IMG/VR virus record: IMGVR_UViG_3300027541_000009
Coordinates: 62,001 to 126,000 of that record
Reading direction: 5' to 3' (one strand)
Length of the DNA stretch: 64,000 nucleotides
Made by a program: the position numbers and the translations under genes. The stretch's first letter is position 1; each line of letters opens with the position of its first letter. The notes below the pieces were generated by a model. The model was given only the letters and a program-made list of their open reading frames with translations, made no database searches and was not told where the DNA came from. Of the stretch, positions 1 to 64,000 are shown one piece after another.

Positions 1-360
1 ACTGCAGTGTATTATAGTGATGCAGGAATTGGATATACTGCAATTCCTAATATAACGGTATCTTCACCAATAGGTGTTTCTACTGGCAATTATATCTTTA
101 ATGAAATTGTTAAAGGTGTTTCTACTGGAACTAGTGCATATGTTAAGAGTTGGGATTATGATACTAGAATTCTCAAGTTAGCAATAGTAAGTGGGAAATT
201 TGCAGTTGGGGAATCTATTGCAGGTTATGGTGCAACATATAAAATATATTCAATAGATGATTATGATGTATACGATACTTATGCATCAAATGAAGAAATA
301 GAAGAAGAAGCAGATCAGATTATAGATTTCAATGAAAAGAATCCTTTTGGGGAATTCTAA
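1..360 (+). CDS. gp14: Neck protein gp14, C-terminal part (truncated by window start)
   Basis: Ends with the gp14-type motif ADQIIDFNEKNPFGEF and lies directly before gp15. Confidence 0.8.
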   Translation, partial: TAVYYSDAGIGYTAIPNITVSSPIGVSTGNYIFNEIVKGVSTGTSAYVKSWDYDTRILKLAIVSGKFAVGESIAGYGATYKIYSIDDYDVYDTYASNEEIEEEADQIIDFNEKNPFGEF

Positions 361-386
361 ATAAAGTAAGGATTGTATTTTAAATC

Positions 387-1442
387 ATGTTAGGTAATCA
401 TACATACCACGAAATAATCAGAAGGACTACAGCATCTTTTGGCACACTTTTTAATAATATCTACATACAGCATAAAGATGCTGAAGGGGATGAATTTAGT
501 TTAATTAAAGTTCCTATTGCATATGGTCCAATTCAAAAATATTTGGCAAGAATTGAACAAAAACCAGATTTAAGAAAAAGGAATGCCATAACTTTGCCAA
601 GAATGTCTTTTGAAGTTGGGCAGTTATCTTACGATCCTAGCAGAAAATCTTCTACATTACAAACGTTTAAATCTATCACTGGAACTGATAACAAACCGGT
701 AAGTACTTACATGCCAGTTCCATATAATTTACCATTTGAATTGACAATTGCAACCAAATATAATGATGATATGTTCCAAATTGTGGAGCAAATATTACCA
801 TATTTTAGACCAGAATTTAATATTACAGTAAATCTAACTTCAACTTTAGGTGAGAAAAGGGATGTACCCATAATTCTCCAAAATGTTTCACCATTCCAAG
901 ACAATTATGAAGGGGGATTTGATGAACGTAGGTTTATGCAATGCACATTGACTTTCGTAGCAAAAATATTCTTATTTGGTTCAGTTCCATCTGATCAAGA
1001 TGGCAACATTATTAAAAGAGTTCAAGTTGATTATTATTCAGATACTAATAGAGTAAATGCATCTAGACAACTGCGTTATGTGGTTACACCTAGAGCAACA
1101 AAAGATTATAATAAAGATAAGACTACTACACTTTCTCAAGATATTGGAACAGAAGTTACCGAGTTTACAGTTTCAAATGCAAATCTTTTAGTACCAAATA
1201 GTTACATACAAATAAATGATGAGAATATGTATATTAAATCCATCAACAATGATGAGATAACTGTGTTACGTGGTCAGGATGGAACAACTATATCTGAACA
1301 TGAAGAAGGTGATTACATAAATGCAATCACACAAGAAGATGATGATATGATTATACCAGGTGATGATTTTGAATTTGATGAAGAACTTTTTGATTTTGGT
1401 GATGGTAGAATTTATAGCCCAAGAAAGGGTGAAGACCTATGA
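387..1442 (+). CDS. gp15: Tail sheath stabiliser / tail terminator gp15
   Basis: FGTLFNNI, VPIAYGP and LPRMSFE motifs; synteny gp14-15-16-17. Confidence 0.9.
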   Translation: MLGNHTYHEIIRRTTASFGTLFNNIYIQHKDAEGDEFSLIKVPIAYGPIQKYLARIEQKPDLRKRNAITLPRMSFEVGQLSYDPSRKSSTLQTFKSITGTDNKPVSTYMPVPYNLPFELTIATKYNDDMFQIVEQILPYFRPEFNITVNLTSTLGEKRDVPIILQNVSPFQDNYEGGFDERRFMQCTLTFVAKIFLFGSVPSDQDGNIIKRVQVDYYSDTNRVNASRQLRYVVTPRATKDYNKDKTTTLSQDIGTEVTEFTVSNANLLVPNSYIQINDENMYIKSINNDEITVLRGQDGTTISEHEEGDYINAITQEDDDMIIPGDDFEFDEELFDFGDGRIYSPRKGEDL

Positions 1443-1864
1443 GTAATAAATTTGATAAAATCAATGAAACTTTAGATATTGAGGCAGAAGCAGTATCTAC
1501 AGAGTATATTGAAAAAGTTAAAAAAGAAATAAAAAAACCAGTTTCTGAAGATGAGGCACATAATGATTATGAATACACTCGTCAAAATTTGTATGACTTA
1601 ATAGAAAAGGGACAAGAAGCAATTTATGAAATGTTGGAAATTGCAAAAGAGACCCAAAAAGCAAGAGATTTTGAAGTTGCAGGACAATTGATAAAGAGTG
1701 TTGGTGATGTTTCAGATAAATTATTAGATCTTCAACATAAAATGAAAAAATTAAAGGAAGAAGATAAATCATCTTCACCTACCAATGTAACTAATAATGC
1801 TCTTTTTGTTGGTTCTACTGCAGACCTTCAAAAATTTTTAAAAGAAAGTATGAAAGATAAATAA
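1439..1864 (+). CDS. gp16: Terminase small subunit gp16
   Basis: DYEYTRQNLYDLIEKG, FEVAGQLIK and NNALFVGSTADLQK motifs of T4-like gp16. Confidence 0.87.
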   Translation: MSNKFDKINETLDIEAEAVSTEYIEKVKKEIKKPVSEDEAHNDYEYTRQNLYDLIEKGQEAIYEMLEIAKETQKARDFEVAGQLIKSVGDVSDKLLDLQHKMKKLKEEDKSSSPTNVTNNALFVGSTADLQKFLKESMKDK

Positions 1865-1875
1865 TCAAAAAGACA

Positions 1876-2373
1876 ATGAAATCATATTCAGAACTAAGTA
1901 AAATTTTTGAGCAATTAAAAGATTACAAATCTCCAGAAAATATTGCTAAAAAGCATAATGTTCTACTGTCTCTCATTAAACAGCAATTAAAAATTGGAAA
2001 CAAGGTAGAAAGAGAACATACTAATTCAAAATCTCTTGCAAATCGAATTGCATCTCAACATTTAGAAGAATTACCAGATTATTATAATCGACTAAAAAAT
2101 ATAGAAAAAAATAAAAAAGTAGATCAAAAAATCTCAGAACAATATACTAGAATACAAACTAGAGGATCTACATATACTATATTTCTATCTTGGAGGGGGA
2201 AACCTCTAAATATACAGATATTCTTCCCTCAATTTACTAGGCCAACAAAATCTGAAGTAAAATATGAGGTAGACAAAATATATCCTGGAGCAATTGTTTT
2301 AACATATGTTCCATCACCAAAGGATCCTACTAAACCATTTTTCTTTGCAGGAGATACTGATGGACCCAGATAA
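1876..2373 (+). CDS. Two-module hypothetical protein between the terminase subunits
   Basis: 165 aa ORF; KIGNKVEREHT...IASQHLEELPDYY module, then an ISE junction and a second module. Confidence 0.7.
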   Translation: MKSYSELSKIFEQLKDYKSPENIAKKHNVLLSLIKQQLKIGNKVEREHTNSKSLANRIASQHLEELPDYYNRLKNIEKNKKVDQKISEQYTRIQTRGSTYTIFLSWRGKPLNIQIFFPQFTRPTKSEVKYEVDKIYPGAIVLTYVPSPKDPTKPFFFAGDTDGPR

Positions 2374-2536
2374 AATTGAACTAAAGAATCTAAGTAAGAT
2401 ATTTGAATATGAAAAAATAAGTAGAGAATTAGATGAATGCTCTGATATAGAAACACTCAAGTTGGTAGCAAAATCTTATTTTAAACTTTACCTCTCAACT
2501 TTAGAAAGTATTGTAGATTTAAATCTTCCCATTTAA
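2360..2536 (+). CDS. Small hypothetical protein (MDPDKIELKNLSKIFEYEK...)
   Basis: GGAG RBS before ATG 2360; ends 2 nt before gp17. Confidence 0.6.
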   Translation: MDPDKIELKNLSKIFEYEKISRELDECSDIETLKLVAKSYFKLYLSTLESIVDLNLPI

Positions 2537-2538
2537 TC

Positions 2539-4230
2539 ATGACTGACCAATATCTTGGTAATCCTAATTTAAAAAGAGCAAACACAAAAATTCAATTTTC
2601 TGCGGAAAATATTGAAGAATTTATAAAATGCAAAAAAGACCCAGTTTATTTTGCTAGAAATTATGTAAAAATTATATCTCTGGATGAAGGTGTAGTTCCT
2701 TTTAAAATGTATAAGTTCCAAGAAAAACTTATTAAAAGATTCCATAAGCATCGTTTTAACATATGTAAAATGCCTCGTCAGACAGGTAAAAGTACTACAT
2801 GTGTTAGTTATCTACTACATTACATTATATTCAATGATAATGTTAATATTGCAATTCTTGCAAACAAAGCACAGACAGCTAAGGATTTGTTAGGAAGATT
2901 GCAATTGGCATATGAATATTTGCCAAAATGGATGCAACATGGTGTAAAGATTTGGAATAAAGCATCTTTAGAATTGGATAATGGATCTAAAATTCTTGCT
3001 GCATCAACCTCAGCATCTGCAGTTAGAGGTGGATCTTATAATATTATATTTTTGGATGAGTTTGCGTTTATTCCAAATCAAATTGCTGATGACTTTTTCA
3101 GTTCAGTATATCCAACCATTACTTCAGGACAAAATACAAAAGTAATTATGGTTTCTACCCCTAAGGGTATGAATGCCTTTTATAAATTTTGGACAGATGC
3201 CGAAAAGGGTAGAAATGAATATGTACCTACTGAAGTTCATTGGTCCGAAGTTCCTGGAAGAGACCAACGGTGGAAAGAGCAAACAATCTCTAATACTAGT
3301 AAAGAACAATTTCAACAAGAATTTGAATGCGACTTCTTAGGATCTAGTGATACTTTAATAAGTGCATCTAAATTAAAAACTTTAGTTTATGATGACCCAC
3401 TAGAAAAAAACAAAGGATTAGATGTTTATGAAAAACCAAAAAAGGATCATAATTATCTAATGACTGTTGATGTCTCTAGAGGAACGGAAAAAGACTACCA
3501 TGCATTTATTTTATTTGACGTAACTACAATACCATATACCATAGTTGCAAAATATAAAAATAACGAACTGAAGCCAATGTTATATCCTGATATTATTCAT
3601 AGGATAGGTACTGCATATAATAATGCTTATGTTCTTATAGAAGTAAATGACATCGGAGAACAAATAGCAAAAGAATTACATTTTGATTTAGAATATGACA
3701 ATATTCTCATGTGCTCAATGCGAGGTAGAGCAGGTCAACTTGTAGGTCAAGGATTCTCTGGAAAAAAATCACAACTTGGAATTAAAATGTCCAAACAGGT
3801 TAAAAGAGTTGGATGTTCAAATTTAAAAAGTATTATAGAAGATGATAAATTAATTATACATGATTATGATATCATTAGTGAGTTAACAACATTCATTTCA
3901 AAAAATCAATCTTTTGAAGCAGAGCAAGGTTGTAATGATGACTTAGCAATGTGTTTAGTTATTTTTGCTTGGTTGATAGTTCAACCATATTTTAAAGAAA
4001 TGACGAACAATGATGTTCGTAAGAGAATGTATGAGGAGCAAAAAAATCAAATTGAACAAGATATGTCTCCATTTGGATTTATATTAAATGGAATTAATGA
4101 TGAAGAAGTATTTGTAGAAAAAGAAACAGGTGATCATTGGTTAGTTGCATCACCGACATCAAATTCAAGCATGGAATCTTGGAATGTTGATGAATATGGA
4201 GATGTGTCTTACATGTGGGACTATAGATAA
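2539..4230 (+). CDS. gp17: Terminase large subunit gp17
   Basis: PRQTGKST Walker A, IIFLDEFAF Walker B, C-terminal nuclease motif NDDLAM. Confidence 0.97.
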   Translation: MTDQYLGNPNLKRANTKIQFSAENIEEFIKCKKDPVYFARNYVKIISLDEGVVPFKMYKFQEKLIKRFHKHRFNICKMPRQTGKSTTCVSYLLHYIIFNDNVNIAILANKAQTAKDLLGRLQLAYEYLPKWMQHGVKIWNKASLELDNGSKILAASTSASAVRGGSYNIIFLDEFAFIPNQIADDFFSSVYPTITSGQNTKVIMVSTPKGMNAFYKFWTDAEKGRNEYVPTEVHWSEVPGRDQRWKEQTISNTSKEQFQQEFECDFLGSSDTLISASKLKTLVYDDPLEKNKGLDVYEKPKKDHNYLMTVDVSRGTEKDYHAFILFDVTTIPYTIVAKYKNNELKPMLYPDIIHRIGTAYNNAYVLIEVNDIGEQIAKELHFDLEYDNILMCSMRGRAGQLVGQGFSGKKSQLGIKMSKQVKRVGCSNLKSIIEDDKLIIHDYDIISELTTFISKNQSFEAEQGCNDDLAMCLVIFAWLIVQPYFKEMTNNDVRKRMYEEQKNQIEQDMSPFGFILNGINDEEVFVEKETGDHWLVASPTSNSSMESWNVDEYGDVSYMWDYR

Positions 4231-4246
4231 GTAAAGATTACCATTT

Positions 4247-4254
4247 TATAAATA
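4247..4254 (+). promoter_or_regulatory. T4-type late promoter
   Basis: Exact TATAAATA upstream of gp18. Confidence 0.8.
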
Positions 4255-4291
4255 TTACTAGAGAAAATAGACTTCTTCACGAGGTAATCAG

Positions 4292-6748
4292 ATGGCGGTA
4301 AATTTAGTATCACCTGGAGTCAACGTAAGGGAGGTTGACTTAACTGTTGGAAGGATTGATGCATCCAGAGAATTTGTAGGAGCAATTGCAGGACCATTCC
4401 AAAAAGGTCCAGTTAATGAACCAGCATTAATTGAGAATGAGCAACAACTTCTAAACGTTTTTGGTAAACCTCAATTAGCAGATGGTCAGTATGAATATTG
4501 GTTGAGTGCTTCCAATTATCTCTCATATGGTGGAACTTTAAGAGTAGTTAGAACAGATGTAAATGAAATTTTATTTCCAAATTCACTTATTAATGCTAAT
4601 GCATCTCCAAATGGATTTTTAGATGATTTAAAAATTACTTCAGATGAAGATTATTTAAATAATCACTACAATGATGTTAATTGGTATTATTCTTCAAGAA
4701 ATCCAGGATCTTGGTCAAATGATCTGAAAGTATGCATGATTGATAGTGCTGCAGACCAAACAATAAGTGGAATTAATACAACTTTTGTTAGTACTTTAGG
4801 ATTTTCTACAGATTTTACTAGAACAAATATAACCATTGGTATCGGCACAGATAAACTTGTAGGTATTGATACTACTGGAATTACACTACAAACTAAAATT
4901 AATGAGACTGCTTCTGGCGCTATATCCTTTAATACTCTAATTACAGATATTTCTGCGGATGATGGTGGTACAATTACATTTTCACCAAGTTCAGACAACA
5001 CAGGTATTGTAACAGAATCAGTTCAGTTTGGTTCAACTATTGAAATTCAACAACCAAATCAATTACAAGTTGGTGCGGCAGTAACTCAAACACTATCAAA
5101 GAGTGGAGTTGAAGGTTCCCAAGTTGTAACTTATAATGGATATTTAAGAGGAATTATTACTCAAATTGGAAATAAAGAAATATCAGTAAAAATAACTGAT
5201 AGAGTTGATGAAGATGGTGTTTCATATCCTATAGAATATAAAAATCCAGGAGCAAATACTAATTTGAATGCATATTCATTTGATGTTCAGAGAGCTCTTC
5301 CATTTTTTATTACAAATCCCTCACAGATTAGTGCAGTACAATATAATTCTGATGCATTATCTTTATCTGATTGGTATGATAATCAGACTTTAGGACTTAC
5401 AAATTCAACAATATATTGGAAAAATATTGCACCAAAACCTGGAACCTCTCAATATTGTTCAGAAAGAAGTTCTACGAATGATGAACTCCATATAGTTGTT
5501 GTGGATGATAAAGGATCTGTAACAGGTGTTAGTGGAAACATAGTAGAAAAATTTACAAATATTTCAAAAGCAATTGATGCTAGAGTTTCACCATCTCAAC
5601 CAATTTATTATAAAGATCTTATAAAAGATGGTTCAAATTACATTTTTGCAGGTGTACCTGAAATTGGAACTGCTTCTGGACTTATTGTTACAGGAATCGG
5701 AACTGATGCACAACTACAAAGAACCAGTGGATCATGGGGTTCCGCAGCACAAAGCACCAAGTTTAACGTAGTTGGAGCTGTCACTTATGATTTACAGGGT
5801 GGAACTGACTACAGTGGACCTGGTAGTGTAGGTGGATATTCTGCATCGGTTTCAGATTTGATTACTTCATATCAAATTTTTAATAACCCAGCAGAGTACG
5901 GAATTAACTTCTTAATTAATGGTCCTTCAAGTGGAACAACAATTTATGAATCTCAAGCTAAAGCAAATGCTTTGATTTCTATTGCACAAAATAGAAAAGA
6001 TTGTATTGCAGTCGTTTCTCCACATAAACAATCTGTTGTTGATGTAACTAATCCAGAAACACAAACTTCTAATATTATTGAATTCTTTGAACCTTTAACT
6101 TCTTCATCCTATGCCGTTTTTGATAGTGGTTACAAGTACACATATGATAGATTTAATAACAAATTTACATATATTCCATGCAACTCTGATATTGCAGGAT
6201 TAATGGCAAGAACTACATTAAATAATTATTCTTGGTTCTCCCCAGCAGGATCCAATAGAGGATCATTAAACAATGTAGTGAAACTTGCATATAATCCAAC
6301 TCAAGCTCAAAGGGATCAAATTTATACCAAGAGAATTAATCCTATTATTTCATCTCCAGGTGCAGGATTTATACTCTTTGGTGATAAAACTGCACTATCT
6401 TATGCTTCAGCATTAGATAGAATTAATGTTCGTAGATTATTCTTAACTATTGAAGAATCTATCGAAAGAGCAGCAAGAGCACAACTATTTGAGTTCAATG
6501 ATGTGATTACAAGAACCAATTTCATTAATATCGTTGAACCTTATCTTCGTGATGTAAAAGCAAAGAGAGGAATTACTGAATTCTTAGTTGTTTGCGATGA
6601 GACAAATAACACTCCTGACATTATTGACTCTAATCAATTTAGAGCTGATATTTTCGTAAAACCTGCAAGATCCATTAACTTTATTGGTCTTACTTTCGTT
6701 GCTACAAGAACCGGAGTTTCATTCTCCGAAGTAGTAGGAACCGTTTAA
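4292..6748 (+). CDS. gp18: Tail sheath protein gp18
   Basis: LVSPGVNVREVDLT N-terminus; WFSPAG, RINVRRLF and IFVKPARSINFI C-terminal motifs. Confidence 0.96.
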   Translation: MAVNLVSPGVNVREVDLTVGRIDASREFVGAIAGPFQKGPVNEPALIENEQQLLNVFGKPQLADGQYEYWLSASNYLSYGGTLRVVRTDVNEILFPNSLINANASPNGFLDDLKITSDEDYLNNHYNDVNWYYSSRNPGSWSNDLKVCMIDSAADQTISGINTTFVSTLGFSTDFTRTNITIGIGTDKLVGIDTTGITLQTKINETASGAISFNTLITDISADDGGTITFSPSSDNTGIVTESVQFGSTIEIQQPNQLQVGAAVTQTLSKSGVEGSQVVTYNGYLRGIITQIGNKEISVKITDRVDEDGVSYPIEYKNPGANTNLNAYSFDVQRALPFFITNPSQISAVQYNSDALSLSDWYDNQTLGLTNSTIYWKNIAPKPGTSQYCSERSSTNDELHIVVVDDKGSVTGVSGNIVEKFTNISKAIDARVSPSQPIYYKDLIKDGSNYIFAGVPEIGTASGLIVTGIGTDAQLQRTSGSWGSAAQSTKFNVVGAVTYDLQGGTDYSGPGSVGGYSASVSDLITSYQIFNNPAEYGINFLINGPSSGTTIYESQAKANALISIAQNRKDCIAVVSPHKQSVVDVTNPETQTSNIIEFFEPLTSSSYAVFDSGYKYTYDRFNNKFTYIPCNSDIAGLMARTTLNNYSWFSPAGSNRGSLNNVVKLAYNPTQAQRDQIYTKRINPIISSPGAGFILFGDKTALSYASALDRINVRRLFLTIEESIERAARAQLFEFNDVITRTNFINIVEPYLRDVKAKRGITEFLVVCDETNNTPDIIDSNQFRADIFVKPARSINFIGLTFVATRTGVSFSEVVGTV

Positions 6749-6767
6749 ATTACTTTAGGAGAACCAA

Positions 6768-7421
6768 ATGGCTAAAGAAGGAACTACAAATTTACCTCAA
6801 TTTACTGAAAGAACTATAAGTGATTTCAAATCTAGACTAGTTGGTGGTGGTACTAGATCTAACCTTTTTGAATGTGTATTAAACTTCCCAGATGGAGTTG
6901 GGGTAACCCCTGATGATGATTTCCGTTTCATGATCAAGGCAGCTCAACTTCCAGGATCTACTATTAGTTCAATTCCAGTACCTTTTCGTGGAAGAACTTT
7001 AAAAATTGCAGGTGATAGAACATTTGACCCTTGGACTATAACAGTTATCAACGATACCAATTTCAAAATTCGTAATGCTTTTGAAAAGTGGATGAATTTT
7101 ATGAATAGACATGACGATAATGCTGGTGTAATCACACCTGCAGCATATCAAAGAGAAATGTTGGTTTACCAATTAGGAAGAGGTTTTACAAATGAAGGTG
7201 GTGCATCTGGAGCATCACTCCCAGGAACTGCATCACAAATGCCAGTTTTAAAAACTTATAAATTCTACGGTTGCTTTCCTACAGAAATTACACCAATTGA
7301 ATTATCATACGATAGTTCAGATACCATTCAAGAATTTTCTGTAACTTTACAAGTCCAGTGGTGGGATACCTTTGCAGCTGGAGAATCTACAAGTATGTTG
7401 GGCACTTCAGAAACCACCTAA
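6768..7421 (+). CDS. gp19: Tail tube protein gp19
   Basis: GGTRSNLFE, VPFRGRTLKIAGDRTFDPWTITVIND motifs. Confidence 0.95.
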   Translation: MAKEGTTNLPQFTERTISDFKSRLVGGGTRSNLFECVLNFPDGVGVTPDDDFRFMIKAAQLPGSTISSIPVPFRGRTLKIAGDRTFDPWTITVINDTNFKIRNAFEKWMNFMNRHDDNAGVITPAAYQREMLVYQLGRGFTNEGGASGASLPGTASQMPVLKTYKFYGCFPTEITPIELSYDSSDTIQEFSVTLQVQWWDTFAAGESTSMLGTSETT

Positions 7422-7452
7422 ATATTTTATACTTGATTTTATATATTGAATA

Positions 7453-9135
7453 ATGTCTAAACTGTTTGGATTTAAAATAGAAGAGACTGGGGAAGATAAA
7501 AATAGTCAAATTATCTCCCCAGTTCTTTCTAATGATGAAGATAAATCTAATTTTTATATTACTAGTGGATTTTATGGTCAGTATGTAGATATTGAAGGTG
7601 TATATAAAAATGAAGCAGACTTAGTTAGAAGATATCGAGAAATGTCACTTCATCCAGAATGTGACAGTGCTATCGAAGACGTAGTAAATGAAGCAATAGT
7701 ATCAGATTTAAATGATAGTCCAGTGCAAATTGAACTATCAAATTTACCAGCTTCAGATAAATTAAAAGAAATTATAAGAAAAGAATTCAAATCCATTAAG
7801 GAAATCATGGATTTCGATTCTAAAGCACATGAAATTTTTAGAAATTGGTACGTAGATGGGAGAATCTATTACCACAAAGTAATTGATTTAAAGCACCCAG
7901 AAGAGGGAATTAAAGAAGTTAGATATATTGACCCATTAAAAATTAAATATATTAGAAGACTTAAGAAAAAACAGGAAAATACTGTATCTGCACAAGTTAA
8001 ATCTATACTTGCAAGAAACGGTCAGACTAATGTTGATGAAATTACAAATCCAGAAATTGAAGAGTTTTATTTATATGACCCCTCAGTAGGATATTCTGCC
8101 ACAGTATCTAATTTACATGGAAGTTATACTTCTGCAACTAAAGGGATAAAATTGTCCCCAGACTCAGTTGTCTATGTAACATCTGGTCTTGTTGATAGAA
8201 ACAGACAAACCGTACTATCCTATTTACATAAAGCAATCAAATCACTCAATCAACTTAGAATGATTGAAGATTCTCTAGTGATTTATAGACTATCTCGTGC
8301 ACCTGAACGTAGACTTTTCTATATTGATGTCGGCAACCTACCAAAAATTAAAGCCGAGCAATATATGAGAGATGTTATGAACAGGTATAGAAATAAACTT
8401 GTTTATAATGCAGATACTGGTGAGATTAAAGATGACAGAAAATATATGGCAATGCTTGAAGATTATTGGTTGCCTCGTAGGGAAGGTGGAAGAGGAACTG
8501 AAGTTACTACTCTACCTGGTGGTCAGAATCTAGGAGAACTTTCAGATATTGAGTATTTTCAGAAGAAACTTTACAAATCACTTGGGGTTCCATCTACAAG
8601 ATTAGATTCGGGTGGTGGATTTAACCTCGGAAGATCTTCAGAAATTCTTCGTGATGAATTAAAATTTACCAGATTTGTAGGAAGATTAAGAAAGAGATTT
8701 TCTAATGTCTTTTTAGACATGCTAAAAACACAACTTATATTAAAAAATATTGTAACTCCAGAGGATTGGAAAGTATTATCTGAGCATATTCAATTTGATT
8801 ATCTTTATGATAACCATTTTTCAGATCTTAAGAAAAATGAGATTATGAATGATAAACTTGGTGTGGTTGCAGCAATGGATCCATATCTTGGTAGATATTT
8901 CTCTGCAGAATATGTAAGGAGAGAAATTCTCGGACAGAGTGATAGTGAAATGCTTGAAATAGATAAACAAATGAAAAAAGAAATAAAAGATGGAATAATT
9001 CCAGATCCTGCTGCAATGATGCAACCTGAAATGGGAGCACCTATGCAACAAGGAGATATCGGAACAGATGCTTTAGGTGCTCCGATGAAAGAACCCGGAG
9101 TATCAGACTCTAATGTTCAAGCTGGAGAAATTTGA
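7453..9135 (+). CDS. gp20: Portal protein gp20
   Basis: WYVDGR, RAPERRLFYIDVGNLPK and EDYWLPRREGGRGTE motifs. Confidence 0.97.
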   Translation: MSKLFGFKIEETGEDKNSQIISPVLSNDEDKSNFYITSGFYGQYVDIEGVYKNEADLVRRYREMSLHPECDSAIEDVVNEAIVSDLNDSPVQIELSNLPASDKLKEIIRKEFKSIKEIMDFDSKAHEIFRNWYVDGRIYYHKVIDLKHPEEGIKEVRYIDPLKIKYIRRLKKKQENTVSAQVKSILARNGQTNVDEITNPEIEEFYLYDPSVGYSATVSNLHGSYTSATKGIKLSPDSVVYVTSGLVDRNRQTVLSYLHKAIKSLNQLRMIEDSLVIYRLSRAPERRLFYIDVGNLPKIKAEQYMRDVMNRYRNKLVYNADTGEIKDDRKYMAMLEDYWLPRREGGRGTEVTTLPGGQNLGELSDIEYFQKKLYKSLGVPSTRLDSGGGFNLGRSSEILRDELKFTRFVGRLRKRFSNVFLDMLKTQLILKNIVTPEDWKVLSEHIQFDYLYDNHFSDLKKNEIMNDKLGVVAAMDPYLGRYFSAEYVRREILGQSDSEMLEIDKQMKKEIKDGIIPDPAAMMQPEMGAPMQQGDIGTDALGAPMKEPGVSDSNVQAGEI

Positions 9136-9164
9136 TAAATAATCAGAACTAACAAATTAATTTT

Positions 9165-9323
9165 ATGGAAGACCTAATTACAATGATTGTTAATGGTGAA
9201 ACTCCTTCAGATGTAAGTGACAAAATTAAAGAGCTTCTTTATATGAGAGCTGCAGAAAAAGTGGAATCACTAAAACCTGAAGTTGCAGCAAGTGTTTTTG
9301 GGGATGAGCAATCTGAATATTAA
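9165..9323 (+). CDS. 52 aa hypothetical protein (MEDLITMIVNGETPSDVSDKIKELLY...), absent from the ORF track
   Basis: Translated by hand; fills the gap after the portal, where T4 has small prohead core genes. Confidence 0.65.
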   Translation: MEDLITMIVNGETPSDVSDKIKELLYMRAAEKVESLKPEVAASVFGDEQSEY

Positions 9324-9357
9324 TAATAATAAATAACTAATATAAGTATCAAATACT

Positions 9358-9918
9358 ATGTCTGCGTTTAAAATTGTACAAAATTTACCTACTTTGAGTG
9401 TTGCAGGAACTGGAATAGTGACTTCAACTCCTATTGCACTTAAATCCGGTTATTTGCGTATTGTACCAGAACAAAATACTTATATTGAATTAGGTACAAC
9501 ACCAGTAGTTAACACCTCAACTTCAATATGGATTCCTGCAAATGGTGAATTAATCTTAAAAGAAACTGTAAGATCACAACCAACTGTAGGAATACAAACA
9601 GGAGCAACTACAACAATTACAGTACCATCTGGAACTGGATGTGCATTTGAAGTTGGTGATTATGTATCACTATCTGGAATTTCTCCCGCAGGAATTAATA
9701 CTAATTTTGCACGAGTTTCCAATATTGATCAATCTACATCATATGATAGCCCACATCAAACCAAAATGGTTTTGAGTTGGGATACATCATCACAAGGTCC
9801 TGTTACTGTACCTACAGGTGAAGTTAGAAAAGTAACCAAAGTTGCTGCCTATAATGACAGTGGTTCCTCTTCAAAAATTCATATTACAGAAGTACAAGTC
9901 GTATCTAATTTCAGCTAA
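9358..9918 (+). CDS. Hypothetical beta-rich, probably virion-associated protein
   Basis: 186 aa Thr/Val/Gly-rich ORF whose stop overlaps the gp21 start. Confidence 0.7.
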   Translation: MSAFKIVQNLPTLSVAGTGIVTSTPIALKSGYLRIVPEQNTYIELGTTPVVNTSTSIWIPANGELILKETVRSQPTVGIQTGATTTITVPSGTGCAFEVGDYVSLSGISPAGINTNFARVSNIDQSTSYDSPHQTKMVLSWDTSSQGPVTVPTGEVRKVTKVAAYNDSGSSSKIHITEVQVVSNFS

Positions 9919-10571
9919 TGAAACTAATCACAGAAGAAATTGAACAGGTAGAAGTTATCGTTGAAGAAATCAACGGTAAAAAATCTCTCTACATTGAAGG
10001 AATATTTTTACAAGGAAATATTGCAAATAGAAATAGAAGAATGTATCCAATGGACACCCTGAGAAAAGGGGTTAATTTGTATACTGAAAATTATTTAAGC
10101 AAAGGTAGAGCAGTAGGTGAACTTGGTCACCCATCTGGACCAACTATCAATTTAGATAGAGTTTCTCACAATATTATTTCACTAAAAGAAAGTGGTAATA
10201 ATTTCATAGGCAAAGCTAAAATTTTAACTTCCTTACCAATGGGTAAAATTGCAGCAGGTCTTTATGAAGAAGGTGTAAAACTTGGAGTTTCTTCTCGTGG
10301 TGTTGGTACGTTAGTCCAAACCAATGAGGGTTACAGTAAAGTAAGTGAAGATTTCATGCTTTCTACTGCTGCTGACATTGTGCACGATCCATCTGCACCT
10401 GAAGCTTTTGTAAATGGAATCATGGAAGGTGTTAGTTGGTTATATGATTCTAAAAAACAAATTTGGATTTCTGAAAATATTAAAAATAAGATTGAAAATG
10501 ATGTAGTTTCTAGAAGATTAACTGAAGAAAGAAAATTACAACATTTTGAAAATTATTTAAAACTCATATAA
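9918..10571 (+). CDS. gp21: Prohead core protease gp21
   Basis: NRNRRMYP, GELGHP, VSSRGVG and DIVHDPSAPEAFV motifs. Confidence 0.94.
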   Translation: MKLITEEIEQVEVIVEEINGKKSLYIEGIFLQGNIANRNRRMYPMDTLRKGVNLYTENYLSKGRAVGELGHPSGPTINLDRVSHNIISLKESGNNFIGKAKILTSLPMGKIAAGLYEEGVKLGVSSRGVGTLVQTNEGYSKVSEDFMLSTAADIVHDPSAPEAFVNGIMEGVSWLYDSKKQIWISENIKNKIENDVVSRRLTEERKLQHFENYLKLI

Positions 10572-10582
10572 AAACTCAACAT

Positions 10583-10590
10583 TATAAATA
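10583..10590 (+). promoter_or_regulatory. T4-type late promoter
   Basis: Exact TATAAATA upstream of gp22. Confidence 0.8.
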
Positions 10591-10629
10591 AATACAGAAT
10601 AAAACAATAAGGTTATTCGGAGAGTTCAA

Positions 10630-11856
10630 ATGTCTCGTGGTAAAAACTTACAAGAAATGGAAGTAGGCACTAAGCAATCCAAAACTGCTGTCAATGCTGG
10701 TGCAAAGGCAGGAGACCCAATGGCAAAGTTAACTACAGGTATTCCTGATGGTCAAACAGCTGGATGGGAAGATTTGGGAGGTCCTACCCCAGAAAATAGT
10801 CGTCCTGATGATGATAGTAATAAATTGAAAGATCCTGCTGCAATCCTTCAGCAAGTAAGAGACGTAGTAAATCGTGGTGCTAAAGCAGCCGATCCTATGA
10901 AACATCTTGCAAAAGGTGCAGTTAAAGAAGAGGAAGAATTAGATGATGAAGATCTGATCGATGAAGACTTGGAAGACGAAGTAGTTGAAGAAGCTGCAGA
11001 GTCTGAAGATGAAGAAAAATCTTCTAAGAAAAAGTCTAAGAAAAAAGACGAAGAAGAAGATGAGGATGAAGAGGACGAGGATGAAGAAGACGAGTCCATG
11101 AAGGAGCAAATCGAAGAAATCGAGACTCAGATTGAAGAAGATGTAGAGGCACTCCTTTCAGGTGAAGAACTTTCCGAAGAATTTAAATTCAAGGCAAAGA
11201 CTGTTTTTGAAGCAGCACTAAATGCCAGAACTGAGCAAATTGAAGAAGCAATCGTACAAAAGTACGAACAGCAACTTTCAGAAGAAGTTGAAGCAATTGC
11301 TGAATCTTTAACTGAAAGAGTAGATTCCTATCTTGAGTATGTTGCTCAAGAATGGTTGGAAGAGAATGCAATTGCTCTAGAGCAAGGTCTCAGAGCAGAA
11401 ATGACAGAGAGCTTCCTCAATAATCTCAAGCAACTTTTTGAAGATCATTATGTAACTATCCCTGAAGAAAGATATGATGTACTTGAGAGCATGGTAGAAA
11501 AACTTGATGATATGGAGACTAAACTCAACGAGCAAATTGAAAGAAATATTGCTCTAAACAAAAGACTAGCAGAGTCAGTTACCGATGTAATCTTTGGTGA
11601 AGTTTCTGAGGGTCTTGCACTTTCTCAGAAAGATAAGCTTGCTTCTCTTGCGGAAAATGTTGAGTTTGATGGTGAGGAAGAATATCGTGAGAAACTAGTA
11701 ACATTGAGGGAATCTTATTTCCCATCTACTACTGGTACTCCAAGAAACACCCAAGATTATCTAGTAGAAGAAACTACTGAGACTATGCAATATCAGTCAA
11801 CCAGTAGAACTATGGATGCATACTTAAATGCACTTGGAAAGGTTTCTAGAAAGTGA
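10630..11856 (+). CDS. gp22: Prohead scaffold protein gp22
   Basis: Acidic coiled coil with LSEEFKFKAKTVFEAA and VDSYLEYVAQEW; lies between gp21 and gp23. Confidence 0.92.
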   Translation: MSRGKNLQEMEVGTKQSKTAVNAGAKAGDPMAKLTTGIPDGQTAGWEDLGGPTPENSRPDDDSNKLKDPAAILQQVRDVVNRGAKAADPMKHLAKGAVKEEEELDDEDLIDEDLEDEVVEEAAESEDEEKSSKKKSKKKDEEEDEDEEDEDEEDESMKEQIEEIETQIEEDVEALLSGEELSEEFKFKAKTVFEAALNARTEQIEEAIVQKYEQQLSEEVEAIAESLTERVDSYLEYVAQEWLEENAIALEQGLRAEMTESFLNNLKQLFEDHYVTIPEERYDVLESMVEKLDDMETKLNEQIERNIALNKRLAESVTDVIFGEVSEGLALSQKDKLASLAENVEFDGEEEYREKLVTLRESYFPSTTGTPRNTQDYLVEETTETMQYQSTSRTMDAYLNALGKVSRK

Positions 11857-11910
11857 ATTTTAGATAATAAAAATCAAACAAAAAACAATTTTACACAGAG
11901 GTAAATTCAA

Positions 11911-13320
11911 ATGCAAATGTTCAATGCAGAACAGCTGCAGGAAAAGTGGGCACCACTCCTTGACTACAATGGTCTTAATGAAATCAAAGATCCACATCGT
12001 AGAGCGGTAACTGCTATCCTGTTAGAGAACCAAGAAAAAGCTCTTAGAGAAGAGAGAGAATTTCTTACAGAAGCAACCCCAACCATGAACACTGATCCCG
12101 CAGGATCAGGTGCAGCAGGTTTCAGCTACGGTGCTTCCGCAGCAGGTCCAGTAGCAGGTTTCGACCCAGTTCTGATCTCACTGATCAGACGTTCAATGCC
12201 TAACCTTGTTGCATATGACCTAGCAGGTGTTCAACCAATGAACGGTCCTGTAAGTCTCATTTTCGCAATGAGATCACGTTATACCAACCCACAAGGTAAT
12301 GAAACATTCTACAATGAAGTAGATACCACCTTCTCTGGTCAGAATGCTGGCAGAAACAATGACAATGGTTGGACTAACGGTAACGTTGGTTTCGGAACCA
12401 CTGCACAGGTTGGTTCAAACCCAGGTCTTCTCAACCCAACTTCTGCACCTCTCGGTGAGTACAATGTTGGTCAGGCAATGAGCACTTCTGAGGCAGAAAG
12501 TCTCGGTAATGATCTCAATGATGCTGGCACCTTCTTCAACGAGATGGCACTTAGCATCGAGCGTGTATCCGTTACTGCTAAGTCTCGTGCTCTGAAAGCA
12601 GAATACAGTCTTGAGCTTGCTCAGGATCTGAAGGCAATTCACGGTCTGAATGCTGAGGCTGAACTTGCAAACATTCTCTCAACTGAGATTCTTGCTGAGA
12701 TCAACCGTGAAGTTATTCGTACCATCTACATGATTGCAGAACCTGGTGCACAAAATAACGTTGCAACTCCTGGTATCTTTGACCTTGATGTTGACTCCAA
12801 CGGTCGTTGGTCAGTTGAGAAGTTCAAAGGTCTTATTTTCCAAATGGAAAGAGATGCCAACCTGATTGCACAAAGAACTCGTAGAGGTAAGGGGAACATG
12901 ATTCTCTGCTCTGCAGACGTTGCTTCAGCACTGTCTCACGCAGGAATCCTGGATTACACCCCAGCACTCAACGCAAACCTCCAGGTAGATGACACCGGTA
13001 ATACTTTTGCAGGTGTTCTCCAAGGTAAGTATAAGGTTTATATCGACCCATATTCTGCAAACAATAGCAACACCCAGTTCTATGTTGCTGGTTACAAGGG
13101 AACCTCACCTTACGATGCAGGTCTCTTCTATTGCCCATATGTTCCTCTCCAAATGGTTCGTGCCGTTGGTGAGCAGTCCTTCCAACCAAAAATTGGATTT
13201 AAGACTCGTTATGGCATGGTTGCTAACCCATTTGCTGAAGGTCTTAACCAAGGTCTTGGAAGACTCCAGAGAAACTCCAACACCTACTACAAGAGAACTC
13301 TTGTTAAGAACCTCATGTGA
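11911..13320 (+). CDS. gp23: Major capsid protein gp23
   Basis: GVQPMNGP, VTAKSRALKAEYSLELAQDLKAIHG and QPKIGFKTRYG motifs. Confidence 0.98.
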   Translation: MQMFNAEQLQEKWAPLLDYNGLNEIKDPHRRAVTAILLENQEKALREEREFLTEATPTMNTDPAGSGAAGFSYGASAAGPVAGFDPVLISLIRRSMPNLVAYDLAGVQPMNGPVSLIFAMRSRYTNPQGNETFYNEVDTTFSGQNAGRNNDNGWTNGNVGFGTTAQVGSNPGLLNPTSAPLGEYNVGQAMSTSEAESLGNDLNDAGTFFNEMALSIERVSVTAKSRALKAEYSLELAQDLKAIHGLNAEAELANILSTEILAEINREVIRTIYMIAEPGAQNNVATPGIFDLDVDSNGRWSVEKFKGLIFQMERDANLIAQRTRRGKGNMILCSADVASALSHAGILDYTPALNANLQVDDTGNTFAGVLQGKYKVYIDPYSANNSNTQFYVAGYKGTSPYDAGLFYCPYVPLQMVRAVGEQSFQPKIGFKTRYGMVANPFAEGLNQGLGRLQRNSNTYYKRTLVKNLM

Positions 13321-13341
13321 TCCATTCACATTAAGTTCACT

Positions 13342-13365
13342 GGACCCCTCAGGGGGTCCTTTTTT
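13342..13365 (+). terminator. Intrinsic terminator after gp23
   Basis: GGACCCC-TCAG-GGGGTCC followed by T6. Confidence 0.9.
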
Positions 13366-13405
13366 ATTGGAAATAAATATATTGTATGAATATTTTTTCA
13401 ATAAA

Positions 13406-13954
13406 ATGTCACAAAATCCTTGGAAAAATCAAATCAATAATAAAAGTTTTTTATCTCCAACGGGATTTAAATTTTCTTTAGTTAAAAAACCAAAAATTGA
13501 TTTTTTTTGTAATGAAATTTCAATTCCTGGTATTAATTTGGGAGTTGCAGTCCAGTCATCATATTTAAAACAAATTCCAGTTCCTGGTGATGTATTAACT
13601 TATGATGATTTAACTCTTCGTTTTAATGTAGATGAAGATATGGAAAATTATCTTGAAGTTTATAATTGGTTAATTCAATTTGGTTTCCCAAGTAGTCTAG
13701 AGCAATATCAACAACTTCTAAATGAAGACGAGAATAGCAAAGGCAAGCAAACTGCTATTTCAGGTATGTCAGATGGAAGTTTAGTAATTTATAATAGTAA
13801 CTACAATCCTAATATAAGAATTGATTTTAAAGATTTATTTCCAGTATCTCTTAGCACGATACAATTTAATTCACAAGTAAATGATATCCAATACGTGACA
13901 GCACAAGCAACTTTCAAGTATACTATCTACAATATTGTCAAACTTAATTCATGA
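13406..13954 (+). CDS. gp3: Tail completion / sheath stabiliser gp3-like protein
   Basis: FLSPTGFKF, SIPGINLG and VDEDMENYLEVYNW motifs. The true start is ATG 13406; the ORF-track extension from 12989 is spurious overlap with gp23. Confidence 0.85.
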   Translation: MSQNPWKNQINNKSFLSPTGFKFSLVKKPKIDFFCNEISIPGINLGVAVQSSYLKQIPVPGDVLTYDDLTLRFNVDEDMENYLEVYNWLIQFGFPSSLEQYQQLLNEDENSKGKQTAISGMSDGSLVIYNSNYNPNIRIDFKDLFPVSLSTIQFNSQVNDIQYVTAQATFKYTIYNIVKLNS

Positions 13955-14379
13955 ATATCAATGAAATTGAAGATCTTTGGGAAAAAGATTCTCAAATAGA
14001 TCCCGATAATTTACATCTAGAAAGTATTAAAATTCCCAATCTACACTCCAAATATTATAAAATTTATAATAATATTTCACTTTTAAAAAAAATAGAAGAA
14101 AACAAGTACTTAGAAATTCAAAAAGAAAAATGGTTATATTACTCAGGAAAGGCAAGTCCTGAAGTGTACAAGGAAAACCCTTTCGATCATAGAGTAATTA
14201 AACAAGACCTAGATAAGTATATGAGTTCAGATCAAGATATTATAAAGTCTGCAACTAAAATAGATTATTATAATTTAATGTTAAAATATCTGGAAAGTAT
14301 TTTAAAAAATATTGAAAATAGAACTTTTGTAATTAAAAACAGTATTGAATGGTCTAAATTTACTGCAGGATATAGTTAA
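13951..14379 (+). CDS. uvsY: Recombination mediator UvsY
   Basis: IPNLHSKY, WLYYSGKA motifs; precedes uvsW. Confidence 0.88.
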   Translation: MNINEIEDLWEKDSQIDPDNLHLESIKIPNLHSKYYKIYNNISLLKKIEENKYLEIQKEKWLYYSGKASPEVYKENPFDHRVIKQDLDKYMSSDQDIIKSATKIDYYNLMLKYLESILKNIENRTFVIKNSIEWSKFTAGYS

Positions 14380-14380
14380 C

Positions 14381-15856
14381 ATGAAATCTGATGTTGTTAT
14401 TAAAAAGAAAAATGAAGTCTATCTAAAGTTAGAATGTGAACCTCACGTTTTATATGATCTATCCCCATATTTTGCATTTGAAGTTCCCAATGCAAAATTT
14501 ATGAGAGGTAATAAGTATAAAAATTGGAATGGTCAAATTCATCTACTAAACGTACACAGTAAAGAAATTTATGTAGGACTTTTAGATAAATTAATAGAAA
14601 AAATAAAATTACATGATTATACTTACGAATTTGAGAATAGTAAGTACTATGGACTTCCATATGAAGAGAACGAGATGATTTCATATGAAGGTGTTAAATC
14701 TTATATGAAAAAGATTATCTCGTCAAAATATGAACCTAGAGATTATCAAATTCAAGCAGTAACAGACGCATTAAAAAATAATAGGAAGTTATTAGTATCA
14801 CCAACTTCCTCTGGTAAATCTATGATGATTTATTCATTGGTAAGATACTATACTGAAAAAAATATGAAAACTTTATTGATTGTTCCTACTACTTCTTTAG
14901 TTGAACAAATGAGTAAAGATTTTGAAGACTATGGTTGGGACACTCAAAACTATGTGCATAAAATTTATGCAGGTCGTGCTAAAAATACAGATAAAAAAGT
15001 TACTATTTCGACATACCAAAGTTTATATGATTTGGAGAAATCTTATTTTGAAAATTTTGATGTAGTAATTGTAGATGAAGCACATACTGCAAAAAGTAAA
15101 TCTATAACAGATATTTTGCACAAAATGCATGGTGCTAAGTATCGTTTTGGATTTACTGGTACAACTAATCCAGAAAAAGTAAACATTTGGATTCTTGAAG
15201 GATTATTTGGTCCTGCATATAAAGTTATCCGTACTCAAGAATTGATGGATAAAGGAAATATTGCAAAACTTCAAATTAAAATTTTAATTCTTCAACATAA
15301 AGGTCAAAAATTTGAAACCTATGAAGATGAATTGCAATATTTAATTACACATGAAAAGAGAAATAATTTTATTAAAAATCTAGCATTAGATTTAAAAGGA
15401 AACACTTTGATTCTTTTTAGTAGAGTAGAAACCCACGGATCTGTTTTATTTGAATTAATAAATAATTCAGTCAAAGAAAATCAAAAAGTATTCTTTGTTT
15501 ATGGTGGTGTGGATACTGAACAAAGAGAAAAAATTAGAGAAATTACTGAACAAGAAAATAATGCAATTATCGTTGCATCTTATGGTGTATTCAGTACTGG
15601 AATATCAATAAAAAACTTACATAATTTAATTTTTGCAAGTCCAACTAAATCTAAAATTAGAAATCTCCAAAGCATTGGAAGGATTTTAAGAAAATCAAAT
15701 ACTAAAAATAAAGCAGTTTTGTATGATATTGCTGATGATATCACTTATCAGTCTAAAAAAAATTATACCTTAAATCATCTTATTGAAAGAATCAAAACCT
15801 ATAATGAAGAAAATTTTGTTTATGAATTACATAAAATTAATTTTAAGGAAAAATGA
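14381..15856 (+). CDS. uvsW: SF2 helicase UvsW
   Basis: PRDYQ, SPTSSGKS, DEAH and LQSIGRILR helicase motifs; start set at ATG 14381. Confidence 0.94.
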   Translation: MKSDVVIKKKNEVYLKLECEPHVLYDLSPYFAFEVPNAKFMRGNKYKNWNGQIHLLNVHSKEIYVGLLDKLIEKIKLHDYTYEFENSKYYGLPYEENEMISYEGVKSYMKKIISSKYEPRDYQIQAVTDALKNNRKLLVSPTSSGKSMMIYSLVRYYTEKNMKTLLIVPTTSLVEQMSKDFEDYGWDTQNYVHKIYAGRAKNTDKKVTISTYQSLYDLEKSYFENFDVVIVDEAHTAKSKSITDILHKMHGAKYRFGFTGTTNPEKVNIWILEGLFGPAYKVIRTQELMDKGNIAKLQIKILILQHKGQKFETYEDELQYLITHEKRNNFIKNLALDLKGNTLILFSRVETHGSVLFELINNSVKENQKVFFVYGGVDTEQREKIREITEQENNAIIVASYGVFSTGISIKNLHNLIFASPTKSKIRNLQSIGRILRKSNTKNKAVLYDIADDITYQSKKNYTLNHLIERIKTYNEENFVYELHKINFKEK

Positions 15857-16266
15857 AAGAAGAAGAATTTTATGCAATTATTAAATTAGTATCTGGTGAA
15901 GAAATCTTATCAAAGGTATGTCCTTTTGATGAAAATGATGATACAATGGTTGTGTTAGACAACCCTGTATTCATTGAAACTGCTTTTGTACCTAAACTCG
16001 GTGTTCCCATTGCTAAAATAAATCCTTGGTTAAGACTTTCTGAGGATACTATGTTTATAATGAGTTTAGATAAAATTATAACAATGACTGAATGTAAGGA
16101 TGTATCTTTAATTAAGATACATCAACGTTATGTTAGAGAACAAAATAAAGAAACTAATCTAACAACATTAACTCCTAATATGGGATATGTTTCTTCTATT
16201 TCAGATGCTAGGGTTTCCCTAGAGAAACTTTATAACTCGGAGACTTCAAACAGTAAATTCGAATGA
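15853..16266 (+). CDS. Conserved T4-like hypothetical protein
   Basis: FYAIIKLVSGEEI N-terminus; overlaps the uvsW stop. Confidence 0.75.
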   Translation: MKEEEFYAIIKLVSGEEILSKVCPFDENDDTMVVLDNPVFIETAFVPKLGVPIAKINPWLRLSEDTMFIMSLDKIITMTECKDVSLIKIHQRYVREQNKETNLTTLTPNMGYVSSISDARVSLEKLYNSETSNSKFE

Positions 16267-16323
16267 TTTCCTAGAGTATCTTATAGTATTATTAATATAG
16301 TATTTTCCAAACTCAACAGAGTA

Positions 16324-16352
16324 ATTATACCGGTATTCAGGTATAGTGTCAA
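16324..16352 (-). promoter_or_regulatory. Perfect sigma70-type promoter on the antisense strand
   Basis: Reverse complement reads TTGACA-ctatacctgaataccgg (17 nt)-TATAAT. Confidence 0.75.
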
Positions 16353-16355
16353 GGG

Positions 16356-16363
16356 TATAAATA
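16356..16363 (+). promoter_or_regulatory. T4-type late promoter upstream of gp55
   Basis: TATAAATA within GGGTAT-AA-ATACCC. Confidence 0.55.
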
Positions 16364-16430
16364 CCCATATTTTAAAAAATTGACTTATTAATTATTTTGA
16401 GATTAAAATCATAAAAAAATAAAATACAAC

Positions 16431-16910
16431 ATGTTAAATCAGGTTATGAATAAAAAACAAAAAAATGTCCACTATGTAAACAATAAAGATTTCCATGATG
16501 CACTCATTGCTTACAAAAGGAAGGTAGACATTGCTAAAGAAAATGGACAACCGAAACCAAGAATACCAAATTATCTTGGAGATTGCTTTTTAAAAATTGC
16601 AACCCACCTTTCATATCGTCCAAATTTCGTAAATTATATGTATCGTGATGATATGATTTCAGATGGAGTTGAAAATTGTGTTCAATATATTCATAATTTT
16701 GACGTAACTCGTAGTAATCCTTTTGCATATTTTACTCAAATAGTTTACTACGCATTTCTTCGTAGGATTGGTAGAGAAAAGAAGCAAGTGGAAATAAAAG
16801 AAAAAATTCTAGAAAGAACTTCTTTTGATGAAGTTTTCACAGCAGATGAACATTACAGCAGTTCAGATTATAATTCTATTAAAGATGCTGTTTATTCTAA
16901 GTATTATTGA
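16431..16910 (+). CDS. gp55: Late transcription sigma factor gp55
   Basis: HYVNNKDF, LSYRPNFVNY and NPFAYFTQIVYYAFLRRI motifs. Confidence 0.95.
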   Translation: MLNQVMNKKQKNVHYVNNKDFHDALIAYKRKVDIAKENGQPKPRIPNYLGDCFLKIATHLSYRPNFVNYMYRDDMISDGVENCVQYIHNFDVTRSNPFAYFTQIVYYAFLRRIGREKKQVEIKEKILERTSFDEVFTADEHYSSSDYNSIKDAVYSKYY

Positions 16911-16933
16911 TTTTGATTTAATTTATAAAAATA

Positions 16934-17983
16934 ATGAAAGTAGCAGTAATTACGGACACTCACTTTTGCTTTAAAAAATCTAGCAAAGTATATCATGATT
17001 ATTTTGAACGATTTTATAGTAATGTGTTTTTCCCTACTCTAGAAGACCGTAAGATCACCCATGTCATTCATATGGGGGATGCTTTTGATAATCGTAGAGG
17101 AGTCGATTACTGGGGACTAGAGTGGGCACAGAGAGTAGTTTATAATAAATTTAGAGACTTAAGTATTGAAGTCTATCAAATCATGGGAAATCATGATGCA
17201 TACCACAAGAATACTAACACTATAAATTCAGTTGAAACTCTTTTGTATCATTATGATAATATAATTCCAATAACAGATCCTAAAGAATATAATATTGGTG
17301 GACTGGACTGTTTGATGCTTCCATGGATTTGTAAAGATAATGAGCAGAGAACATTTGAACTAATTCAAAATACAAAAGCAAAAGTTGTTTTTGGTCATTT
17401 GGAACTTCAAGGATTTTCCTTATTCCCAGGACACCCTCAAACTCATGGTATGAGTGTGGAAAAATTTGAAAAATTTGATAGAGTATATTCTGGTCATTAT
17501 CATACTCGCAGTAACGATGGAAAAATATTTTATCTGGGAAATCCATATCAGATGTTCTGGTCAGATGTGAATGATAAAAGAGGATTTAGTATTTTTGATA
17601 CAGAAACTTATGAGATAGAATTTATAGAAAATCCATATTACATGTATGAAAAAATCTATTATTCTGATCTTGATTATAAAAAATTTGACTTTTCTACTTT
17701 AGAAAATAAAAATGTAAAAGTTTTAGTGCAACAAAGAACTAATCAACTTCAATATGAAAAATTCATTTCAGAAATTTTAAAAAGAAATATTGTAGATCTT
17801 AAAATATCTGAAACTGTTGATTTGGAATCTGAACGTGTGGATATCATCAATATTGATTCCGAGGATACTTTGAGTATTCTTAATAAATATATCGAAGATG
17901 CAGATTTTAACTTAAACAAAAATAAAGTTAAAAAAATATTGCAAGATGTTTATAAAGAGGCAATAGAATTAGAAATCGCATAA
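16934..17983 (+). CDS. gp47: Recombination endonuclease gp47 (Mre11/SbcD-like)
   Basis: Metallophosphoesterase motifs DTH, GD, GNHD, GHLE and GHYH. Confidence 0.93.
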   Translation: MKVAVITDTHFCFKKSSKVYHDYFERFYSNVFFPTLEDRKITHVIHMGDAFDNRRGVDYWGLEWAQRVVYNKFRDLSIEVYQIMGNHDAYHKNTNTINSVETLLYHYDNIIPITDPKEYNIGGLDCLMLPWICKDNEQRTFELIQNTKAKVVFGHLELQGFSLFPGHPQTHGMSVEKFEKFDRVYSGHYHTRSNDGKIFYLGNPYQMFWSDVNDKRGFSIFDTETYEIEFIENPYYMYEKIYYSDLDYKKFDFSTLENKNVKVLVQQRTNQLQYEKFISEILKRNIVDLKISETVDLESERVDIINIDSEDTLSILNKYIEDADFNLNKNKVKKILQDVYKEAIELEIA

Positions 17984-18022
17984 TATTTTTCATATGCACT
18001 TTTACAGATGGGGAACTAATGC

Positions 18023-18307
18023 ATGTATATAATTACAATTAGTGGTAAAAAGGATGAAGGTGCATATGCAGTAATTGATGAACATGGTGACAAAACCTTG
18101 TGTTTTTTTGAAGAAGAAGATGATGCAATTAGATATGCTGGATTATTGGAAGCAGATGATTATCCTGAAATGGAAGTAATAGAAGTAGAGGATGAACTTG
18201 CAATAAAGACGTGTGAAATGTATAATTACCACTACGTGGTTGTAAAACCTGATGATTTCGTGATCCCCCCAAAAGAAGATGCTCTGTATTCAGAAAATAA
18301 AATATAA
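18023..18307 (+). CDS. Conserved cyanophage-type hypothetical protein
   Basis: EGAYAV...FEEEDDAIRYAGLLE...DDFVIPP; lies between gp47 and gp46. Confidence 0.75.
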   Translation: MYIITISGKKDEGAYAVIDEHGDKTLCFFEEEDDAIRYAGLLEADDYPEMEVIEVEDELAIKTCEMYNYHYVVVKPDDFVIPPKEDALYSENKI

Positions 18308-19994
18308 AAACTTTTTAAGTACTGGAAATCAATTTACTGAAATATGTTTTACTGACACAAAAACTACATTAATAGTAGGAAAAAATGGAGAGGGTAAGAC
18401 TACACTACACTCTGCTTTAGTATTTGGTCTGTACGGTAAATCTAATAGAAACACAACAAAAAAACTATTGGTCAATAGTAGAAATAAAAAAGATTGTGTA
18501 GTCGAAGTTTATTTTTCAAACGAGGGTAAAGACTACAAAATTGTAAGAGGAATTTCTCCAAATATTTTTGAAATTTGGATAAATGGTAATTTGCAAGAAG
18601 AACTTTCTGCAGTGAAAGATCAACAAAAATATTTGGAACAAGTAATTCTAAAAATGAGTTACAAAACTTTCATGCAGGTTGTTGTTCTTGGGAGTAGTAA
18701 TTTTATACCATTTATGCAATTGTCTTCTTCTGATCGTAGAGATTTAGTGGAAGAATTATTGGACATTAAAATCTTTTCTTCAATGAACATTGTATTAAAA
18801 GATAAAATTAAAGGTTTGGAAAGAAAGTCTAAAGAAATAGATTCAAATATTTCATCAATCAAAGACAAAATTGAAATGCAAAAAGTCTTTATTGAAACAC
18901 TTAAAAATAACAGTAAAGATATTATCACTAAACATAAAAATAAGATTGGTGAGTTGGATTTCCAAGTGCAGGAATTGATTAAATTGAATGATGAATATTT
19001 AAAATCTATTGAAATTGAGCAAGAAAAATTAAATTCAATTTCTTTTTCATCTAAAAAATTAAAACAATTATCTGGAATACGTGGTAAATTAGAAACTAAA
19101 AAATCTATTTTTGAAGAAGAGAAAGATTTTTTTAACGAAAATGAAATTTGCCCAACTTGTAAGACACACTTACAAGTTGATTTTAGAGAAGAAAAAGTAA
19201 AAGAAATCGACATTCAACTTCAAAAAATAGAAGAAGGATTTATCGAATTGCAAGATGCTATTTTGGAAGAAGAGAATAGAGAAAGTATAGTTAAAAATAT
19301 AACCAAAGACATCAGTAACATAACATCAAATATTACTGTCAACAATTCTACAATAAAACAATATAATAAACAGAAGTTAGAACTTGAAAAAGAAATTGAG
19401 AATCTTCTTAGCAAAAATAAAAATGAAAGCAAAGAAGTAAAAATTTTAAGAGATATGATGAAAGAAGAAGATAAGTTGGATAAAGTAAAGTCTCAATGTA
19501 ATGAAGCACTTCATTACTTTGAATTTGCACATCTTCTTATGAAAGATGGTGGAATAAAATCCAAAATAATTCAAAAATATTTGCCAATAATAAATCAGCA
19601 AATAAACAGATATCTCCAAATGATGGATTTGTTTATTAATTTTTCTTTAGATGAAGAATTTAAAGAAAGTGTTAATACACCAGTCCATGAAGATTTTTCT
19701 TATGGATCTTTTAGTGAGGGTGAAAAACAAAGAATATCCTTATCCATTTTATTTGCATGGAGAGAGGTTGCTAGAATGAAGAATTCGGTAAATTGCAATT
19801 TACTTTTCCTAGATGAAATTTTTGATAGTTCGTTGGATACTGAAGGAACAGAATACTTACTTAAAATAATTAAATACGCAATTCAAGATTCTAATATTTT
19901 TATAATTTCTCATAGAATCGATGACCTTACAGATAAATTTGAAAGGGTATTAGAGGTAAAAAAAGTTAATGGATTCTCCAAATTTTTCTCTTGA
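18279..19994 (+). CDS. gp46: Recombination ATPase gp46 (Rad50/SbcC-like)
   Basis: GKNGEGKT Walker A, CPTC zinc hook, FSEGEK signature, LFLDEIFD. Confidence 0.95.
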   Translation: MLCIQKIKYKNFLSTGNQFTEICFTDTKTTLIVGKNGEGKTTLHSALVFGLYGKSNRNTTKKLLVNSRNKKDCVVEVYFSNEGKDYKIVRGISPNIFEIWINGNLQEELSAVKDQQKYLEQVILKMSYKTFMQVVVLGSSNFIPFMQLSSSDRRDLVEELLDIKIFSSMNIVLKDKIKGLERKSKEIDSNISSIKDKIEMQKVFIETLKNNSKDIITKHKNKIGELDFQVQELIKLNDEYLKSIEIEQEKLNSISFSSKKLKQLSGIRGKLETKKSIFEEEKDFFNENEICPTCKTHLQVDFREEKVKEIDIQLQKIEEGFIELQDAILEEENRESIVKNITKDISNITSNITVNNSTIKQYNKQKLELEKEIENLLSKNKNESKEVKILRDMMKEEDKLDKVKSQCNEALHYFEFAHLLMKDGGIKSKIIQKYLPIINQQINRYLQMMDLFINFSLDEEFKESVNTPVHEDFSYGSFSEGEKQRISLSILFAWREVARMKNSVNCNLLFLDEIFDSSLDTEGTEYLLKIIKYAIQDSNIFIISHRIDDLTDKFERVLEVKKVNGFSKFFS

Positions 19995-20019
19995 CTTTTA
20001 ACCCGAAACTTACTATACT
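19991..20019 (+). promoter_or_regulatory. Sigma70-like early promoter
   Basis: TTGACT-17 nt-TATACT. Confidence 0.55.
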
Positions 20020-20040
20020 TTATTCTTGATAAAAGCAATT

Positions 20041-20511
20041 ATGGAAAACTTTGACATGATCAATGATTACATTGGAATTTCATCTTCTTTACCTTCACCT
20101 TATGCGGATACTACAATTTTAGGAGGGGAAGACTATTTGAGTTTTAATTCTAATTCTTACAATTCAGATTATATTACATTTAATACAATGTCAGGTTCTA
20201 GTGCTGGAAGTCCTATGACTAATGAAAATGCAAATGGTTTTTGGAAATATAATGAAGATAAAATTATAAAGCAACTAGAAGAATATATTAAAGGTACATA
20301 TCGACAGCATTATGTAGATCGAACTGGTGGTGGAAATGAACAAACACTAGACAAGATCAAACACAATCGTCGTGAAGGGTTTTGTGCTGGTAATGTAACT
20401 AAGTATATTGATCGTTACGATACCAAAGGAACTCCTCGTGCAGATCTCTTTAAAGTACTGCATTACACTATTCTCCTGATCAATCATCTTAACCTTATTG
20501 AAAACAAGTGA
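20041..20511 (+). CDS. Hypothetical protein upstream of the sliding clamp
   Basis: WKYNEDKI...TYRQHY...GFCAGNVTKYIDRY...DLFKVLHY pattern of a conserved phage family (DUF3310-like by recollection). Confidence 0.7.
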   Translation: MENFDMINDYIGISSSLPSPYADTTILGGEDYLSFNSNSYNSDYITFNTMSGSSAGSPMTNENANGFWKYNEDKIIKQLEEYIKGTYRQHYVDRTGGGNEQTLDKIKHNRREGFCAGNVTKYIDRYDTKGTPRADLFKVLHYTILLINHLNLIENK

Positions 20512-21179
20512 TGAAACTTTCTGAAAATACTATTTCTATTTTAAAAAACTTTTCGACTATTAATCCTAGTATCTACATTCGAAAAGGTAATGTCATCAGA
20601 ACTATTGCAATGTCTGGAAATATTGCTGCATCTGCAAAAGTTGCAGAAGAATTTGATAATGAATTTGCAATTTATGATCTGAATCAATTTCTTAATGGTC
20701 TGAAACTTTATGATAATCCACAACTAGATTTTTCTGAAGAAAATTGCGTATTGGTGAAGCAAGGAAGTCATACCATTAAATATTTTCTAACTGATCCTAC
20801 TCTTATTTTCGCACCTGAAAATAAAGATATTGTTCTCCCTTCTAAAGATATTTGTTTCCAAATTGATGAAGCACAATTTGAAAAATTAGTTCGAGCTTCA
20901 TCTGTTTTTGGTCTTCCTGACCTTTCAGTAGTTGGGGAAGATGGAAAAATCGAATTGCAAGTTCGACAGAAAGAAAATGTTACATCTAATGAAGTATCTA
21001 TTGTTGTGGGTGAGACTGAGGATGAGTTTTGCTTGAACTTCAAAATTGAAAACTTGCGGATTATTCCTGGATCCTATAACGTAGTTATCTCAAGGCAATT
21101 CATTGCAGAGTTTACAAATCAGAATTTTGATTTGACTTATTTTGTTGGTCTTGAGAGTGATAGTTCCTTCATCTCTTAA
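20508..21179 (+). CDS. gp45: Sliding clamp gp45
   Basis: MKLSENTISILKNFSTINPSI and FAIYDLNQFL motifs. Confidence 0.94.
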   Translation: MMKLSENTISILKNFSTINPSIYIRKGNVIRTIAMSGNIAASAKVAEEFDNEFAIYDLNQFLNGLKLYDNPQLDFSEENCVLVKQGSHTIKYFLTDPTLIFAPENKDIVLPSKDICFQIDEAQFEKLVRASSVFGLPDLSVVGEDGKIELQVRQKENVTSNEVSIVVGETEDEFCLNFKIENLRIIPGSYNVVISRQFIAEFTNQNFDLTYFVGLESDSSFIS

Positions 21180-21187
21180 TTTTTATT

Positions 21188-21598
21188 ATGGACTTTTTGT
21201 TTTATCTAACACCTATAGGTAGAGAAATCATCAGCAGTGTTATGCTAAAAAACTTTAGAATTCAGGAAAATCCTCCTATTTGTAAAAAATATAAAGATTT
21301 GTTTGGATATACTAAAAGTCCCAATTTTGTAATTTGCACAGATAACATTAAAAATAATATCAGTCCAGTATCACATTATGTAAATGAAACTGTATACCAT
21401 GAAGCTGTTCATGTTGTACAATCATGTAAAGGTGGTCCAATTAATATAAAAGACATTACACTTAGTTCTGAAAAATTGAATGATGTAAATCGTTCTGTAA
21501 ATTATGGAACTTCTGCAAGTGTTTATGAAATGGAATCTTATTATTTGGAAGATAAACCTGAGTTGGTTTCAAGTTATTTGAAAAAATACTGTTTTTAA
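21188..21598 (+). CDS. Putative zincin-like metallopeptidase
   Basis: HEAVH (HExxH) with a downstream Glu in EMESY. Confidence 0.55.
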   Translation: MDFLFYLTPIGREIISSVMLKNFRIQENPPICKKYKDLFGYTKSPNFVICTDNIKNNISPVSHYVNETVYHEAVHVVQSCKGGPINIKDITLSSEKLNDVNRSVNYGTSASVYEMESYYLEDKPELVSSYLKKYCF

Positions 21599-21604
21599 TT
21601 TGTT

Positions 21605-22144
21605 ATGAACATTTTTGTTGTAGATCAATGTCCAAAAAAATCTGCTGAACAACTTCCCGATAAACATATTGTAAAAATGCCCTTAGAGACCTGTCAAATG
21701 GTCTCTGTGATATATTCGGATTGGTATTATAATTGGGGAACAATTAACAAAGTAGATGGAAATCCTTATAGCACCAAACGAGGAGCATTCCGTAACCATC
21801 CATGTACTAAATGGGCATCAGAATCTTACGGGAATCTTGCCTGGTTGCTTTCCCATGGACTATTTCTTTGCTTAGAATATACTGAACGTTACAATAAAAG
21901 ACATTCCTGTCAGAATACAATTGAGCAGGCAATTGATATATTTAATAGTAAAAGTGATAGGTTATTCTCTAATTACCAAGATGTAATAGAATTTACTCGT
22001 GCAATGCCAGATGAGTTGAAAAATAATACGTCTATAAGTACAATGGAAGCATATCAAAAATATGTTGCATCTAAACCTTGGGTGAAAGATAATTACCTAA
22101 GAAAACCTGAAAGACTACCTGAGTGGATTTTTAATTATGCGTGA
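21605..22144 (+). CDS. Pyrimidine-dimer DNA glycosylase-like protein (DenV/Pyr_excise-related)
   Basis: MNIF...DKHIVKMPLETCQM and HPCTKW motifs. Confidence 0.65.
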   Translation: MNIFVVDQCPKKSAEQLPDKHIVKMPLETCQMVSVIYSDWYYNWGTINKVDGNPYSTKRGAFRNHPCTKWASESYGNLAWLLSHGLFLCLEYTERYNKRHSCQNTIEQAIDIFNSKSDRLFSNYQDVIEFTRAMPDELKNNTSISTMEAYQKYVASKPWVKDNYLRKPERLPEWIFNYA

Positions 22145-23078
22145 TGACTTTTTGTTTGTTGAAAAATATGCACCAAAAACCATAGATGAATGTATTCTTC
22201 CCGAAGAACTGAGGAAGTTTTTTAATGAAATTAGAAACTCTAAAGAAGTTCCTAATTTAATCTTGTCTGGTCCTCCTGGGATAGGTAAAACTTCTACAAT
22301 TAAAGCTCTATCCAATGAACTTGGATTGGACTTTATGATGATTAATGGATCAGAAGAAGGACGTTTTATTGATACTATTAGAAATAAGGTTCAAACTTAT
22401 GCATCCACAGTATCACTTACAAATACTGGTAAAAAAATACTTTTGATTGATGAGGCAGACAATGTAACTCATGATGCCCAACTTGCTTTACGTGGGGCAA
22501 TTGAAAAACTTCAAAAGAATTGTATTTTTATTTTTACTTGTAATTACAAAAATAAAATTCTTCCACCTCTTCATTCTAGATGTTCAGTATTAGATTTTAC
22601 TATTCCTACAAAAGAAAAACCTAAACTGGCTCTAGCATTATTTGAACGTATTGAAAATATTTTAAAATCTGAAAATATTGAATATGAAAAGAAAGTTCTT
22701 GCACAACTAGTGCAAAAATATTTTCCAGATTTCCGTAGAACTCTAAATGAACTTCAAAGGTATTCATCTACAGGTAAGTTAGAATTAAATTCAATAACAT
22801 CTTCATCTAATGCAAATGTTTTAGAATTAATGGAATACCTGAAAACTAAAAATTTCACAGAAGTCAAGAAGTGGACTACTTTAAATATTGACAATGATAT
22901 TAGTAAAGTTTTACGTCAAATTTATGATGAACTTTATAAAGTATTGGTTCCATCTACTCTTCCTGCTGCTGTTTTGGTTTTAGCAAAATATCAATATCAA
23001 AGTGGTTTTGTGATGGATCAGGAAATCAATCTTCTTGCATGTTTAGTTGAAATTATGTGTGAATGTGAGTTTGTATGA
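22137..23078 (+). CDS. gp44: Clamp loader large subunit gp44
   Basis: VEKYAP, GPPGIGKT, IDEAD and LHSRC (SRC) motifs. Confidence 0.95.
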   Translation: MRDDFLFVEKYAPKTIDECILPEELRKFFNEIRNSKEVPNLILSGPPGIGKTSTIKALSNELGLDFMMINGSEEGRFIDTIRNKVQTYASTVSLTNTGKKILLIDEADNVTHDAQLALRGAIEKLQKNCIFIFTCNYKNKILPPLHSRCSVLDFTIPTKEKPKLALALFERIENILKSENIEYEKKVLAQLVQKYFPDFRRTLNELQRYSSTGKLELNSITSSSNANVLELMEYLKTKNFTEVKKWTTLNIDNDISKVLRQIYDELYKVLVPSTLPAAVLVLAKYQYQSGFVMDQEINLLACLVEIMCECEFV

Positions 23079-23464
23079 GCACTTCTCCTTGGGATTGGGT
23101 AAAAACAATAACGAGTACTAAAGAAAATCTATTAGAGACTGAAGATTTAAAAACTTATGAACCTTTCATAGTAAATAAAGCTTTATCGTATCATTTTGAT
23201 TGTACTTTATATGCAAATGAAATGAATAAGCATTTTTATCTAGATAAAGATATGCAGTATTCTTTTTACTTGCATGGTATTCGTAAAATGAAAAGAGGAT
23301 TTTCTCCTTGGATTAAAAAAGAAAGTATACAAGATTTAGATTATATCAAGGCATATTATGGATATAATAATGAAAAAGCACTTCAAGTTCTTAGTATTCT
23401 CTCAAAAAAACAAATAAACTATATAAAAGATAGACTTGAAAATCGTGGATTTGAAAAACAATGA
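23075..23464 (+). CDS. gp62: Clamp loader small subunit gp62
   Basis: YEPFIVNKALS, ANEMN and YYGYNNEKA motifs; follows gp44. Confidence 0.9.
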   Translation: MSTSPWDWVKTITSTKENLLETEDLKTYEPFIVNKALSYHFDCTLYANEMNKHFYLDKDMQYSFYLHGIRKMKRGFSPWIKKESIQDLDYIKAYYGYNNEKALQVLSILSKKQINYIKDRLENRGFEKQ

Positions 23465-23895
23465 CTAATGTAAATGAACCCCAAGTAAATTGGACACCAT
23501 CTATGATGGTTGAAGTTACTCTAAACGAACCAGATGACTTTTTGAAAGTTAGAGAGACTCTTACTAGAATAGGAGTTGCATCTAGAAAGGAAAAGAAACT
23601 TTATCAATCCGTTCATATTCTTCATAAGCAAGGCAGATATTATCTGACACATTTTAAAGAACTATTTGCTCTAGATGGAAAATATGCAAATATTACAGTC
23701 AATGATGTTCAAAGACGTAATAGAATTGTTCAACTAGTTGCAGATTGGGGATTGATTTCTATTGTAAATCCAGATCAAGTAGTAGATATTGCTCCTCTCA
23801 ATCAAATCAAAGTTATTTCTTTTAAAGAAAAAAATGAGTGGGCACTGGAAAGTAAATATTCCATTGGCAAAAAAGTTAAACCTGAAAACGAGTAA
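23461..23895 (+). CDS. regA: Translational repressor RegA
   Basis: PDDFLKVRETLTRIGVAS and HILHKQGRYYLTHFKELF. Confidence 0.96.
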   Translation: MTNVNEPQVNWTPSMMVEVTLNEPDDFLKVRETLTRIGVASRKEKKLYQSVHILHKQGRYYLTHFKELFALDGKYANITVNDVQRRNRIVQLVADWGLISIVNPDQVVDIAPLNQIKVISFKEKNEWALESKYSIGKKVKPENE

Positions 23896-23914
23896 TCAGT
23901 GATATAACCCGAAT

Positions 23915-23946
23915 AAAATGGGAGTGCTAACCACACTCCCATTTTT
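23915..23946 (+). terminator. Intrinsic (possibly bidirectional) terminator after regA
   Basis: AAAATGGGAGTG-CTAACCA-CACTCCCATTTT. Confidence 0.8.
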
Positions 23947-24023
23947 AATGTAAGAAAATATATAATAATGAAATGAGATGCCCACTGGGATCTCATAAAC
24001 TAAGATGCTCATTGGAGGTCAAA

Positions 24024-24455
24024 ATGACAACTATCGCAAAATACAACACGTCTAACATTCAAAAGTTTTTTGAAGATATTGACAGACTAACAATTGGAAT
24101 GGATCCATTTTTTAGTAGGTTAGATAATCTTCATGTTACTAATTATCCCCCATTTAATGTTATAGATTTAGGGAATGGTCAGCAACGATTAGAAATTGCA
24201 GTTGCAGGATTTTCAAAGTCTGAAATTAGTGTCTACACTGAAAATAATGTTCTAACAGTTTCTGGAACAAAAGAAAGTAGACCTGAAGAAAACTATAAGC
24301 ATCATGGAATTGCTTCTAGATCATTCACTAGAACATGGCCAATTTCAGATGATATTAGAATTGGTGATGTAAAACTTATAGATGGTTTATTGTCTATTGA
24401 GGTATTGAGAATTATTCCAGATCATCAAAAGAAAAGAACTTATAGTGTTCTATAA
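24024..24455 (+). CDS. hsp20: Small heat-shock protein Hsp20 (IbpA-like)
   Basis: NYPPFNV, LEIAVAGF, HHGIASRSFTR and DGLL motifs; GGAGG RBS before ATG 24024. Confidence 0.93.
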   Translation: MTTIAKYNTSNIQKFFEDIDRLTIGMDPFFSRLDNLHVTNYPPFNVIDLGNGQQRLEIAVAGFSKSEISVYTENNVLTVSGTKESRPEENYKHHGIASRSFTRTWPISDDIRIGDVKLIDGLLSIEVLRIIPDHQKKRTYSVL

Positions 24456-24458
24456 ATA
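24451..24458 (+). promoter_or_regulatory. T4-type late promoter
   Basis: TATAAATA overlapping the hsp20 stop, 10 nt before a small ORF. Confidence 0.75.
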
Positions 24459-24468
24459 AAAATAAAAA

Positions 24469-24624
24469 ATGAAAACCTTTCAGGAATTTAAAAAAATTAT
24501 AAATGAAATGGTAGGTGATTTTGGTTCTGGTGTAAGACCACCAAAACCCAAATGTTATGGGAAAACGACTACTTATGCCATGCTTCCCGGAAAAAGAGTA
24601 TGTAAGTTCAAAAGAAAAAGATAA
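24469..24624 (+). CDS. 51 aa basic microprotein with a T4 capsid-targeting-like N-terminus (MKTFQEFKKIINE), absent from the ORF track
   Basis: Translated by hand: MKTFQEFKKIINEMVGDFGSGVRPPKPKCYGKTTTYAMLPGKRVCKFKRKR; has its own late promoter and terminator. Confidence 0.7.
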   Translation: MKTFQEFKKIINEMVGDFGSGVRPPKPKCYGKTTTYAMLPGKRVCKFKRKR

Positions 24625-24649
24625 ATACTTTTGAATATCGTCGGCGCAA

Positions 24650-24692
24650 GAGGAGTACCTGGCAAAATCCAGGTTGACTCCTCCTTTTTTTT
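24650..24692 (+). terminator. Composite intrinsic terminator
   Basis: GAGGAGT/ACTCCTC stem enclosing a CCTGG/CCAGG hairpin, followed by T8. Confidence 0.75.
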
Positions 24693-24734
24693 GTGATATC
24701 ATTGTTGGATACCAAATGTGAATGGAAAAATAAA

Positions 24735-25025
24735 ATGATACAAGGACTATTACTTACAACTAACCAAATCTTAGTAACGGAAGTACATGAAGTGATGGTT
24801 GATTTGGGTGAACCTAATTGTAGGATGGTTAATCCTTGCACAATTAATAGTGATGGTGATCTTGTAAGGTACTTGTCTGATCACACAAATCAGACTACAT
24901 TTATGATTTCATCTGATAAAATTTTAACTATCTTTGATCCACTTACTGATATAAAGGATCAATATAGAATTTTGACTGGATATGTAGAAGAGGTTTCAAC
25001 TAGTGAGGAGGAGGAACTGAATTGA
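24735..25025 (+). CDS. Conserved hypothetical protein upstream of DNA polymerase
   Basis: Start set at MIQGLLL; LGEPNCRMVNP motif; overlaps the gp43 start. Confidence 0.7.
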   Translation: MIQGLLLTTNQILVTEVHEVMVDLGEPNCRMVNPCTINSDGDLVRYLSDHTNQTTFMISSDKILTIFDPLTDIKDQYRILTGYVEEVSTSEEEELN

Positions 25026-27517
25026 GATTTTACACTAATGTAACTCAAAAATTCGATAAAATGTTGGTTCGTGGATATGAAGATGGTGAAAGGTTTAACC
25101 AGGAACTTGAATTTTATCCTACATTATATGTTTTAAGTAAAAAAGAGACAGAACATAAGACACTTGATGGTCAATTTGTAAAACCAATTCAACCTGGATT
25201 GATTTCTGATTGTAGAGAATTTTATAAAAAATATAATGAAGTAGATGGATTTTCCATTTATGGGATGGATAACTATACCTTCCAATATATCTCAGATAAT
25301 TATTCTGAGGATGAAATTAAATATGATATTTCTAAAATTAAATTATTTACAATTGACATTGAGGTTGCATCTGAAAATGGATTCCCCAATGTTTTTGATT
25401 GCTCAGAAGAACTTCTTTTGATTACAATTCAAGATTATAATACCAAGGAAATTATTACTTTCGGGTCTAGGGATTATTCTGGAAATAGAAAAGACTTCAC
25501 ATTTATAAAATGTGAAGATGAAGTTGATCTATTTAATAAATTCTTGGAATTTTGGGAAACTTCATCTCCTGATGTAGTAACTGGATGGAATAATTCACTG
25601 TATGATATTCCATATATTGTGGGTAGGATTGATAGAGTACTTGGTTCCAAAGAGGTTAAAAGACTTTCTCCTTGGAAAAATGTAAGAATTAGAGAAGTAG
25701 AAATTTCTGGAAGGACAAATCTTATTTGTGATATTTCTGGAATTACTATATTGGATTATCTCAATCTCTATAAAAAGTTTACTTATACTAATAGGGAAAG
25801 TTATGCACTTAATCACATTGGTGAAGTAGAATTAGGTCAGAAAAAACTGGACCACTCAGAGTTTGATACGTTTAAAGAATTTTATACAAAAAATTGGAAT
25901 AAGTTTGTTGATTATAATATTCTAGACGTAGAACTTGTAGATAAACTTGAGGAGAAATTAAAATTAATTGAACTTTGTATTATGATGGCATATAATGCAA
26001 AGATTAACTTCGATGACGTTTTTTATCAAGTTAGGATGTGGGATGCAATTACTTACAATTATTTGAGAAAAAAGAATATTGCAATTCCACCTAAAGTTGC
26101 TTCAGATAAGGATGAAAAATTTGAGGGTGCTTATGTAAAAGAACCTAAACCTGGAATGTACGATTGGGTTGTGAGTTTTGACCTTGCTTCCCTATATCCA
26201 AGTCTAATCATGATGTATAATATTAGTCCAGAAACAATTTTGGATAATAAACATCCTAACATTAACATTCAAAAAGTTCTTAATAAAACTGTAGATACTG
26301 AAAGTTATTCTGAGTATGCTATATGTCCAAATGGATGTATGTACAGAAAAGATATACGTGGATTCTTTCCTGAACTTATTGAAAAAATGTTCAATGATAG
26401 AAAACTCTACAAGAAAAAAATGCTTGAGGCTCAGATAAAGTATGAAAAAGAACCATCTAAAAAGTTAAGCAACTTAATTTCTGAATATAATAATATCCAA
26501 CAGAACTTGAAGATTTGTTTGAATAGTCTTTATGGTGCCCTTGGAAATCAATACTTTAGATATTACCGATTAGACAATGCAAAGGCAGTTACCTTTTCTG
26601 GGCAAACTGTAATTAAGTGGATTGAGAGTAAATTAAATACATATCTCAATAAAATTATTGGTACTAAAAATCAAGACTTTATTATTGCATTGGATACTGA
26701 TTCTAACTATTTAAATTTGGGACCTCTTATTAAAAAAGTTTTTAAAGATAAGCAAGTATCAAAAGAAAAAATTATTAGTTTCATCGATACTATTTGTGAA
26801 GATAAATTCCAAGAGTTTATTAATACATCGTTCCAGGAACTTTCTGATTACACCAATGCATATAAAAATACTCTTTATATGAAAAGAGAGGCAATTTGCG
26901 ATAGGGCTATCTGGACCAAAAAGAAAAGATATATCCTCAATGTATGGGATAATGAAGGAGTTAGGTATGAGGAACCTAAGATTAAAATCAAGGGTCTAGA
27001 AGCAATTAAATCATCTACCCCTGCAGTATGCAGAAAAATGATTAAAGATGCAGTTCCAATTATGATGAATCAATCTGAAGATGATATGATCCGTTACATC
27101 AAAGAATGTAAGGAAAAATTTATGAAATTTTCAGTTGAAGAGATTTCATTTCCAAGATCTGTTAATAACTTAGATGTTTATGGATCTAGAGGTGAAATTT
27201 ACAAAAAAGGAACTCCGATGCATGTTAGGGGAGCACTTCTTTATAATTACTATGTAAGGAAGAATAAAATAGATCATAAATATCCAATTATCCAAAATGG
27301 AGAAAAAATAAAGTACTGTGCACTTAAAGTTCCAAATCCTATTAGGGAAGATGTAATTTGTTTTATCCAGAACTTTCCGAAGGAACTTGATTTGGATAAG
27401 TACGTAGACTATACTACACAGTTCAATAAATCTTTTCTGGAGCCTCTTAAAATTATTCTAGATGCTATTGGGTGGAAAACAGAGAAGACAGTAAACTTAG
27501 CAAACTTTTACGCATAA
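25022..27517 (+). CDS. gp43: Family B DNA polymerase gp43
   Basis: Exonuclease DIE and GWN motifs; SFDLASLYPS, KICLNSLYG and DTDS polymerase motifs; no intein. Confidence 0.98.
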   Translation: MRFYTNVTQKFDKMLVRGYEDGERFNQELEFYPTLYVLSKKETEHKTLDGQFVKPIQPGLISDCREFYKKYNEVDGFSIYGMDNYTFQYISDNYSEDEIKYDISKIKLFTIDIEVASENGFPNVFDCSEELLLITIQDYNTKEIITFGSRDYSGNRKDFTFIKCEDEVDLFNKFLEFWETSSPDVVTGWNNSLYDIPYIVGRIDRVLGSKEVKRLSPWKNVRIREVEISGRTNLICDISGITILDYLNLYKKFTYTNRESYALNHIGEVELGQKKLDHSEFDTFKEFYTKNWNKFVDYNILDVELVDKLEEKLKLIELCIMMAYNAKINFDDVFYQVRMWDAITYNYLRKKNIAIPPKVASDKDEKFEGAYVKEPKPGMYDWVVSFDLASLYPSLIMMYNISPETILDNKHPNINIQKVLNKTVDTESYSEYAICPNGCMYRKDIRGFFPELIEKMFNDRKLYKKKMLEAQIKYEKEPSKKLSNLISEYNNIQQNLKICLNSLYGALGNQYFRYYRLDNAKAVTFSGQTVIKWIESKLNTYLNKIIGTKNQDFIIALDTDSNYLNLGPLIKKVFKDKQVSKEKIISFIDTICEDKFQEFINTSFQELSDYTNAYKNTLYMKREAICDRAIWTKKKRYILNVWDNEGVRYEEPKIKIKGLEAIKSSTPAVCRKMIKDAVPIMMNQSEDDMIRYIKECKEKFMKFSVEEISFPRSVNNLDVYGSRGEIYKKGTPMHVRGALLYNYYVRKNKIDHKYPIIQNGEKIKYCALKVPNPIREDVICFIQNFPKELDLDKYVDYTTQFNKSFLEPLKIILDAIGWKTEKTVNLANFYA

Positions 27518-27521
27518 AATT

Positions 27522-28532
27522 ATGGATTTTCTAAAAGATATTGTAAATGAAATTGGAGGAGAGTACACACAACTAGCCTCTGAAATTGATGAAACTGAAT
27601 CATATGTAGATACTGGTTCTTATATATTCAATGCTGCAGTTTCTGGAAGCATTTATGGGGGAGTATCTGGAAATAAAATTACAGCACTTGCAGGTGAGCA
27701 AGCAAGTGGTAAGACGTTCTTTGCACTTGCAGTAGTTAAGAATTTCCTACAAAATAATCCAGAAGGGTATTGTTTGTATTTTGATACTGAAGCTGCAATA
27801 ACAAAATCTCTTCTACAAAGTAGAGGAATTGATACAAATCGTTTGGTTGTAGTTAATGTAGTAACTGTTGAAGAATTCCGAACAAAGGCTTTAAAGGCAG
27901 TTGATATTTACGAGAAAAAACCAGAAAAGGATAGAAAACCTTGTATTTTTGTTCTTGATAGTTTGGGTATGCTTTCTACCAATAAAGAAATTGGAGATGC
28001 TCTCTCTGAAAAAGACACTAGGGATATGACCAAACCTCAACTTATTAAAGGTGCATTCCGAATGTTGACTCTTAAACTTGGGCAGGTTAATATTCCAATG
28101 ATAGTGACAAACCATACTTATGAAACTATGAGTATGTACTCATCTAAGGAAATGTCTGGGGGAAGTGGACTTAAATATGCCGCATCTACTATCGTTTATC
28201 TTTCGAAATCAAAAGAGAAGGAAGGTACTGAAGTAGTTGGCAATATAATCAAAGTAAAAACATTCAAGTCACGTTTAAGTAAAGAAAATAAAGAAGTTGA
28301 AGTTCGTCTTTATTATGATGAAAGGGGACTTGATAGGTATTATGGTCTTTTGGATCTTGCTGAAAAATACGAAATATTTAAAAAGTCTGGTGCCAGATAT
28401 CAAGTTGGAGATGGAACTTCTCAATATGGAAAAACCATTATGGAAAATCCAGAAAAATACTTTACTCCTGATGTAATGCAAGCACTTGATGAAGCAGCAA
28501 AAACAGAATACTCTTATGGTCAACCAACTTGA
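27522..28532 (+). CDS. uvsX: RecA-like recombinase UvsX
   Basis: GEQASGKT, FDTE, DSLG and MSGGSGLKY motifs. Confidence 0.95.
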   Translation: MDFLKDIVNEIGGEYTQLASEIDETESYVDTGSYIFNAAVSGSIYGGVSGNKITALAGEQASGKTFFALAVVKNFLQNNPEGYCLYFDTEAAITKSLLQSRGIDTNRLVVVNVVTVEEFRTKALKAVDIYEKKPEKDRKPCIFVLDSLGMLSTNKEIGDALSEKDTRDMTKPQLIKGAFRMLTLKLGQVNIPMIVTNHTYETMSMYSSKEMSGGSGLKYAASTIVYLSKSKEKEGTEVVGNIIKVKTFKSRLSKENKEVEVRLYYDERGLDRYYGLLDLAEKYEIFKKSGARYQVGDGTSQYGKTIMENPEKYFTPDVMQALDEAAKTEYSYGQPT

Positions 28533-28589
28533 TGTAGGTGTCTGACTACAGGGCATAAAATAGTTTAATATTCATTTACAATACAAATA

Positions 28590-29963
28590 ATGGAAAGAGT
28601 TGAGACTACTATTCTTCGTAATTTACTTTTCAACAGTGAATACTGTAGAAAAGTATTGCCTTTCATAAACCCTGATTATTTTGAGAATAAACATGAACGT
28701 GTTGTCTTTGAAGAAATAAGTAAGTTTATTGTTTCTTATGAAGATATGGCAACAAAAGAAGTTGTCTTAATTGAGGCAGAAAAAAGAACTGATATTTCAG
28801 AAGAAACTTATAAAATTATTTGTGATTATGTATCTAATCTGGATAATGTTCATGTAGACCTTCAGTGGTTGATGGACACTACAGAATCTTGGTGTAGAGA
28901 TCGTGCAATTTACCTTGCACTCATGGAAAGCATCAAGATTGCTGATGGGCAGGATGAAAAGAAAGGTAGAGATGCTATTCCTGGAATTCTTCAGGAGGCA
29001 CTCTCTGTATCTTTCGATGAGCATATCGGACACGATTTCATTGAGGATTACTCTAAACGATATGATTATTATACTAGAGTTGAAGAAAAACTTCCTTTTG
29101 ATTTAGATTACTTTAATAGAATTACTAATGGTGGACTTTCAAAGAAAACATTATCATTGATTCTTGCAGGTCCTAATGTAGGTAAATCACTTGCAATGTG
29201 CTCATTTGCATCTGGATTTCTATCCAAAGGTAAAAATGTTTTATACATTACTTTAGAAATGGCAGAAGAAAAAATCGCACAAAGAATAGATGCTAATCTT
29301 TTGAATGTTAACATCACAGACATTGATAAATTATCAAAAGAAAAGTTTGAGAATAAAATTGTCAAACTTTCACAAAAAACCCATGGTAAGTTGATCATTA
29401 AAGAATATCCACCTTCTTCTGCTCATGTAGGTCATTTCAAATCTCTTCTCAATGAACTTGCTCTTAAAAAGCATTTCCATCCTGATATAATTTTTGTTGA
29501 CTATCTTAATATCTGTGCATCCAGTAGGTATAGGAATAACTCAGCAGTAAACTCTTACACTTACGTTAAGAGTATCTCTGAAGAACTTCGTGCCCTTGCT
29601 GTTGAATATAATGTACCAGTGTTCAGTTCAACTCAAACTACTCGTAGTGGTTACAGTACAACTGACCCAGACATGACTGATACTTCAGAAAGTTTTGGTA
29701 CAGTTGCTACCGTAGATATGATTATCGCAATGATTAAAACTGAAGAACTTGATCAACTTGGTCAGGTAATGTTTAAACAAATTAAAAATCGTGATAATGA
29801 TGTTTCAAAATTTAAAAGATTTGTTGTTGGTGTAGATAGGAATAAAATGAGATTGTATGATGTTGAACAAAATGCTCAAATTCAAGCTCTTGACGAAGCT
29901 TTAGAAGAAGAGTATAATTTTGAGGATGATAAAAAAAGCAAATTTAAGGAATTTAAATTTTAA
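28590..29963 (+). CDS. gp41: Replicative helicase gp41
   Basis: AGPNVGKS, YITLEM, IFVDYL and SESFG DnaB-like motifs. Confidence 0.95.
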   Translation: MERVETTILRNLLFNSEYCRKVLPFINPDYFENKHERVVFEEISKFIVSYEDMATKEVVLIEAEKRTDISEETYKIICDYVSNLDNVHVDLQWLMDTTESWCRDRAIYLALMESIKIADGQDEKKGRDAIPGILQEALSVSFDEHIGHDFIEDYSKRYDYYTRVEEKLPFDLDYFNRITNGGLSKKTLSLILAGPNVGKSLAMCSFASGFLSKGKNVLYITLEMAEEKIAQRIDANLLNVNITDIDKLSKEKFENKIVKLSQKTHGKLIIKEYPPSSAHVGHFKSLLNELALKKHFHPDIIFVDYLNICASSRYRNNSAVNSYTYVKSISEELRALAVEYNVPVFSSTQTTRSGYSTTDPDMTDTSESFGTVATVDMIIAMIKTEELDQLGQVMFKQIKNRDNDVSKFKRFVVGVDRNKMRLYDVEQNAQIQALDEALEEEYNFEDDKKSKFKEFKF

Positions 29964-30436
29964 TGTCTATTTCTATCAATAAGAAAACACTAGAAAACGG
30001 ATGTGCCGAATATACTATGACTGAAACTCCAAAGCATGTTGACTTTAATAAGTATGCTGAATTTGTAGATGCTGTAACTTCTGATGAATCAAAAGACTTC
30101 CTTGCACTTTCAGATCGTCTAGTTGCTCTAGATGAGAAGGGTGCAAATATTGAAAGACTTTTGACTTCTGCCGTTGGTATTAATGCTGAAGGTGGTGAGT
30201 TTATGGAAATCGTCAAAAAGATGGTGTTCCAAGGCAAACCTTACAATGAAGATAATCGTGAGCACTTGATTATCGAACTGGGTGATATCATGTGGTACGT
30301 TGCTCAGGCATGTATGGCACTTGATGTGACTCTTGATGATGTGGTTGCTCGTAATGTGCACAAACTCCTCAAACGTTATCCTGAAGGTGCTTTTGATGTT
30401 TATTTCTCTGAAAACCGTGCTTCGGATGATAGATAA
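29963..30436 (+). CDS. mazG: MazG-like NTP pyrophosphohydrolase
   Basis: AEGGEFMEIVKK, ELGDIMWY and NVHKLLKRYP; follows gp41 as in cyanomyophages. Confidence 0.92.
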   Translation: MSISINKKTLENGCAEYTMTETPKHVDFNKYAEFVDAVTSDESKDFLALSDRLVALDEKGANIERLLTSAVGINAEGGEFMEIVKKMVFQGKPYNEDNREHLIIELGDIMWYVAQACMALDVTLDDVVARNVHKLLKRYPEGAFDVYFSENRASDDR

Positions 30437-30491
30437 TTATTCTTGATTATCCAATTTAAATCTCTCTAAATATTTGGAGAGATTTTTTTGT

Positions 30492-31475
30492 ATGGATATT
30501 ACTGTAGATCAGGTTTACGATGAATTAATAAAAAAACCAGAGTATTCCTCAAATATAGTAAAAGAGGCTAATAAAATCACTATATACTCAAATGATTCAA
30601 TAAAAAAATCAGAAGAAAGGAAAAATAAACTAAGAGGAATTAGAGATTATTTAAGAGAGAAATTTCCAGAATCTTCTAATCTTATAATTTACAATCCTAA
30701 AGGATCTGGTAGTACAATAGGAAGAACTGAGATAATAAATAGTGGATCTCGGGATATAGTAGTACTTTTAAAACCAGTACTAGAACCAATTATTCTAAAA
30801 AATTGGCTTTTAAATGAAGAAATGTTTGCTGACATATCTAATGAATATAAAGATTATGCAGATGAAGATTCAAGTAAATATAAAATACTTATAAGTGATG
30901 GTAGAAAAAGTATCATTATAGATGATGTTAAAAGTGTTACTAGAGTTGGGGGATTGAATAAAAAGTCGGATATAAAAATAACTAAGACAATAGGAAAAGA
31001 ATATAACATATCCTTAAAAATGTCTCAGTTTCCAGCTTGGCAAGGATATGCAAATAGTAGTCCATCTGCAGTAGAGACTGCAAAAAAAATAATAAGCAAT
31101 TTAGTAAATCCTACTGCTTCATTTGGTAAAGGTTCTGGTGGAGTTTCTGTTATCTCTACTTTATCTGAAGTTAAAGAATTTTGTTTTGGTGGAGATGGGT
31201 CAAATAGAGTAGATTATATTATTAGTGCAGATTTTACATCAAAATCACCTAAATCTTCATTTAAATATAATCAAGATACTAAAACTCTTACTATAATAGT
31301 GAATAAAATATATTCTAGAACTCCTATTGATTATGAAGAAGTTAGAAAAAATTGTTATTTGTTAATCTCTAAAGTTTCCAATGCTAGCATTACAATAGGA
31401 AATCAATATAGAGGATATCAAATATCATTTGTTCCAGAAAGTAGAGTTAGAAACACCATTCCAGGAAAAAGATAA
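30492..31475 (+). CDS. Hypothetical protein, possibly a PD-(D/E)XK nuclease
   Basis: KKSDIKI...YNISLK motif pattern. Confidence 0.5.
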   Translation: MDITVDQVYDELIKKPEYSSNIVKEANKITIYSNDSIKKSEERKNKLRGIRDYLREKFPESSNLIIYNPKGSGSTIGRTEIINSGSRDIVVLLKPVLEPIILKNWLLNEEMFADISNEYKDYADEDSSKYKILISDGRKSIIIDDVKSVTRVGGLNKKSDIKITKTIGKEYNISLKMSQFPAWQGYANSSPSAVETAKKIISNLVNPTASFGKGSGGVSVISTLSEVKEFCFGGDGSNRVDYIISADFTSKSPKSSFKYNQDTKTLTIIVNKIYSRTPIDYEEVRKNCYLLISKVSNASITIGNQYRGYQISFVPESRVRNTIPGKR

Positions 31476-31494
31476 ATAATTAAAAAACTAATCA

Positions 31495-32694
31495 ATGAAG
31501 TCCTTTCGTCAGTTTATATCAGAAGCTTTAGAAACTGTAGCATCATCTCAAGCCAAGCAAATGGGTTTGAGGGGGAATGGTCATGGAGATTGGTACGACA
31601 ATCAAGGAAATTTAGTAGCAAAAACTGTTGGTGGAAAATTAAAAGTATTTAAAGGGAGAGGTGGAAAGGGACCTAGAGATGAATCTCAACCTCAAACTAA
31701 ACAAAAGATATCAGTAACTGATAAAGTTTCTCAACAACAATCTGATGCACAACAGCAACAGTCGGACGGATCCGATGGAATCGTTGTAGTATTTGGAAGA
31801 TTTAATCCACCATCTAGGAATCATGAGCAACTTTTAAAATTTGGATTTGCTAGATCTAAAGAATCTGGATATGACTATAGAATTTACCCAAGTCGTATTC
31901 AAGATGCTGGAACTAATCCATTGAATCCTTCTTTGAAGGTTCAATTTATGCAGATCATGTATCCAGAGTATGCAGATTATATTTTAGATAGTGAAGACTC
32001 TAAGACAATTTTTGATGTACTTGAATCTTTGTATGGAGATGGATATAAGAATGTTAAAATTGTAGTTGGATCAGATAGACTTGGAGAATTTCAAAGTCTT
32101 GCTCATAGGAATGATGGTCAGAATTATACTTTCGATAATATAGAAGTATTATCTGCATCTGTTAGAGATCCTGATAGTGATACTGCAGGTTCTGGATCTT
32201 CTGTAGCATTGAGAACTGCTGCTGCTGAAGGAAATTATGAAGCATTTGCTTCTAATCTTCCACCTAAAATGAAAACTGCAGATAAGCAGCAATTATTTGA
32301 TTCTGTAGTTAAATCGATGAAAATTGGTGAGGATTTAGAATTGTGGAAGATTGCCCCCGAACTTGATATGGAAAGTTTGCGTATAAATTATAAAAAAAAT
32401 AATTTATACCCTGTAGGTTCTATGGTTGAAAATTTAAATACCGGATTATCAGGAAGAGTTTTAAGAAGAGGTACAAATTACCTTATCTGTGTTACAGAAA
32501 GTGGGGTAATGTTTAAATCTTGGTTGCAAAATGTAAGAGAATCTACTTATGAGGTAGGGACAGATAAGTATAGGGAAAAACTTCAAAGCATGGTACATGG
32601 TCAACCTATAAAATCTTTTACTAAAATTCCCATTAAAGAAACTGTACCTAAAAACCTAAATAAACTTAGGAAAGATTTGCAAAAAGTAAAATGA
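31495..32694 (+). CDS. Cytidylyltransferase-like (HUP-fold) nucleotidyltransferase with a capsid-targeting-like N-terminus
   Basis: VVFGRFNPPSRNH, IVVGSDR and SSVALR motifs; N-terminus MKSFRQFISE. Confidence 0.8.
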   Translation: MKSFRQFISEALETVASSQAKQMGLRGNGHGDWYDNQGNLVAKTVGGKLKVFKGRGGKGPRDESQPQTKQKISVTDKVSQQQSDAQQQQSDGSDGIVVVFGRFNPPSRNHEQLLKFGFARSKESGYDYRIYPSRIQDAGTNPLNPSLKVQFMQIMYPEYADYILDSEDSKTIFDVLESLYGDGYKNVKIVVGSDRLGEFQSLAHRNDGQNYTFDNIEVLSASVRDPDSDTAGSGSSVALRTAAAEGNYEAFASNLPPKMKTADKQQLFDSVVKSMKIGEDLELWKIAPELDMESLRINYKKNNLYPVGSMVENLNTGLSGRVLRRGTNYLICVTESGVMFKSWLQNVRESTYEVGTDKYREKLQSMVHGQPIKSFTKIPIKETVPKNLNKLRKDLQKVK

Positions 32695-34163
32695 GTTCTG
32701 AGGAAAGAATTTTTTTAGAGGCTACGGCTGCTGAAATTAAAAGAGCTGGTGAGAAGGAACTTAAAAAAACTCAAAAGGAAAATAAAAAGGAAAAAAAGGA
32801 TTCCGAGTGGTATAGGAAGCAGCTCGAGGCAAATCTCGCATATAAGAGAGAAAGATTAGAGTGGCAAAAGGAAAGGTCATTATTAAAGGATAAATTAAGA
32901 AGAAAAAGAGAAACTGAAAAGGGTGCTGAAAGTGTAAAGGAACCACTTCGTAAAATTAAAACTGAAGTAATTAGTGATAAAGATAAAGATCCAACTGCTT
33001 ATCAAAAAGCAATGGGAAGTGCAGCATCTTTAGCAAAAGGACTTGCTACTGCGGGAGTTGCTGCAGTTAAAAGGAGAGCAGAAAAGAAAAAACAAGAATC
33101 TGAAGGACTTAAAAAACCTAAAGTTGGAACTAGAGAACCTAAACCATATTCGATTGCATATAAGTCTGCTAAGAAAAAAAAGAAATTGGAACCTCAAAAA
33201 TTGTCCGGAACTCCAGAGAGAGAAAAACTCCCTGCAGGTAAAGCACCAATTGCAAGAAGACTGCCTGCAGGTCAAGGTCCTAGTAAACCATCAGGTACAC
33301 TTGGACAAAGAGCTAGAAAAAATCCAGAACTTAAAAAAAAGTTAATCGCACAAAGATCTGTTGGAGAAGAATTTTCTTGTTGGAGAGAAGAATTTTTATA
33401 TGAACTAGGGGAACTTAGAAAAAATAAAAAAAATAAGAAAATGAAAAATGGTGATGAAGAAAAAATTATTGATGTAATGAGTGGTAAAAATAAAATTGTA
33501 ATTGGTCCAAAAATTGATGAGCAATTAGATATTGTAGAAGCAAGAAAAAGAGAGAAAATTGCTAATGCAGTTCTTTTAGCAACTATGGCAGCAACTGCGG
33601 GACAATCTCCCAAAGATTTTGTAAGAACTGGTCATATTGAGTCACCTGGAACTGCTCTTATGCAAACATGGGCAAGAAAAAGAGGTGAGGCAGAAAGAAA
33701 TTTAGATAGTGGTAGAGTTTCTCACCCCTCTAGAAACATTAAGAAAAAAAAAGTTACCGAAGAATGTGATTGTGAAAAAGATCCAAAAAAAGAATTAGTA
33801 AAAGCAATAGTCTCAAAAGCTATGAGTGAAAAGAAAAGAAAAAATTATTTGTTGAATTCTGGAATTATTGGGGAAAAGATGGAAATCTCAGAAGCAAAAA
33901 AGTCTGAGATGAAATGTAATAAACCAAGAGCAGAAGCACATGGTTCTGGTGAAACTGGAAAATCTCATGTCGTAAAGGCTTGTGAAGGTGGAACTGAAAA
34001 ATTAATTCGTTTTGGGCAACTTGGAGTCAAAGGTTCTCCAAAGAGAAAAGGTGAATCTAAAGAATATGCAAGTCGTCGTAATCGATTTAAAACAAGACAT
34101 GCAAAAAATATTGCAAAAGGAAAAATGTCTGCGGCTTATTGGGCAAATAAAGTTAAATGGTAA
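32691..34163 (+). CDS. Large Lys/Glu-rich modular hypothetical protein
   Basis: 490 aa; basic modules separated by xxE junctions; C-terminal KSHVVKAC...LIRFGQ...RFKTRH...SAAYWANKVKW domain. Confidence 0.75.
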   Translation: MSSEERIFLEATAAEIKRAGEKELKKTQKENKKEKKDSEWYRKQLEANLAYKRERLEWQKERSLLKDKLRRKRETEKGAESVKEPLRKIKTEVISDKDKDPTAYQKAMGSAASLAKGLATAGVAAVKRRAEKKKQESEGLKKPKVGTREPKPYSIAYKSAKKKKKLEPQKLSGTPEREKLPAGKAPIARRLPAGQGPSKPSGTLGQRARKNPELKKKLIAQRSVGEEFSCWREEFLYELGELRKNKKNKKMKNGDEEKIIDVMSGKNKIVIGPKIDEQLDIVEARKREKIANAVLLATMAATAGQSPKDFVRTGHIESPGTALMQTWARKRGEAERNLDSGRVSHPSRNIKKKKVTEECDCEKDPKKELVKAIVSKAMSEKKRKNYLLNSGIIGEKMEISEAKKSEMKCNKPRAEAHGSGETGKSHVVKACEGGTEKLIRFGQLGVKGSPKRKGESKEYASRRNRFKTRHAKNIAKGKMSAAYWANKVKW

Positions 34164-34210
34164 AGCATTAATTTTAGATAAATATTTTTATCCATAACAC
34201 GGAGAGCATC

Positions 34211-34381
34211 ATGGGAGCACTTGTAGAACTAGTAAAACCAATTTTATTTGCTGCAATTAATAGTTGCACCACAAAAAAACTTGTGTGTGATTTACTTGAT
34301 CGTTATGCAAAATCAACCGATAATGATGTAGACAATCTAATCGCAGCAACTGTTAGAACAGCACTATTAAAGAATTGCTGA
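34211..34381 (+). CDS. 56 aa hypothetical protein (MGALVELVKPILFAA...), absent from the ORF track
   Basis: GGAGAG RBS; followed by a terminator. Confidence 0.65.
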   Translation: MGALVELVKPILFAAINSCTTKKLVCDLLDRYAKSTDNDVDNLIAATVRTALLKNC

Positions 34382-34400
34382 TACTAAATTAAATAAGTTT

Positions 34401-34429
34401 TGGAGACCTTTCTAGGGTCTCCATTTTTT
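34401..34429 (+). terminator. Intrinsic terminator
   Basis: TGGAGACC/GGTCTCCA stem followed by T6. Confidence 0.8.
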
Positions 34430-34436
34430 ATAAATA
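34429..34436 (+). promoter_or_regulatory. T4-type late promoter
   Basis: Exact TATAAATA upstream of the Ig-domain gene. Confidence 0.8.
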
Positions 34437-34466
34437 CTCTTAGAAAAAACTTACGGGAATAAACAA

Positions 34467-35261
34467 ATGGCACTTTGGGGTAATAAAGACGATGTATTCT
34501 CTCCTGGCTCAGTATCAGTAAATTATGCAACTAAAGTAATTACTGGATCTGGAACTTCTTTCCTTGCAGCTTCTGTTGGTGATGTGATTAGTATTGGTGC
34601 AGGTAAAACTTTTGGTGAAGCAATCATTGATAAAATTAATTCACAGACTTCTATTTCTATTGCTACTACCCAATTTTTAAGTGGTGCTGCCATTTCTGGT
34701 GTAAGTGACTATGTAATTTCACAAAAACCAAAATACACTCAGCATGATACACATTTCACTGCAAACCAAATTTTTGGTGTAGATGAGAGTGAGATTGCAG
34801 TAAATACTTATCTTACTCATGCAGGATGGGTTGGAATTATTACTTATGTAGATAGTAGTGGTGAACTGAGAACAAAGACTGAAACTTTAGTCGCAATGTC
34901 TGGAATTACAACAGGCACAACAACATACGCTACTGCAGGTGATGCGGCAGATGATGCTAAACTTCCAGATGTAGATATCACTATCACTTCTCAACCTGCT
35001 TCTGTTGGAGTAGGAACCACTCAAACAGCAACATTTAGTGTTGCTGCAACTGTAGTTCCTTCAACTGCACCTCTATCTTACCAGTGGAGGAAGTCTACAA
35101 CTGCAGGTGGATCGACTTATGCTGACATTGCTGGAGCAACTAACTCCAGTGTAAACATTACTAATAATGGAACTGCAAATAACGGATATCGTTATCGTGT
35201 CGTTATTACTAGTGGTGATGTTTCAGTAACGTCTTCATTTGCTACATTAACTGTTTCATGA
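34467..35261 (+). CDS. Virion structural protein with a C-terminal Ig-like domain
   Basis: ITITSQP...ATFSV...LSYQWRK...GYRYRVVI...ATLTV Ig-like pattern; late promoter. Confidence 0.75.
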   Translation: MALWGNKDDVFSPGSVSVNYATKVITGSGTSFLAASVGDVISIGAGKTFGEAIIDKINSQTSISIATTQFLSGAAISGVSDYVISQKPKYTQHDTHFTANQIFGVDESEIAVNTYLTHAGWVGIITYVDSSGELRTKTETLVAMSGITTGTTTYATAGDAADDAKLPDVDITITSQPASVGVGTTQTATFSVAATVVPSTAPLSYQWRKSTTAGGSTYADIAGATNSSVNITNNGTANNGYRYRVVITSGDVSVTSSFATLTVS

Positions 35262-35270
35262 TAATTTAGT

Positions 35271-35642
35271 ATGAGATTTAATGAGTTGAATGAAGAGAAC
35301 TATGTTTTATTTGCAATTAAACATTATGAAAATCCTCAAGCAGTAACAAAAGAGGATTTTTACGATGACCTTAAACGGTTTAAATGGATAAAACGGTTAC
35401 TTAGAAAATATAAATCAAGTGGTGAATTGAACACTCATCTGTTAATTAACCACTTTTTGATTTTATATAATGTTTTTGGTGAAGCTACTACTCCTTTATT
35501 GTTTTATAAAATTGATTCTGAATATTGGAGTTTGATAAAAACTATAATCATGTATCTGGGAAGATTTCCAAATTATCCAAAAACTGAATTGCACGATATA
35601 CCAATTGATACTAGCTGTTTAAATCAACTCAATGATCTCTAA
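35271..35642 (+). CDS. Conserved T4-like hypothetical protein
   Basis: FAIKHYENPQ...FYDDLKRFKWIKRLL...LLINHFLILYNVFG. Confidence 0.8.
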   Translation: MRFNELNEENYVLFAIKHYENPQAVTKEDFYDDLKRFKWIKRLLRKYKSSGELNTHLLINHFLILYNVFGEATTPLLFYKIDSEYWSLIKTIIMYLGRFPNYPKTELHDIPIDTSCLNQLNDL

Positions 35643-35878
35643 TGAAAGACAGAACTTTTAATTATATAAGAAAAATCATTCATGATATGTTAGAAGAGGA
35701 TGTCTCTGCGATTTCTGCACCGACAAATAGTTTATCTAGTGGAAAGATTGCAGGAACTCCTGAAGCAGGTGATTTACCCCCCGTTGATCTTCGTAAAAAG
35801 AAATATAAAAAATTACCATTCTTTTATAAAGACATGTTTAGGAGGAAAACGAGTGTTCAATCAAAACGCACCATTTGA
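35642..35878 (+). CDS. Small basic hypothetical protein
   Basis: Acidic leader (MLEE), then APTNS...GKIAG and a Lys-rich tail. Confidence 0.65.
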   Translation: MKDRTFNYIRKIIHDMLEEDVSAISAPTNSLSSGKIAGTPEAGDLPPVDLRKKKYKKLPFFYKDMFRRKTSVQSKRTI

Positions 35879-36299
35879 TACTAGAGTGGCAGTACTTGAA
35901 GAAAAATTCAGTGTGTATGAGCAAATGATGAATAAGTTAGAAGCTGCAATAAGAACAATTAGTGAAACTAGTCAAGGCATTTCAAAAATGTTGGCTATAC
36001 ATGATGAAAGATTGGAAAATACAATAAGATCGGATACATTGATTTTACAAAAAATTACTGAGGTAGATGCTAGAAATGCCATAGAGCATGAAAAAGTAAT
36101 TACAAGAATGAATGAATTGGAAGATAAAGTCGATGAAATAAGTAAAATTAAATGGATGACTATTGGAACTGGAGTAGTTCTTGCAGTATTAGCAACAGCA
36201 TTTTCAACTCTTGCTTCTGGTTGGTGGACTCCTCCTGAAATGCAAATGTTAAAAGATGGACATATGCATCAGCAAAACGTACCTCCAGATAAGAATTGA
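35853..36299 (+). CDS. Coiled-coil protein with a C-terminal transmembrane helix
   Basis: GGAGG RBS before GTG 35853; hydrophobic MTIGTGVVLAVLATAFSTLASGWW. Confidence 0.7.
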   Translation: MFNQNAPFDTRVAVLEEKFSVYEQMMNKLEAAIRTISETSQGISKMLAIHDERLENTIRSDTLILQKITEVDARNAIEHEKVITRMNELEDKVDEISKIKWMTIGTGVVLAVLATAFSTLASGWWTPPEMQMLKDGHMHQQNVPPDKN

Positions 36300-36324
36300 C
36301 AAAAACTTGATCTTTCAGTAGAGT
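36296..36324 (+). promoter_or_regulatory. Possible sigma70-like promoter upstream of primase
   Basis: TTGACA-17 nt-TAGAGT. Confidence 0.4.
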
Positions 36325-36347
36325 GTGAGTCACAGACTTTTATATGA

Positions 36348-37343
36348 ATGGATTTAATTGATTTCAAGTATATTGATCTTGTATCTACCAGACTGCAAAA
36401 ATTTAAAAGAGTAAAAGATAGTCTTTATAATTTTCGTTGCTTTTACTGCGGGGATAGTAAAAGGACAAAAAATAAAGCAAGAGGATATTTGTATTCTATC
36501 AAGAATACCTTTAACTACAAGTGTCATAATTGTGGGAAATCTACATCGTTTGTTAATTTCCTAAAAGATGTAGATCCAAATATTCATGATCAATATATCA
36601 TTGATAGATTTAAAACAAATAAGAAAAAAGAACCAGTATTAAAGGTAGAAAAAAAATCATCTAAACCAGTATTTAAAAAAAAATATTTTGATCTTCCTCA
36701 ACTGTCTAAACTAAATAAAGAACACTTTGCACGACAATACGCAGAGAAAAGAGGAATTCCAGAAAAAAAATTGAGTGAACTTTATTTTTGTGAAAAATTT
36801 AAAGAATGGACCAACACACAAAAACCAACTTTTAAATCATTGGAATATGATGAACCTAGAATTATCATTCCTCTCATTTATAATGATGAAATTTTTGGAT
36901 TCCAAGGTAGAAGTTTATCTAAGAATTCAAAAGTAAAATACATAACAATTATTTTAGATGATTCTATACCTAAAATTTATGGTCTCGATGGAATAGATTG
37001 GTCAAAAAATGTTTATGTAGTGGAAGGACCTATTGATAGCATGTTTATCCCAAATGCTATTGCTATGGTCGGTGCAGATGTAAACATTTCTCAAATTCCA
37101 GATAGGAAAGATATTGATTACATTTTTGTGTATGATAATGAGAAACGGAATAAAGAAATAGTAGACAGAATGCAAAAAACTATTTCTCAAGGGCATTATA
37201 TTGTAATTTGGCCAAATGACTTGAAAGAAAAAGACATTAATGATATGATCTTAGCAGGACTTCCTGTTGAGGAAATTATAAAAGAAAACACTTTTATGGG
37301 ATTAGAAGCAAAAGCAAAACTTATCGGATGGAAAAGAGTATGA
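36348..37343 (+). CDS. gp61: DNA primase gp61
   Basis: CFYCGDS...CHNCG zinc finger, FQGRSL, VVEGPIDSMF and YDNE TOPRIM motifs. Confidence 0.95.
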   Translation: MDLIDFKYIDLVSTRLQKFKRVKDSLYNFRCFYCGDSKRTKNKARGYLYSIKNTFNYKCHNCGKSTSFVNFLKDVDPNIHDQYIIDRFKTNKKKEPVLKVEKKSSKPVFKKKYFDLPQLSKLNKEHFARQYAEKRGIPEKKLSELYFCEKFKEWTNTQKPTFKSLEYDEPRIIIPLIYNDEIFGFQGRSLSKNSKVKYITIILDDSIPKIYGLDGIDWSKNVYVVEGPIDSMFIPNAIAMVGADVNISQIPDRKDIDYIFVYDNEKRNKEIVDRMQKTISQGHYIVIWPNDLKEKDINDMILAGLPVEEIIKENTFMGLEAKAKLIGWKRV

Positions 37344-39640
37344 GCAATGGAACTAAAGTACTGAAGAGAAAAGGTCACACTGAACCACTTGACCTGAATA
37401 AGATTCATACGATGGTTGAGGAGGCATGTAGAGACCTTTCAGGAGTTTCTGCATCTCAAGTAGAAATGCAATCTGGGATTCAATTTTATGATGGGATTTC
37501 TACACAAGAAATTCAAGAGATTCTGATCAAATCTGCGTCTGATTTAATTGATTTGGACAATCCAAATTATCAATTTGTTGCGGCAAGACTTTTGCTATTT
37601 TCTCTCAGAAAGTCACTTTACGGAAAAATTAAAGATCACCCCTCATTCTTTGATCACATTGTAAAGTGTGTGGGAGTTAATGTGTATGATACAGAGATTT
37701 TAGAAAAGTATACTGAAGATGAACTCAATAAACTTGGCAATTATATTGACCATGATAGAGATTATCTCTTCACCTATGCTGGATTGAGACAAGTTGTGGA
37801 TAAGTATCTAGTTCAGGACAGAAGTACTGGGAAAGTTTACGAGACACCACAATTTGCTTATATGATGATTTCGGCAACAATGTTTGCAAATTATCCTCAA
37901 AGTACTCGTCTTTCTTATGTTAGAAAGTATTATGATGCTATTTCAAAACACAAGATTAATATCCCAACTCCAATTATGGCAGGAGTAAGAACTCCTACTC
38001 GTCAATTTGCATCATGTACTCTGATTGATGTTGATGATACTCTGAATAGTATTATTGCATCTGATGGTGCAATGATGAAATACGTTGCAGGACGTGCTGG
38101 AATTGGTTTGAATATTGGTAGACTTCGTGCAATTAATAGTAAAATTCGTAATGGTGAAGTTGTTTCTACTGGAGTAATTCCATTCCTTAAAAAATTTGAA
38201 AGTTCATTAAAATCATGCCACCAAGGTGGTCTACGTCAAGGAAGTGCTACTGTTTATTTTCCAATTTGGCACAAAGAAATTGAAGAAGTTATTGTTTTAA
38301 AAAACAATAAAGGAACCGAAGATAATCGTGTACGTAGACTAGATTATAATATTCAATTATCTAAAATTTTCTATGAAAGATTCATTCAAAATAAGGAGAT
38401 TACATTATTTTCTCCGCATGATGTCCCTGGACTTTATGATTCTTTCGGAACAGATTTATTTGACGACCTCTATATTCAGTATGAAAAAGATTCGTCCATT
38501 CCGAAAAAAACTGTCAAGGCACAAGAACTCATTCTTGATCTCCTCAAAGAACGTGCTGAAACGGGTCGTATCTATTTGATGAACATTGATCATTGTAATT
38601 CTCATAGTTCTTTCAAGGATAAGGTTAATATGAGTAATCTTTGCTGTGAGATTACTCTTCCTACTAAACCAATTCAACATATTGATGATGAAGATGGTGA
38701 AATTGCATTGTGTATTCTTAAAGCACTAAATGTTGGAAAAATTAAATCTGATGAAGAACTGGAAGAGTTATGTGATCTTTGTGTCAGAACTCTTGATGAA
38801 TTGATTGAGTATCAAGAATATCCAATCAAGGCTGCAGAGATTGCTACAAAGGCACGTAGAACACTTGGAGTTGGTATTATTGGACTTGCTCACTATCTTG
38901 CTAAATTGGGATACAATTATGATCAACCTGAGGCATGGAGTGCAGTTCATGGTCTTTCTGAGAGTATTCAATACTATCTCCTGAAGGCATCAAATCAACT
39001 TGCTAAAGAAAAAGGTAAGTGTGATTATTTCCATAGAACTAAATATGCAGATGGAATTCTTCCAATTGATACTTATAAGAAAGATGTTGATGAGATTTGT
39101 AATGATCCACTTCAGCACGATTGGGAAGAACTTCGTCAGAATATTTTGACAGATGGACTAAGGCATTCTACTCTTACCTGTATCATGCCTTCTGAAAGTA
39201 GTTCAGTGACTTCAAATGCAACCAATGGAATTGAACCTCCTCGTGGATATCTTTCCATTAAAAAGTCTAAAAAAGGACCTATCAAACAAGTAGTTCCCCA
39301 ATATACTACTTTGAAAAGTCATTACACTTTGCTTTGGGACATGAAAAATAACAATGGTTATTTTAATATTGTTTCAGTAATTCAGAAGTTTTTTGATCAG
39401 GCAATTAGTGCTAATTGGAATTATAATCCAGAGCATTATCCAAACAATGAAGTGCCTATGAGTGTAATTGCTCAAGATTTTCTGAGGGCATATAAGTATG
39501 GTCATAAGACTGGTTACTATCAGAATACATATGATGGTAAGAGTGATGAACCTAAAGAAGATAATAATGAAATTCAAAATCTTATTGATGAAATTTTAAA
39601 CAGTGATGATGAAGAAGCTTGCGATAGTTGTACAATCTAA
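37340..39640 (+). CDS. nrdA: Class Ia ribonucleotide reductase alpha subunit
   Basis: ATP-cone, PTPIMAG, SCTL, SNLCCEI and C-terminal CDSC; start set at ATG 37340. Confidence 0.97.
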   Translation: MSNGTKVLKRKGHTEPLDLNKIHTMVEEACRDLSGVSASQVEMQSGIQFYDGISTQEIQEILIKSASDLIDLDNPNYQFVAARLLLFSLRKSLYGKIKDHPSFFDHIVKCVGVNVYDTEILEKYTEDELNKLGNYIDHDRDYLFTYAGLRQVVDKYLVQDRSTGKVYETPQFAYMMISATMFANYPQSTRLSYVRKYYDAISKHKINIPTPIMAGVRTPTRQFASCTLIDVDDTLNSIIASDGAMMKYVAGRAGIGLNIGRLRAINSKIRNGEVVSTGVIPFLKKFESSLKSCHQGGLRQGSATVYFPIWHKEIEEVIVLKNNKGTEDNRVRRLDYNIQLSKIFYERFIQNKEITLFSPHDVPGLYDSFGTDLFDDLYIQYEKDSSIPKKTVKAQELILDLLKERAETGRIYLMNIDHCNSHSSFKDKVNMSNLCCEITLPTKPIQHIDDEDGEIALCILKALNVGKIKSDEELEELCDLCVRTLDELIEYQEYPIKAAEIATKARRTLGVGIIGLAHYLAKLGYNYDQPEAWSAVHGLSESIQYYLLKASNQLAKEKGKCDYFHRTKYADGILPIDTYKKDVDEICNDPLQHDWEELRQNILTDGLRHSTLTCIMPSESSSVTSNATNGIEPPRGYLSIKKSKKGPIKQVVPQYTTLKSHYTLLWDMKNNNGYFNIVSVIQKFFDQAISANWNYNPEHYPNNEVPMSVIAQDFLRAYKYGHKTGYYQNTYDGKSDEPKEDNNEIQNLIDEILNSDDEEACDSCTI

Positions 39641-39650
39641 GGAGAATTAA

Positions 39651-40793
39651 ATGGTAGAAGGGATGACAGTCTTTAATACAAATCAAGTAGATACACTTAA
39701 ACAACCAATGTTTTTTGGTGCTCCTTTAGGAGTTCAAAGATATGATACTTATAAGTATCCTGAATTTGATAAACTCACTCAACAACAACTTGGATTCTTT
39801 TGGAGACCTGAGGAGGTTTCTTTACAAAAAGATCGTTCTGACTACCTTACACTTCGTCCAGAACAAAAGCATATCTTCACTTCCAATCTAAAGTATCAGA
39901 TCCTCCTTGATAGTGTTCAAGGTCGTGGACCTGGTATGGCATTTATCCCATACTGCTCTCTTCCTGAATTGGAGGCAGCAATGACAGTATGGGAATTTAT
40001 GGAGATGATTCACAGTAGGTCATATACCTATATAATTAAAAATGTATATGCAGATCCTTCAGTAGTATTTGATAAAATCATTACTGATGAAATGATCTTG
40101 GAAAGAGCATCCTCTGTGACATCATCATATGATGACTTTATCAATTCTGCTCAACAATATGGAACTTCCAACACTTGGAGGTTTGCAAATGAAGGGGTTG
40201 ATTTGGGTAAAACCGAAAGAATCGAATTAAAGAGGAAACTTTACCGTGCAATTGCCAATGTCAATATTCTCGAAGGTATCAGATTCTACGTCTCTTTTGC
40301 TTGCTCGTTTGCGTTTGGTGAACTCAAGCTTATGGAAGGATCCGCTAAAATTATCTCTTTCATCGCAAGAGATGAAAACCAACATCTTACACTTACTCAA
40401 AAAATTCTGACTAAGTGGGCTCAGGGTGATGATCCAGAAATGCAAGAAATTGCTAAAGAAGAAGAATCTTATGTCTATAAAATGTTTGAAAACACTGTAA
40501 ACGAAGAAAAACGTTGGGCAGAATATCTGTTCAAGGATGGATCGATGATAGGCCTCAATGATAAACTTCTTTGGATGTATGTGGAATGGATTGCTAATCG
40601 TCGCATGAAATCAATTGGACTAAAACCAATGTTTGATATTCCAGCTAAAACCAATCCACTCCCTTGGACTGAACATTGGTTGAATAGCAAAAATATGCAA
40701 GAAGCTCCAATGGAAACTGAAAAAGAAAGTTATTTGGTAGGGGCAATTAAACAAGATATTGAAACTAATGCCTTTGCGGGATTTAGTTTGTGA
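39651..40793 (+). CDS. nrdB: Class Ia ribonucleotide reductase beta subunit
   Basis: FWRPEEV, LDSVQGRGP, EMIHSRSY, LEGIRFYVSFAC and ARDENQH. Confidence 0.97.
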   Translation: MVEGMTVFNTNQVDTLKQPMFFGAPLGVQRYDTYKYPEFDKLTQQQLGFFWRPEEVSLQKDRSDYLTLRPEQKHIFTSNLKYQILLDSVQGRGPGMAFIPYCSLPELEAAMTVWEFMEMIHSRSYTYIIKNVYADPSVVFDKIITDEMILERASSVTSSYDDFINSAQQYGTSNTWRFANEGVDLGKTERIELKRKLYRAIANVNILEGIRFYVSFACSFAFGELKLMEGSAKIISFIARDENQHLTLTQKILTKWAQGDDPEMQEIAKEEESYVYKMFENTVNEEKRWAEYLFKDGSMIGLNDKLLWMYVEWIANRRMKSIGLKPMFDIPAKTNPLPWTEHWLNSKNMQEAPMETEKESYLVGAIKQDIETNAFAGFSL

Positions 40794-40794
40794 T

Positions 40795-40823
40795 AAAAGA
40801 GGGGTAATAACCCCTCTTTTTTT
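40795..40823 (+). terminator. Intrinsic terminator after nrdB
   Basis: AAAAGAGGGGT-AATA-ACCCCTCTTTT followed by Ts. Confidence 0.85.
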
Positions 40824-40862
40824 ATGAAAAAGATAAATAAAAATAAAGATCTTTTTATATTA

Positions 40863-42734
40863 ATGGATAAATCACAAAATATTTACGAAGCTTATCTTCA
40901 GGTTTATTCAGAAGGTATTGCATCAGAACATCCTGATATTTCTGGACAGAAGGAATTTGCCAAAAAGGCAGATGAAGAACTTGCACGTAGAAGAAAGGAA
41001 AGAGCAAAAAAATCGGGACCTCAACTTCCTAAGTTTTTAAAAACTAAGAAGGGTATTCAAATCGAAGAAAAGGATCATGAGTACTCAATGGCTCGAACTG
41101 AACTTCATAAAATTGATGGTGCAGTTAAAAAACTTCGTAAAAAATTAAAAGGTGAAGGTAATATTGAAGCTTGGGTGCAATCTAAAATTACGAGAGCAGC
41201 AGATTATTTAGATTCAGCATCAACTTATATTGAGAGTGGTGAGCACGATCATATTGAAGAAGATATTATGCTTGAAAGAGAAATGACTCCTTCTGAAGTT
41301 AGAAAGGAGAAAAGACTTAAAGGTAAATATGATGATAGTGGAATGAAGAAAAGTATGATTGATCAATATGGGGAAGAAAAAGGAAAGCAAGTATATTTTG
41401 CAACTATCCGTAAGCAAGCAATGGCAAACTCATTTGAACCAGAAGGTGAACAACTTGATGAGAATCCACTGGTCGGATTAGGACTTCGTGCAGGTGCTGC
41501 TGCACTTGGAGGTTATCTAGCAAGCAAGGGCATGGAGGCAGCAAAGAAAAAAGTAGATTCTACAATTGATAAAGCAAGAAAAACTTCACCTATTGGTGGT
41601 GAGAGATATTCTTCACAATTAAATCAATTAAAGCAATCAATTGATTATGATGGTGAAACCTTAGAAGAGAAAAAACTTTCAAGAACTGAAAGAAGAGAAC
41701 AAAATCAAGGTAAAAAGAAAAAAGGTGGTGCAGTTCATGCTTACGATATGGACGAAACTTTGTTTGGTCATGACCATTCAAAAGTAAAAGTTCATGTAAA
41801 AGATGATAAAGGAAAGAGAGTACAGAGTCTCACTAATCAAGAGTTTAATACTCACAAACTTCCAAAAGGACATTCTTATGACTTTGGTGAATTCCGTAGT
41901 TCTAAAGTCTTTACAAAATCAGCTAAACCTAATAAAGGAATTATCAAAAAGTTAAAGAAGCAAGTAAAGCAAGGTAAAAACGTTCATATCATTACTGCTC
42001 GTGGTGATATGGATGATCAAAAAACCTTTTCAAAACACTTGAAAAAACACGGTATTAATATTGAAAAAGGTGGAAAAAATTATGTTCATGTCCATCGTGC
42101 AGGAAATGTAGAAGGTGGTGACATTGGTGAAAAGAAAAAAACCATCCTTCATGGTTTAATGAAGAAAGCAGGTACTAAAAAAGGTCATATGTATGATGAT
42201 GCGGCAAAAGTGCATAAAGCAATGGAAAAGGCCAATAAAGAAACAGTATCTGGTCCAAAAGTTAAAACTCACATGGTAAAACCAAATAAGGAGGGTAAAG
42301 TCGTGTCACGTTCTTATCAAGCAACTAAGGAAGAATTTGAAGTTATTTTAGATTTTATTCTAGAGCAACTTGTAGATCAGGGTTATGTAGAAAATCTAGA
42401 TTCTGCATTGGATTTAGTAGATACATTTGAAGAGGATTATGTAGATGATTTAATTTCACAGAGTATTGGATTACTTTCAGAATCTGTAGAAGATGAATCT
42501 GCTTTAAAATTTGGATACGTATCTAGATTTACAAATAGAACTGAAAATACAATCGAAGAGGATGACGAACAACTAACACCATATGAGTATTGGAAAACAT
42601 TTATTGGTGAAGATGATATTCAAGAAGAAGTTGAAGAAGAGGTTATTTCAGAAGAAGTAATTGTAGAGAATAAAAAAGAAACTACTTATGAACAGTGGAA
42701 AAAATTTATTGAACAAAGAGAAGTTCAAAAATGA
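40863..42734 (+). CDS. Modular protein containing a HAD-family phosphatase domain
   Basis: AYDMDETLF (DxDxT), IITARG and MYDD motifs within basic modules separated by IEE/LDE/LEE; start may be 40824 or 40863. Confidence 0.7.
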   Translation: MDKSQNIYEAYLQVYSEGIASEHPDISGQKEFAKKADEELARRRKERAKKSGPQLPKFLKTKKGIQIEEKDHEYSMARTELHKIDGAVKKLRKKLKGEGNIEAWVQSKITRAADYLDSASTYIESGEHDHIEEDIMLEREMTPSEVRKEKRLKGKYDDSGMKKSMIDQYGEEKGKQVYFATIRKQAMANSFEPEGEQLDENPLVGLGLRAGAAALGGYLASKGMEAAKKKVDSTIDKARKTSPIGGERYSSQLNQLKQSIDYDGETLEEKKLSRTERREQNQGKKKKGGAVHAYDMDETLFGHDHSKVKVHVKDDKGKRVQSLTNQEFNTHKLPKGHSYDFGEFRSSKVFTKSAKPNKGIIKKLKKQVKQGKNVHIITARGDMDDQKTFSKHLKKHGINIEKGGKNYVHVHRAGNVEGGDIGEKKKTILHGLMKKAGTKKGHMYDDAAKVHKAMEKANKETVSGPKVKTHMVKPNKEGKVVSRSYQATKEEFEVILDFILEQLVDQGYVENLDSALDLVDTFEEDYVDDLISQSIGLLSESVEDESALKFGYVSRFTNRTENTIEEDDEQLTPYEYWKTFIGEDDIQEEVEEEVISEEVIVENKKETTYEQWKKFIEQREVQK

Positions 42735-42991
42735 TCGATAATGCAGTAAGTGAACTTGAAAAAAACCTTCCTAAACTTAGGAAGGTTTCATACTCATCTA
42801 TTGATTCACTAATGAGACGTATTATGAGAAAGTATGATGTTACTGCAAAGGAACTTCATTTCTCTTTTAAAGATAAACATCATAAAACTCCAGATGAGTG
42901 GATCAAAGAAAAAAATTCTTTAAAAGAAATGAAGACTTTTGATGAGTTTTATGAAACTTGTATGTTATTAATGTTTAAAAATGAAATTTAA
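42731..42991 (+). CDS. Small hypothetical protein
   Basis: YSSIDSLMR...ELHFSFKDKHHKTPDEW module; C-terminal MKTFDEFYE. Confidence 0.65.
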   Translation: MIDNAVSELEKNLPKLRKVSYSSIDSLMRRIMRKYDVTAKELHFSFKDKHHKTPDEWIKEKNSLKEMKTFDEFYETCMLLMFKNEI

Positions 42992-43454
42992 TTTTTCTTT
43001 CGGTAAGAAAAGAAGAGGAATTATAGAGTGGGCAAAACTCTCTATAATTTTTGAAAGTATTATTGAGTTTTTGTCAAATAAATTTAATATTGATAAAAAA
43101 AGACTCTGGGATATTGTAGATGAACTTCAAAGAGAACTTTTAAAAAGAGGTTGGATTGATGATACTGTGAATGAGTATGTCATCAATACTCCAGAATTAT
43201 TGGATCAACGAGTTGAACGTGATGTAGATAGAGCAATCGAAGAATATAAACAACTGGAAGAATCAGAACCAGTGAATATGAAGAATGAGGTGATATTAAA
43301 AGAAATAGAAAAAGATAAGTATACTAAAACTCAAAAGAAGATTGTAAAGGATGCAGTATATTATGAAAAACAACCAGATGGCAGTAAGGCACAGGAACTT
43401 TTAGGTGGAGATATTGGTATAAGAGGAATTTGGGAAATTGATAAAGATAAATAA
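42981..43454 (+). CDS. Hypothetical protein, paralogue of 50071..50475
   Basis: Shares the FNFxFGKK start, LWDxxDE, VERDVDxAI and AQxLLGG. Confidence 0.7.
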   Translation: MKFNFSFGKKRRGIIEWAKLSIIFESIIEFLSNKFNIDKKRLWDIVDELQRELLKRGWIDDTVNEYVINTPELLDQRVERDVDRAIEEYKQLEESEPVNMKNEVILKEIEKDKYTKTQKKIVKDAVYYEKQPDGSKAQELLGGDIGIRGIWEIDKDK

Positions 43455-43489
43455 TATTAATAAAAGTACTTTTCAATGCTCAAAGAAAG

Positions 43490-45931
43490 ATGAAAAAAGA
43501 GAATTTGGATGATTTGAAGGTTTTATACGAGAGTGTCTATGATGAAGAATATTTAAATGAAGCACCAGGTGGTCCCGCAAGGTTTTGGGATAGCAATATG
43601 GGCAGGTTTGTCACAAAAGTTACAAATGCTGCTAAATCTGCAGGAGAGTATCTTGCCCCATCCCCAGAAAGGTCTGCTGAACCATCAGTTCGTGCTGGTG
43701 TTAGAACACCAACTACTGGATTTTCTCATGTCCAAAGTATGGATAAAGCACCAACATCAGCAGCAAGAGAAACTAGAGCACAAAGAGAAGCAAGAATATC
43801 AAGAGCACAAGATGCTGCAATTGCTGCTGCAGAAAGGGCAGAAAAAGCAAAAGCAAAAGAAAGAGCAGCAACAACTCCTGCTACAACTCCAGCAAGACCA
43901 ACAGTAACTACACCTGCGGCAACTTCTCCAGCAGCAAAACCAGCAACACCAGGAGCAGGAGCAAAGGTTGCACCAACTGCTGCAGCAAGACCAACAAGTT
44001 CACCTGCAACTGCAACGACTGCACAAAAGATTAAAGGTGGATTGGATGTTTATAAGTCTCAAGTTAAGTCTGGAGATATAAAAGGTGCAGAAGCAACTGG
44101 AAAATCAACTTGGGCATTGGCAAACCCAACACTTGCAAACAAACAAAAAACTCCCAATCCACTATTGCAAGATAATGAAATTAGTAAAATGAAATCTGCT
44201 TCAGTAATGAGGCAGAATAATATATCATTACCAGGTGCAAAAAATCCTACAAGTTCCGATATTTCAATGTCACAACAAAAAGCAAAAGCACAAGAAATTG
44301 TAAAGAGTGGTAAAGTAGAAGCATTGAAACAATCATTTGAATGGGGATCAACTTCTAAAATTGTTGATGATATTGCAGATGCTTATGCTTCAATCTATGA
44401 AGCAAAGAAAAAAGTAGACCAAGACAAAGATGGTGATAATGACTTTGCAGACGTAAGAATTGCAAGAATGATTGCCTCTGGTGTTCCAAAAGAAAAAGCA
44501 ATCGCAGCAGTTAAGAATAAACCATACAATGAAGAATTTGAATCTTGGATTGATTCTCTTGTGGAGGAAGGTTATGACCTTTCTGATTATACTATGGAAG
44601 AAATGTTTGATATTTATCTTAGTGAAGCAGAAGGTTCATATGGAGAAACTCCAAAGGCATATAGTGCAGCATTCAAAACCAAGATGACTGCAAAGAGAAA
44701 ACCTTTCCTCAAGAAAATGATGAGCAGAACTAATCCTGCAAATAGAAAGGATGCTTATGATTCTCCAAGAAAGGGCATGACTGCTTCTGATAGAGAGGAA
44801 GCAAGAGCTGGTGCAGCACATGGTTCCCCTAGAGGACATGATTATCCTTCACAAGGTCCTGGTGGAATAACCAAGAGTGCTAAGAAACTCCGTAAGCAAA
44901 AGGCAATGGGTGAGTTTGGTGAAGCATATGAAATTGATGAAGCAACTAGAATGAGAAAGGAACTCGGTAAGGAAGGTGAAATTGCAACTCGTAAGGAACT
45001 TGCAGCACGTTCTAAATCATTCAAACGTTCTGGTAGTGTAGATAAGACAATTGCAGCAGCAGAAAGAGGTGCCGATAGACCTTATATTAAGCACAAACGT
45101 GATGAATCTGATTCTGACAGAAAAGCAAGAGAAGAAAAGCAAAGTAGAACACTAAGAGGACTTGCTGCTTCGAGAAGAGGGTCTGTAAGGGATAAACCAA
45201 GAGCAGGAATGAGAGGATATGCTGCTAAGGTAGAGGGTTCTGATAGGGACCTACAATCTGCAAGAGGTTCTGCCAGAAGTGCAGGAACTCTTACCCCTGC
45301 GGAAAAGCAAAAGTTAAATGATAATTTTAATAAATATCAAAAGGGATCACAAGAACTATCCGAGAAATCAATTATGTCAAACAATCATCAAATTTACGAA
45401 GTAGTGGCAAGCTACCTGCTAGAGAATAATCTAGCAGAATCTGTTGATAGTGCAAATGCTATCATGGAAAATATGAGTTCCCAGTGGATTTCTGGCATTA
45501 TTCAAGAGTACAATGAATATGTAGAAAACTATAATATGTTTGTAGAATGTCTCGATGAATTAGGTTATGATCTATCAGAAATGTCAGATTACGATTTGGA
45601 AGAAGCATATGGTGATCTTTCAACTAGAAAACTGATTTTCACTGAAGCAAGAGCAAAGGGTGTAAAGGCATATAAGCCTGCTCCAACTCAAGCAGAAATT
45701 AGAGCAAATGAAAGAAAAGCTCGTAAAAAGCATGTAGAATCTGGTAGTGATAAGTCAGGTTATGGTCCTGATGAAAAATTCTATAAGCCAGAAGATAAGA
45801 AGGTTCCCGATAAGGAAACTGCAGAATGGTTCAGAAGAGTAGGACACAAGAAAAAGTTCGGCAGACCTTTTGGTAAATATCAACCAAGTGCAATCAAATT
45901 TGGTGATATCAAGAGAATGGGTCTCAAGTGA
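43490..45931 (+). CDS. Very large modular hypothetical protein (polyprotein-like)
   Basis: 813 aa with a Pro/Ala/Thr-rich linker, DKDGDNDFAD motif, repeated acidic GYDLS modules and basic modules. Confidence 0.75.
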   Translation: MKKENLDDLKVLYESVYDEEYLNEAPGGPARFWDSNMGRFVTKVTNAAKSAGEYLAPSPERSAEPSVRAGVRTPTTGFSHVQSMDKAPTSAARETRAQREARISRAQDAAIAAAERAEKAKAKERAATTPATTPARPTVTTPAATSPAAKPATPGAGAKVAPTAAARPTSSPATATTAQKIKGGLDVYKSQVKSGDIKGAEATGKSTWALANPTLANKQKTPNPLLQDNEISKMKSASVMRQNNISLPGAKNPTSSDISMSQQKAKAQEIVKSGKVEALKQSFEWGSTSKIVDDIADAYASIYEAKKKVDQDKDGDNDFADVRIARMIASGVPKEKAIAAVKNKPYNEEFESWIDSLVEEGYDLSDYTMEEMFDIYLSEAEGSYGETPKAYSAAFKTKMTAKRKPFLKKMMSRTNPANRKDAYDSPRKGMTASDREEARAGAAHGSPRGHDYPSQGPGGITKSAKKLRKQKAMGEFGEAYEIDEATRMRKELGKEGEIATRKELAARSKSFKRSGSVDKTIAAAERGADRPYIKHKRDESDSDRKAREEKQSRTLRGLAASRRGSVRDKPRAGMRGYAAKVEGSDRDLQSARGSARSAGTLTPAEKQKLNDNFNKYQKGSQELSEKSIMSNNHQIYEVVASYLLENNLAESVDSANAIMENMSSQWISGIIQEYNEYVENYNMFVECLDELGYDLSEMSDYDLEEAYGDLSTRKLIFTEARAKGVKAYKPAPTQAEIRANERKARKKHVESGSDKSGYGPDEKFYKPEDKKVPDKETAEWFRRVGHKKKFGRPFGKYQPSAIKFGDIKRMGLK

Positions 45932-45950
45932 TCGATTGATTTAACTTTTT

Positions 45951-45978
45951 AAAACCTCTCCGAAAGGGGAGGTTTTTT
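45951..45978 (+). terminator. Intrinsic terminator
   Basis: AAAACCTCTCC-GAAA-GGGGAGGTTTT followed by Ts. Confidence 0.85.
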
Positions 45979-46021
45979 ATTGCAAAATAATAAATAAATT
46001 TGACCCCACACTAAAATAAAA

Positions 46022-46402
46022 ATGAATTATCAAGAGTTTAAAGATTTATCGGAAGCATATCAACAAATTTATGCTTCAATTGAAGAAGAATTAGACATTT
46101 ATAATACTGTAATCGAATTCCTTTGTCTAGAGGGTTATGCCTCTACTTTAGATGAAGCAAATTGGATGGTAGCAAATGAATTAACTGAAAAAGACATACA
46201 TGATATTTTAGAAGCTACTAAATGGATTCAAAAAGCTATTAAAAAACCAGGAGCATTGAGTAAATCTTTAGGAGTTCCTGAGGAAAAGAATATCCCTGCC
46301 AAAAAACTTGCTGCTGCAGCAAAAAAAGGTGGCAAGTTGGGTAAGAGAGCAAGACTAGCTCAAACATTAAGAAAATTAGCAAGAAGAAAAAAGAAAGGAT
46401 AA
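46022..46402 (+). CDS. Acidic leader fused to a highly basic module
   Basis: C-terminal KWIQKAIKKPGAL...IPAKKL...GKRARLAQTLRK. Confidence 0.75.
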   Translation: MNYQEFKDLSEAYQQIYASIEEELDIYNTVIEFLCLEGYASTLDEANWMVANELTEKDIHDILEATKWIQKAIKKPGALSKSLGVPEEKNIPAKKLAAAAKKGGKLGKRARLAQTLRKLARRKKKG

Positions 46403-46406
46403 TTTC

Positions 46407-46434
46407 TTGACAAGTATTCAAATCTTGCTATAAT
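46407..46434 (+). promoter_or_regulatory. Consensus sigma70 promoter facing the minus-strand nuclease
   Basis: TTGACA-16 nt-TATAAT. Confidence 0.65.
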
Positions 46435-46461
46435 AACCCTGTGGAGTTTGAAGAATTACTA

Positions 46462-46514
46462 TATTAAAGAGTAATAAAACTATTAAGATATAAAACTCTT
46501 ATTACTCTTTAATA
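46462..46514. repeat. Perfect 16 bp inverted repeat across the 3' end of the GIY-YIG gene
   Basis: TATTAAAGAGTAATAA (46462-77) and TTATTACTCTTTAATA (46499-514). Confidence 0.9.
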
Positions 46515-46914
46515 CTACTTCATAAATTGTAGTCTTTTCACTTGAGAAGAATTTTCCTTCAATATTGGTGTTGTAATATTCATCACTCATTAAAACATTT
46601 CTATTAAATTGTTCATACATTTCATAGTATGACATGGATTTTTTATGAGGACATAAGTACAAGATTTCTCTAGTAAAATTTTCTTTTCCTATTTCTTTTA
46701 CGTCTTTAGTTAATTCATCACAAGATCCGAAATAATTTTTCCAATTACTTTCTTTAGTTTTCCTTCTTCCTGTTTTTGGATCCTTTCTTCTAACCCAAAA
46801 ATGTTTTTTTCCAATATATTTTTTGTTGTTAGTTGTATTAGTAATCAAATATACAAAACCTTCTAGATTTTTTGTGACTTCAATAAAATCTTCATCATTA
46901 TATTTCCAATTCAT
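46483..46914 (-). CDS. GIY-YIG (Seg-like) nuclease, catalytic domain only; the sole convincing minus-strand gene
   Basis: FVYLITN...KKYIGKK, YFGS, REIL and YYN motifs; TATAAATT late-like box upstream on the minus strand. Confidence 0.85.
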   Translation of the reverse strand: MNWKYNDEDFIEVTKNLEGFVYLITNTTNNKKYIGKKHFWVRRKDPKTGRRKTKESNWKNYFGSCDELTKDVKEIGKENFTREILYLCPHKKSMSYYEMYEQFNRNVLMSDEYYNTNIEGKFFSSEKTTIYEVVLKSNKSFIS

Positions 46915-47053
46915 TAAGATATCTTATTTTGTTTAATTTATATAGTAAGATAATTTAGTTTATTATATTCTTGTCATTTGATCAGTAATCAGGTAGAATA
47001 CAAGACTACAAGTAATATTGTAGTCAACAGAAGTTTGAATATAAAAAGATATT

Positions 47054-47242
47054 ATGGCAAAAAATGAAAAGATTAAAGAAATCTTCGGAGAAACGAAAAA
47101 ATATTTTATTAGTAGAATTAATGAGTTATGTGAGGAAAACCGAACTCTAGATGCATGTGCAATGCATGATGAACTCCGAGAGTGGTTGATAGAGCAGGAA
47201 AAACCGACCATTCTTACCGTAAGACGCAAGAGTAGGATCTGA
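47054..47242 (+). CDS. Small hypothetical protein
   Basis: 62 aa ORF followed by a TTGACA promoter-like site. Confidence 0.55.
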   Translation: MAKNEKIKEIFGETKKYFISRINELCEENRTLDACAMHDELREWLIEQEKPTILTVRRKSRI

Positions 47243-47280
47243 TATTGACAAATCAATAAATAATAACTCATAATATTTTT

Positions 47281-47390
47281 TCATCTTTCCTTCGGGATCA
47301 GATGATTTTTGACTTAGAGCCGTGGGGATTCCCCCTTGAAAAAGGGGATGTGCGGTTTCCCTATACGGATGTAGAATTCTGTACGTATTA
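47281..47390 (+). ncRNA. Candidate structured 5' leader RNA
   Basis: TCATCT/AGATGA stem with a TCC-TTCG-GGA tetraloop; CCGT/ACGG and TCCCC/GGGGA stems; GC-rich island in AT-rich DNA. Confidence 0.45.
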
Positions 47391-48059
47391 ATGCAAAGTT
47401 TCTTTACAGTAGCCCTGCCTCTTCTGGCAACGGTTACAACCAGTACGGCATCACTGCCATTCGTCAACTACAAGATGCAGGGGCCTCCCCCTCCAATTGA
47501 ACCAACAACCAAACCATTTGCTATTATCAAAGAATTTGATCTTGTAGATGAAAAGAAGACAGCAATCCGAGAGGTTGCTCCCGAAAAACCAAAAGAGAAA
47601 AGGCTAATTTGTAAAGGGTGTAATAATCATGAAAATACTGCTTTAGCATATTTTCAAAATATTGGTATCAAAGATAAAAACGCCCTTGCTACTATCATGG
47701 GCAATATTAAGCAGGAATCTATGTTTGTGCCTAATATTTGCGAAGGTGGTAGCAGAACCTCATACTATAATTGTGGAAGAGGTTATGGTTTGATACAATT
47801 TACTTCTGCTTCTCGTTATTATGGACTGGGTGCTTTTGCTAAAAAAATAGGAGGTAATCCTTCTACTGCTGATACTCAACTTCGGTATATTACTACTGAA
47901 CCACAATGGAAGAGTATTGAAAACAGAATGAAAGTTTCTGGAAAATCTATTGATAGGTATATGAATTATGCCTACGAATGGATTGGATGGGGACACCATG
48001 GAGCAAGAACACAATATGCTTATGACTATGCTAAACGATTGGTTCTTGCTGATGTCTAA
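47391..48059 (+). CDS. Lysozyme-like cell-wall hydrolase (phage tail lysozyme family) with an N-terminal hydrophobic segment
   Basis: ATIMGNIKQES and GYGLIQFT motifs. Confidence 0.75.
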   Translation: MQSFFTVALPLLATVTTSTASLPFVNYKMQGPPPPIEPTTKPFAIIKEFDLVDEKKTAIREVAPEKPKEKRLICKGCNNHENTALAYFQNIGIKDKNALATIMGNIKQESMFVPNICEGGSRTSYYNCGRGYGLIQFTSASRYYGLGAFAKKIGGNPSTADTQLRYITTEPQWKSIENRMKVSGKSIDRYMNYAYEWIGWGHHGARTQYAYDYAKRLVLADV

Positions 48060-48099
48060 ATAACTTTACCTGACTTGCTGACACTTTTCAGGTGGGATT

Positions 48100-48120
48100 G
48101 GAGTGCTTCGGCACTCCTTT
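48100..48120 (+). terminator. Intrinsic terminator hairpin
   Basis: GGAGTGC-TTCG-GCACTCC-TTT. Confidence 0.75.
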
Positions 48121-48124
48121 CTTG

Positions 48125-48132
48125 TATAAATA
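48125..48132 (+). promoter_or_regulatory. T4-type late promoter inside a long-range RBS-occluding stem
   Basis: TATAAATA between arms 48070-83 and 48137-50. Confidence 0.8.
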
Positions 48133-48156
48133 GTAATGTCAGCAAGTTAGAGTAGT

Positions 48157-48816
48157 ATGAAACACTTTTATGTGTATTATTCCTATGAGGAATATGGAAG
48201 AGGTTATATTGGAAAAAGAGAATGTAAATGTCTTCCAGAAGAAGATGTAAGTTATTTTGGAAGTTTCAAAGATAAAACTTTCAATCCAACTCAAAAAATA
48301 ATATTAGAAACTTTTGGGAGTGTTGAAGAAGCACTTGAAGCAGAATGTGCTCTCCACGATTTTTATGAAGTAGATAAAAATCCACACTTTGCTAATAGGG
48401 CAAAACAAACTTCTACTGGATTTTATTGTAATAAAGGTGCTGGTGAAGAAGCAAACAAGAAAAGAAGTGAGTTGATGAAAACAGAATACAATCCTATGAG
48501 TAATCCAAAACTCAAAGAGAAAGCAAGAAAAAACTTGATTAGAACTTTGAGTAATCCAGAAATGAGAAAACTAAAAAGTAGAGTTGGAAAGAAAGCACAC
48601 AATCGTCCAGAAGTAGTTGAGAACCATAGACAGGCAGCACTCAAATCTCATCAAAATCCAGAAACAAAAAGAAAACATATTGAGGCAAAACTTGGTGAGA
48701 AAAATCCTTGTTATGGTAAAAAGTGGATTACAAATGGAAATGAAAACAAATACATAAACTCTATTGATGAAGTTCCAAGTGGTTTTTGGTATGGTAGAGT
48801 TTTCATAAATACCTAA
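48157..48816 (+). mobile_element. Free-standing GIY-YIG homing endonuclease (Seg-like) with NUMOD-type C-terminal repeats
   Basis: FYVYYSY...GYIGKR, YFGS, ANRAKQT and GEKNPCYGKKWITNG. Confidence 0.85.
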
Positions 48817-48831
48817 AAAGTACTTATAAAG

Positions 48832-50034
48832 ATGCAGTTTCAAGAAGAAATCCTTGATGAAAGGACTTTGATGGTAGGGAAAAAAGTTAGACCTTCCGGA
48901 ACTATGAATATGCGTGGATCAGAAGGTGCCGCGAGAAAAGATGTTTCTCGTGCGGGGTTTAGGAAAAAAGGTCCCATTCAAGATCCAAAAGTAGAAAAGA
49001 GTGGAAAAGATGTTCCTGTTTGGGTAAGAACTCATAAGTCTCCTGGAGATTATGCTGCTCATACTGCAAGAAAGCAACATAGAGAGGGTGATAAGCCACA
49101 GAGTAAAGAATTAAAAAAACAGTTTGGTAAAACTGGTGCTAAGAAAGATTCTCCAGTTCATGATATCACTGTTGGTTCTCCAAAATCTAAAGTAAAAGAT
49201 CCCGGACAAAGAGCAAGACAATTTGTTGGTGCTCTCAAAGGCGTAAAAGATACTATGAAGTCAAAGAAAGGAGTTGCTACAAATACTCCTACTGCTATTG
49301 ATTCTGCTAAGTCTAAGGGTAAAAAGAGTAGAAGTGGTGAGGAAGGTGCAGAACAAAGAGGTAGAATTTATAAGAAACTAGGAATGGGAGAAAGAAATCC
49401 CAAGACTGGTGTTCAGATGGCGAAGTTGAGTGATTCCTTTAATGGAAAAACTTTTAGTGAGTTTATATATGAGTGTTATATTATTTTAGAAGCAAGAAAA
49501 TATACTAGAATCCGTTCTAGAGAAGATGCTGAGAAAATTCGACAATCACAAGAAAATCCAAATGCTTATAGATTAAAAAATAGACAAACTGCAGAAACTC
49601 CATATTGGGGACTAGAATCCAAAGAAAAAAGAAAAGACCAAGATGAAAGGAGAAAAGAAAATCTAAAAGCGATTAGTCATAAAGAGTTGGAAGATCATTG
49701 TAAAAGAAATTTGCATCCGGGTGATTGTAAAAAAAATGCGAATAGAGCATTAAGAATTGAAAGGGGAAGGAAAAAGTCTCAAAGAGATGAGGCAAAAAGT
49801 AAGTCTCAGGAAACAGGGCAAAAGCATGATGTAGATCATATTCAAGCACAACCAAATAGAAGAAGTGAAACAACAAAATCAAGATTTCAAGCAATTCATC
49901 CGGGTGATTCTTCTGATAATAGGAGAGTAATTCCAAGTAGAGAAAATCGTGAAAAAAATTCTAGTAATACTGAAAAATCAACGACTAGATCTGGTGCTCT
50001 TATGAGAGCCCTTCAAAGAGCTAGACAAAAATAA
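48832..50034 (+). CDS. Basic modular protein with a C-terminal HNH-like nuclease module
   Basis: Internal KTFSEFIYE; HDVDHI...DNRRVI...ENREK HNH-like pattern. Confidence 0.65.
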   Translation: MQFQEEILDERTLMVGKKVRPSGTMNMRGSEGAARKDVSRAGFRKKGPIQDPKVEKSGKDVPVWVRTHKSPGDYAAHTARKQHREGDKPQSKELKKQFGKTGAKKDSPVHDITVGSPKSKVKDPGQRARQFVGALKGVKDTMKSKKGVATNTPTAIDSAKSKGKKSRSGEEGAEQRGRIYKKLGMGERNPKTGVQMAKLSDSFNGKTFSEFIYECYIILEARKYTRIRSREDAEKIRQSQENPNAYRLKNRQTAETPYWGLESKEKRKDQDERRKENLKAISHKELEDHCKRNLHPGDCKKNANRALRIERGRKKSQRDEAKSKSQETGQKHDVDHIQAQPNRRSETTKSRFQAIHPGDSSDNRRVIPSRENREKNSSNTEKSTTRSGALMRALQRARQK

Positions 50035-50040
50035 TAAATA

Positions 50041-50070
50041 GAGGAGAGCGGTTGCTACTCCTCTTTTTTT
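50041..50070 (+). terminator. Intrinsic terminator
   Basis: GAGGAG/CTCCTC stem followed by T7. Confidence 0.7.
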
Positions 50071-50475
50071 ATGTTCAATTTTAACTTCGGAAAGAAGAAA
50101 CCTGATAAGAAGCAGATAATCCTTATAAGCGTCATACTCAGTGGTATCGTAGCAACCCTCTCCCAATGCACAGGAGCGCCTCAGGAGCGCCTCTGGGACC
50201 TTCTAGACGAGGTTCAGAGATCTCTGTTCCCAGGCACCGTAATCAACGATGTGCTGCTTCAGGACCCTGCTGTGGTTGGTAGGAGAGTTGAGCGTGATGT
50301 GGATAAAGCAATTCGTGATTATGAGGACTTGACAAGAGACTCAGATCCACCTAGAGTACCTTTGCCCAGGTTGATTGAGAAAGCTCCAGATAACTCTGAG
50401 GCTCAACGATTACTTGGTGGGGAGATGAGACTATGCGCTCCATGGGTTGACAGTTGCCCCAAAGAACCTATATAA
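50071..50475 (+). CDS. Hypothetical membrane-anchored protein, paralogue of 42981..43454
   Basis: Hydrophobic IILISVILSGIVATLSQC segment; VERDVDKAI. Confidence 0.7.
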   Translation: MFNFNFGKKKPDKKQIILISVILSGIVATLSQCTGAPQERLWDLLDEVQRSLFPGTVINDVLLQDPAVVGRRVERDVDKAIRDYEDLTRDSDPPRVPLPRLIEKAPDNSEAQRLLGGEMRLCAPWVDSCPKEPI

Positions 50476-50485
50476 TAGAAAAGTC

Positions 50486-50567
50486 GGGTAGGTGTCCGAG
50501 TGGTTAATGGAGGCGGACTGTAAATCCGCTGGCTCTGCCTACGGGGGTTCAAATCCCTCCCTGCCCA
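50486..50567 (+). tRNA. trnY: tRNA-Tyr(GUA)
   Basis: GGGTAGG/CCTGCCC acceptor, GCGGA-CTGTAAA-TCCGC anticodon arm, long variable arm. Confidence 0.95.
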
Positions 50568-50570
50568 CCT

Positions 50571-50642
50571 GGTCCCTTCGTCTAGCGGTTAGGACACCAC
50601 CCTTTCACGGTGTAGACACGGGTTCGATTCCCGTAGGGACTA
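50571..50642 (+). tRNA. trnE: tRNA-Glu(UUC)
   Basis: GGTCCCT/AGGGACT acceptor, CTTTCAC loop, GGTTCGATTCC. Confidence 0.92.
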
Positions 50643-50644
50643 TT

Positions 50645-50736
50645 GGAAGTGTGGCAGAGAGGTCTAATGCAGTGGATTGCTAATCCGCCGATGTACCTAA
50701 GTGCATCCGTTGGTTCGAATCCAACCACTTCCGCCA
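50645..50736 (+). tRNA. trnS: tRNA-Ser(GCU), CCA encoded
   Basis: GGAAGTG/CACTTCC acceptor, TTGCTAA loop, long variable arm. Confidence 0.95.
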
Positions 50737-50808
50737 GGGAGATTAGCTCAGTGGTAGAGCAATGTGCTGATAACGCAGAGGTCGGTGGTTCAAATCCACC
50801 ATTTCCCA
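50737..50808 (+). tRNA. trnI: tRNA-Ile(GAU)
   Basis: GGGAGAT/ATTTCCC acceptor, CTGATAA loop. Confidence 0.93.
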
Positions 50809-50809
50809 C

Positions 50810-50838
50810 TTGACCAGTTTCCAAACAACTGGTACAAT
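50810..50838 (+). promoter_or_regulatory. Sigma70-like promoter with a palindromic spacer
   Basis: TTGACC-17 nt-TACAAT; ACCAGTT/AACTGGT inverted repeat. Confidence 0.6.
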
Positions 50839-50843
50839 ATAAG

Positions 50844-50908
50844 AGTTGAGAAATCAACTGCGGCATTCCCCTTCGGTAGGTTCAGGAATGGCGGCGATAG
50901 GAACCTAC
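50844..50908 (+). ncRNA. Candidate pseudoknotted RNA before tRNA-Arg
   Basis: AGTTGA-GAAA-TCAACT hairpin, then crossing stems CATTCC/GGAATG and GTAGGTTC/GAACCTAC. Confidence 0.6.
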
Positions 50909-50913
50909 TTTAT

Positions 50914-50986
50914 GGGCACATAGCATAATGGATAATGCAACATCCTTCTAAGATGACGATTGGGGGTTCGAGTCCCTCTGTGCCTG
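50914..50986 (+). tRNA. trnR: tRNA-Arg(UCU)
   Basis: GGGCACA/TGTGCCT acceptor, CTTCTAA loop. Confidence 0.92.
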
Positions 50987-51069
50987 TTGGAGTTTATCTC
51001 CATACATAAAAGTGATAGAGGGTAAGCCTCTGTTATATCCTTATGAGGTATATTACGCTTACTCCATCT

Positions 51070-51152
51070 GCTTCAGTGGTGGAACGGTAGACACAGCGGA
51101 CTTAGAATCCGCCGCCTTAAAAAGCGTGGAAGTTCAAATCTTCTCTGGAGCA
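51070..51152 (+). tRNA. trnL: tRNA-Leu(UAG)
   Basis: GCTTCAG/CTGGAGC acceptor, GCGGA-CTTAGAA-TCCGC, long variable arm. Confidence 0.93.
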
Positions 51153-51153
51153 C

Positions 51154-51182
51154 TTGACAATCAAACTTAAATAGTTTATGAT
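51154..51182 (+). promoter_or_regulatory. Sigma70-like promoter embedded in an inverted repeat
   Basis: TTGACA-17 nt-TATGAT; GACAATC/GATTGTC. Confidence 0.6.
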
Positions 51183-51191
51183 TGTCTCATT

Positions 51192-51263
51192 GCGAAAGTA
51201 ACTCAACGGTAGAGTCCCTGCCTTCCAAGCAGGTTGTTGCGAGTTCGAATCTCGTCTTTCGCT
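51192..51263 (+). tRNA. trnG: tRNA-Gly(UCC)
   Basis: GCGAAAG/CTTTCGC acceptor, CCTGC-CTTCCAA-GCAGG. Confidence 0.95.
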
Positions 51264-51300
51264 CTTGGTAGTCGTTATGCAGATAGCATAGAAAGACGCC

Positions 51301-51375
51301 AAAGGAAGTTAAGTCAAAGAATCGAGACAAGCAGACAATGCCCTTTGAACTGGTGTAAGTCCAGTAACTTCCTTT
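51301..51375 (+). ncRNA. tRNA-like structured RNA of unknown type
   Basis: 10 bp AAAGGAAGTT/AACTTCCTTT stem stacked on a T-arm-like ACTGG-TGTAAGT-CCAGT; CAAAG/CTTTG inner stem. Confidence 0.55.
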
Positions 51376-51377
51376 AT

Positions 51378-51450
51378 TCCCATCGACCGAGCAAGCGAAC
51401 GGGCCTGACTGTTAATCAGAGATTGGTAGGGGCAGTACCTACGATGGGAG
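51378..51450 (+). tRNA. trnN: tRNA-Asn(GUU), non-canonical D and T loops
   Basis: TCCCATC/GATGGGA acceptor, CTGTTAA loop, T loop GGCAGTA. Confidence 0.85.
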
Positions 51451-51453
51451 CTT

Positions 51454-51525
51454 GCCCGAATAGCTCAAAGGCAGAGCGTTTCGTTTACACCGAAAATGTT
51501 GGGGGTTCAAGTCCCTCTTCGGGCA
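51454..51525 (+). tRNA. trnV: tRNA-Val(UAC)
   Basis: GCCCGAA/TTCGGGC acceptor, TTTCG-TTTACAC-CGAAA. Confidence 0.94.
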
Positions 51526-51549
51526 CTTTACTAAAACGAATACTTGTGT

Positions 51550-51557
51550 TATAAATA
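51550..51557 (+). promoter_or_regulatory. T4-type late promoter in the loop of an RBS-occluding hairpin
   Basis: TATAAATA between CGAATAC (51537-43) and GTATTCG (51565-71). Confidence 0.75.
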
Positions 51558-51579
51558 ATAAAAGGTATTCGGTTCTATT

Positions 51580-52116
51580 ATGACTACTTGTTTAAACTGC
51601 GGGTGTGAGAACGATAAACCTAAGTTCTGCTCCCGTTCGTGTTCTGTAACCTATAATAATAAGAAGTCTCCTAAGAGGAAAAGAACTGGTTGGGACACCG
51701 CCATCTGTAATTACTGCAGTGTAGAGTTTGACTATAAGAAAAAGAGTTCTACTGGCAAGTTCTGTTCTAACAAGTGTAGTGCTGCAGCCAAGAGACAATG
51801 GACAATAGATAAGTGGAAAGTAGGAGAACTGAACCATACAGGGCAGGGTTATGTTCCCAGCGGTGTTCGTGCTTACTTATTAGAAGCGAGTGGGGGTAAG
51901 TGTTCCCTTTGTGGTTGGTCTGGAACAAACATTCATACCGGACGAACCTGCCTTGAGGTGGACCACATAGACGACGACCCTTTCAACCACGCCCCTGAAA
52001 ATCTACAAGTGGTCTGTCCCAACTGCCACGCACAAAAAACTTTACCACCCCAAAAGAGTAACGGTGGACGTTACAGTAAGGACAAGCAACATCCTAAGTT
52101 TTGTATGAATAAGTAA
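51580..52116 (+). mobile_element. Free-standing HNH homing endonuclease within the tRNA array
   Basis: N-terminal CxxC/FCSxxC zinc repeats; CSLCG...LEVDHIDDD...NLQVVCPNCH. Confidence 0.9.
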
Positions 52117-52122
52117 AAAAAT

Positions 52123-52139
52123 GAATCCCTCTGCTCCCA
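52123..52139 (+). pseudogene. Possible orphan 3' fragment of a tRNA gene
   Basis: GAATCCCTCTGCTCCCA resembles a T-arm 3' half, acceptor strand and discriminator, with no matching 5' half. Confidence 0.4.
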
Positions 52140-52167
52140 TTTGCATAAATATTTCAAAAAGAGTATA

Positions 52168-52602
52168 ATGGAAAAACTTTATAAACTCTTGAGTGATGCA
52201 CAGTCATCGCTTTTTGTTTTATTCCATAAAACTTGGGCATTTCACTGGAATGTTGTAGGTGAAGATTTCACTCAACTACATCAACTCTTTGGTGGTCAGT
52301 ATGAGACTATGTTTGAAGAGATTGATCGTCTCTCAGAACATATGCGTTATCTGAATGTAAAACCTCTCAGTTCTCTCTCAAGAATGCTTGAGGTAACTCA
52401 AATCAAAGAGGCAGCAAGTTCAACCGGAGCAAAAGAAATGCTTCAAGAACTTCTTGATAACAATACCAAGTTTTGTGAATTGATGGGAGAAATTTCGGAA
52501 GAGTCTGAAAATCAAAAGTCATATGCTACAGCAAATTTAGTTCAAGATTTGATGGAATCTCATGGTAAGTTTGTTTGGCAGTTGAGAGCACACCTGCAAT
52601 GA
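52168..52602 (+). CDS. dps: Dps / ferritin-like DNA protection protein
   Basis: HWNVVG...LHQLF...YE...IDRLSEH ferroxidase pattern; start set at ATG 52168. Confidence 0.9.
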   Translation: MEKLYKLLSDAQSSLFVLFHKTWAFHWNVVGEDFTQLHQLFGGQYETMFEEIDRLSEHMRYLNVKPLSSLSRMLEVTQIKEAASSTGAKEMLQELLDNNTKFCELMGEISEESENQKSYATANLVQDLMESHGKFVWQLRAHLQ

Positions 52603-52617
52603 TTAGGATGAAGAATA

Positions 52618-52869
52618 ATGATTTCAATAAGATGCAAAGATTGTAATAGAGAAATAACAGGACATCATTCAAAAACAGTGACCTGTGGTTGTCCTAATAT
52701 GGCAACAATTCGTGGAGATAAGATTTCAGCACTTGACTTATCTCGTATTGTTATGTTAAACTCTATTCAGAAAGAACAAAAATCAAATGTTCTGACTTCA
52801 CAAGATATTGCCTGGCAAGAGGCAAGACGCCAACGCAAAGTAAAGCGTTTGGATTTTGAGGTTCGTTGA
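52618..52869 (+). CDS. Small Cys-rich (zinc-binding) hypothetical protein
   Basis: CKDC...CGCPN. Confidence 0.7.
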   Translation: MISIRCKDCNREITGHHSKTVTCGCPNMATIRGDKISALDLSRIVMLNSIQKEQKSNVLTSQDIAWQEARRQRKVKRLDFEVR

Positions 52870-52879
52870 ACCTCCCACT

Positions 52880-52964
52880 GGAAAGGTGGTCGAGTGGTTG
52901 AAGGCTCTAGTCTTGAAAACTAGCGATGTGAAAGCATCCGTGGGTTCGAATCCCACCCTTTCCG
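52880..52964 (+). tRNA. trnS: tRNA-Ser(UGA)
   Basis: GGAAAGG/CCTTTCC acceptor, CTAGT-CTTGAAA-ACTAG, long variable arm. Confidence 0.95.
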
Positions 52965-53079
52965 TTTTAAGTTAAGTTACAAATTTAATATTTTCTTCAA
53001 CAGTGTTACGATATGAACACAAAAAATTGACTTTGAAATGTCTGTGATTAGTATATAATAGTATCACAGGGACAAACCT

Positions 53080-53229
53080 ATGGATCAGCACACCTATGAT
53101 AATTGGGTGAAGATCAAGGCAACTTTTGAAGCCTCTGGCAACACTAATAATATGTTTTATTATCGAGCATGTGAGATTTTAAAAACCCGAAAAGATCCTC
53201 TCGCAAAGTTTCTTGGAGACGAGAAATGA
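53080..53229 (+). CDS. 49 aa hypothetical protein (MDQHTYDNWVKIK...), absent from the ORF track
   Basis: Translated by hand; ATGA overlap with the next gene. Confidence 0.65.
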   Translation: MDQHTYDNWVKIKATFEASGNTNNMFYYRACEILKTRKDPLAKFLGDEK

Positions 53230-53429
53230 TGCACGAACAAGACGAATTTATTACACGTTCTGAAGTTCAGGAGATGATCGATGCAGCAATACGACGACAC
53301 AACCGTAATGCTTCTATCATTAGTATGTGCGTCGGTTGGGTGGTTCTTGCTTTATTTGCTGAAGGACTTTTGAGACTTGTAGGGGTAATTCCTCCGTTGC
53401 TTCCATGGCTCAAAATCACTCTGAACTGA
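53226..53429 (+). CDS. Small membrane protein
   Basis: IDAAIRRHNRNASIISM followed by a hydrophobic helix. Confidence 0.7.
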   Translation: MMHEQDEFITRSEVQEMIDAAIRRHNRNASIISMCVGWVVLALFAEGLLRLVGVIPPLLPWLKITLN

Positions 53430-53695
53430 TTTTCTTGGTTCCTTGGTTTGTTCTTGTGGTGATTGCACTTACAATGTTCGTGCAGGGTTGGATGATTATG
53501 AATGCTCATCATGGGTATTCTAAAAGTCCAAAAGTAAAACATCCAGAATTAAACGACGTTAAAGCAGGAGATCCTTTACTAGTGGTTAAATTCACCGAAG
53601 AAGACTTGCAAGAACTGCAACAAAGAATTATACAACAAAAAATGGATGAACTCTTTGAAGAACCATCTACCTATGAGGACGAAGAAGATGATTAG
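53405..53695 (+). CDS. Small membrane protein (cyanobacterial DUF2973-like by recollection)
   Basis: N-terminal TM helix, KHPEL...LLVVKF. Confidence 0.6.
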   Translation: MAQNHSELIFLVPWFVLVVIALTMFVQGWMIMNAHHGYSKSPKVKHPELNDVKAGDPLLVVKFTEEDLQELQQRIIQQKMDELFEEPSTYEDEEDD

Positions 53696-53783
53696 GTTAA
53701 TATTCACTTCAATGACTTTGTTTGGTTCAATTGGACTTTTTATATATTGGGGACTTACGCACGCATATCCAGAGGTTTTATGA
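53688..53783 (+). CDS. 31 aa single-TM microprotein, absent from the ORF track
   Basis: MIRLIFTSMTLFGSIGLFIYWGLTHAYPEVL; overlaps both neighbours. Confidence 0.5.
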   Translation: MIRLIFTSMTLFGSIGLFIYWGLTHAYPEVL

Positions 53784-54814
53784 AAGTAGGATTAATCGGT
53801 TTAGGAAGAATGGGCGAAGGTATGTCTCGCCGCATGATGAAATCGGGTATAGAGGTTTGGGGATATAGAAGAAATTATGAGAAAGCAAACGAAGCTTTTG
53901 AAAAGGGATTTGTTAATGGAATTACGACTGATATTGAAAGCCTTGTTAAAGTAGTTAAACAAAATAAAAACGGTAGACAACAACCAGGTATTTTTCAAAT
54001 GGTTGTTCCATCCGAAACAGTAGAGGAAACGATCAATGAGTTACTACGATATTGTGGTGAAGGAGATATTATTATTGATCATGGCAATAGCAATTTTAAA
54101 GACAGTCGGAAAAGAGCAGAGCGTCTGGCAAAACTTGGTATCCAATATATTGATTGTGGTACTAGCGGCGGTGTTTATGGTTTGGATCGTGGATACTGTC
54201 TTATGGTTGGTGGCGGAAATACTGCGGTCGCCACTTGTGCGAGGATTTTTGATGCCCTTGCCCCAGGAATCAACGCTGCCCCCAGGACTCAGTATGACTC
54301 GGATGTAACTTCTGCTGAGTTTGGTTGGTTACATTGTGGTGGTCCTGGTGCTGGACATTTTGTGAAGATGGTTCACAATGGAATTGAATATGGAATGATG
54401 CAGGCATATGCTGAAGGATTTAATATCTTAAAGAACGCAAATAACGGAGCACAGTATGTCAAAGAAGGAGATGCTGAAGTTGCTCCTATGGCAGACCCAG
54501 AAAGTTATTGTTACGACATTGATGTTGCTGAGGTGGCTGAGTTATGGCGTCGCGGTAGCGTGGTTGGTAGTTGGTTACTCGATCTTACTGCTGATGTGCT
54601 ACGCAGGGATGGTAGCCTTAAACGCTTCTCTGGAGGAGTATCCGATAGCGGTGAGGGTCGTTGGACTGTTTCTGCCGCTGTGGACTTGGGGGTTCCCGCT
54701 CCTGTTATTACTACGGCACTATTTGAAAGATTTAACTCACGCAATCTCGGATCATTTGGAGCAAAAATCCTGAACGGAATGCGTTATATGTTTGGTGGTC
54801 ATCATGTTAGGTAA
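53780..54814 (+). CDS. gnd: 6-phosphogluconate dehydrogenase (short form), auxiliary metabolic gene
   Basis: GLIGLGRMG, IIDHGN, DCGTSGG, GHFVKMVHNGIEYG and DSGEGRWT; start set at ATG 53780. Confidence 0.96.
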   Translation: MKVGLIGLGRMGEGMSRRMMKSGIEVWGYRRNYEKANEAFEKGFVNGITTDIESLVKVVKQNKNGRQQPGIFQMVVPSETVEETINELLRYCGEGDIIIDHGNSNFKDSRKRAERLAKLGIQYIDCGTSGGVYGLDRGYCLMVGGGNTAVATCARIFDALAPGINAAPRTQYDSDVTSAEFGWLHCGGPGAGHFVKMVHNGIEYGMMQAYAEGFNILKNANNGAQYVKEGDAEVAPMADPESYCYDIDVAEVAELWRRGSVVGSWLLDLTADVLRRDGSLKRFSGGVSDSGEGRWTVSAAVDLGVPAPVITTALFERFNSRNLGSFGAKILNGMRYMFGGHHVR

Positions 54815-54923
54815 AGCACTTATTTTTGTTGCTATTCCATTTGTATTATCTACACTCTATTTCGGAACAAGAGGCGGATACTATGACTCCAAAGACTATA
54901 AGGGAAATGGAACCGCACATTAG
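54804..54923 (+). CDS. ndhP: NDH-1L complex small subunit NdhP-like protein (39 aa), absent from the ORF track
   Basis: MLGKALIFVAIPFVLSTLYFGTRGGYYDSKDYKGNGTAH: single TM helix plus FGTRxGxYD..xYxGNGxAH tail as in cyanobacterial NdhP. Confidence 0.8.
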   Translation: MLGKALIFVAIPFVLSTLYFGTRGGYYDSKDYKGNGTAH

Positions 54924-55110
54924 GCAGAGATATTGGTTTGCAATGTCTGCCTTTTCAAGAATGTATGGAGTAAAAACTGCTTCTAATGATATACATATTA
55001 AACAGTTCTGTATTGAATGGTCATATTGGGATTGTCAAGCTCCTTTACAGGGGCTTGACGAAGCAGACCAATACATGTATTATGAATACAAGAACTGGAG
55101 AGGAAGATGA
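54907..55110 (+). CDS. Small hypothetical protein
   Basis: MEPHIRQRYWFAMS...; overlaps the ndhP end. Confidence 0.6.
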   Translation: MEPHIRQRYWFAMSAFSRMYGVKTASNDIHIKQFCIEWSYWDCQAPLQGLDEADQYMYYEYKNWRGR

Positions 55111-55223
55111 TTTTCCACTTGGTTGAAACCCTAGCAGCAAGTCCTTTCTTTCTTTTTCTTTGTGGATGTGGGTTGACAATCGTACCATTCGCTGGTATTA
55201 TGTTTATACATAAAAACAAATAA
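55107..55223 (+). CDS. 38 aa hydrophobic microprotein, absent from the ORF track
   Basis: MIFHLVETLAASPFFLFLCGCGLTIVPFAGIMFIHKNK; ATGA overlap. Confidence 0.5.
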   Translation: MIFHLVETLAASPFFLFLCGCGLTIVPFAGIMFIHKNK

Positions 55224-55224
55224 C

Positions 55225-55298
55225 CGGATATCGCCTAACTTGGTCATGGCACCTGCTTTGGGAGCAGGAATAATTTCAGTTCAAATCTGAATATCCGG
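55225..55298 (+). tRNA. trnP: tRNA-Pro(UGG)
   Basis: CGGATAT/ATATCCG acceptor, CCTGC-TTTGGGA-GCAGG. Confidence 0.93.
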
Positions 55299-55317
55299 AC
55301 TCATAAAACTTCACTTT

Positions 55318-55548
55318 ATGAAAATGTATCCAGAACTTTCAGATCTCCAAAAGTTTACAGTTCAAGAGTTTCAAGAAGATTTTGACAACCTAATAGAAAG
55401 AGTAGAAAATGGTGAATCATTTGTCATTACTGACGGAGAAAGAAACGCAGTGATAGTTCCATACAACGAAACCATAAAGTTTGCAGTAGAATCTAAAGTG
55501 GACGACGATGTGATACGAATACATACCGACCACGAAGAAGGTTGTTGA
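55318..55548 (+). CDS. Phd/YefM antitoxin-like small protein
   Basis: FTVQEFQEDFDNLIERVENGESFVIT...NAVIVP resembles the Phd/YefM DNA-binding fold. Confidence 0.55.
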   Translation: MKMYPELSDLQKFTVQEFQEDFDNLIERVENGESFVITDGERNAVIVPYNETIKFAVESKVDDDVIRIHTDHEEGC

Positions 55549-55573
55549 CACAGAGTTTCAGGTCCTCTATAAT
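55545..55573 (+). promoter_or_regulatory. Perfect sigma70 promoter with an inverted repeat around the -10 box
   Basis: TTGACA-17 nt-TATAAT; TTCAGGTC/GACCTGAA. Confidence 0.75.
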
Positions 55574-55587
55574 AGACCTGAATTTAA

Positions 55588-55675
55588 GCGAGTGAGACTT
55601 GGTAGTCAGAGGAGTCTTATAAACTCTTTCCGCCAGATTAGCGGCTTTGAGGTGGTTCGAATCCACCCACTCGTA
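55588..55675 (+). tRNA. Non-canonical tRNA with UAU anticodon (Ile?) and a long variable arm
   Basis: GCGAGTG/CACTCGT acceptor, short GAC-TTGGTA-GTC D arm, GAGT-CTTATAA-ACTC, GGTGG-TTCGAAT-CCACC. Confidence 0.75.
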
Positions 55676-55679
55676 CCTT

Positions 55680-55752
55680 GCTCCTTTAGCAATCTGGTGA
55701 ATGCAGCGAACTCATAATTCGCCTGAGGCGTGTTCGATCCACGCAAGGAGCA
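55680..55752 (+). tRNA. trnM: tRNA with CAU anticodon (elongator Met, or Ile2 if lysidinylated)
   Basis: GCTCCTT/AAGGAGC acceptor (paired 1-72, so not initiator), GCGAA-CTCATAA-TTCGC. Confidence 0.9.
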
Positions 55753-55753
55753 C

Positions 55754-55783
55754 TTGACAGATTACCTGTCAAACCCTTATAAT
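55754..55783 (+). promoter_or_regulatory. Sigma70 promoter with an inverted repeat over the -35 box
   Basis: TTGACA-18 nt-TATAAT; TTGACAG/CTGTCAA. Confidence 0.7.
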
Positions 55784-55805
55784 ACTAAGGTCAACATTCA
55801 AAACA

Positions 55806-56021
55806 ATGACTCTCACAGCAAAATTCAAGAAAGACGTTCAAACCCTTCGTGGTGCAGCAAACGGTGACTTCTACCTTGATGTAAAGAATCCTAAACTCTA
55901 TAAAAAGGTTCGTCGTTTTTATGAGAATGAGGGTGTAGTATTCTCTGGTGATCCACTGGATGATTATGAGATGCTTATGGAATATGTTCTTGCTGATCTT
56001 GAATCCGTTGAAGTTGCATGA
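55806..56021 (+). CDS. Conserved cyanophage-type hypothetical protein
   Basis: MTLTAKFKKDVQTLRGAANG...LDVKNPKLYKKVRR. Confidence 0.75.
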   Translation: MTLTAKFKKDVQTLRGAANGDFYLDVKNPKLYKKVRRFYENEGVVFSGDPLDDYEMLMEYVLADLESVEVA

Positions 56022-56266
56022 CAACACGACTTCCTAAGGTTCTTTTGGAACGAGAAGGATATCGCTTCGTAGAAGTTGGTATTCTTGAGATTAACGGTAA
56101 ACCCGATTACCGTCTCCAAAAACAAAATGAGTACACCAAACGCTGGAATGACATTTATCTTTTTGATAATGTTCTACAATGCTCTACTGCAATGGAGGAT
56201 ATTGAATATGCTAAATGGTTGGACCCAGACCGTGTTCCTTGTTATGTGAAAGACGATGAAGATTAA
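56018..56266 (+). CDS. Conserved cyanophage-type hypothetical protein
   Basis: GYRFVE...GKPDYRLQ...WLDPDRVPCY; ATGA overlap. Confidence 0.75.
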   Translation: MTTRLPKVLLEREGYRFVEVGILEINGKPDYRLQKQNEYTKRWNDIYLFDNVLQCSTAMEDIEYAKWLDPDRVPCYVKDDED

Positions 56267-56271
56267 TTAAA

Positions 56272-56928
56272 ATGTTAAATCATATTGAACGAATAAAAAT
56301 TTGTTCCGAAGTAGCTATTAAACTTTATTACGATTTTAATTTCGAATATAGTCTAAAAGCAAAAGCGGATGAGACAGTAGACTATTCTAAAAATCAAAAA
56401 GAACAAGTACCCTTAGAAAAAGGAGAAGCAACATCTACTGTTATACATAATATCAATGGGCAACCTCATACTTGGACAGAGAATAGGAAATACATTCAAT
56501 TTTTGAATGCAAATATGCCTTACATTCTCAAAGAATTTGGTCTCTCCAATCAACCAATTGAAGTAGCAAATTCTTGGATTAATCGTCATTCTAAAGGGGG
56601 AAGAACTGTAGAACACAAGCATCAATTTGTTGATATTGTTGTTAGTTCTTACCTTCATTGTCCACCAAATAGTGGAAATCTCTTGATAAGAGATCCATTA
56701 GAATATCATAGGGCAAATGATGTCGTAGAATCTGCTTTCTCTAAACAAGTAAAATATCAGTATCCTTGGATTGAAGTTCCTGTTAAAACAAATGAACTTG
56801 TAATCTTTCCTGGATGGGTAAATCACAAAACAGAAGAAAGCAATTCTGATTTTGATAGATATGTTATGACTTTTAATCTCAAGTATATGCATGGTCCAAT
56901 GATGGGTGAAAGTCCCGGGATGACTTAA
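56272..56928 (+). CDS. 2OG-Fe(II) oxygenase (TIGR02466-like)
   Basis: SWIN, HxH, VIFPGWVNH and RYVMTFN motifs. Confidence 0.8.
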   Translation: MLNHIERIKICSEVAIKLYYDFNFEYSLKAKADETVDYSKNQKEQVPLEKGEATSTVIHNINGQPHTWTENRKYIQFLNANMPYILKEFGLSNQPIEVANSWINRHSKGGRTVEHKHQFVDIVVSSYLHCPPNSGNLLIRDPLEYHRANDVVESAFSKQVKYQYPWIEVPVKTNELVIFPGWVNHKTEESNSDFDRYVMTFNLKYMHGPMMGESPGMT

Positions 56929-56956
56929 AAAGCGCACTGGTCGGGAGCAACCCCTT
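56911..56956 (+). repeat. Divergent copy of the 5' domain of the downstream manA-like RNA
   Basis: AGTCCCGGGATGACTTAAAA-N6-ACTGGT...CCCCTT versus AGTCCTGGAACGACTTAAAA-N6-ACTGGT at 57176. Confidence 0.8.
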
Positions 56957-57193
56957 ATGGCAAAATCTGATCTACTTCGTTGGATTGGAAACATTCTCCT
57001 CATAATTGGTTATCAAACTATGCTATGGGGAGAATTTAAATATGGTTTAATGATAAAGGTTGTTGGAGGATTACTCACAGTACCCTTTGCTATTAAACTT
57101 AAACTTTGGGATGTACTATTCTTATGTGCATTCTTTGGTATTACCGAGATATCAAAGTTAACCCAACTTTTCTTTAGTCCTGGAACGACTTAA
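56957..57193 (+). CDS. Small multi-TM membrane protein
   Basis: Hydrophobic 78 aa; flanked by the two repeat copies. Confidence 0.7.
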   Translation: MAKSDLLRWIGNILLIIGYQTMLWGEFKYGLMIKVVGGLLTVPFAIKLKLWDVLFLCAFFGITEISKLTQLFFSPGTT

Positions 57194-57325
57194 AACTTAT
57201 ACTGGTGGAGTCAAAATGACCCTATTATGAGTTTATTGCCTCTCTCAAGGGCAATTGGTGCGGATGGGACTCTCTCCCGCCTGGTTTCTTGCCTCCAGTC
57301 AAAGGGCAAGTGGCGAGCCTGAGTT
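57176..57325 (+). ncRNA. Cyanophage cis-regulatory structured RNA, manA-like (wcaG is the alternative)
   Basis: Multiple stems (AGTC/GACT, ATTGCC/GGCAAT, GGGA/TCCC, CTTGCC/GGCAAG) with GGTGCGGA and GGCGAGCC; followed by a terminator and sugar-epimerase genes; family recalled, not searched. Confidence 0.7.
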
Positions 57326-57330
57326 ACATA

Positions 57331-57359
57331 AGAGGAGTTGCATAAACTCCTCTTTTTTT
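57331..57359 (+). terminator. Intrinsic terminator after the structured RNA
   Basis: AGAGGAGTT-GCATA-AACTCCTCT followed by Ts. Confidence 0.85.
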
Positions 57360-57392
57360 GTATACTATATACTAAGAGAAATTTATTGGTCT

Positions 57393-58505
57393 ATGAGTGA
57401 GTACAAGAAAACGGCACTTGTGTTAGGTGCTGGTGGCTTTATTGGAAGTCATATGGTAAGAAGATTAAAGTCTGAAGGTTATTGGGTGCGTGGTGTAGAC
57501 CTCAAGTATCCAGAATTTTCAATTTCTGAAGCAGATGAATTCATTCAGGGAGACCTGAGGGATATGAACTTTGTTCGCCGTGTTCTTGAATTTAAAGGAG
57601 AGCAAGGAAACTTTTATAACTCAGTTCCTTATCGATATATTCTACCCTTCCATGAAATCTATCAGTTCGCTGCTGATATGGGCGGTGCAGGATTTGTTTT
57701 CACTGGAGAAAATGATGCTGATATTATGCACAACTCTGCAACCATCAACTTAAATGTTCTTGAAGCACAGCGTCAATTGAATGAAACTTTTGATGGTGTT
57801 GATAATGGCACCGCTTGTGTTCGCCCAGTATTAGATTATAAAACTAAAATTTTCTATTCTGGATCTGCTTGTATGTATCCAGAACATAATCAATTAGATC
57901 CAGACAATCCCGATTGTCGTGAAGAGTCCGCTTATCCTGCTAACCCAGATTCCGAGTATGGTTGGGAAAAACTCTTCTCAGAGAGACTCTTCTTCGCTTA
58001 TCACCGCAACTATGGTATTCCTGTGCGGGTTGCTAGGTATCATAATATCTTTGGACCTGAAGGAACCTGGACTGGTGGTAGAGAAAAAGCACCCGCAGCA
58101 ATCTGTCGTAAAGTTGCCTACCTTTCAGAGGAAGGTGGAACCATCGAGGTGTGGGGAGACGGGCTACAAACTCGTTCCTTCCTGTATATTGATGAATGCA
58201 TCGAAGCAACCCGCAGAATGATGAATAGTGATTTCATCGGACCTGTTAATATTGGTTCCGAAGAAATGGTAACCATTAATCAACTCGTAGATACTGCTGC
58301 TAAAGTTGCAGGTAAAGTCGTAGAGAAGAATCATATTGATGGTCCTCTTGGAGTTCGTGGACGCAATTCAAATAATGATTTGATTCGCGAAAAACTTGGT
58401 TGGGATTATTCACAGACTCTGGAAGAAGGTATCCGCAAGACTTATGAGTGGATTAATACGCAAATGAAAAAGGTGGAAGAGGTGAAAGGTGACAGTAAAG
58501 AATGA
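57393..58505 (+). CDS. NAD-dependent epimerase, GDP-mannose 3,5-epimerase-like
   Basis: GAGGFIG, AADMGG, YGWEK and GGREKAPAAICRK; start set at ATG 57393. Confidence 0.88.
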   Translation: MSEYKKTALVLGAGGFIGSHMVRRLKSEGYWVRGVDLKYPEFSISEADEFIQGDLRDMNFVRRVLEFKGEQGNFYNSVPYRYILPFHEIYQFAADMGGAGFVFTGENDADIMHNSATINLNVLEAQRQLNETFDGVDNGTACVRPVLDYKTKIFYSGSACMYPEHNQLDPDNPDCREESAYPANPDSEYGWEKLFSERLFFAYHRNYGIPVRVARYHNIFGPEGTWTGGREKAPAAICRKVAYLSEEGGTIEVWGDGLQTRSFLYIDECIEATRRMMNSDFIGPVNIGSEEMVTINQLVDTAAKVAGKVVEKNHIDGPLGVRGRNSNNDLIREKLGWDYSQTLEEGIRKTYEWINTQMKKVEEVKGDSKE

Positions 58506-59232
58506 TTTGGATATCGACTTTGATTATATTAATCAAAAACTTAAATCTGGACTAAAACTTAGAATTGATGTGGGTCTTTCCTGTGATATGGGAAGATCTA
58601 AACGATGGATTAATTTTATTGATGATGTTTTTGTTATTGGTATTGAACCCCACCCAGAAAATTGTTCTTCCCTAAAGGAACTTTTAGTTAGAACAAGAGG
58701 TGGAGATAGATTCTATCTTATCGAAGCTGCAATTGATAATGTTGAAGAACCAACTACAAAAGAATTTTATGGATTTGGTTGGGATGTTTGGCCAAATAAT
58801 CCAGGATGTTCTTCACTACTCAAACCAAAGGGTAGGTTTGAGAATTCTACAGAAAATGTGTATAATGTGGATGTCATTTCTTTAAAGTCTATATTGGATA
58901 ATATTGATTATGATGTAGTAGAAGTCTTAAAAACTGACACGCAGGGTAACGATCTTAATGTTATTAAGAGTCTTGGTGACCACATTAAAAATGTCGTCTT
59001 CATTGATTCTGAATATGATGAATCTGATGACTATGAAAATGCAAATACTGGTGGTGAGTTAGATGAATATTTGGTAGAAAATAATTTTAAAAAATATCAG
59101 ATGATTCTTCAACCGACAAGAGATATGATGGTTGAAGATACGCGATATATGAACACTCTAATAGAAGACATAGATAAGTATTCGGATGATTATACATTTG
59201 AATCTCATGAAGTTATGGTTGATGTAGAATGA
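58489..59232 (+). CDS. FkbM-like SAM-dependent methyltransferase
   Basis: IDVG, GIEPHP, SLKSIL and LKTDTQGNDL pattern. Confidence 0.75.
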   Translation: MTVKNDLDIDFDYINQKLKSGLKLRIDVGLSCDMGRSKRWINFIDDVFVIGIEPHPENCSSLKELLVRTRGGDRFYLIEAAIDNVEEPTTKEFYGFGWDVWPNNPGCSSLLKPKGRFENSTENVYNVDVISLKSILDNIDYDVVEVLKTDTQGNDLNVIKSLGDHIKNVVFIDSEYDESDDYENANTGGELDEYLVENNFKKYQMILQPTRDMMVEDTRYMNTLIEDIDKYSDDYTFESHEVMVDVE

Positions 59233-60080
59233 AAATTACTATTCTTGGTTCCAGTGGGCAAATTGGTGCCTACCTTTCGGAGTATCTTCGAGAAAAAGGT
59301 CATACTGTTATTGACTTTGATAAGGTGGAAACACCCAATCATGATATGACTGTGATACCGAATCAATATCTTGAGAATGCAATTGAGACTGCAGACTTTG
59401 TATTCTTTCTTGCATTTGATGTTGGTGGGTCTCGTTACCTGAAGAAGTATCAACATACTTTCCAGTTCATTGATAATAACGCTCGCTTGATGGCAAATGC
59501 ATTTGGACTTCTTAAAAAGTATAATAAGAGATTTGTATTTGCATCATCTCAAATGAGCAACATGAGTTACTCTCCATATGGGGTACTCAAAAATGTTGGA
59601 GAACTTTATACCAAATCTCTTAATGGACTTATTGTTAAGTTCTGGAATGTATATGGTATCGAAAAGGACCATGACAAAGCACATGTTATCACAGACTTCA
59701 TCCGTAAAGGATTTGAGACTGGTGCAATTGATATGCTTACTGATGGTCAGGAAGAACGGGAGTTTCTATATGCTGAAGACTGCTGCGAAGCACTTGAGGC
59801 AATTATGGAAAACTATAATGAATTTACCTCAGAAGATAATCTTCATATTACAAGCTTTAAGTCAACAAAAATCATTGACATTGCAAGTATTATTTGTGGA
59901 CAATTTAATTTGATCGGAAAGTATGATGTAAAAGTTCAACCATCTGATCAAAAAGATAGTGTACAGATGGATAAAAGAAATAGACCAGATACCTATTTGA
60001 TGAAATGGTGGACCCCTAAAACCACAATTGATCAAGGTATTGCTAAAGTATTTGAAGCAATGAAAGGAGATTATCTATGA
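59229..60080 (+). CDS. NAD-dependent epimerase/dehydratase
   Basis: GSSGQIG, YGVLK (YxxxK), NVYG and REFLYAED. Confidence 0.88.
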   Translation: MKITILGSSGQIGAYLSEYLREKGHTVIDFDKVETPNHDMTVIPNQYLENAIETADFVFFLAFDVGGSRYLKKYQHTFQFIDNNARLMANAFGLLKKYNKRFVFASSQMSNMSYSPYGVLKNVGELYTKSLNGLIVKFWNVYGIEKDHDKAHVITDFIRKGFETGAIDMLTDGQEEREFLYAEDCCEALEAIMENYNEFTSEDNLHITSFKSTKIIDIASIICGQFNLIGKYDVKVQPSDQKDSVQMDKRNRPDTYLMKWWTPKTTIDQGIAKVFEAMKGDYL

Positions 60081-61069
60081 AGATATTTGTTACTGGATGC
60101 GCGGGACTCCTTGGGTCCAATTATACTCGACATCTTTTAGCGAACGGTCATAAGGTAATAGGTATTGATGATCTTTCTGGTGGATATAAAGCGTTTCTTC
60201 CAAAGGCAGAAAATTTTACATTTGCAAAATTTGATCTTGAAAGGAGAAAAAAAGTAGTTGAATTGTTCGAAGAACATAAACCAGATGTCCTTTTGCATTT
60301 TGCTGCATATGCTGCTGAAGGACTATCACCTTTTATTCGAAACTATAACTATAGAAACAATCTTATTTGTTCTGCCAATTTAATTAATGAATGTATCAAG
60401 CACGATACTAAAATGATTTTCACCTCTAGTATGGCAGTCTATGGTGAGCAAGAACCACCATTCACTGAAGATAAGCGTCCTCAACCAATTGACCCATATG
60501 GTATTGCTAAGTATGCTGTCGAGTGTGATTTAAAATTAGCTCACGAACAGTTTGGACTTCGATACAATATTGTTCGTCCTCATAATGTTCTTGGAATTTA
60601 CCAAAACATTTGGGACCGTTATCGAAATGTGATTGGTATTTTCATTCGCAAAACTTTGAATGGTCAACCAATTCTTGTTTATGGTGATGGGGAACAGACT
60701 CGTGCTTTCTCCGATATCAAATATTATATGGAACCATTTGATAAACTTCTTACAGAATATGATGGAGAAATTTTTAATATTGGTGCCGATAAACATTTTA
60801 CTTTGAATGAGGTTGCTGAAACCGTACAGAAGATTGGTAAGAAATATGGATATGAAGTTCCTATTGAACATGGTGAACCAAGACATGAAGTTAAGCACGC
60901 ATATTGTGATCATACAAAAGCAAAAAGTATGTTAGAATTCAGGGATGAAACAAAACTTGAAGAACTAATTGAAAGTATGTTTATCTGGGCTATGAAGCAA
61001 CCGAATAGAAAAGTGAAGAGTATGGAATATGAAGTTACTAAAGACATTTACGATTATTGGAGAAATTAA
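60077..61069 (+). CDS. NAD-dependent epimerase/dehydratase (GalE/WcaG-like)
   Basis: VTGCAGLLG, TSSMAVYG, YGIAK and RAFSDI. Confidence 0.9.
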   Translation: MKIFVTGCAGLLGSNYTRHLLANGHKVIGIDDLSGGYKAFLPKAENFTFAKFDLERRKKVVELFEEHKPDVLLHFAAYAAEGLSPFIRNYNYRNNLICSANLINECIKHDTKMIFTSSMAVYGEQEPPFTEDKRPQPIDPYGIAKYAVECDLKLAHEQFGLRYNIVRPHNVLGIYQNIWDRYRNVIGIFIRKTLNGQPILVYGDGEQTRAFSDIKYYMEPFDKLLTEYDGEIFNIGADKHFTLNEVAETVQKIGKKYGYEVPIEHGEPRHEVKHAYCDHTKAKSMLEFRDETKLEELIESMFIWAMKQPNRKVKSMEYEVTKDIYDYWRN

Positions 61070-61741
61070 ATGACAACTAGAACTATCGAAATTACAAAAC
61101 AAGATTTTGAATCTAAATCGGAACTGCTGGAATATGATTATGAATTTCTTTCCAAATTGGAAGGAATGTTTGATCATAGTGAAGGTGGATTATTTAATTG
61201 GAGAACAGCTGAAAATATGGTTCACCAATTAAAATTTCATAAAAAATATTTGCAAAAGATTCAACCAAAGTATATCTTGGAAATTGGAACTTTTAAGGGA
61301 TTTTATTCTTACGTTGTTAAAAAAGAAATACCTGAAGTAAAAGTTTATACTTTTGGTATTAATGAGGAAAGTCAACTTTGTGTTGATGCAATTAATGAAC
61401 TTTATGGTGAAAATTTTATTACTTTTTTTCCCGGAGATTCTTTAGAAACTTTAACTTCTTTTGACAACCCAGATGACATTCCATTTGATATGGCATGGGT
61501 AGATGGTGGACATAGTTACGAATGTGCTATTTCCGATTTGGTAAATTGTGGAAAATTGGGAATAGAAAATATCTTAATCGATGATTGTGATATGGGACAA
61601 GTAACCGCTGCCTTAAGAGATTTTTGTAATATGGTTTTTTCCGATAATGAAAATGATTATTCTTATTCTATTAAAGATTATAGTCCAAATGAAAGAATGA
61701 TAACCTATTTGTCCAGAGAAAAAATTTATGAAAATATTTGA
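61070..61741 (+). CDS. Class I SAM-dependent methyltransferase (Methyltransf_24-like)
   Basis: LEIGTFKG, GDS, WVDGGHSYE and LIDD. Confidence 0.8.
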   Translation: MTTRTIEITKQDFESKSELLEYDYEFLSKLEGMFDHSEGGLFNWRTAENMVHQLKFHKKYLQKIQPKYILEIGTFKGFYSYVVKKEIPEVKVYTFGINEESQLCVDAINELYGENFITFFPGDSLETLTSFDNPDDIPFDMAWVDGGHSYECAISDLVNCGKLGIENILIDDCDMGQVTAALRDFCNMVFSDNENDYSYSIKDYSPNERMITYLSREKIYENI

Positions 61742-62582
61742 TTCCTTTAGATTTTTTAATGAGTTAGAGATACTTGAAATACGTTTCAATCTCCTTTATG
61801 ACTATGTGGATTATTTTGTTATAACAGAATGTCCATATACTACTATGGGTGATGAAAAACCTCTTTATTATTTGGAGAACAAAGAACGTTTTTCCAAATT
61901 TAACGATAAGGTTATTCATGATGTAATGGATGAAATCCCTGTGGATTTTACTGCATTTTTAGAAAAACAAAAATTTCATACTGCATATGAAGACATTGAT
62001 CCAAATTGTGGACAAAGATATATTGATATTCCTCTCCCCTATCAAAGGGATATGTATGCAAGAAATTATACTGCAGTCTCGATTGAAAAAGCAGGAGTGA
62101 CTGATGATGATATTGTTATAACAAGTGATGCTGATGAAATTGTAAATCCATTAATTTTAGAAAATCTAAATTGGTTTAATCCTAATAATTTATATGTTGC
62201 AATGCAGAGAGCATTTTATTATAATCTTAATACTCATTATCATGATAATTGGAGAGGTTCAAGAATTTGTACTTGGAAAAAAATAAAAAATCTTTCTATA
62301 GACAAACTGAGAGATAGTATGTGGAATGAATCTTATCGAATTCAAGATGGTGGATGGCATTGGAGTTATTTTGGTGGTGTGGAAAGATATAAACAAAAAA
62401 TGGTCGCAGGTGCCGATGCTCAACCTTCAATAATAGTGAATGCCGAAGATATAGTCAGTGAAAAGAAAGACCCTTTGGGTAGAGGTGTAAATTATTTTCC
62501 TGTTCCTATAGATGAATCATTTCCACAGTACATTGTAGATAATCAAGAAAAATATTCAGAATTTATTACGCCATGGAATTGA
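61728..62582 (+). CDS. Glycosyltransferase family 17-like
   Basis: FFNELEILEIRF...VDYFVITE, QR...RN, SDADEI and GGWHWS. Confidence 0.8.
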   Translation: MKIFDSFRFFNELEILEIRFNLLYDYVDYFVITECPYTTMGDEKPLYYLENKERFSKFNDKVIHDVMDEIPVDFTAFLEKQKFHTAYEDIDPNCGQRYIDIPLPYQRDMYARNYTAVSIEKAGVTDDDIVITSDADEIVNPLILENLNWFNPNNLYVAMQRAFYYNLNTHYHDNWRGSRICTWKKIKNLSIDKLRDSMWNESYRIQDGGWHWSYFGGVERYKQKMVAGADAQPSIIVNAEDIVSEKKDPLGRGVNYFPVPIDESFPQYIVDNQEKYSEFITPWN

Positions 62583-63505
62583 TTGAAGGTGTAGCACTTT
62601 CAAAACTATGTGATTATTCTTTCGGAGACCAGTCTGGTCAATGGGGGAATATTTTTACATCATTTATGAAAGATGCTAATTTATTGAATCTTGAATTCGT
62701 TAATAGATTATTTGAGATTAAAAAAAGCAGAGATTATATGACTCTGTTTATTGATAATATTCGTTTATATAAAAGACATATTGTTGAGGTTAGTGATTCT
62801 GATAGACCATATGTCAATTCATTAATGGAAAGGAGTGATTTATTAAATCTTTGCTCAAATTTTCCTGAAATGAATTTTATTATTTTCACAAATCTTGAGG
62901 ATACTCCCATTGATGATTATATCTTTGACTTGATACCCAATAATGTTTTGTGCATTTCTGCAGTAAATGCTATTGCTAATGGTGGAAAAGTTATCCCAGC
63001 TCCTTATGGACTGCAGAGAGCAATGAATCCTAATGATATGAGAGTATCTGAAATTAAAGGCGCTTCAAAAAATCTTCCAAATAATCCTCCCGGACTTTTA
63101 TATGTGAGTCACAACGAATCTTCCAATGAAGAAAGGAAGGGAATAAAAGAAATGTTCAGGAATAAATCTTGGGCAGTGGTACATGAAAATAGAGTTTCTT
63201 TTTCTGTGTTTCTTTATAATCTTAGTCAATCAAAATTTATGATATGCCCAAGAGGAAATGCTATTGATTGTCATCGTAATTGGGAAGTTCTTTATATGAG
63301 AAGAGTTCCAATTATGAAGAGGCATCTTTATTTGGAAACTTTATTTGCAGATTACCCTGTTCTTTTTGTGGATAAATACTCCGAAGTAAATGAAAATCTA
63401 TTAATAGAAAACGATCATTTATTCCAAAAAGCTCAAAAAATGGATTTGTCTGGATTGACACTTCCAAAATTTTTTGATAATATCGTAAATAAGTACACGA
63501 ATTAA
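62573..63505 (+). CDS. Exostosin / GT47-like glycosyltransferase
   Basis: SKFMICPRGNAIDCHRNWEVLYMRRVPI motif. Confidence 0.75.
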   Translation: MELIEGVALSKLCDYSFGDQSGQWGNIFTSFMKDANLLNLEFVNRLFEIKKSRDYMTLFIDNIRLYKRHIVEVSDSDRPYVNSLMERSDLLNLCSNFPEMNFIIFTNLEDTPIDDYIFDLIPNNVLCISAVNAIANGGKVIPAPYGLQRAMNPNDMRVSEIKGASKNLPNNPPGLLYVSHNESSNEERKGIKEMFRNKSWAVVHENRVSFSVFLYNLSQSKFMICPRGNAIDCHRNWEVLYMRRVPIMKRHLYLETLFADYPVLFVDKYSEVNENLLIENDHLFQKAQKMDLSGLTLPKFFDNIVNKYTN

Positions 63506-64000
63506 ATGAAGTATCTAACTGATTTTTGTAATAAAGCTTTAAACGGAAACCTAGATTCTGATAGGCATATTATTACAATTTTTTCAATCGCTTTGGCATC
63601 TAAAGGTTCTACATATGTTGAACTTGGTGTTAGGGAAGGACATACCACAGAACCTTTATATGAAGCAGCAAAGTTAAATAACGGACATCTGTGGTCTGTT
63701 GATCTTAATCCACCGTCAGAATTTAAACCAAATAATGGCAACTATACATTTCATCAAGGAGATAGTATCAAGTTCCTTGAAGATTGGCCTAAGGATAAAA
63801 AAATAGATGTTGTTTATGTCGATGACTGGCATTCATATCCTCATGTTAAAAAGCAGTTAGAACTTCTTGATGAATTAGTTGGTCCAACAAGTGTTATTCT
63901 TTTGCACGATTTGATGTATGGAAGCACTGACCCATTCTACCATTCTGATCTTACACTTAAAGATGGTCAATGGGCTGGTGGTGGTCCATATAGAGCAGTA
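63506..64000 (+). CDS. Class I SAM-dependent methyltransferase (truncated by window end; absent from the ORF track)
   Basis: Translated by hand: VELGVREG, SVD, GDS, YVDDWHSY and LLHD. Confidence 0.8.
   Translation, partial: MKYLTDFCNKALNGNLDSDRHIITIFSIALASKGSTYVELGVREGHTTEPLYEAAKLNNGHLWSVDLNPPSEFKPNNGNYTFHQGDSIKFLEDWPKDKKIDVVYVDDWHSYPHVKKQLELLDELVGPTSVILLHDLMYGSTDPFYHSDLTLKDGQWAGGGPYRAV

Follow-up and report, generated by a model that had tools for sequence, protein, structure and literature searches.

The window analysed here, 64,000 nucleotides long, comprises bases 62001-126000 of a 284,050-bp IMG/VR virus record, which is rated complete by CheckV. The genome has a G+C content of 35%, and psbA and psbD are among its genes. 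The stretch at 7.4-13.3 kb of the window contains the portal gene, gp21, gp22 and gp23 (the Pfam matches of these head genes also include PF07068, 2.2e-144), and they are followed by gp45, gp44, gp62, regA, hsp20, a 51-codon open reading frame (ORF51), a DUF6561 gene, gp43 and uvsX. This T4-like layout, together with psbA and psbD, identifies the phage as a large cyanomyovirus. Its closest isolate at the ORF51 locus is the freshwater Synechococcus phage S-SRM01 (68% DNA identity), and the RNA libraries that hold the phage are riverine.

The features of the locus are collected in the table. A preliminary description of this DNA had reported a late promoter motif, a 51-residue ORF and a hairpin with a T-run, and all three lie where it had placed them. 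The ORF also starts as quoted there, with MKTFQEFKKIINE, and the remaining 38 residues are indeed rich in Lys and Arg and contain two Cys. The true start of hsp20 is likely to be the ATG at the position tabulated, judging by the GGAGG in front of it.

Table. Features of the ORF51 locus and of related genes and ORFs in the window (a downward arrow in a peptide marks the known or predicted cut).
Feature	Position in window	Strand	Remarks
gp21 prohead protease	9918-10571	+	PF03420, 1.6e-34
gp22 scaffold	10630-11856	+	from ORF list
gp23 major capsid protein	11911-13320	+	FLTE↓A at residues 51-55
regA terminator	23920-23946	+	GGGAGTG...CACTCCC and T-run; read from sequence
-10 box	23961-23966	+	TATAAT; read from sequence
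hsp20 (small heat-shock protein)	24024-24455	+	upstream partner of ORF51; from ORF list and sequence
T4-type late promoter motif	24451-24458	+	TATAAATA; overlaps hsp20 stop codon (24453-24455)
ORF51	24469-24624	+	51 codons; ATG 24469, stop 24622-24624
Leader, codons 1-13	24469-24507	+	MKTFQEFKKIINE; CTS-like, ends in I-N-E cleavage motif
Predicted mature peptide and stop codon	24508-24624	+	38 aa; GD.G box, Cys29...Cys45 loop
Second late-type motif	24620-24627	+	GATAAATA; contains ORF51 stop codon
Invariant single-stranded box	24633-24647	+	GAATATCGTCGGCGC
Bipartite bulged hairpin	24650-24683	+	outer stem GAGGAGT/ACTCCTC, inner stem CCTGG/CCAGG, loop CAAAAT
Sigma-70-type promoter	24674-24702	+	TTGACT, 17 nt, TG-TATCAT; TTGAC lies in hairpin 3' arm, faces DUF6561 gene and gp43
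T-run	24685-24692	+	eight T
DUF6561 gene	24736-25025	+	
gp43	25022-27517	+	
'Cytidyltransferase', cluster T4-GC190	31495-32694	+	399 aa; MKSFRQFISE↓A; phrog_395, 1.5e-74
ORF with looser leader	46022-46402	+	126 aa; MNYQEFKDLSE↓A; AATAAATA 25 nt upstream; weak PHROG matches only

ORF51 is a conserved gene under purifying selection. A word search retrieved 19 metagenomic homologues of 44-52 residues with 63-98% identity, which come from independent gene calls on JGI, ENA, NCBI and Logan assemblies, and tblastn found an orthologue with 53% identity in the isolate S-SRM01. Frame, length and 18 invariant columns are kept across 16 ORF51 sequences, down to 63% identity. Among five distinct 51-codon genes dN/dS was 0.146 at a dS of ~1, with values of 0.093 for the predicted mature part and 0.255 for the leader. 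The gene order gp62, regA, hsp20, ORF51, DUF6561, gp43 was the same in every contig examined, and PF00011 matched the hsp20 counterpart in every related contig. An exhaustive profile search yielded only 13 representative clusters, all of them small, each of which either starts with the leader or has its called start at an internal Met directly after it. This search of the whole library linked ORF51 to no known family, and neither PHROGs (hmmscan) nor Pfam gave a match. A 96-codon antisense frame overlaps ORF51 at 24412-24702. The S-SRM01 record places the start of the orthologue at a downstream ATG, so that the annotated protein is without the leader.

The late motif TATAAATA ends 10 nt before the ORF51 ATG; 30-odd other such motifs in the genome lie 19-39 nt before genes. 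A transcript starting ~6 nt past TATAAATA would have a 5-nt untranslated leader without a Shine-Dalgarno sequence. Every one of the related contigs has a late-type motif upstream of the homologous ORF, 9, 13, 19 or 33 nt away; these positions cannot be aligned with one another, and the copies at 33 nt sit within hsp20, at a non-homologous place. That the motif is kept at non-homologous positions speaks for selection keeping a late promoter before ORF51.

Four riverine RNA libraries contained contigs that are identical to the window and cover ORF51. One contig, with hsp20 and ORF51, ran from 23941 or 23985 to 24640-24686, where contigs ended in all four runs. Upstream of it the contigs of all four libraries were interrupted between 23874/23911 and 23941/24066, the preceding contig ending at the regA terminator, and the next contig started at 24662-24784. 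The breaks between contigs coincided with predicted signals in four of four runs, although such contigs prove no transcript ends, carry no information on timing, start or strand, and could stem in part from DNA carry-over. The stretch with the regA terminator and the TATAAT box (23920-23966) is likely to be the start of the hsp20-ORF51 transcription unit. Given the contigs shared with hsp20 and this terminator and TATAAT box upstream, ORF51 is most likely co-expressed with hsp20, perhaps with a second, late round of expression. Since it lies in the replication module and shares its RNA-library contig with hsp20, ORF51 need not be a purely late gene. The preliminary description had seen promoter, ORF and terminator as a self-contained unit. 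This view had to be given up, because the RNA-library contigs span hsp20 through ORF51 to the T-run, with the late motif only 10 nt from the ATG, and because the hairpin and T-run belong to an independent element that directly follows hsp20 in phages without ORF51.

The N-terminus of ORF51 in the window reads MKTFQEF..IINE. Across the alignment F7 and E13 never change, and at least 90% of sequences have K2 and F4; nearly all ORF51-type members have Ile or Leu two residues ahead of E13, and positions 5, 8, 9 and 12 vary freely. The codons of the leader differ between members (ACC/ACG/TCA/TCC, GAA/GAG), through synonymous and Thr/Ser changes, and the constraint therefore acts on the protein. The leaders of the T4 internal proteins had been given earlier as MKTYQEFIAE for IPII and IPIII and MKTFKEF for IPI, and both are found in the T4 record (NC_000866). 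In the T4 capsid-targeting sequence (CTS), as judged from mutants, residues 4 and 7 serve chiefly for targeting to the head and residues 8 and 10 for processing, and targeting still works when processing is lost (PMC9026906, a review of Black's work). The ORF51 leader has both the aromatic residues at 4 and 7 that go with targeting and the [I/L]-x-E that goes with processing. AlphaFold2, run with a 16-row alignment, gave a mean pLDDT of 63 and produced only a leader helix (residues 4-18, at low confidence) and a weak hairpin, a model too poor for a fold search. Co-folding of gp21 with ORF51 scored 0.02, which speaks neither for nor against a contact.

The leader pattern is rare within the genome. 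Just three ORFs in the 284 kb begin with M-x-T-[FYW]-x-[EQD]-[FYW], and I-x-E follows in all three; besides ORF51 they are two ORFs at genome positions 224917-226249, one of 82 residues and a very basic one of 202. The same pattern opened no ORF in the reversed genome and a mean of 0.6 in shuffled genomes. The earlier description of the leader as a near-textbook T4 CTS is borne out at each sequence feature by which it was judged, and three ORFs with the pattern are more than chance would give (none in the reversed and a mean of 0.6 in shuffled genomes). A looser pattern adds the window ORFs at 31495-32694 and 46022-46402, which brings the genome to five leader-bearing ORFs. Four of these five have a motif of the NATAAATA type 10-25 nt upstream, and only 75 such motifs occur on the forward strand of the 284 kb. 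In S-SRM01 about ten ORFs bear the leader, where one would be expected, and the marine phages examined have one or two. When T4 itself was scanned with M-x-x-[FY]-x-[EQ]-F, MKT[FY][KQ]EF was found only at ipI, ipII, ipIII and 61.1.

One of the looser matches, the T4-GC190 protein annotated as a cytidyltransferase, connects the leader to virions. Its orthologues in S-SM2, S-SM1, Syn9 and S-SRM01 keep the leader, which reads MKKFSAFLNE↓A in S-SM1 and MKKFSAFLSE↓A in Syn9 gp184, and GC190 was detected in purified S-SM1 particles (Sullivan et al. 2010, File S1; PMC3037559). Outside this cyanophage group, homologues start only at about residue 96 of the window protein; as they lack the first ~95 residues, the leader-bearing extension of GC190 is an addition. 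The detection of GC190 in virions is the only experimental anchor for leader function, and an indirect one. T4-GC119, the other cluster detected in virions, was considered as a second virion-proven leader family and was rejected, as its P-SSM7 member has a leader and its S-SM1 member has none; the Syn9 member has only a loose internal look-alike. A 'cytidylyltransferase' of 286 aa has also been reported in virions of S-CREM2. In S-CRM01, a cluster C relative of S-CREM2, the match begins at residue 97 of the window GC190 protein, so by analogy the S-CREM2 enzyme probably has no leader-bearing N-terminal extension. The S-SM1 GC119 protein without a leader and the S-CREM2 enzyme in virions mean that the leader is not the only route into the particle.

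The phage also encodes the protease that would process such a leader. T4 gp23 has the same FLTE↓A as the window gp23, at residues 62-66, and is cut there, at Glu65↓Ala66. By this likeness, gp21 of the window phage would cut its own gp23 at FLTE↓A.

A cut after Glu13 of ORF51 would leave 38 residues with 11 Lys or Arg, one Asp and two Cys, and a net charge of +10. The GD.G box is invariant in the ORF51 alignment, and the distant relatives retrieved keep GD[FY]G and a Cys-bracketed loop, C-Y-G-K-T-x-x-Y-x-M-x-P-x-K-K-V-C. No similarity was detected between the mature part and IPI, IPII or IPIII, and the internal-protein families phrog_4363 and phrog_7857 were not matched; T4 IPI and IPIII are likewise unrelated to each other, so that homology of the cargo is not needed in T4 either. 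Sequence searches of the ESM Atlas and the PDB returned nothing informative for the mature peptide. Any role given to the peptide is a guess: its predicted charge of +10 suggests DNA binding or charge neutralisation, and a turnover of cargos between strains, as at this locus, is to be expected of a host-directed, counter-defence effector.

The element downstream of ORF51 (24620-24703) is separate from the gene. A blastn search with ~100 nt found it in ~50 isolate genomes at ~80% DNA identity, and it is also present in >120 IMG/VR contigs, with or without ORF51. It begins with TAAATA, which always holds the stop codon of whichever gene lies upstream, followed by a spacer of 7-8 nt, the invariant GAATATCGTCGnCGC, which stays single-stranded, and the covarying G-rich outer stem. 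Its 3' part consists of the inner stem with the loop CA[A/C]AAT, the T-run, and TAnAAT 17 nt past the TTGAC of the 3' arm. This arrangement of TAAATA and box is present in the 113 distinct sequences examined, which come from IMG/VR and from isolates. Each isolate record has the element in one place, and the window contains one exact copy of the box.

RNAfold gave -19.8 kcal/mol for the hairpin. The outer stem covaries over 57 arm combinations, with a mean of -20.1 kcal/mol for a sequence's own arms and -16.0 when arms were swapped. A simple terminator scanner called nothing in the region, presumably because of the bulge and the nested stem, so that the hairpin is defined by RNAfold and covariation. 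The sigma-70-type promoter at 24674-24702 has 10 of 12 consensus matches, and most element copies retain TTGAC and TAnAAT. An Rfam scan of 23800-25300 with E up to 10 found no family for the element; the glutamine riboswitch and Downstream-peptide motifs, considered as its identity, did not match. We also considered a small RNA that acts in trans on a target within the phage. For the 19-nt stretch 24630-24648, which includes the 15-nt box, the best duplex genome-wide had -20.4 kcal/mol and shuffled stretches gave -20.4 to -24.0; since these pair as well or better, such a target finds no support. The element separates the hsp20 unit from the DUF6561-gp43 unit. P-SSM7 and Syn19 have it in the psbA region instead, to which it was relocated along with DUF6561-type genes (GC174-175 in P-SSM7).

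The interval between hsp20 and the element is polymorphic. We collected 113 distinct copies of the element from IMG/VR and classed them by the gene immediately upstream. This gene was hsp20 itself in 52 copies, a small ORF starting MK[ST]F.[QED]F in 22, a small GC162-type ORF without the leader in three, and other or unclear in the remaining 36. Different phages hold unrelated ORFs of 45-87 residues at this site, nearly all of them leader-bearing. The 22 ORFs with the leader fall into at least five cargo types that cannot be aligned with one another: the ORF51 type, whose tail reads KFKRKR, that of S-SRM01, and a further three or four with Gly/Asp-rich acidic tails. Nearly all 22 are preceded by the same arrangement of CTCTAAATAAAAATAAAAA and ATG. 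Several cargo types are without the canonical [L/I]-x-E, including that of the S-SRM01 orthologue (QFME↓K). The interval could be a site for cassettes of injected peptides in cyanomyoviruses, with fixed flanks between which counter-defence or host-takeover cargos are swapped by recombination, and with a right flank that may itself encode an abundant late small RNA of ~60 nt, made up of the late motif, the invariant 15-nt single-stranded box and the terminator hairpin; in this full form the idea is speculative and we think it unlikely. The late motif and leader codons would then be the left flank and the conserved element the right one.

How would ORF51 act? We think it probable, with considerable room for doubt, that its product is loaded into the prohead by means of the leader and is cut after Glu13 by gp21, and that the 38-residue peptide of charge +10 stays with the DNA. 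ORF51 would be transcribed with hsp20 from the upstream sigma-70-type promoter, and probably again late from TATAAATA. The N-terminal helix of 13 residues, with aromatics at 4 and 7, would bring the protein into the scaffold core of the prohead, as the CTS does in T4. Cleavage by gp21 after Glu13 (I-N-E↓M) would follow, and the 38 residues with their Cys-bracketed loop would remain with the packaged DNA and enter the host cell with it. We infer all four of these steps (leader targeting, cleavage, head residence and delivery of the peptide) from the likeness to T4.

ORF51 might instead be a small basic intracellular protein that is not packaged, either a nucleic-acid-binding accessory in replication or gene expression or a partner of Hsp20, and its N-terminal helix a shared structural or recombination module. 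Its place within the replication module, between regA/hsp20 and gp43, would suit such a role, as would the RNA-library contigs that it shares with hsp20 downstream of a sigma-70-type -10 box. The T4 look-alike 61.1 lies beside the gene for primase and is not known to act in the head, several cargo types have no cleavage motif, and the conserved flanks could persist mainly as aids to recombination in cassette exchange. However, the conserved positions of the leader are exactly those that T4 needs for targeting and processing, and the same leader stands on GC190, which was detected in virions. A role confined to the cell would also leave unexplained why every lineage retains an upstream late-type motif, at positions that are not homologous, and why the pattern is almost exclusive to internal proteins in T4. 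We therefore regard an unpackaged protein as a serious alternative, although not a likely one.

An assembly role shares with the favoured reading the loading by the leader. Here the product would be a minor component of the scaffold core, like T4 gp67 or gp68, that is degraded or remains as inert filler. In the parts of the comparative table that we used, gp67 and gp68 homologues are not among the cyanophage genes, ORF51 is most likely co-transcribed with hsp20, and a role of hsp20 in capsid maturation has been suggested by Sullivan et al. (PMC3037559), all of which would agree with it. Against it, an essential factor would not be missing from about half of the related phages (hsp20 abuts the element in 52 of 113) and would not be swapped for unrelated cargos. 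Small charged peptides do stay in T4 heads after processing of the core, but the mature 38 residues have a dN/dS of 0.093, and such strong purifying selection suggests that the cleaved peptide has a function of its own. On balance an assembly part seems improbable. There is next to no chance that ORF51 is an accidental open frame in an AT-rich regulatory spacer. It is short, has no Shine-Dalgarno sequence and is overlapped by the antisense frame of 96 codons, but its 18 invariant columns in 16 sequences, the dN/dS of 0.15 at a dS of ~1 and the independent calls by the JGI, ENA and NCBI gene callers stand against this, and the conservation pattern has already refuted it.

If the leader works as in T4, a simple sequence rule would list what cyanomyoviruses deliver besides DNA. 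The list would include microproteins that are invisible to tryptic virion proteomics, as well as the enzyme-like core protein GC190. Coliphages and cyanophages would then share a conserved head-targeting signal, and the polymorphic locus would be a candidate for counter-defence in marine and freshwater Synechococcus phages. The leader would also be a means of bringing foreign proteins into the heads of cyanophages; with T4 heads this has already been done.

The closest comparison is with the internal proteins IPI, IPII and IPIII of T4. ORF51 resembles them in an N-terminus of the form M-K-T-[F/Y]-x-E-F that ends in [I/L]-x-E, the cut site of T4 gp21, in its basic cargo, in a leader that stands on several unrelated cargos, and in a locus that differs between related phages. 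Basic CTS-like proteins have been described in T-even phages (Repoila et al. 1994, as cited in PMC9026906), and a fixed leader with variable cargo and conserved flanks is what has been described for T-even internal-protein genes (PMC9026906). In contrast to the T4 proteins, ORF51 belongs to a cyanomyovirus, has a predicted mature part of 38 aa rather than 76-185 aa with no sequence similarity to theirs, and has a leader of 13 residues with the site I-N-E↓M; its packaging is a prediction from sequence. T4 gene 61.1 (54 aa, phrog_1823) is nearly equal in size, starts with MKTFKEFIKE, has a Gly-rich stretch after the leader and also lies among replication genes, but its tail is acidic and has no Cys loop. 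Homology of ORF51 to gp61.1 beyond the leader was rejected, as hhalign covered only residues 1-9 (probability 69%) and hmmscan of ORF51 against PHROGs gave no match. We found no discussion of gene 61.1 in the literature searched. GC190 (Syn9 gp184, S-SM1 SSM1_190, window 31495-32694) shares a leader of the form MK[SKN]F..F[IL].E↓A with ORF51; however, it is an enzyme-like core cyanophage protein of 380-440 aa and not a polymorphic microprotein.

The element has a counterpart in the PeSL cassettes of T4-type phages, which reportedly combine a stem-loop with an early promoter (Arbiol et al. 2010). Like them, it joins a terminator-like stem-loop with an overlapping sigma-70 promoter and flanks a locus of gene exchange. 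Unlike them, it is present as a single copy per genome and not as many dispersed copies, and we know of no PeSL that includes an invariant 15-nt single-stranded box or a late-type motif of its own. For CTS or internal proteins in cyanophages, we found no description in the searchable literature, although subscription journals, outside that search, may hold an earlier report. The mechanism proposed for ORF51 is the known one of T4; new relative to the searchable literature are the signal in cyanomyoviruses, its marking of microproteins and of the GC190 enzyme, and the cassette site at a single locus.

Two further leader-bearing ORFs of this genome, encoding products of 82 and 202 aa, adjoin each other at genome positions 224917–226249, outside the window. 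The 202-aa product is very basic and of low complexity, and a CTAAATA motif is found 24 nt upstream of its ORF. Neither ORF matched a PHROG or Pfam family; both look like classical internal proteins.

Among T4 ORFs, the full capsid-targeting pattern was found only in ipI, ipII, ipIII and gene 61.1, and we found no discussion of this pattern in gene 61.1 in the searchable literature. A leader resembling the capsid-targeting sequence is also carried by the core cyanophage 'cytidyltransferase' (cluster T4-GC190), on an N-terminal extension of ~95 residues that is missing outside this cyanophage group. The S-SCSM1 homologue is annotated as nicotinamide-mononucleotide adenylyltransferase, and the T4-GC190 protein was detected in S-SM1 virions (PMC3037559). 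It is a candidate injected nucleotide-metabolism enzyme. For the S-SRM01 orthologue of the 51-aa ORF, the deposited CDS (QPX48211.1) was called from an internal ATG (locus position 3022), 21 nt downstream of the homologous start, and therefore lacks the conserved leader.

Positions of the features discussed
Feature	Position	Strand	Description
Conserved element	window 24620–24703		late-type TAAATA, invariant 15-nt single-stranded box, covarying bipartite hairpin, T-run, overlapping sigma-70 promoter
82-aa ORF	genome 224917–225165 (L008 777–1025)		leader MLTFREFYEICE, predicted gp21 cut, then A
202-aa ORF	genome 225641–226249 (L008 1501–2109)		leader MKTFQEFMSICE, predicted gp21 cut, then E
T4 gene 61.1	NC_000866 18966–19130 (L188 467–631)	minus	54 aa, function unknown; starts MKTFKEFIKE
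T4-GC190 'cytidyltransferase'	window 31495–32694		
S-SRM01 orthologue	MW015081 157606–157785 (L001 3001–3180)		
S-RIM8 A.HR3 SXEG_00112	L006 1318–1611	minus	annotated 'hypothetical protein'
Antisense frame in the window	24412–24702	minus	96 codons
regA–hsp20 spacer	window 23920–23966		

The conserved element 3′ of the 51-aa ORF occurs once per genome and is widely spread among cyanomyoviruses. It had no match in Rfam. Its sequence has the architecture of a putative late small RNA of ~60 nt, or of what may be a terminator/promoter boundary retained for recombination. In many copies, a short mini-hairpin of one of two types, CGTC..GACG or GGC..GCC, is inserted after the invariant box and ahead of the outer stem (columns 22–31 of the alignment of element copies, A2; seen in IMG/VR loci such as L066, L086, L090 and L069); the window's copy has neither. 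SXEG_00112 spans the element on the opposite strand, and the window holds a similar antisense frame; both are probably spurious.

In three riverine RNA library runs (X1, X3 and X4), the mean word depth for a short contig of a related phage, in which hsp20 directly adjoins the element (the region corresponding to window 24449–24692), came to about 1200, 890 and 145, respectively. The window's own contigs had about 13, 7 and 17. The high depth could reflect a very abundant RNA, or words common to many strains.

In the spacer between regA and hsp20, a clean terminator precedes a TATAAT box; the region 3′ of the ORF has the same terminator-then-promoter layout.

What the first reader, a model, noticed from the sequence alone, without database searches (positions are those of the whole stretch)
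31495..32694. Nucleotidyltransferase apparently tagged for packaging and injection
Seen: N-terminal MKSFRQFISE, a Gln-rich linker, then a HUP-fold core (FGRFNPP, VGSDR) whose usual HxGH/TxGH motif reads SRNH. Inference: the enzyme is delivered with the genome and acts at once, for example on NAD or nucleotide-signal pools used in anti-phage defence. The altered motif may indicate changed substrate or activity.
Basis: partly seen in the sequence, partly recalled or inferred. Interest (0 to 1): 0.6.

Follow-up and report, generated by a model that had tools for sequence, protein, structure and literature searches.

The report
Capsid-tagged nucleotidyltransferase of a cyanophage
This gene of a large T4-like cyanophage encodes a nucleotide-transferring enzyme that starts with the same kind of ten-residue address label T4 uses to load proteins into its head, so it is probably carried in the virus particle and injected with the DNA; its substrate is still unknown.

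Summary
Window 31495-32694 (+) is a real 399-aa gene in a 284-kb cyanomyovirus that carries psbA/psbD and T4-type head genes. It belongs to the large phage family annotated "cytitidyltransferase/NMNAT-like" (PHROG 395, E 1.5e-74).

It has four parts:
- a decapeptide MKSFRQFISE|A, followed by a small "GHG" module
- a disordered Gln-rich linker
- a nucleotidyltransferase core (Z 12.6 to archaeal NMNAT, about 12 to PPAT)
- a basic SH3-like tail

The decapeptide matches T4's capsid targeting sequence (MKTYQEFIAE|A) at the residues mapped as needed for targeting and cleavage. It is near-invariant in 121 relatives. In phage S-CREM2 it also heads three of the four enzymes checked that mass spectrometry found in virions; the fourth has a similar motif further in. 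The genome encodes a gp21 protease. A late-promoter-like box lies 16 nt upstream, and a metatranscriptome contig starts at the gene. Orthologues were detected in published virion proteomes of three cyanophages.

The packaging idea is therefore well supported, though not proven for this phage.

The SRNH motif is a conserved feature of this uncultured clade ([SAG][KR]xH). All 12 cultured relatives checked keep (T/H)xGH. The other catalytic residues are retained.

A role in NAD or anti-defence is untested.

The parts
31471..31478 (+). Late-promoter-like box GATAAATA (NATAAATA type), 16 nt upstream of the ATG
   Evidence: the genome holds 87 ATAAATA sites, and 46 of them lie within 60 nt upstream of ORF starts, mostly 15-35 nt. 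In the window they precede sheath, scaffold and Hoc-like genes; the same box lies within 45 nt upstream in 7 of 9 orthologues, counting this one. Late timing is inferred, not measured.
31495..32694 (+). Whole gene: 399-aa virion-type nucleotidyltransferase (PHROG 395, 'cytitidyltransferase' family)
31495..31524 (+). Residues 1-10, MKSFRQFISE: capsid-targeting-like propeptide. Cleavage is predicted after Glu10 (ISE|A).
   Evidence: Compared with T4. Near-invariant in 121 relatives: M1 K2 [TS]3 F4 Q6 F7 I8 E10 A11. The same decapeptide heads three of four mass-spectrometry-detected virion enzymes of S-CREM2, and the fourth carries a related motif at residues 18-25. Cleavage has not been shown.
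31540..31650 (+). Residues 16-52: small basic 'GHG' module (A-x3-GL-x3-GHG-x-W/Y-x-D-x2-G-x2-VAKT-x2-GKL), modelled as a helix plus three short strands
   Evidence: Conservation; model. The module also occurs, once or twice, in kinase-like proteins and in proteins of about 870-980 aa of S-N03, ACG-2014f and S-CREM2. It is absent from the S-CREM2 orthologue, which was still found in virions, so it is not needed for virion association.
31651..31776 (+). Residues 53-94: disordered Gln-rich linker
   Evidence: 10 Gln in 42 residues. pLDDT is below 50 for residues 54-92. There is no column consensus among relatives.
31777..32340 (+). Residues 95-282: HUP/Rossmann-like nucleotidyltransferase core (acidic, pI 4.9)
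   Evidence: Foldseek top hits are NadD/NMNAT, E 3e-5. VIA-align gives Z 12.6, rmsd 3.1 over 155 residues to M. thermautotrophicus NMNAT 1m8k, and Z about 12 to PPAT, which is a tie. The homologue in P-SSM2 hits Pfam PF01467 at E 2e-11.
31813..31824 (+). Residues 107-110, SRNH, in the place of the (H/T)xGH signature, on the loop between strand 1 and helix 1
   Evidence: The clade motif is G-[RK]-F-N-P-P-[SAG]-[KR]-[NGSA]-H-E, and His110 is kept in 119 of 121 relatives. All 12 cultured relatives read (T/H)xGH.
32194..32214 (+). Residues 234-240, GSSVALR: second nucleotide-binding signature (the 'SxxxxR' / ISSTxxR type) at the start of a helix
   Evidence: G234 and S235 are invariant, S236 is in 115 of 121, and R240 is R in 105 and K in 16. 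The helix spans residues 236-244.
32341..32691 (+). Residues 283-399: basic C-terminal domain (pI 9.9) with a five-stranded SH3/Tudor/KOW-like barrel at residues 310-349
   Evidence: Separate model, pLDDT 82.9. The best matches reach only Z 6.9, so only the general fold can be named. In P-HM1 this domain sits on a separate protein.
9918..10571 (+). gp21-type prohead protease (Peptidase_S77), the enzyme inferred to remove the tag
   Evidence: (E 1.6e-34). The neighbouring major capsid protein (11911-13320) carries ...EFLTE|A at the expected maturation position (read by eye).
32691..34163 (+). Downstream 490-aa very basic protein, whose start overlaps the nucleotidyltransferase stop (ATGA); probable co-expressed virion protein
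   Evidence: 25.7% K+R, pI 10, ATGA overlap. Weak similarity to S-SCSM1 gp280, which that record marks as 'virion protein'. The same metatranscriptome contig covers both genes.

Best explanation
The gene encodes a late-expressed enzyme that is loaded into the phage head and delivered with the DNA.

Proposed steps:
- Shown: the protein is a three-domain nucleotidyltransferase of the cyanomyovirus 'cytitidyltransferase' family, and it begins with a decapeptide of the T4 capsid-targeting type.
- Inferred: the amphipathic decapeptide docks the protein to the scaffolding core while the prohead assembles. The phage's gp21-type protease then cuts after Glu10 (I-S-E|A).
- Inferred: the mature protein of about 43 kDa has an acidic catalytic core flanked by basic N- and C-terminal modules. 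It stays with the packaged DNA and enters the cell at infection.
- Inferred, catalysis: the protein is an active nucleotidyltransferase that joins an NMP, most likely AMP from ATP, to a phosphorylated small molecule. NMN/NaMN is the first candidate and 4'-phosphopantetheine-like substrates are equally compatible.
- Inferred, active site: in this uncultured clade the first residue of (T/H)xGH has become Ser/Ala/Gly and a Lys/Arg has appeared next to it. This probably re-wires phosphate contacts and does not destroy the site.
For: - Family and fold: PHROG 395 at E 1.5e-74; 555 phage records; HUP fold at Z 12.6 to NMNAT and about 12 to PPAT; transitive Pfam PF01467 hit through the P-SSM2 homologue.
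- Tag versus T4: T4 IPII/IPIII start MKTYQEFIAE|A. Residues 4 and 7 are mapped for targeting and 8 and 10 for processing (PMC9026906). This protein has F4, F7, I8, E10 and A11.
- Tag conservation: these positions are invariant or nearly so in 121 relatives at 55-81% identity. They are kept in all cultured cyanophage orthologues examined, with different codons.
- Same tag on other virion enzymes: in S-CREM2 three enzymes that mass spectrometry found in virions begin with the motif. They are SAM hydrolase (MKDFDSFLEE), kinase (VKRFDAFLTE) and nucleotidyltransferase (MKNFSSFLTE). The 869-aa protein gp12 carries RFASFMAE|A at residues 18-25.
- Pattern specificity: 6 hits in five genomes against 0 in the reversed control. 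The five checked against a public annotation lie at annotated starts, and the sixth is this ORF's own ATG.
- Protease: a gp21 homologue lies in the window.
- Virion detection of orthologues: S-SCSM1 ORF91 (42% identical to this protein) together with its flanking genes, S-CREM2 ORF154, S-SZBM1_140. An NMNAT was also reported in S-CBWM1 virions (cited).
- Timing: a NATAAATA box lies 16 nt upstream and the motif is strongly enriched before ORFs. It is present before 7 of 9 orthologues. In one metatranscriptome a 3,994-nt contig of word depth 520 begins at 31496, while the upstream contigs have depth 13 and 4.
- Active site: R102, N104, P105, H110, R195, D225, D227, S235, S236 and R240 are conserved in the clade.
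Against: - There is no virion proteome, N-terminal sequence or time course for this phage.
- This genome has no second convincing protein with the tag, unlike T4 and S-CREM2.
- The authors of the virion proteomes themselves warn that abundant non-structural proteins may co-purify with particles.
- The promoter box is 16 nt from the ATG, at the short end of the observed range. The contig evidence comes from assembled contigs of one RNA library, which cannot give true 5' ends or exclude DNA carry-over.
- The protein itself fails the Pfam and NCBIfam models, and its (H/T)xGH motif is not canonical, so reduced or lost activity cannot be excluded.
- NMNAT and PPAT are tied structurally, so the substrate is a guess.
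- The complex prediction of the N-terminus with gp21 gave no verdict.
Confidence: 0.55

Rival explanations
1. An ordinary intracellular auxiliary metabolic enzyme (NAD or another cofactor adenylyltransferase), made during infection and not specifically packaged. On this reading the virion detections are carry-over of an abundant protein, and the conserved N-terminal helix serves oligomerisation, membrane association or stability.
For: The proteome papers raise exactly this caveat. The fold resembles NMNAT/NadD. The genome carries a NAD-synthase-like gene that could use NaAD. Jumbo enterobacterial phage homologues are bare cores with neither tag nor tail, so the enzyme can work without being packaged.
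Against: Detection in virion preparations of three different phages, often together with the flanking genes. The decapeptide matches the T4 targeting sequence at the mapped functional positions, and three other unrelated S-CREM2 virion-detected proteins carry it or a close variant. The gene has a late-type promoter box and sits with a Hoc-like head gene in one highly covered RNA contig. No Nampt/NAPRTase is present to feed an NMNAT.
Confidence: 0.2
2. The protein is packaged and injected, but not by a T4-type cleavable targeting peptide. Incorporation would depend on the basic GHG module and/or the basic SH3-like tail binding DNA or a head or portal protein, and the decapeptide would not be cleaved.
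For: The GHG module is shared by several large cyanophage proteins, two of which were found in virions. The N- and C-terminal parts are basic (pI 9.7 and 9.9) while the core is acidic. In gp12 of S-CREM2 and in the S-N03 972-aa protein the decapeptide-like motif lies 17-18 residues in from the start.
Against: The S-CREM2 nucleotidyltransferase and SAM hydrolase lack the GHG module yet were detected in virions and keep the decapeptide. Stenotrophomonas phage DLP_6 has a similar N-terminus (MKNIKDILE|A) without the module. Glu10-Ala11 is invariant, as expected for a gp21 site. T4 IPI also has a longer, 19-residue propeptide.
Confidence: 0.15
3. A catalytically dead internal head protein. In this clade the nucleotidyltransferase has lost its signature and survives only as a structural or DNA-associated capsid component.
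For: (T/H)xGH is replaced by [SAG][KR]xH. The protein scores under every Pfam/NCBIfam model. 2 of 121 relatives even lack His110.
Against: All other active-site-type positions are conserved across 121 sequences that have diverged to 55% identity: GRFNPP, H110, the SR..D..NPL block, G-x-D/E-R, DPD and GSS..LR. The paired change (loss of T/H, gain of K/R) looks compensatory and not like decay.
Confidence: 0.07

Closest known systems
Cyanomyovirus 'cytitidyltransferase / NMNAT-like' proteins (T4-GC 190, PHROG 395), e.g. S-SCSM1 ORF91, P-SSM2 PSSM2_194, S-CREM2 ORF154, S-SZBM1_140
   Same: The architecture is the same: tag, GHG module, linker, core and SH3-like tail. Identity is 39-48% over nearly the full length. 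The decapeptide and the late-type box are shared. Neighbours are similar: a large basic downstream protein and small ORFs that the S-SCSM1 record marks as virion proteins.
   Different: The signature reads S-R-N-H ([SAG][KR]xH in its clade) and not T/H-x-G-H. The second motif reads GSSVALR and not GMSASKMR. The best cultured relative is only 48% identical. No family member has a measured activity in the papers read.
T4 internal proteins IPI, IPII, IPIII (and Alt): capsid-targeted, gp21-processed, injected proteins
   Same: The N-terminal decapeptide has the same form (MKTYQEFIAE|A in T4, MKSFRQFISE|A here) with matching residues at the mapped targeting and cleavage positions. A gp21 homologue is present. 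The cargo is a non-structural protein attached to a short tag.
   Different: There is no sequence relation beyond the tag. The cargo is a 43-kDa enzyme with extra domains and not a small basic inhibitor. Processing and injection have not been shown. Only one convincing tagged protein is seen in this genome.
Archaeal/bacterial NMN and NaMN adenylyltransferases (NadM, NadD, NMNAT) and phosphopantetheine adenylyltransferase (PPAT/CoaD)
   Same: The same HUP fold over residues 93-280 (Z 11.5-12.6, rmsd about 3.1-3.4, 150-160 residues aligned). The G-R-F-x-P lead-in, the terminal His and the C-terminal S-x4-R motif sit in the usual places.
   Different: Identity is 10-17%. There is no significant sequence-level match to any PDB chain, and no equivalog model is passed. 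The first signature residue is not His or Thr. The NMNAT and PPAT matches are tied, so neither can be named as the family.
Phage NAD-reconstitution pathways (NARP1/NARP2; Osterman et al. 2024, known to me only as cited in PMC12801897)
   Same: The idea that a phage-borne NAD-pathway enzyme offsets NAD depletion. This genome also has a NAD-synthase-like gene.
   Different: No Nampt/NAPRTase partner is present. The enzyme is not a recognised NMNAT. The NAD-synthase-like gene sits among glycosyltransferase and methyltransferase genes. No link was tested.

Membership tests
PHROG 395 / cyanophage 'cytitidyltransferase' (T4-GC 190) | Significant profile match over the core and tail | tested here: met
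   E 1.5e-74, residues 88-378 against profile positions 5-298 of 373. tblastn to 383 phage records with at least 80% coverage.
PHROG 395 / cyanophage 'cytitidyltransferase' (T4-GC 190) | Shared domain order (N-terminal tag and module, linker, core, SH3-like tail) and neighbourhood | tested here: met
   Full-length alignments to S-SCSM1, S-SCSM2R, P-SSM2 and ACG-2014f. A large downstream protein follows in each.
Cytidylyltransferase-like HUP nucleotidyltransferases (Pfam PF01467) | Rossmann-like HUP fold | tested here: met
   Foldseek E 3e-5. VIA-align Z 12.6, 155 residues, rmsd 3.1.
Cytidylyltransferase-like HUP nucleotidyltransferases (Pfam PF01467) | (H/T)xGH signature after strand 1 | tested here: not met
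   The motif reads S-R-N-H. Only the last His is kept, in 119 of 121 clade members. All 12 cultured relatives examined do have it.
Cytidylyltransferase-like HUP nucleotidyltransferases (Pfam PF01467) | Second signature (ISSTxxR / SxxxxR type) at the start of a C-terminal helix | tested here: met
   G234-S235-S236-V-A-L-R240, with the helix at residues 236-244.
Cytidylyltransferase-like HUP nucleotidyltransferases (Pfam PF01467) | Score above Pfam's gathering cut-off | tested here: not met
   No hit, even at E 1, for the whole protein or the core, and none in the genome scan. Relatives pass: P-SSM2 at 44.7 bits and P-HM1 at 22.6 bits against a cut-off of 21.
NMN/NaMN adenylyltransferase (NadD, NadM, NadR, NMNAT) | Equivalog HMM cut-off (TIGR00482, TIGR01526, PRK01153 and others) | tested here: not met
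   No hit for this protein. Cultured relatives score only 11-19 bits against cut-offs of 112-341.
NMN/NaMN adenylyltransferase (NadD, NadM, NadR, NMNAT) | Closer in structure to NMNAT than to other HUP transferases | tested here: inconclusive
NMN/NaMN adenylyltransferase (NadD, NadM, NadR, NMNAT) | Makes NAD or NaAD from ATP and NMN or NaMN | not testable with these tools
   An enzyme assay is needed.
T4-type capsid-targeted internal proteins | N-terminal targeting peptide: M-K-x-aromatic-x-x-F-(I/L)-x-E followed by a small residue | tested here: met
   MKSFRQFISE|A here against T4 MKTYQEFIAE|A. The functional positions are taken from PMC9026906. Conservation.
T4-type capsid-targeted internal proteins | The phage encodes a gp21 (Peptidase_S77) prohead protease | tested here: met
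   Window 9918-10571, E 1.6e-34.
T4-type capsid-targeted internal proteins | The protein is present inside mature virions | not testable with these tools
   Not measurable for this uncultured phage. Orthologues were detected by mass spectrometry in S-SCSM1, S-CREM2 and S-SZBM1 virions.
T4-type capsid-targeted internal proteins | The propeptide is removed by the prohead protease | not testable with these tools
   No N-terminal peptide data are available. The complex prediction with gp21 gave no verdict.
T4-type capsid-targeted internal proteins | Made late, while proheads assemble | tested here: inconclusive
   A NATAAATA box lies 16 nt upstream and the motif is enriched before ORFs. An RNA-library contig of depth 520 starts at 31496, against depth 4-13 upstream. 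No time course is available.

The most novel reading that the evidence does not exclude
The T4 capsid-targeting decapeptide may be a conserved address label across T4-like cyanophages that can be read directly from sequence. It would mark a set of injected enzymes: this nucleotidyltransferase, a kinase, a SAM hydrolase and proteins of about 870-980 aa. The injected proteome of uncultured marine and freshwater phages could then be predicted from genomes. Within that set, this clade's nucleotidyltransferase would have a re-wired active site ([SAG][KR]xH) and so possibly a changed substrate or chemistry at the very start of infection.
Probability: 0.4. Interest if true: 0.7.

Novelty: new variant of a known kind. 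Interest (0 to 1): 0.55.

Why it matters
Cyanomyoviruses kill a large share of the ocean's and lakes' picocyanobacteria, yet what they inject besides DNA is almost unknown. Several groups have found this enzyme family in virion preparations but could not tell cargo from contamination. A T4-type targeting peptide on the enzyme, and on the other enzymes found in the same particles, gives a mechanistic reason to believe the cargo is real. It can be tested cheaply by re-searching existing spectra for a peptide that begins at Ala11. It also offers a rule for finding injected proteins in metagenomic phage genomes. The enzyme's substrate is an open question with direct bearing on how infection is primed, through NAD or another cofactor pool or through counter-defence. 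The clade with the altered signature is a natural experiment on the catalytic motif of HUP nucleotidyltransferases.

Tried and rejected
- **PDB sequence and profile searches**. Only low-complexity linker matches appeared (FAM155A), and I rejected them.
- **Pfam and NCBIfam on the protein itself**. No hits. Membership of the superfamily rests on fold and on relatives.
- **Search for paralogues of the N-terminal module or the tail in the phage's own genome**. None were found, so the expectation of several tagged proteins in one genome is not met here.
- **Complex prediction of gp21 protease with residues 1-58**. No verdict, so it is not evidence either way.
- **Protein-atlas look-alikes for residues 1-58 and 283-399**. 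Only unnamed viral clusters came up, all below the 0.9 lead level. A 0.75 hit to a SAM-lyase cluster prompted the S-CREM2 check but is not evidence in itself.
- **C-terminal domain fold searches**. The generic SH3/Tudor/KOW barrel reaches only Z 6.9, so no family can be named.
- **Link to NAD salvage.** There is no Nampt/NAPRTase. A NAD-synthase-like gene exists but lies in a sugar-modification-type cluster. The link is unresolved.
- **Expression class from published cyanophage transcriptomes.** The orthologue group was found in a supplement (Ortholog_68) but without a timing value in the text held. Doron et al. 2016 is not held.
- **Literature search for a capsid targeting sequence in cyanophages**. 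Nothing beyond the T4 review.
- **The big representative-protein search** was not run, because the word search and family scans had already placed the protein.
Full report
**1. The observation**

Window 31495-32694 (+) is an open frame of 399 codons, from ATG to TGA.
- MKSFRQFISE at residues 1-10
- a Gln-rich stretch, with 10 Gln among residues 53-94
- FGRFNPP at 100-106
- SRNH at 107-110
- VGSDR at 191-195

The gene is real and widespread. More than 7,500 metagenomic proteins match at E<=1e-5, and the 120 best are 55-81% identical. tblastn finds it in 555 phage records, mostly Synechococcus and Prochlorococcus myoviruses, where it is annotated cytitidyltransferase, cytidylyltransferase or NMNAT. 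The best cultured match is 48% identical.

**2. The genome**

The window lies in a single 284,050-bp viral contig of 35% G+C. The contig carries psbA and psbD. It also has a T4-type morphogenesis block inside the window: sheath, tube, portal, gp21-type prohead protease at 9918-10571, scaffold and major capsid protein. Upstream of the gene lie a DnaB-like helicase, MazG and an unassigned 333-aa ORF. Downstream lie a very basic 490-aa protein, a 56-aa ORF and a Hoc-like head-decoration protein. The phage is therefore a large, uncultured T4-like cyanophage. Its nearest cultured DNA relative is the freshwater phage S-SRM01. RNA libraries that hold the stretch are labelled aquatic and riverine.

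**3. Anatomy of the protein**

An AlphaFold2 model built on 65 relatives has mean pLDDT 78.6. It gives these parts:
- a helix over residues 4-11
- a second helix and three short strands up to residue 52
- a disordered linker at 54-92
- an alpha/beta core at 95-282
- a five-stranded barrel at 310-349, followed by helices

The core matches HUP-class nucleotidyltransferases. Foldseek's top hits are NadD and NMNAT at E 3e-5.

Sequence methods alone do not see the relationship. There is no Pfam or NCBIfam hit and no significant PDB match. Relatives bridge the gap: the P-SSM2 orthologue is 39% identical to this protein (E 1.6e-97) and hits Pfam CTP_transf_like at E 2e-11.

The tail was modelled separately (pLDDT 82.9). 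It is a generic SH3/Tudor/KOW-like barrel with Z no higher than 6.9, which is too weak to name a family. The core is acidic (pI 4.9), while the N-terminal part and the tail are basic (pI 9.7 and 9.9).

**4. The catalytic signature**

In the usual place of (H/T)xGH, on the loop between strand 1 and helix 1, the protein reads S-R-N-H. This is not a one-off lesion. Among 121 relatives the block is G-[RK]-F-N-P-P-[SAG]-[KR]-[NGSA]-H-E, and the last His is kept in 119.

Every cultured homologue I read has the canonical form:

| Phage | Signature |
|---|---|
| S-SCSM1 | TVGH |
| S-SCSM2R | TIGH |
| P-SSM2 | HAGH |
| ACG-2014f | TIGH |
| P-HM1 | TTGH |
| Sf-FS3 | TIGH |
| S-SRM01 | TVGH |
| S-SSM7 | TVGH |
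| S-N03 | HMGH |
| S-CREM2 | HKGH |
| Stenotrophomonas phage DLP_6 | TVGH |
| Klebsiella phage K64-1 and Escherichia phage A4 | HLGH |

The uncultured clade has thus lost the first His/Thr and the Gly, and has gained a Lys/Arg at the second position, where most of the other sequences read have a hydrophobic residue. The other conserved blocks are intact: the Arg of GRF, the SR..D..NPL block, G-x-D/E-R, DPD, and GSS..LR as the second nucleotide-binding signature. I read this as a re-wired but working site. That is inference.

**5. The N-terminal tag**

T4's IPII and IPIII begin MKTYQEFIAE|A, and IPI begins MKTFKEF... with its cut after a later Glu. I read these from the T4 record. According to the review of Black's work, ten residues suffice for capsid targeting. 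Residues 4 and 7 matter most for targeting and residues 8 and 10 for cleavage by gp21 (PMC9026906).

The window protein has F4, F7, I8 and E10, followed by A11, after the same Met-Lys start. In 121 relatives M1, F4, F7, E10 and A11 are invariant. K2 (120 of 121), I8 (116) and Q6 (96) are near-invariant, and position 3 is Thr or Ser in 119, while the flanking positions vary. Cultured orthologues keep the pattern with different codons, so selection acts on the peptide:
- MKSFLQFLKE|A
- MKSFSKFFSE|A
- MKSFSQFLTE|T
- MRSFLTFLTE|A
- MKNFHQFITE|A
- MKGFSNFLIE|A
- MKNFSSFLTE|A

A strict DNA pattern for M-K-x-F-x-x-F-[LIVMF]-x-E finds 6 sites in five cyanophage genomes, and the reversed control finds none. 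The five sites checked against a public annotation lie at annotated start codons, and the sixth is this ORF's own ATG.

**6. Independent support from published virion proteomes**

Orthologues were detected by mass spectrometry in CsCl-purified virions of three phages:
- S-SCSM1 ORF91, 42% identical to this protein. The record marks both flanking genes and a small downstream ORF as virion proteins.
- S-CREM2 ORF154.
- S-SZBM1_140, described as the only enzyme in that proteome.

An NMNAT was also reported in S-CBWM1 virions (cited in PMC9602691).

I then read four of the six non-structural proteins that the S-CREM2 authors found in virions; I did not read the two endolysins. All four carry the motif:
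- SAM hydrolase gp6 starts MKDFDSFLEE.
- Kinase gp14 starts VKRFDAFLTE.
- The 869-aa gp12 has RFASFMAE|A at residues 18-25.
- Nucleotidyltransferase gp154 starts MKNFSSFLTE.

A small neighbour, gp13, starts MKDLHSFLTE. This link between the motif and detection in virions, across unrelated enzymes, is the strongest argument that the peptide is an address label. I found no paper that makes this link.

**7. The GHG module**

Residues 16-52 form a second conserved element, built around G-L-x3-G-H-G-x-W/Y-x-D-x2-G-x2-V-A-K-T-x2-G-K-L. It recurs in the S-N03 kinase-like protein, where it appears twice. It also recurs in the S-N03 972-aa protein, in ACG-2014f gp178 (980 aa) and in S-CREM2 gp12 and gp14.

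It is optional for virion association. S-CREM2 gp154 and gp6 lack it and were still detected, and the DLP_6 homologue has a tag-like start (MKNIKDILE|A) without it. Its role is open. It may bind DNA or a head protein after the tag has been removed.

**8. Timing**

The box GATAAATA (31471-31478) lies 16 nt before the ATG. The genome holds 87 ATAAATA sites, and 46 of them fall within 60 nt upstream of ORF starts, mostly 15-35 nt. In the window they precede the sheath, scaffold and Hoc-like genes. This fits the T4-type late promoter, TATAAATA read by gp55. That identification rests on my own knowledge, and a gp55-like sigma gene is present at 16431-16910 (read by eye). The same box lies within 45 nt of the start in 7 of 9 orthologues.

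In one poly(A)-selected metatranscriptome, a 3,994-nt contig with word depth 520 begins at 31496 and runs through the nucleotidyltransferase, the basic protein, the small ORF and the Hoc-like gene. Identical-sequence contigs just upstream have depths of 13 and 4. Contigs cannot give true ends, strand or level, and DNA carry-over cannot be excluded. Even so, a step of 40-fold or more exactly at this gene is what a strong promoter in front of it would produce. The stop codon overlaps the next gene's start (ATGA).

**9. Most likely mechanism**

The gene is made late and docked to the prohead core by the decapeptide. It is then trimmed after Glu10 by the gp21-type protease, kept with the DNA, and released into the cell at infection, where it acts as a nucleotidyltransferase.

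What is shown:
- family, fold and domain layout
- form and conservation of the tag
- presence of the protease
- the promoter-like box
- literature detection of orthologues in virions

What is inferred:
- docking, cleavage and injection
- late timing
- catalytic activity and substrate

NMN/NaMN adenylylation is the first candidate. It rests on the top structural matches and on a NAD-synthase-like gene elsewhere in the genome (G000 132621-133259). However, PPAT-like chemistry fits equally well. No Nampt is present. The NAD-synthase-like gene sits among glycosyltransferase and methyltransferase genes.

**10. Comparison with what is known, and verdict**

The protein is a member of the known cyanophage "cytitidyltransferase" family (PHROG 395). 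It works like a T4 internal protein as far as delivery is concerned. It is not a demonstrable NMNAT.

What is already known:
- the family
- its repeated detection in virions
- the speculation about NAD

What appears new:
- the match to the T4 targeting peptide
- the sharing of that peptide by other virion-detected enzymes
- the clade-specific [SAG][KR]xH signature

The NAD or anti-defence idea is untested. I score interest at 0.55. This is a useful, testable refinement for phage biologists and not a new kind of system.

Noticed in passing
window 32691-34163 (+): A 490-aa protein with 25.7% Lys+Arg (pI 10), whose ATG overlaps the nucleotidyltransferase stop. Its last 96 residues match PHROG 7595 (unknown function). 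It is weakly similar to S-SCSM1 gp280, which mass spectrometry found in virions. It is a candidate DNA-associated internal head protein.
   Followed up: partly
L022 (S-CREM2 OR473000) 3837-5081, 7704-10313, 10310-10546, 10579-12846; L023 3609-4469: Four S-CREM2 proteins that mass spectrometry found in virions carry the T4-like targeting motif: SAM hydrolase, the 'Cas9-like' 869-aa protein, the kinase and the nucleotidyltransferase. So does a small 78-aa ORF, gp13. This suggests a sequence rule for injected proteins.
   Followed up: yes
L025 (S-SCSM1 NC_070962) 1716-2036: gp030, a 106-aa hypothetical protein that starts MKTFKQFMSE. It lies between two virion proteins, just upstream of the large terminase. 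It is a candidate small internal protein that the proteome did not report.
   Followed up: partly
L002 1460-4402 (ACG-2014f gp178); L001 2449-4509 (S-N03 kinase); L014 (S-N03 972-aa protein): The 35-residue 'GHG' module recurs, once or twice, at or near the N-terminus of three unrelated large cyanophage protein families. No Pfam family covers the module.
   Followed up: partly
L008 (P-HM1) 2477-3043 and 3067-4374: In P-HM1 the gene is split. A 188-aa bare core (TTGH) is followed by a separate 435-aa protein that starts MKSLADF and carries the SH3-like tail domain.
   Followed up: partly
L016 (Stenotrophomonas phage DLP_6) 1309-3477: A 722-aa homologue in a non-cyanobacterial T4-like phage starts MKNIKDILE|A, followed by a long linker. 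The tag may therefore extend beyond cyanophages. Jumbo Klebsiella and Escherichia phage homologues are bare 178-aa cores that directly follow a DNA adenine methyltransferase gene.
   Followed up: no
G000:C1:132621-133259 (outside the window; L019): A NAD-synthase-like gene (PF02540, E 1e-48) sits between a family-11 glycosyltransferase and a methyltransferase. No Nampt/NAPRTase is present in the genome.
   Followed up: partly
whole genome; window sites before 1876, 4292, 9165, 9358, 10630, 31495, 34211, 34467, 43490, 46022, 48157, 48832, 50071, 51580, 52168: ATAAATA (NATAAATA) is strongly concentrated 15-35 nt upstream of ORF starts (46 of 87 sites). This gives a map of likely late transcription units.
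   Followed up: yes
window 9918-10571 (+): The gp21-type protease itself starts MKLITEEIE. This recalls the L-I-E site near the N-terminus of T4 gp21 that the review mentions as a possible self-cleavage site.
   Followed up: no
window 31496 onwards (run X1): An RNA-library contig of depth 520 starts one base after the A of the ATG and spans about 4 kb of downstream genes. Upstream contigs of the same strain have depth 4-13. In the other three runs laid, a contig also begins between 31465 and 31500.
   Followed up: partly
window 30474-31475 (+): A 333-aa ORF (TTG start, with a possible ATG six codons in) has no PHROG or Pfam match and no similarity to the genes that precede the orthologues in S-SCSM1 or S-SCSM2R.
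   Followed up: partly
window 34467-35261 (+): A Hoc-like, Ig-type head-decoration protein (PHROGs 3086, 613 and 4069) with a perfect TATAAATA 30 nt upstream.
   Followed up: no

What the first reader, a model, noticed from the sequence alone, without database searches (positions are those of the whole stretch)
40863..42734. HAD phosphatase embedded in a modular cargo-type polyprotein
Seen: after several small basic modules separated by IEE, MLE, LDE and LEE there is a full HAD core (DMDET, ITARG, YDD), closed by an acidic module. Known: T4 Pnkp uses a HAD domain to heal tRNA ends cut by host anticodon nucleases. Inference: a phosphatase is released in the head and injected, perhaps for RNA repair or nucleotide-signal removal, complementing the tRNA array.
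Basis: partly seen in the sequence, partly recalled or inferred. Interest (0 to 1): 0.6.

Follow-up and report, generated by a model that had tools for sequence, protein, structure and literature searches.

The report
Late phage protein carrying HAD phosphatase
A river cyanophage makes, late in infection, a modular protein with an intact phosphatase and a head-cargo-like start; it is probably packed into the head and injected, but the proposed tRNA-repair role has no support.

Summary
Window 40863-42734 (+) encodes a 623-aa protein; the true start is M14 of the longest ORF. It has helical modules, a complete HAD core (D308-x-D310-x-T312, T391-A-R393, K437/K438, D458-D459) and an acidic tail.

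The catalytic residues are invariant in 55 aligned homologs. The AF2 model (pLDDT 88.8) matches only HAD folds. T4 Pnkp 3'-phosphatase is the top match (Z 12.6).

The family is large: at least 990 proteins and 440 IMG/VR loci. It has no Pfam family and no match in cultured phages.

New evidence supports a cargo reading:
- A terminator follows nrdB, and a T4-type late promoter sits about 30 nt before the ATG in 69 of 71 assessable loci.
- RNA-library contigs break at that junction.
- The N-terminal leader ends in I-x-E|A, like T4's capsid targeting sequence. Four other modular proteins of this phage share it.
- True T4-type CTS genes lie next door.
- A CTS-bearing cytidylyltransferase has orthologs detected in cyanophage virions.
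- Conserved [LIVM]-x-E sites lie in two low-confidence (probably flexible) linkers.

Packaging, cleavage and substrate are inferred, not shown. The genome has no RNA ligase or kinase partner, so tRNA repair is unsupported.

The parts
40795..40827 (+). Intrinsic terminator after nrdB: a hairpin followed by a T-run.
   Evidence: RNA fold -19.8 kcal/mol, z -6.0, 0 of 200 shuffles as good. The same hairpin plus T-run is seen in L004, L005 and L013. nrdB RNA-library contigs end at 40731, 40779 and 40803.
40832..40839 (+). Late-promoter-like motif GATAAATA (T4 TATAAATA; cyanophage NATAAATA), 31 nt before ATG 40863.
   Evidence: TATAAATA lies at -29 to -31 in L004, L005 and L013. NATAAATA lies 27-31 nt upstream in 69 of 71 assessable IMG/VR loci, 67 of them exact TATAAATA. 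Motif definition: PMC2984593 and PMC3037559.
40863..42734 (+). Coding sequence of the modular HAD protein: 623 aa from M14 of the longest ORF. The end coordinate includes the stop codon.
   Evidence: (P0002).
40863..40913 (+). N-terminal leader MDKSQNIYE|AYLQVYSE|G (aa 14-30). It is CTS-like, with candidate gp21 sites after E22 and E30.
   Evidence: Leader types across homologs. It is shared with four other module-D proteins of the genome. T4 IP leaders were read from NC_000866.
40917..41066 (+). Conserved basic N module (..ASEHPDISGQ..GPQLP.., aa 32-81, pI 10.0).
   Evidence: Conservation profile. AF2 helix with pLDDT 77-87. pI.
41067..41249 (+). Module A (aa 82-142), a helical hairpin. It also occurs in mosaic proteins of cultured cyanomyophages, for example S-SM2 SSM2_109.
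   Evidence: tblastn 52-73% identity in 27 phage records. HMM hit E 7e-25 to P0122. AF2.
41253..41276 (+). Linker HIEE-DIMLE (aa 144-151) with the invariant candidate cleavage site [LIVM]-x-E151.
   Evidence: 46 of 46 non-redundant homologs keep the motif. E is invariant in A2. pLDDT is below 50 in the full-length model.
41277..41438 (+). Module B (aa 152-205), a nearly invariant three-helix module that always accompanies the HAD domain.
   Evidence: Present in 118 of 121 sequences. Many columns are at least 90% conserved. pLDDT 90-94. No Pfam or PHROG hit.
41439..41669 (+). Variable, low-confidence region (aa 206-282). It contains a Gly/Ala-rich hydrophobic stretch and ends in T-L-E-E282, the second conserved candidate site.
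   Evidence: Low occupancy. pLDDT below 50 over most of it. [LIVM]xE is present in 35 of 48 homologs, and E282 is at least 90% conserved.
41670..42332 (+). HAD phosphatase domain (aa 283-503). Motif I is D308-M-D310-E-T312 (41745-41759). Motif II is T391-A-R393 (41994-42002). Motif III is K437/K438 (42132-42137). Motif IV is D458-D459 (42195-42200). A beta-rich insert of about 55 aa follows motif I.
   Evidence: Invariant residues. AF2 pLDDT 88.8. All 50 best structural matches are HAD, with T4 Pnkp phosphatase on top. Foldseek PDB and BFVD. ESM Atlas TM 0.83 to standalone viral HADs.
42303..42503 (+). Module D (aa 494-560), an acidic helical module. It recurs in four other leader-bearing proteins of this phage.
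   Evidence: HMM hits at E 3.5e-7 to 4e-4 in G000 ORFs 224271, 152601, 108022 and 105490. pLDDT 82-92.
42504..42731 (+). Acidic, mostly disordered tail with two conserved aromatic motifs (TPYEYWK, YEQWKKF).
   Evidence: (Y and W invariant). The family's C-tails have a median net charge of -24, against +28 for the HAD domain.
42929..42991 (+). Remnant of a T4-type CTS gene (MKTFDEFYET..., then a stop after 20 codons) at the end of the small ORF 42731-42991.
   Evidence: Intact counterparts exist: L005:8482 MKTYKEFCAEA (200 aa), L013 internal MKTFKEFLEEA, and L015, L086 and L091 with MKTF.EF... of 174-204 aa.
43490..45931 (+). Neighbouring 813-aa modular protein with a similar leader (MKKENLDDLKVLYE|S...), two copies of module D, and GATAAATA 36 nt upstream (43446).
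46022..46402 (+). 126-aa protein starting MNYQEFKDLSE|AY. Its leader is a hybrid of the T4 CTS and the HAD-type leader. It also carries module D and has AATAAATA 25 nt upstream.
9918..10571 (+). gp21-type prohead protease (Peptidase_S77), the enzyme expected to do any processing.
   Evidence: PF03420 at E 1.6e-34. The gp23 of this phage (11911-13320) has ...EREFLTE|ATPT, matching from memory the known T4 gp23 cleavage context.

Best explanation
The gene encodes a late-expressed modular protein of a riverine T4-like cyanomyovirus. Its only recognisable enzyme is a catalytically intact HAD-superfamily phosphomonoesterase. That domain is structurally closest to the Pnkp-type and class-IIIB branch of the superfamily.

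The most likely mechanism has five steps.
1. The gene is transcribed from its own T4-type late promoter, together with the virion genes.
2. Its short N-terminal leader (MDKSQNIYE|A...YSE|G) acts like the T4 capsid targeting sequence and brings the protein into the prohead core.
3. The gp21 prohead protease removes the leader. It possibly also cuts at the conserved [LIVM]-x-E sites in the two low-confidence linkers (after E151 and E282). This would free a very basic phosphatase (net charge about +28), with or without its acidic tail.
4. The phosphatase stays with the packaged DNA.
5. It enters the host with the DNA and removes a phosphate from a nucleotide or a nucleic-acid end at the very start of infection.

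Shown: the HAD fold and invariant catalytic residues; the terminator and promoter architecture and its conservation; the shared leader; the modular make-up; the neighbouring T4-type CTS genes; transcription in situ as a unit separate from nrdB.

Inferred: packaging, cleavage, injection, enzymatic activity and substrate.
For: HAD domain:
- Motifs I-IV are invariant.
- The AF2 model has pLDDT 88.8.
- All 50 best PDB matches are HAD. T4 Pnkp 3'-phosphatase 5uj0 scores Z 12.6 (rmsd 2.9, 134 of 142 residues), Pnkp1 4xrp scores 12.4 and 1ltq scores 12.2.
- PHROG polynucleotide kinase phrog_415 scores E 1.3e-4.

Late expression:
- A hairpin terminator follows nrdB.
- GATAAATA lies 31 nt before ATG 40863.
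- TATAAATA lies 27-31 nt upstream in 69 of 71 assessable loci.
- In this window the same motif precedes gp22, a Hoc-like head protein and the cytidylyltransferase. It does not precede primase, nrdA or nrdB.
- No sigma-70-like site is listed in the 70 nt before the gene.
- In four RNA libraries the contigs stop at the terminator and restart at 40854-40891.

Leader:
- Phi-x-E-[GA] occurs within residues 4-24 in 27 of 40 distinct N-termini, against 27 of 265 control ORFs.
- The leader persists when the following module changes.
- A leader HMM built from other contigs ranks the four other module-D proteins of this genome within the top 17 of 1475 ORFs. Each hit falls at residues 6-20.
- The 126-aa neighbour starts MNYQEF..LSE|A, bridging to T4 MKTYQEFIAE|A.

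The CTS system operates in this lineage:
- Intact T4-type CTS genes sit directly downstream of the HAD gene in related loci.
- The window's cytidylyltransferase starts MKSFRQFISE|A. It is the only one of 1684 ATG positions in the genome that fits a strict CTS pattern.
- Its orthologs in S-SM1 (MKKFSAFLNE|A) and S-SZBM1 (MRFRQFIIE|A) were detected in purified virions.

Protease and sites:
- gp21 is present.
- gp23 has FLTE|A.
- gp21 cuts after L/I-X-E (PMC9026906).
- E151 is invariant and E282 is at least 90% conserved. Both lie at the edges of low-confidence linkers.

Module sharing:
- Module A occurs in S-SM2's T4-GC119 protein. The S-SM1 member of that cluster was detected in virions.
- One homolog ends in a DPBB_1 lytic-transglycosylase-type domain.
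Against: - There is no virion proteome for any phage that carries this protein. It is absent from cultured phages.
- The leader lacks the aromatic residues at positions 4 and 7 that carry targeting in T4's CTS. It has S4 and I7 instead.
- About a third of the distinct N-termini have no Phi-x-E-[GA]. One subfamily (MSSHxIPPGEL...) has no obvious leader, although it keeps the late promoter.
- Leader-HMM hits to the other proteins are not significant one by one (E 0.13 to 5.9).
- A late promoter is necessary for packaging but not sufficient.
- The related mosaic protein SSZBM1_194 is not in the S-SZBM1 virion list. T4-GC119 was not detected in Syn9.
- The invariant E151 could instead be a structural residue of module B.
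- The contig breaks come from assembled RNA libraries. These cannot prove transcript ends and may contain DNA.
- The substrate is open. Structure points to Pnkp. More distant relatives in BFVD are fused to dCMP-deaminase-like or cytidylyltransferase-like domains, or are named dNMP phosphatases. A cap-like insert of about 55 aa would suit a small substrate.
Confidence: 0.5

Rival explanations
1. A late cytoplasmic enzyme that is not packaged. The protein would act inside the infected cell late in the cycle. For example, it could clean 3'-phosphate ends on replicated or concatemeric DNA before packaging, or adjust nucleotide pools. The flanking modules would be binding or regulatory domains. The N-terminal motif would be a conserved helix with no targeting role.
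For: Late promoters also drive genes that are not virion components. The Pnkp-like fold and the strongly basic domain fit a DNA-end enzyme. The leader lacks T4's targeting aromatics. Some subfamilies lack the leader. There is no proteomic evidence.
Against: It does not explain why the same leader heads at least four other unrelated modular proteins. It does not explain why the gene sits in a locus that repeatedly holds true T4-type CTS genes. It does not explain why Glu sites of the gp21 type are conserved exactly in the low-confidence linkers.
Confidence: 0.27
2. One reading: a T4 Pnkp-like end-healing enzyme that repairs tRNAs cut by host anticodon nucleases and works alongside the phage tRNA array.
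For: The three top structural matches are Pnkp phosphatase domains. There is a weak PHROG polynucleotide-kinase hit. By inspection, the T-A-R and G-D-x-x-x-K motifs resemble T4's S-G-R213 and D254...K258. In T4, pseT lies a few genes downstream of nrdB.
Against: There is no kinase domain in the protein. No AAA_33 kinase, Rnl2, Rnl1 or T4 RnlA homolog was found in the whole 284-kb genome. The profile-to-profile comparison with T4 Pnkp aligns only motif I, with probability 21%. The domain has pI about 10.2, against 5.5 for T4's. A lone 3'-phosphatase would destroy the ends that a host RtcB-type ligase needs (background knowledge). Late timing does not fit T4's early pseT.
Confidence: 0.1
3. A nucleotide-metabolism enzyme that belongs functionally with the upstream nrdA and nrdB genes, such as an NMP or dNMP phosphatase. 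It would be expressed with them and have no link to the virion.
For: nrdB is directly upstream in 52 of 55 assessable loci. BFVD relatives include fusions to dCMP-deaminase-like and cytidylyltransferase-like proteins, and phage dNMP phosphatases at E about 1e-3. There are weak Pfam hits to class B acid phosphatase, and Atlas clusters of the IIIB and DUF2608 type.
Against: A strong terminator separates it from nrdB, and it has its own late promoter. This arrangement is conserved in 69 of 71 loci. RNA-library contigs break at that point. This reading does not explain the leader, the acidic tail or the modular neighbours.
Confidence: 0.08
4. An injected protein phosphatase that resets host signalling. 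It would be comparable to the Legionella effector Lem4, whose HAD domain acts on phosphotyrosine.
For: The Lem4 HAD domain appears among the Foldseek matches (6cgk and 6cdw, E 0.03-0.06). Some HAD enzymes with small or absent caps act on proteins (background knowledge).
Against: These matches are weaker than those to Pnkp and to nucleotide phosphatases. No specific feature points to a protein substrate.
Confidence: 0.05

Closest known systems
T4 polynucleotide kinase/phosphatase (PseT, Pnkp), C-terminal 3'-phosphatase domain (PDB 5uj0, 1ltq) and bacterial Pnkp1 (4xrp)
   Same: It has the HAD fold with DxDxT, a Ser/Thr-x-Arg motif II, Lys, and a DD motif IV. These are the best structural matches (Z 12.2-12.6). 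In T4 the pseT gene lies a few genes downstream of nrdB.
   Different: It has no kinase domain and no ligase partner in the genome. Sequence similarity is limited to motif I. It has an extra insert of about 55 aa after motif I. Its pI is about 10.2 against 5.5. It has a late promoter, a leader and flanking modules.
T4 internal head proteins IPI, IPII, IPIII and Alt (CTS-targeted, gp21-processed, injected cargo)
   Same: It has a short N-terminal leader ending in I-x-E|A, a late promoter, and a gp21 protease in the genome. It lies in a variable locus that also holds genes starting MKT(Y/F)xEF. That locus lies near a tRNA array, as T4's ipI-III do. Alt shows that an enzyme can be such a cargo and be cut at both ends (PMC9026906).
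   Different: The leader has S and I where T4's CTS has the targeting residues Y4 and F7. The protein is much larger and is built of several modules, with possible internal cuts. Neither packaging nor processing has been observed.
Virion-associated cytidylyltransferase of cyanomyophages (T4-GC190: SSM1_190, SSZBM1_140; window 31495-32694)
   Same: It is an enzyme of a T4-like cyanophage with a late promoter and a CTS-type start. The orthologs were detected in purified virions. A distant relative of the HAD domain is fused to a cytidylyltransferase-like protein in BFVD.
   Different: It is a different enzyme family. Its leader is a strict T4-type CTS, whereas the HAD protein's leader is a looser variant.
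T4-GC119 mosaic proteins of cyanomyophages (S-SM1 SSM1_115, S-SM2 SSM2_109, S-SZBM1_194)
   Same: They are built from short charged modules that are shuffled between proteins. Module A of the HAD protein is present in SSM2_109. Modules of the window's 813-aa and 214-aa relatives are present in SSZBM1_194. SSM1_115 was detected in virions.
   Different: They contain no HAD domain. They lie between gp16 and gp17, not after nrdB. They have no CTS-like leader. Virion detection was inconsistent (not seen in Syn9 or S-SZBM1).
Class B acid phosphatase / HAD subfamily IIIB (AphA, PF03767) and DUF2608 (PF11019)
   Same: These are the nearest Pfam labels. Acid_phosphat_B scores E 0.03. Atlas clusters of standalone viral proteins of 200-220 aa carry these labels at TM 0.75-0.83. 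AphA aligns over 161 residues at Z 10.1.
   Different: The Pfam scores are below the curated cut-off. There is no signal peptide. The context is viral, late and modular.
Polyvalent proteins of phages and conjugative elements (Iyer et al. 2017, PMC5512222)
   Same: The concept is the same: one polypeptide of several unrelated domains, delivered with the DNA and possibly cut into pieces.
   Different: Only one recognisable enzymatic domain is present here. No zincin-type processing peptidase is present. The paper's main text mentions neither phosphatases nor cyanophages.

Membership tests
HAD superfamily phosphatases | Motif I DxDx(T/V), with the nucleophile Asp and the Asp+2 acid/base | tested here: met
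   D308-M-D310-E-T312. D[MV]DET is present in 120 of 120 homologs and invariant in A1.
HAD superfamily phosphatases | Motif II Ser/Thr, motif III Lys, and motif IV acidic pair | tested here: met
   T391, K437/K438 and D458-D459 are invariant in 55 sequences.
HAD superfamily phosphatases | Rossmann-like HAD core fold | tested here: met
   The AF2 model has pLDDT 88.8. All 50 best rows of the wide PDB search are HAD enzymes. Foldseek PDB and BFVD hits are HADs.
HAD superfamily phosphatases | Significant match to a curated HAD sequence model | tested here: not met
   No Pfam hit for the whole protein. For the domain alone, Acid_phosphat_B scores E 0.03 and PNK3P scores E 0.098, both under the cut-off. 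A PDB profile search found nothing.
HAD superfamily phosphatases | Phosphatase activity | not testable with these tools
   This needs an enzyme assay.
T4 Pnkp (PseT) end-healing enzymes | N-terminal P-loop 5'-kinase domain | tested here: not met
   There is no such domain in the protein. No AAA_33 hit in the genome. T4 Pnkp finds nothing by tblastn or phmmer.
T4 Pnkp (PseT) end-healing enzymes | Phosphatase domain homologous to Pnkp's | tested here: inconclusive
   It gives the top structural matches (Z 12.2-12.6, about 1 unit above other HADs). hhalign aligns only motif I, with probability 21%.
T4 Pnkp (PseT) end-healing enzymes | Partner RNA ligase in the same genome | tested here: not met
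   PF09414 gave no hit. PF09511 gave no hit, but its control was silent. T4 RnlA gave no hit by tblastn or phmmer.
T4-type CTS-targeted internal head proteins | N-terminal targeting peptide of about 10 aa with aromatic residues at positions 4 and 7 | tested here: not met
   The protein has S4 and I7 (counted from M14). The feature is met in neighbours: window 31495 MKSFRQF, window 46022 MNYQEF, G000 225641 MKTFQEF, L005 MKTYKEF.
T4-type CTS-targeted internal head proteins | The leader ends in a gp21 site, L/I-x-E, followed by a small residue | tested here: met
   N-I-Y-E22|A23, and a second site V-Y-S-E30|G31. Phi-x-E-[GA] occurs in 27 of 40 distinct family N-termini, against 10% of control ORFs.
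T4-type CTS-targeted internal head proteins | Late transcription | tested here: met
   The promoter motif is at -31 in the window and at 27-31 nt upstream in 69 of 71 loci, behind a terminator. Timing itself was not measured.
T4-type CTS-targeted internal head proteins | gp21 protease and gp22 core encoded by the phage | tested here: met
   PF03420 scores E 1.6e-34 at window 9918-10571. An ORF read as gp22 (by position after gp21 and its acidic, [LI]xE-rich sequence) lies at 10630-11856. gp23 has FLTE|A.
T4-type CTS-targeted internal head proteins | Presence in the virion, processing, and ejection into the host | not testable with these tools
   No cultured phage carries the protein. Only indirect links exist.
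Polyvalent proteins (Iyer et al. 2017) | Two or more domains of disparate known activities in one polypeptide | tested here: not met
   Only the HAD domain is recognisable. The other modules have no Pfam or PHROG family. One homolog adds DPBB_1.

The most novel reading that the evidence does not exclude
T4-like cyanomyophages of rivers and seas may run an internal-protein system like that of T4, with enzyme cargo. In this reading the HAD protein is a true polyprotein. The prohead protease cuts it at the leader and at the conserved linker sites (E151, E282). This releases several independent products, including a DNA-bound phosphatase. That phosphatase would be injected and would disarm a host defence that depends on phosphorylated nucleotides or on nucleic-acid ends. 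It would work alongside a co-packaged cytidylyltransferase.
Probability: 0.2. Interest if true: 0.8.

Novelty: new variant of a known kind. Interest (0 to 1): 0.62.

Why it matters
Injected internal head proteins are known almost only from T-even coliphages. There they are front-line weapons against host restriction (IPI*) or tools of host take-over (Alt).

The evidence here suggests that a large, unannotated family in uncultured cyanomyophages belongs to the same delivery system. The family has at least 990 proteins and 440 IMG/VR loci, and is transcribed in rivers. It would carry a new kind of cargo, a phosphatase.

The evidence also gives a simple sequence rule for finding head cargo in environmental phage genomes: a late promoter plus a CTS-like leader ending in Phi-x-E|A/G. 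That rule correctly picks the cytidylyltransferase already seen in two cyanophage virion proteomes.

If it holds, the work opens a testable route to the earliest minutes of cyanophage infection, and it names a ready-made set of candidate anti-defence effectors.

Tried and rejected
Searches that gave nothing or too little:
- Pfam on the whole protein and on three pieces: nothing above cut-off.
- PDB sequence-profile search: nothing.
- Foldseek against PDB: only weak rows (best E 2e-3), though they are HADs.
- hhalign of the HAD profile against T4 Pnkp: only 19 columns around motif I.
- tblastn of the protein against 50,697 phage records: only module A was found, never the HAD domain.
- Profile search of five cultured phage genomes (S-SM1, S-SM2, S-SZBM1, DSL-LC03, T4): no hit. 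There was no positive control, so this is weak.
- The listing of cluster members gave no names or accessions.
- The polyvalent-protein paper has nothing on phosphatases or cyanophages.
- A literature search for packaged HAD phosphatases found none.
- Window ORF 32691-34163 (start MSSEERIFLE|A): no match in S-SM1 or S-SZBM1.

Ideas rejected:
- A resemblance seen by eye between module B and the N-terminus of the virion protein SSM1_115. BLASTP gave E 0.40 and the HMM found no hit.
- SSZBM1_195, an abundant virion protein next to a tblastn hit. It is unrelated, and the hit lies in SSZBM1_194, which is not in the proteome list.
- Simple enrichment of [LI]xE in the protein. It is marginal, so only conservation is used as evidence.
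- An extra A in one low-depth RNA contig, in the A6 run at 41670-41675. It is treated as a likely error.

Weak or limited results:
- Leader-HMM hits to other proteins are not significant one by one. Only their joint rank and position are informative.
- The terminator after nrdB is not listed by the consensus scan, apparently because its stem absorbs part of the T-run. It was shown by folding instead.
- The count of '813-aa-like protein downstream' is unreliable, because that query shares module D with the HAD protein's own tail. It is not used.

Not run:
- The large representative search and complex prediction were not run. Their results would not have named a substrate or shown packaging.


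Full report
**Where the gene lies.** The window is bases 62001-126000 of a 284-kb IMG/VR virus record. That record encodes psbA and psbD and T4-type head genes, including a gp21 prohead protease at window 9918-10571. Its nrdA and nrdB DNA is about 70-73% identical to that of Synechococcus and Prochlorococcus myoviruses. It is therefore a large T4-like cyanomyovirus. The stretch occurs in 14 riverine metagenome runs and in 6 metatranscriptome runs.

**The observation.** The ORF 40824..42734 (+) follows the primase, nrdA and nrdB genes.
- ATG 40824 lies in the T-run of a strong hairpin after nrdB (-19.8 kcal/mol, z -6).
- The database copy of the protein is 623 aa long.
- Homologs align only from M14 onward.
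- Contigs from four RNA libraries begin at 40854-40891.

**The phosphatase.**
- Pfam sees nothing.
- The family is very large. At least 990 proteins score E <= 1e-3 among the 8000 candidates scored. In IMG/VR, 440 stretches encode a relative.
- All 120 listed homologs keep D[MV]DET.
- In a 55-sequence alignment of the domain, D308, D310, E311, T312, T391, A392, R393, K437, K438, D458 and D459 are invariant. These are the four HAD motifs.
- The AF2 model is confident (pLDDT 88.8, pTM 0.81).
- A Foldseek-independent search of 48,161 PDB chains returned only HAD enzymes in the 50 best rows. The top matches were T4 Pnkp 3'-phosphatase 5uj0 (Z 12.6, rmsd 2.9, 134 of 142 residues), Pnkp1 of the Pnkp1/Rnl/Hen1 complex 4xrp (Z 12.4) and T4 PNK 1ltq (Z 12.2). 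Other HADs followed at Z 11.4 and below.
- PHROGs gives weak hits to a 'polynucleotide kinase' family (E 1.3e-4) and to a family probably of the GmhB type (E 1.1e-5).
- The ESM Atlas and BFVD show that the domain, including its beta-rich insert of about 55 aa after motif I, exists as a standalone protein of 197-269 aa in many uncultured phages (TM up to 0.83, 29-33% identity). More distant relatives are fused to dCMP-deaminase-like or cytidylyltransferase-like proteins. Named phage Pnkp and dNMP phosphatases appear only at E 1e-4 to 1e-2.

I conclude that this is an intact HAD phosphomonoesterase of a viral clade near the Pnkp and IIIB branch. Its substrate is not known.

**Against a T4-type repair system.**
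- The protein has no kinase domain.
- The genome has no AAA_33 kinase, no Rnl2, no Rnl1 and no relative of T4 RnlA or of the Pnkp kinase. The Rnl1 family search had no working control, but the direct RnlA search was also empty.
- The profile comparison with T4 Pnkp aligns only motif I.
- The domain is very basic across the family: median pI 10.2 and net charge +28. T4's phosphatase domain has pI 5.5.

**A late gene separate from nrdAB.** Directly after the nrdB terminator comes GATAAATA (40832-40839), 31 nt before the ATG. T4's late promoter is TATAAATA, and cyanomyophages use NATAAATA (PMC2984593; PMC3037559).
- The same layout (hairpin, T-run, TATAAATA at -29 to -31) is present in three homolog loci from other samples.
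- It is also present in 69 of the 71 IMG/VR loci that can be assessed. 67 of these have exact TATAAATA, at a spacing of 27-31 nt.
- In the window the motif stands 12-40 nt before gp22, a structural ORF at 9358, a Hoc-like head protein at 34467, the cytidylyltransferase at 31495, and the two modular neighbours at 43490 and 46022. It does not stand before primase, nrdA or nrdB.
- In all four RNA libraries the nrdB contig ends at 40731-40803 and the next contig starts at 40854-40891. The depths on the two sides differ.
- These are assembled contigs from RNA libraries. They cannot prove transcript ends and may include DNA. A break at the same intergenic point in four runs is nevertheless what separate transcripts would give.
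- nrdB is upstream in 52 of 55 assessable loci. The position is therefore conserved, but the transcription unit is not shared.

**The leader.** From M14 the protein reads MDKSQNIYE|AYLQVYSE|GIASEHPD. Homologs begin in related ways: MDTPQNIIEAYLAVYREG, MSEIKDLQEAYLKVYSEG, MNSQDLQNLQEAYMEVCEG, MSSISNLKDIYENIYMEG, or shorter forms such as MSKFYTEG and MSRLYIEG. The leader stays when the next module differs.
- Phi-x-E-[GA] occurs in residues 4-24 of 27 of 40 distinct N-termini, against 27 of 265 control ORFs of the same loci (Fisher p 2e-14). The sequences are related to one another, so this figure overstates independence.
- Module D, the acidic helical module after the HAD domain, recurs in four other ORFs of this genome.
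- All four start with the same kind of leader: MKKENLDDLKVLYE|S (813 aa, window 43490), MNYQEFKDLSE|AY (126 aa, window 46022), and MDAQ(D/E)(I/L)RNLQE|AYMEVVE (214 and 244 aa).
- A leader HMM built only from homologs on other contigs puts these four within the top 17 of 1475 ORFs, each time at residues 6-20. No single E-value is significant. The joint rank of a set defined independently by module D is very unlikely by chance, roughly (17/1475)^4.

**Link to T4's capsid targeting sequence.** T4 IPII and IPIII start MKTYQEFIAE|A and IPI starts MKTFKEF... (read from NC_000866). The first 10 residues suffice for packaging. Residues 4 and 7 carry targeting, and residues 8 and 10 carry processing. 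gp21 cuts after L/I-X-E. Alt, an enzyme, is packaged and cut at both ends (PMC9026906; PMC3012670).
- This phage's gp23 has ...EREFLTE|ATPT. This matches, from memory, the T4 gp23 site context, so the same specificity is likely.
- In related loci the gene just after the HAD gene starts MKTYKEFCAE|A, MKTFKEFIEE|A or MKTFLEFYEE|A and is 174-204 aa long. In the window only a remnant is left (MKTFDEFYET, then a stop, at 42929-42991).
- The 126-aa neighbour (MNYQEF-KD-LSE|AY) joins the T4-type start to the HAD-type leader.
- The window's cytidylyltransferase (31495-32694) starts MKSFRQFISE|A. It is the only one of 1684 ATG positions in the genome that fits a strict CTS pattern.
- Its orthologs start MKKFSAFLNE|A in S-SM1 (SSM1_190, T4-GC190) and MRFRQFIIE|A in S-SZBM1 (SSZBM1_140). 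Both were found in purified virions: 25 counts in Table S8 of PMC3037559, and Table 1 of PMC9146016.
- SSM1_192 (T4-GC1455), also detected in virions, starts MLSFKELQE.

The CTS logic therefore seems to operate in cyanomyophages, and for an enzyme. The HAD protein's own leader keeps the processing part (I-x-E|A). It has S and I where T4 has Y4 and F7. It is CTS-like, not a strict CTS.

**Is it a polyprotein?** The full-length AF2 model is numbered from M14, so its positions equal ORF positions minus 13.
- Folded modules: N (20-50), A (57-124), B (141-191, pLDDT above 90), HAD (288-485) and D (487-540).
- Low-confidence linkers: 53-73, 128-137, 192-266 and 541-603.
- Across 48 non-redundant homologs only two columns carry [LIVM]xE in more than 90% of sequences. 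One is the catalytic DMDE. The other is the site ending at E151, in 46 of 46, with variable P2 and P1' residues. It lies at the end of the 128-137 linker. That Glu is invariant in 56 of 56 sequences.
- The site ending at E282, just before the HAD domain, is present in 35 of 48 and its Glu is at least 90% conserved. LDE213 is present in 19 of 29. IEE80-82 is not conserved.

This pattern is what protease sites would give. E151 could equally be the first structural residue of module B. I rate internal cleavage at about 0.35, and leader removal higher.

**Module network.**
- Module A (aa 82-142) is 52-73% identical to a segment of mosaic proteins in cultured cyanomyophages, for example S-SM2 SSM2_109, which lies between gp16 and gp17.
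- That gene cluster (T4-GC119) varies from 276 to 2985 nt between phages. Its S-SM1 member was detected in virions (13 counts). It was not detected in Syn9, and the similar SSZBM1_194 is not in the S-SZBM1 list.
- Other modules of the window's leader proteins recur in SSZBM1_194.
- One HAD-family member ends in a DPBB_1 lytic-transglycosylase-type domain.
- These links are indirect.

**Charge.** The family's HAD domains carry a median net charge of +28 and the C-terminal tails a median of -24. A basic enzyme would sit on DNA in the head, as T4's basic internal proteins do. The acidic tail might neutralise it until it is cut off. This is inference only.

**Verdict.** I put packaging at about 0.6, and the whole chain as stated at 0.5. 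The main rival is a late cytoplasmic phosphatase that is not packaged.

No cultured phage carries the gene, and I found no paper describing a packaged HAD phosphatase. I class the finding as a new variant of a known kind: CTS-directed internal head proteins.

Noticed in passing
window 31495-32694: The cytidylyltransferase gene starts MKSFRQFISE|A, a near-perfect T4 capsid targeting sequence. It has GATAAATA 16 nt upstream. Its orthologs in S-SM1 (MKKFSAFLNE|A) and S-SZBM1 (MRFRQFIIE|A) were detected in purified virions, yet neither proteome text read here comments on the leader.
   Followed up: yes
window 43490-45931 and 46022-46402; G000 152601-153335, 224271-224915, 225641-226249: A set of late modular proteins shares the leader and module D. 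One of them also shares a KKLRKQKAMGE module. G000 225641 starts MKTFQEF, like T4 IPI. The 244-aa member lies between psbA and psbD.
   Followed up: partly
window 42731-42991 (remnant at 42929-42991): The small ORF after the HAD gene ends in MKTFDEFYET followed by a stop. This looks like the stump of a T4-type CTS gene that is intact in related contigs (L005, L013, L015, L086, L091). The spot is a hyperplastic internal-protein locus.
   Followed up: yes
window 1876-2373, 32691-34163, 48832-50034: Further genes preceded by NATAAATA, or adjacent to the cytidylyltransferase, have CTS-like starts: MKSYSELSKIFE, MSSEERIFLE|A and MQFQEEILDE. The 400-aa protein at 48832 has no PHROG family.
   Followed up: no
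window 50486-55753: An array of 12 tRNA genes lies a few kb downstream of the leader-protein cluster. This echoes T4, where ipI, ipII and ipIII flank the tRNA region.
   Followed up: partly
window 46483-46914 (-) and 48157-48816 (+): Homing-endonuclease-like ORFs (phrog_314, 7363 and 447) flank the cluster. This is consistent with a mobile, variable region.
   Followed up: no
window 41670-41675: One low-depth contig of RNA run X19 has an extra A in the A6 run right after the LEE282 codons. It is probably an assembly or sequencing error.
   Followed up: partly
window 39600-44600 in RNA runs X15, X17, X18, X19: The locus is present in riverine and aquatic metatranscriptome assemblies. In X15 the HAD gene contigs are 4-9 times deeper than the nrdB contig. 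In X17 and X18 they are shallower. X17 and X18 also show a gap of about 330-480 nt (none listed from 43154/43021 to 43485/43499) ending just before the 43490 gene.
   Followed up: partly
L008 (S-SM1 97998-98534, T4-GC403), L012 (SSZBM1_195), window 9358-9918: S-SM1 T4-GC403 was found in virions with 60 counts, and SSZBM1_195 is the third most abundant protein in S-SZBM1 virions. The window ORF 9358-9918 looks related by eye and also has a late promoter. It is unrelated to the HAD protein.
   Followed up: no
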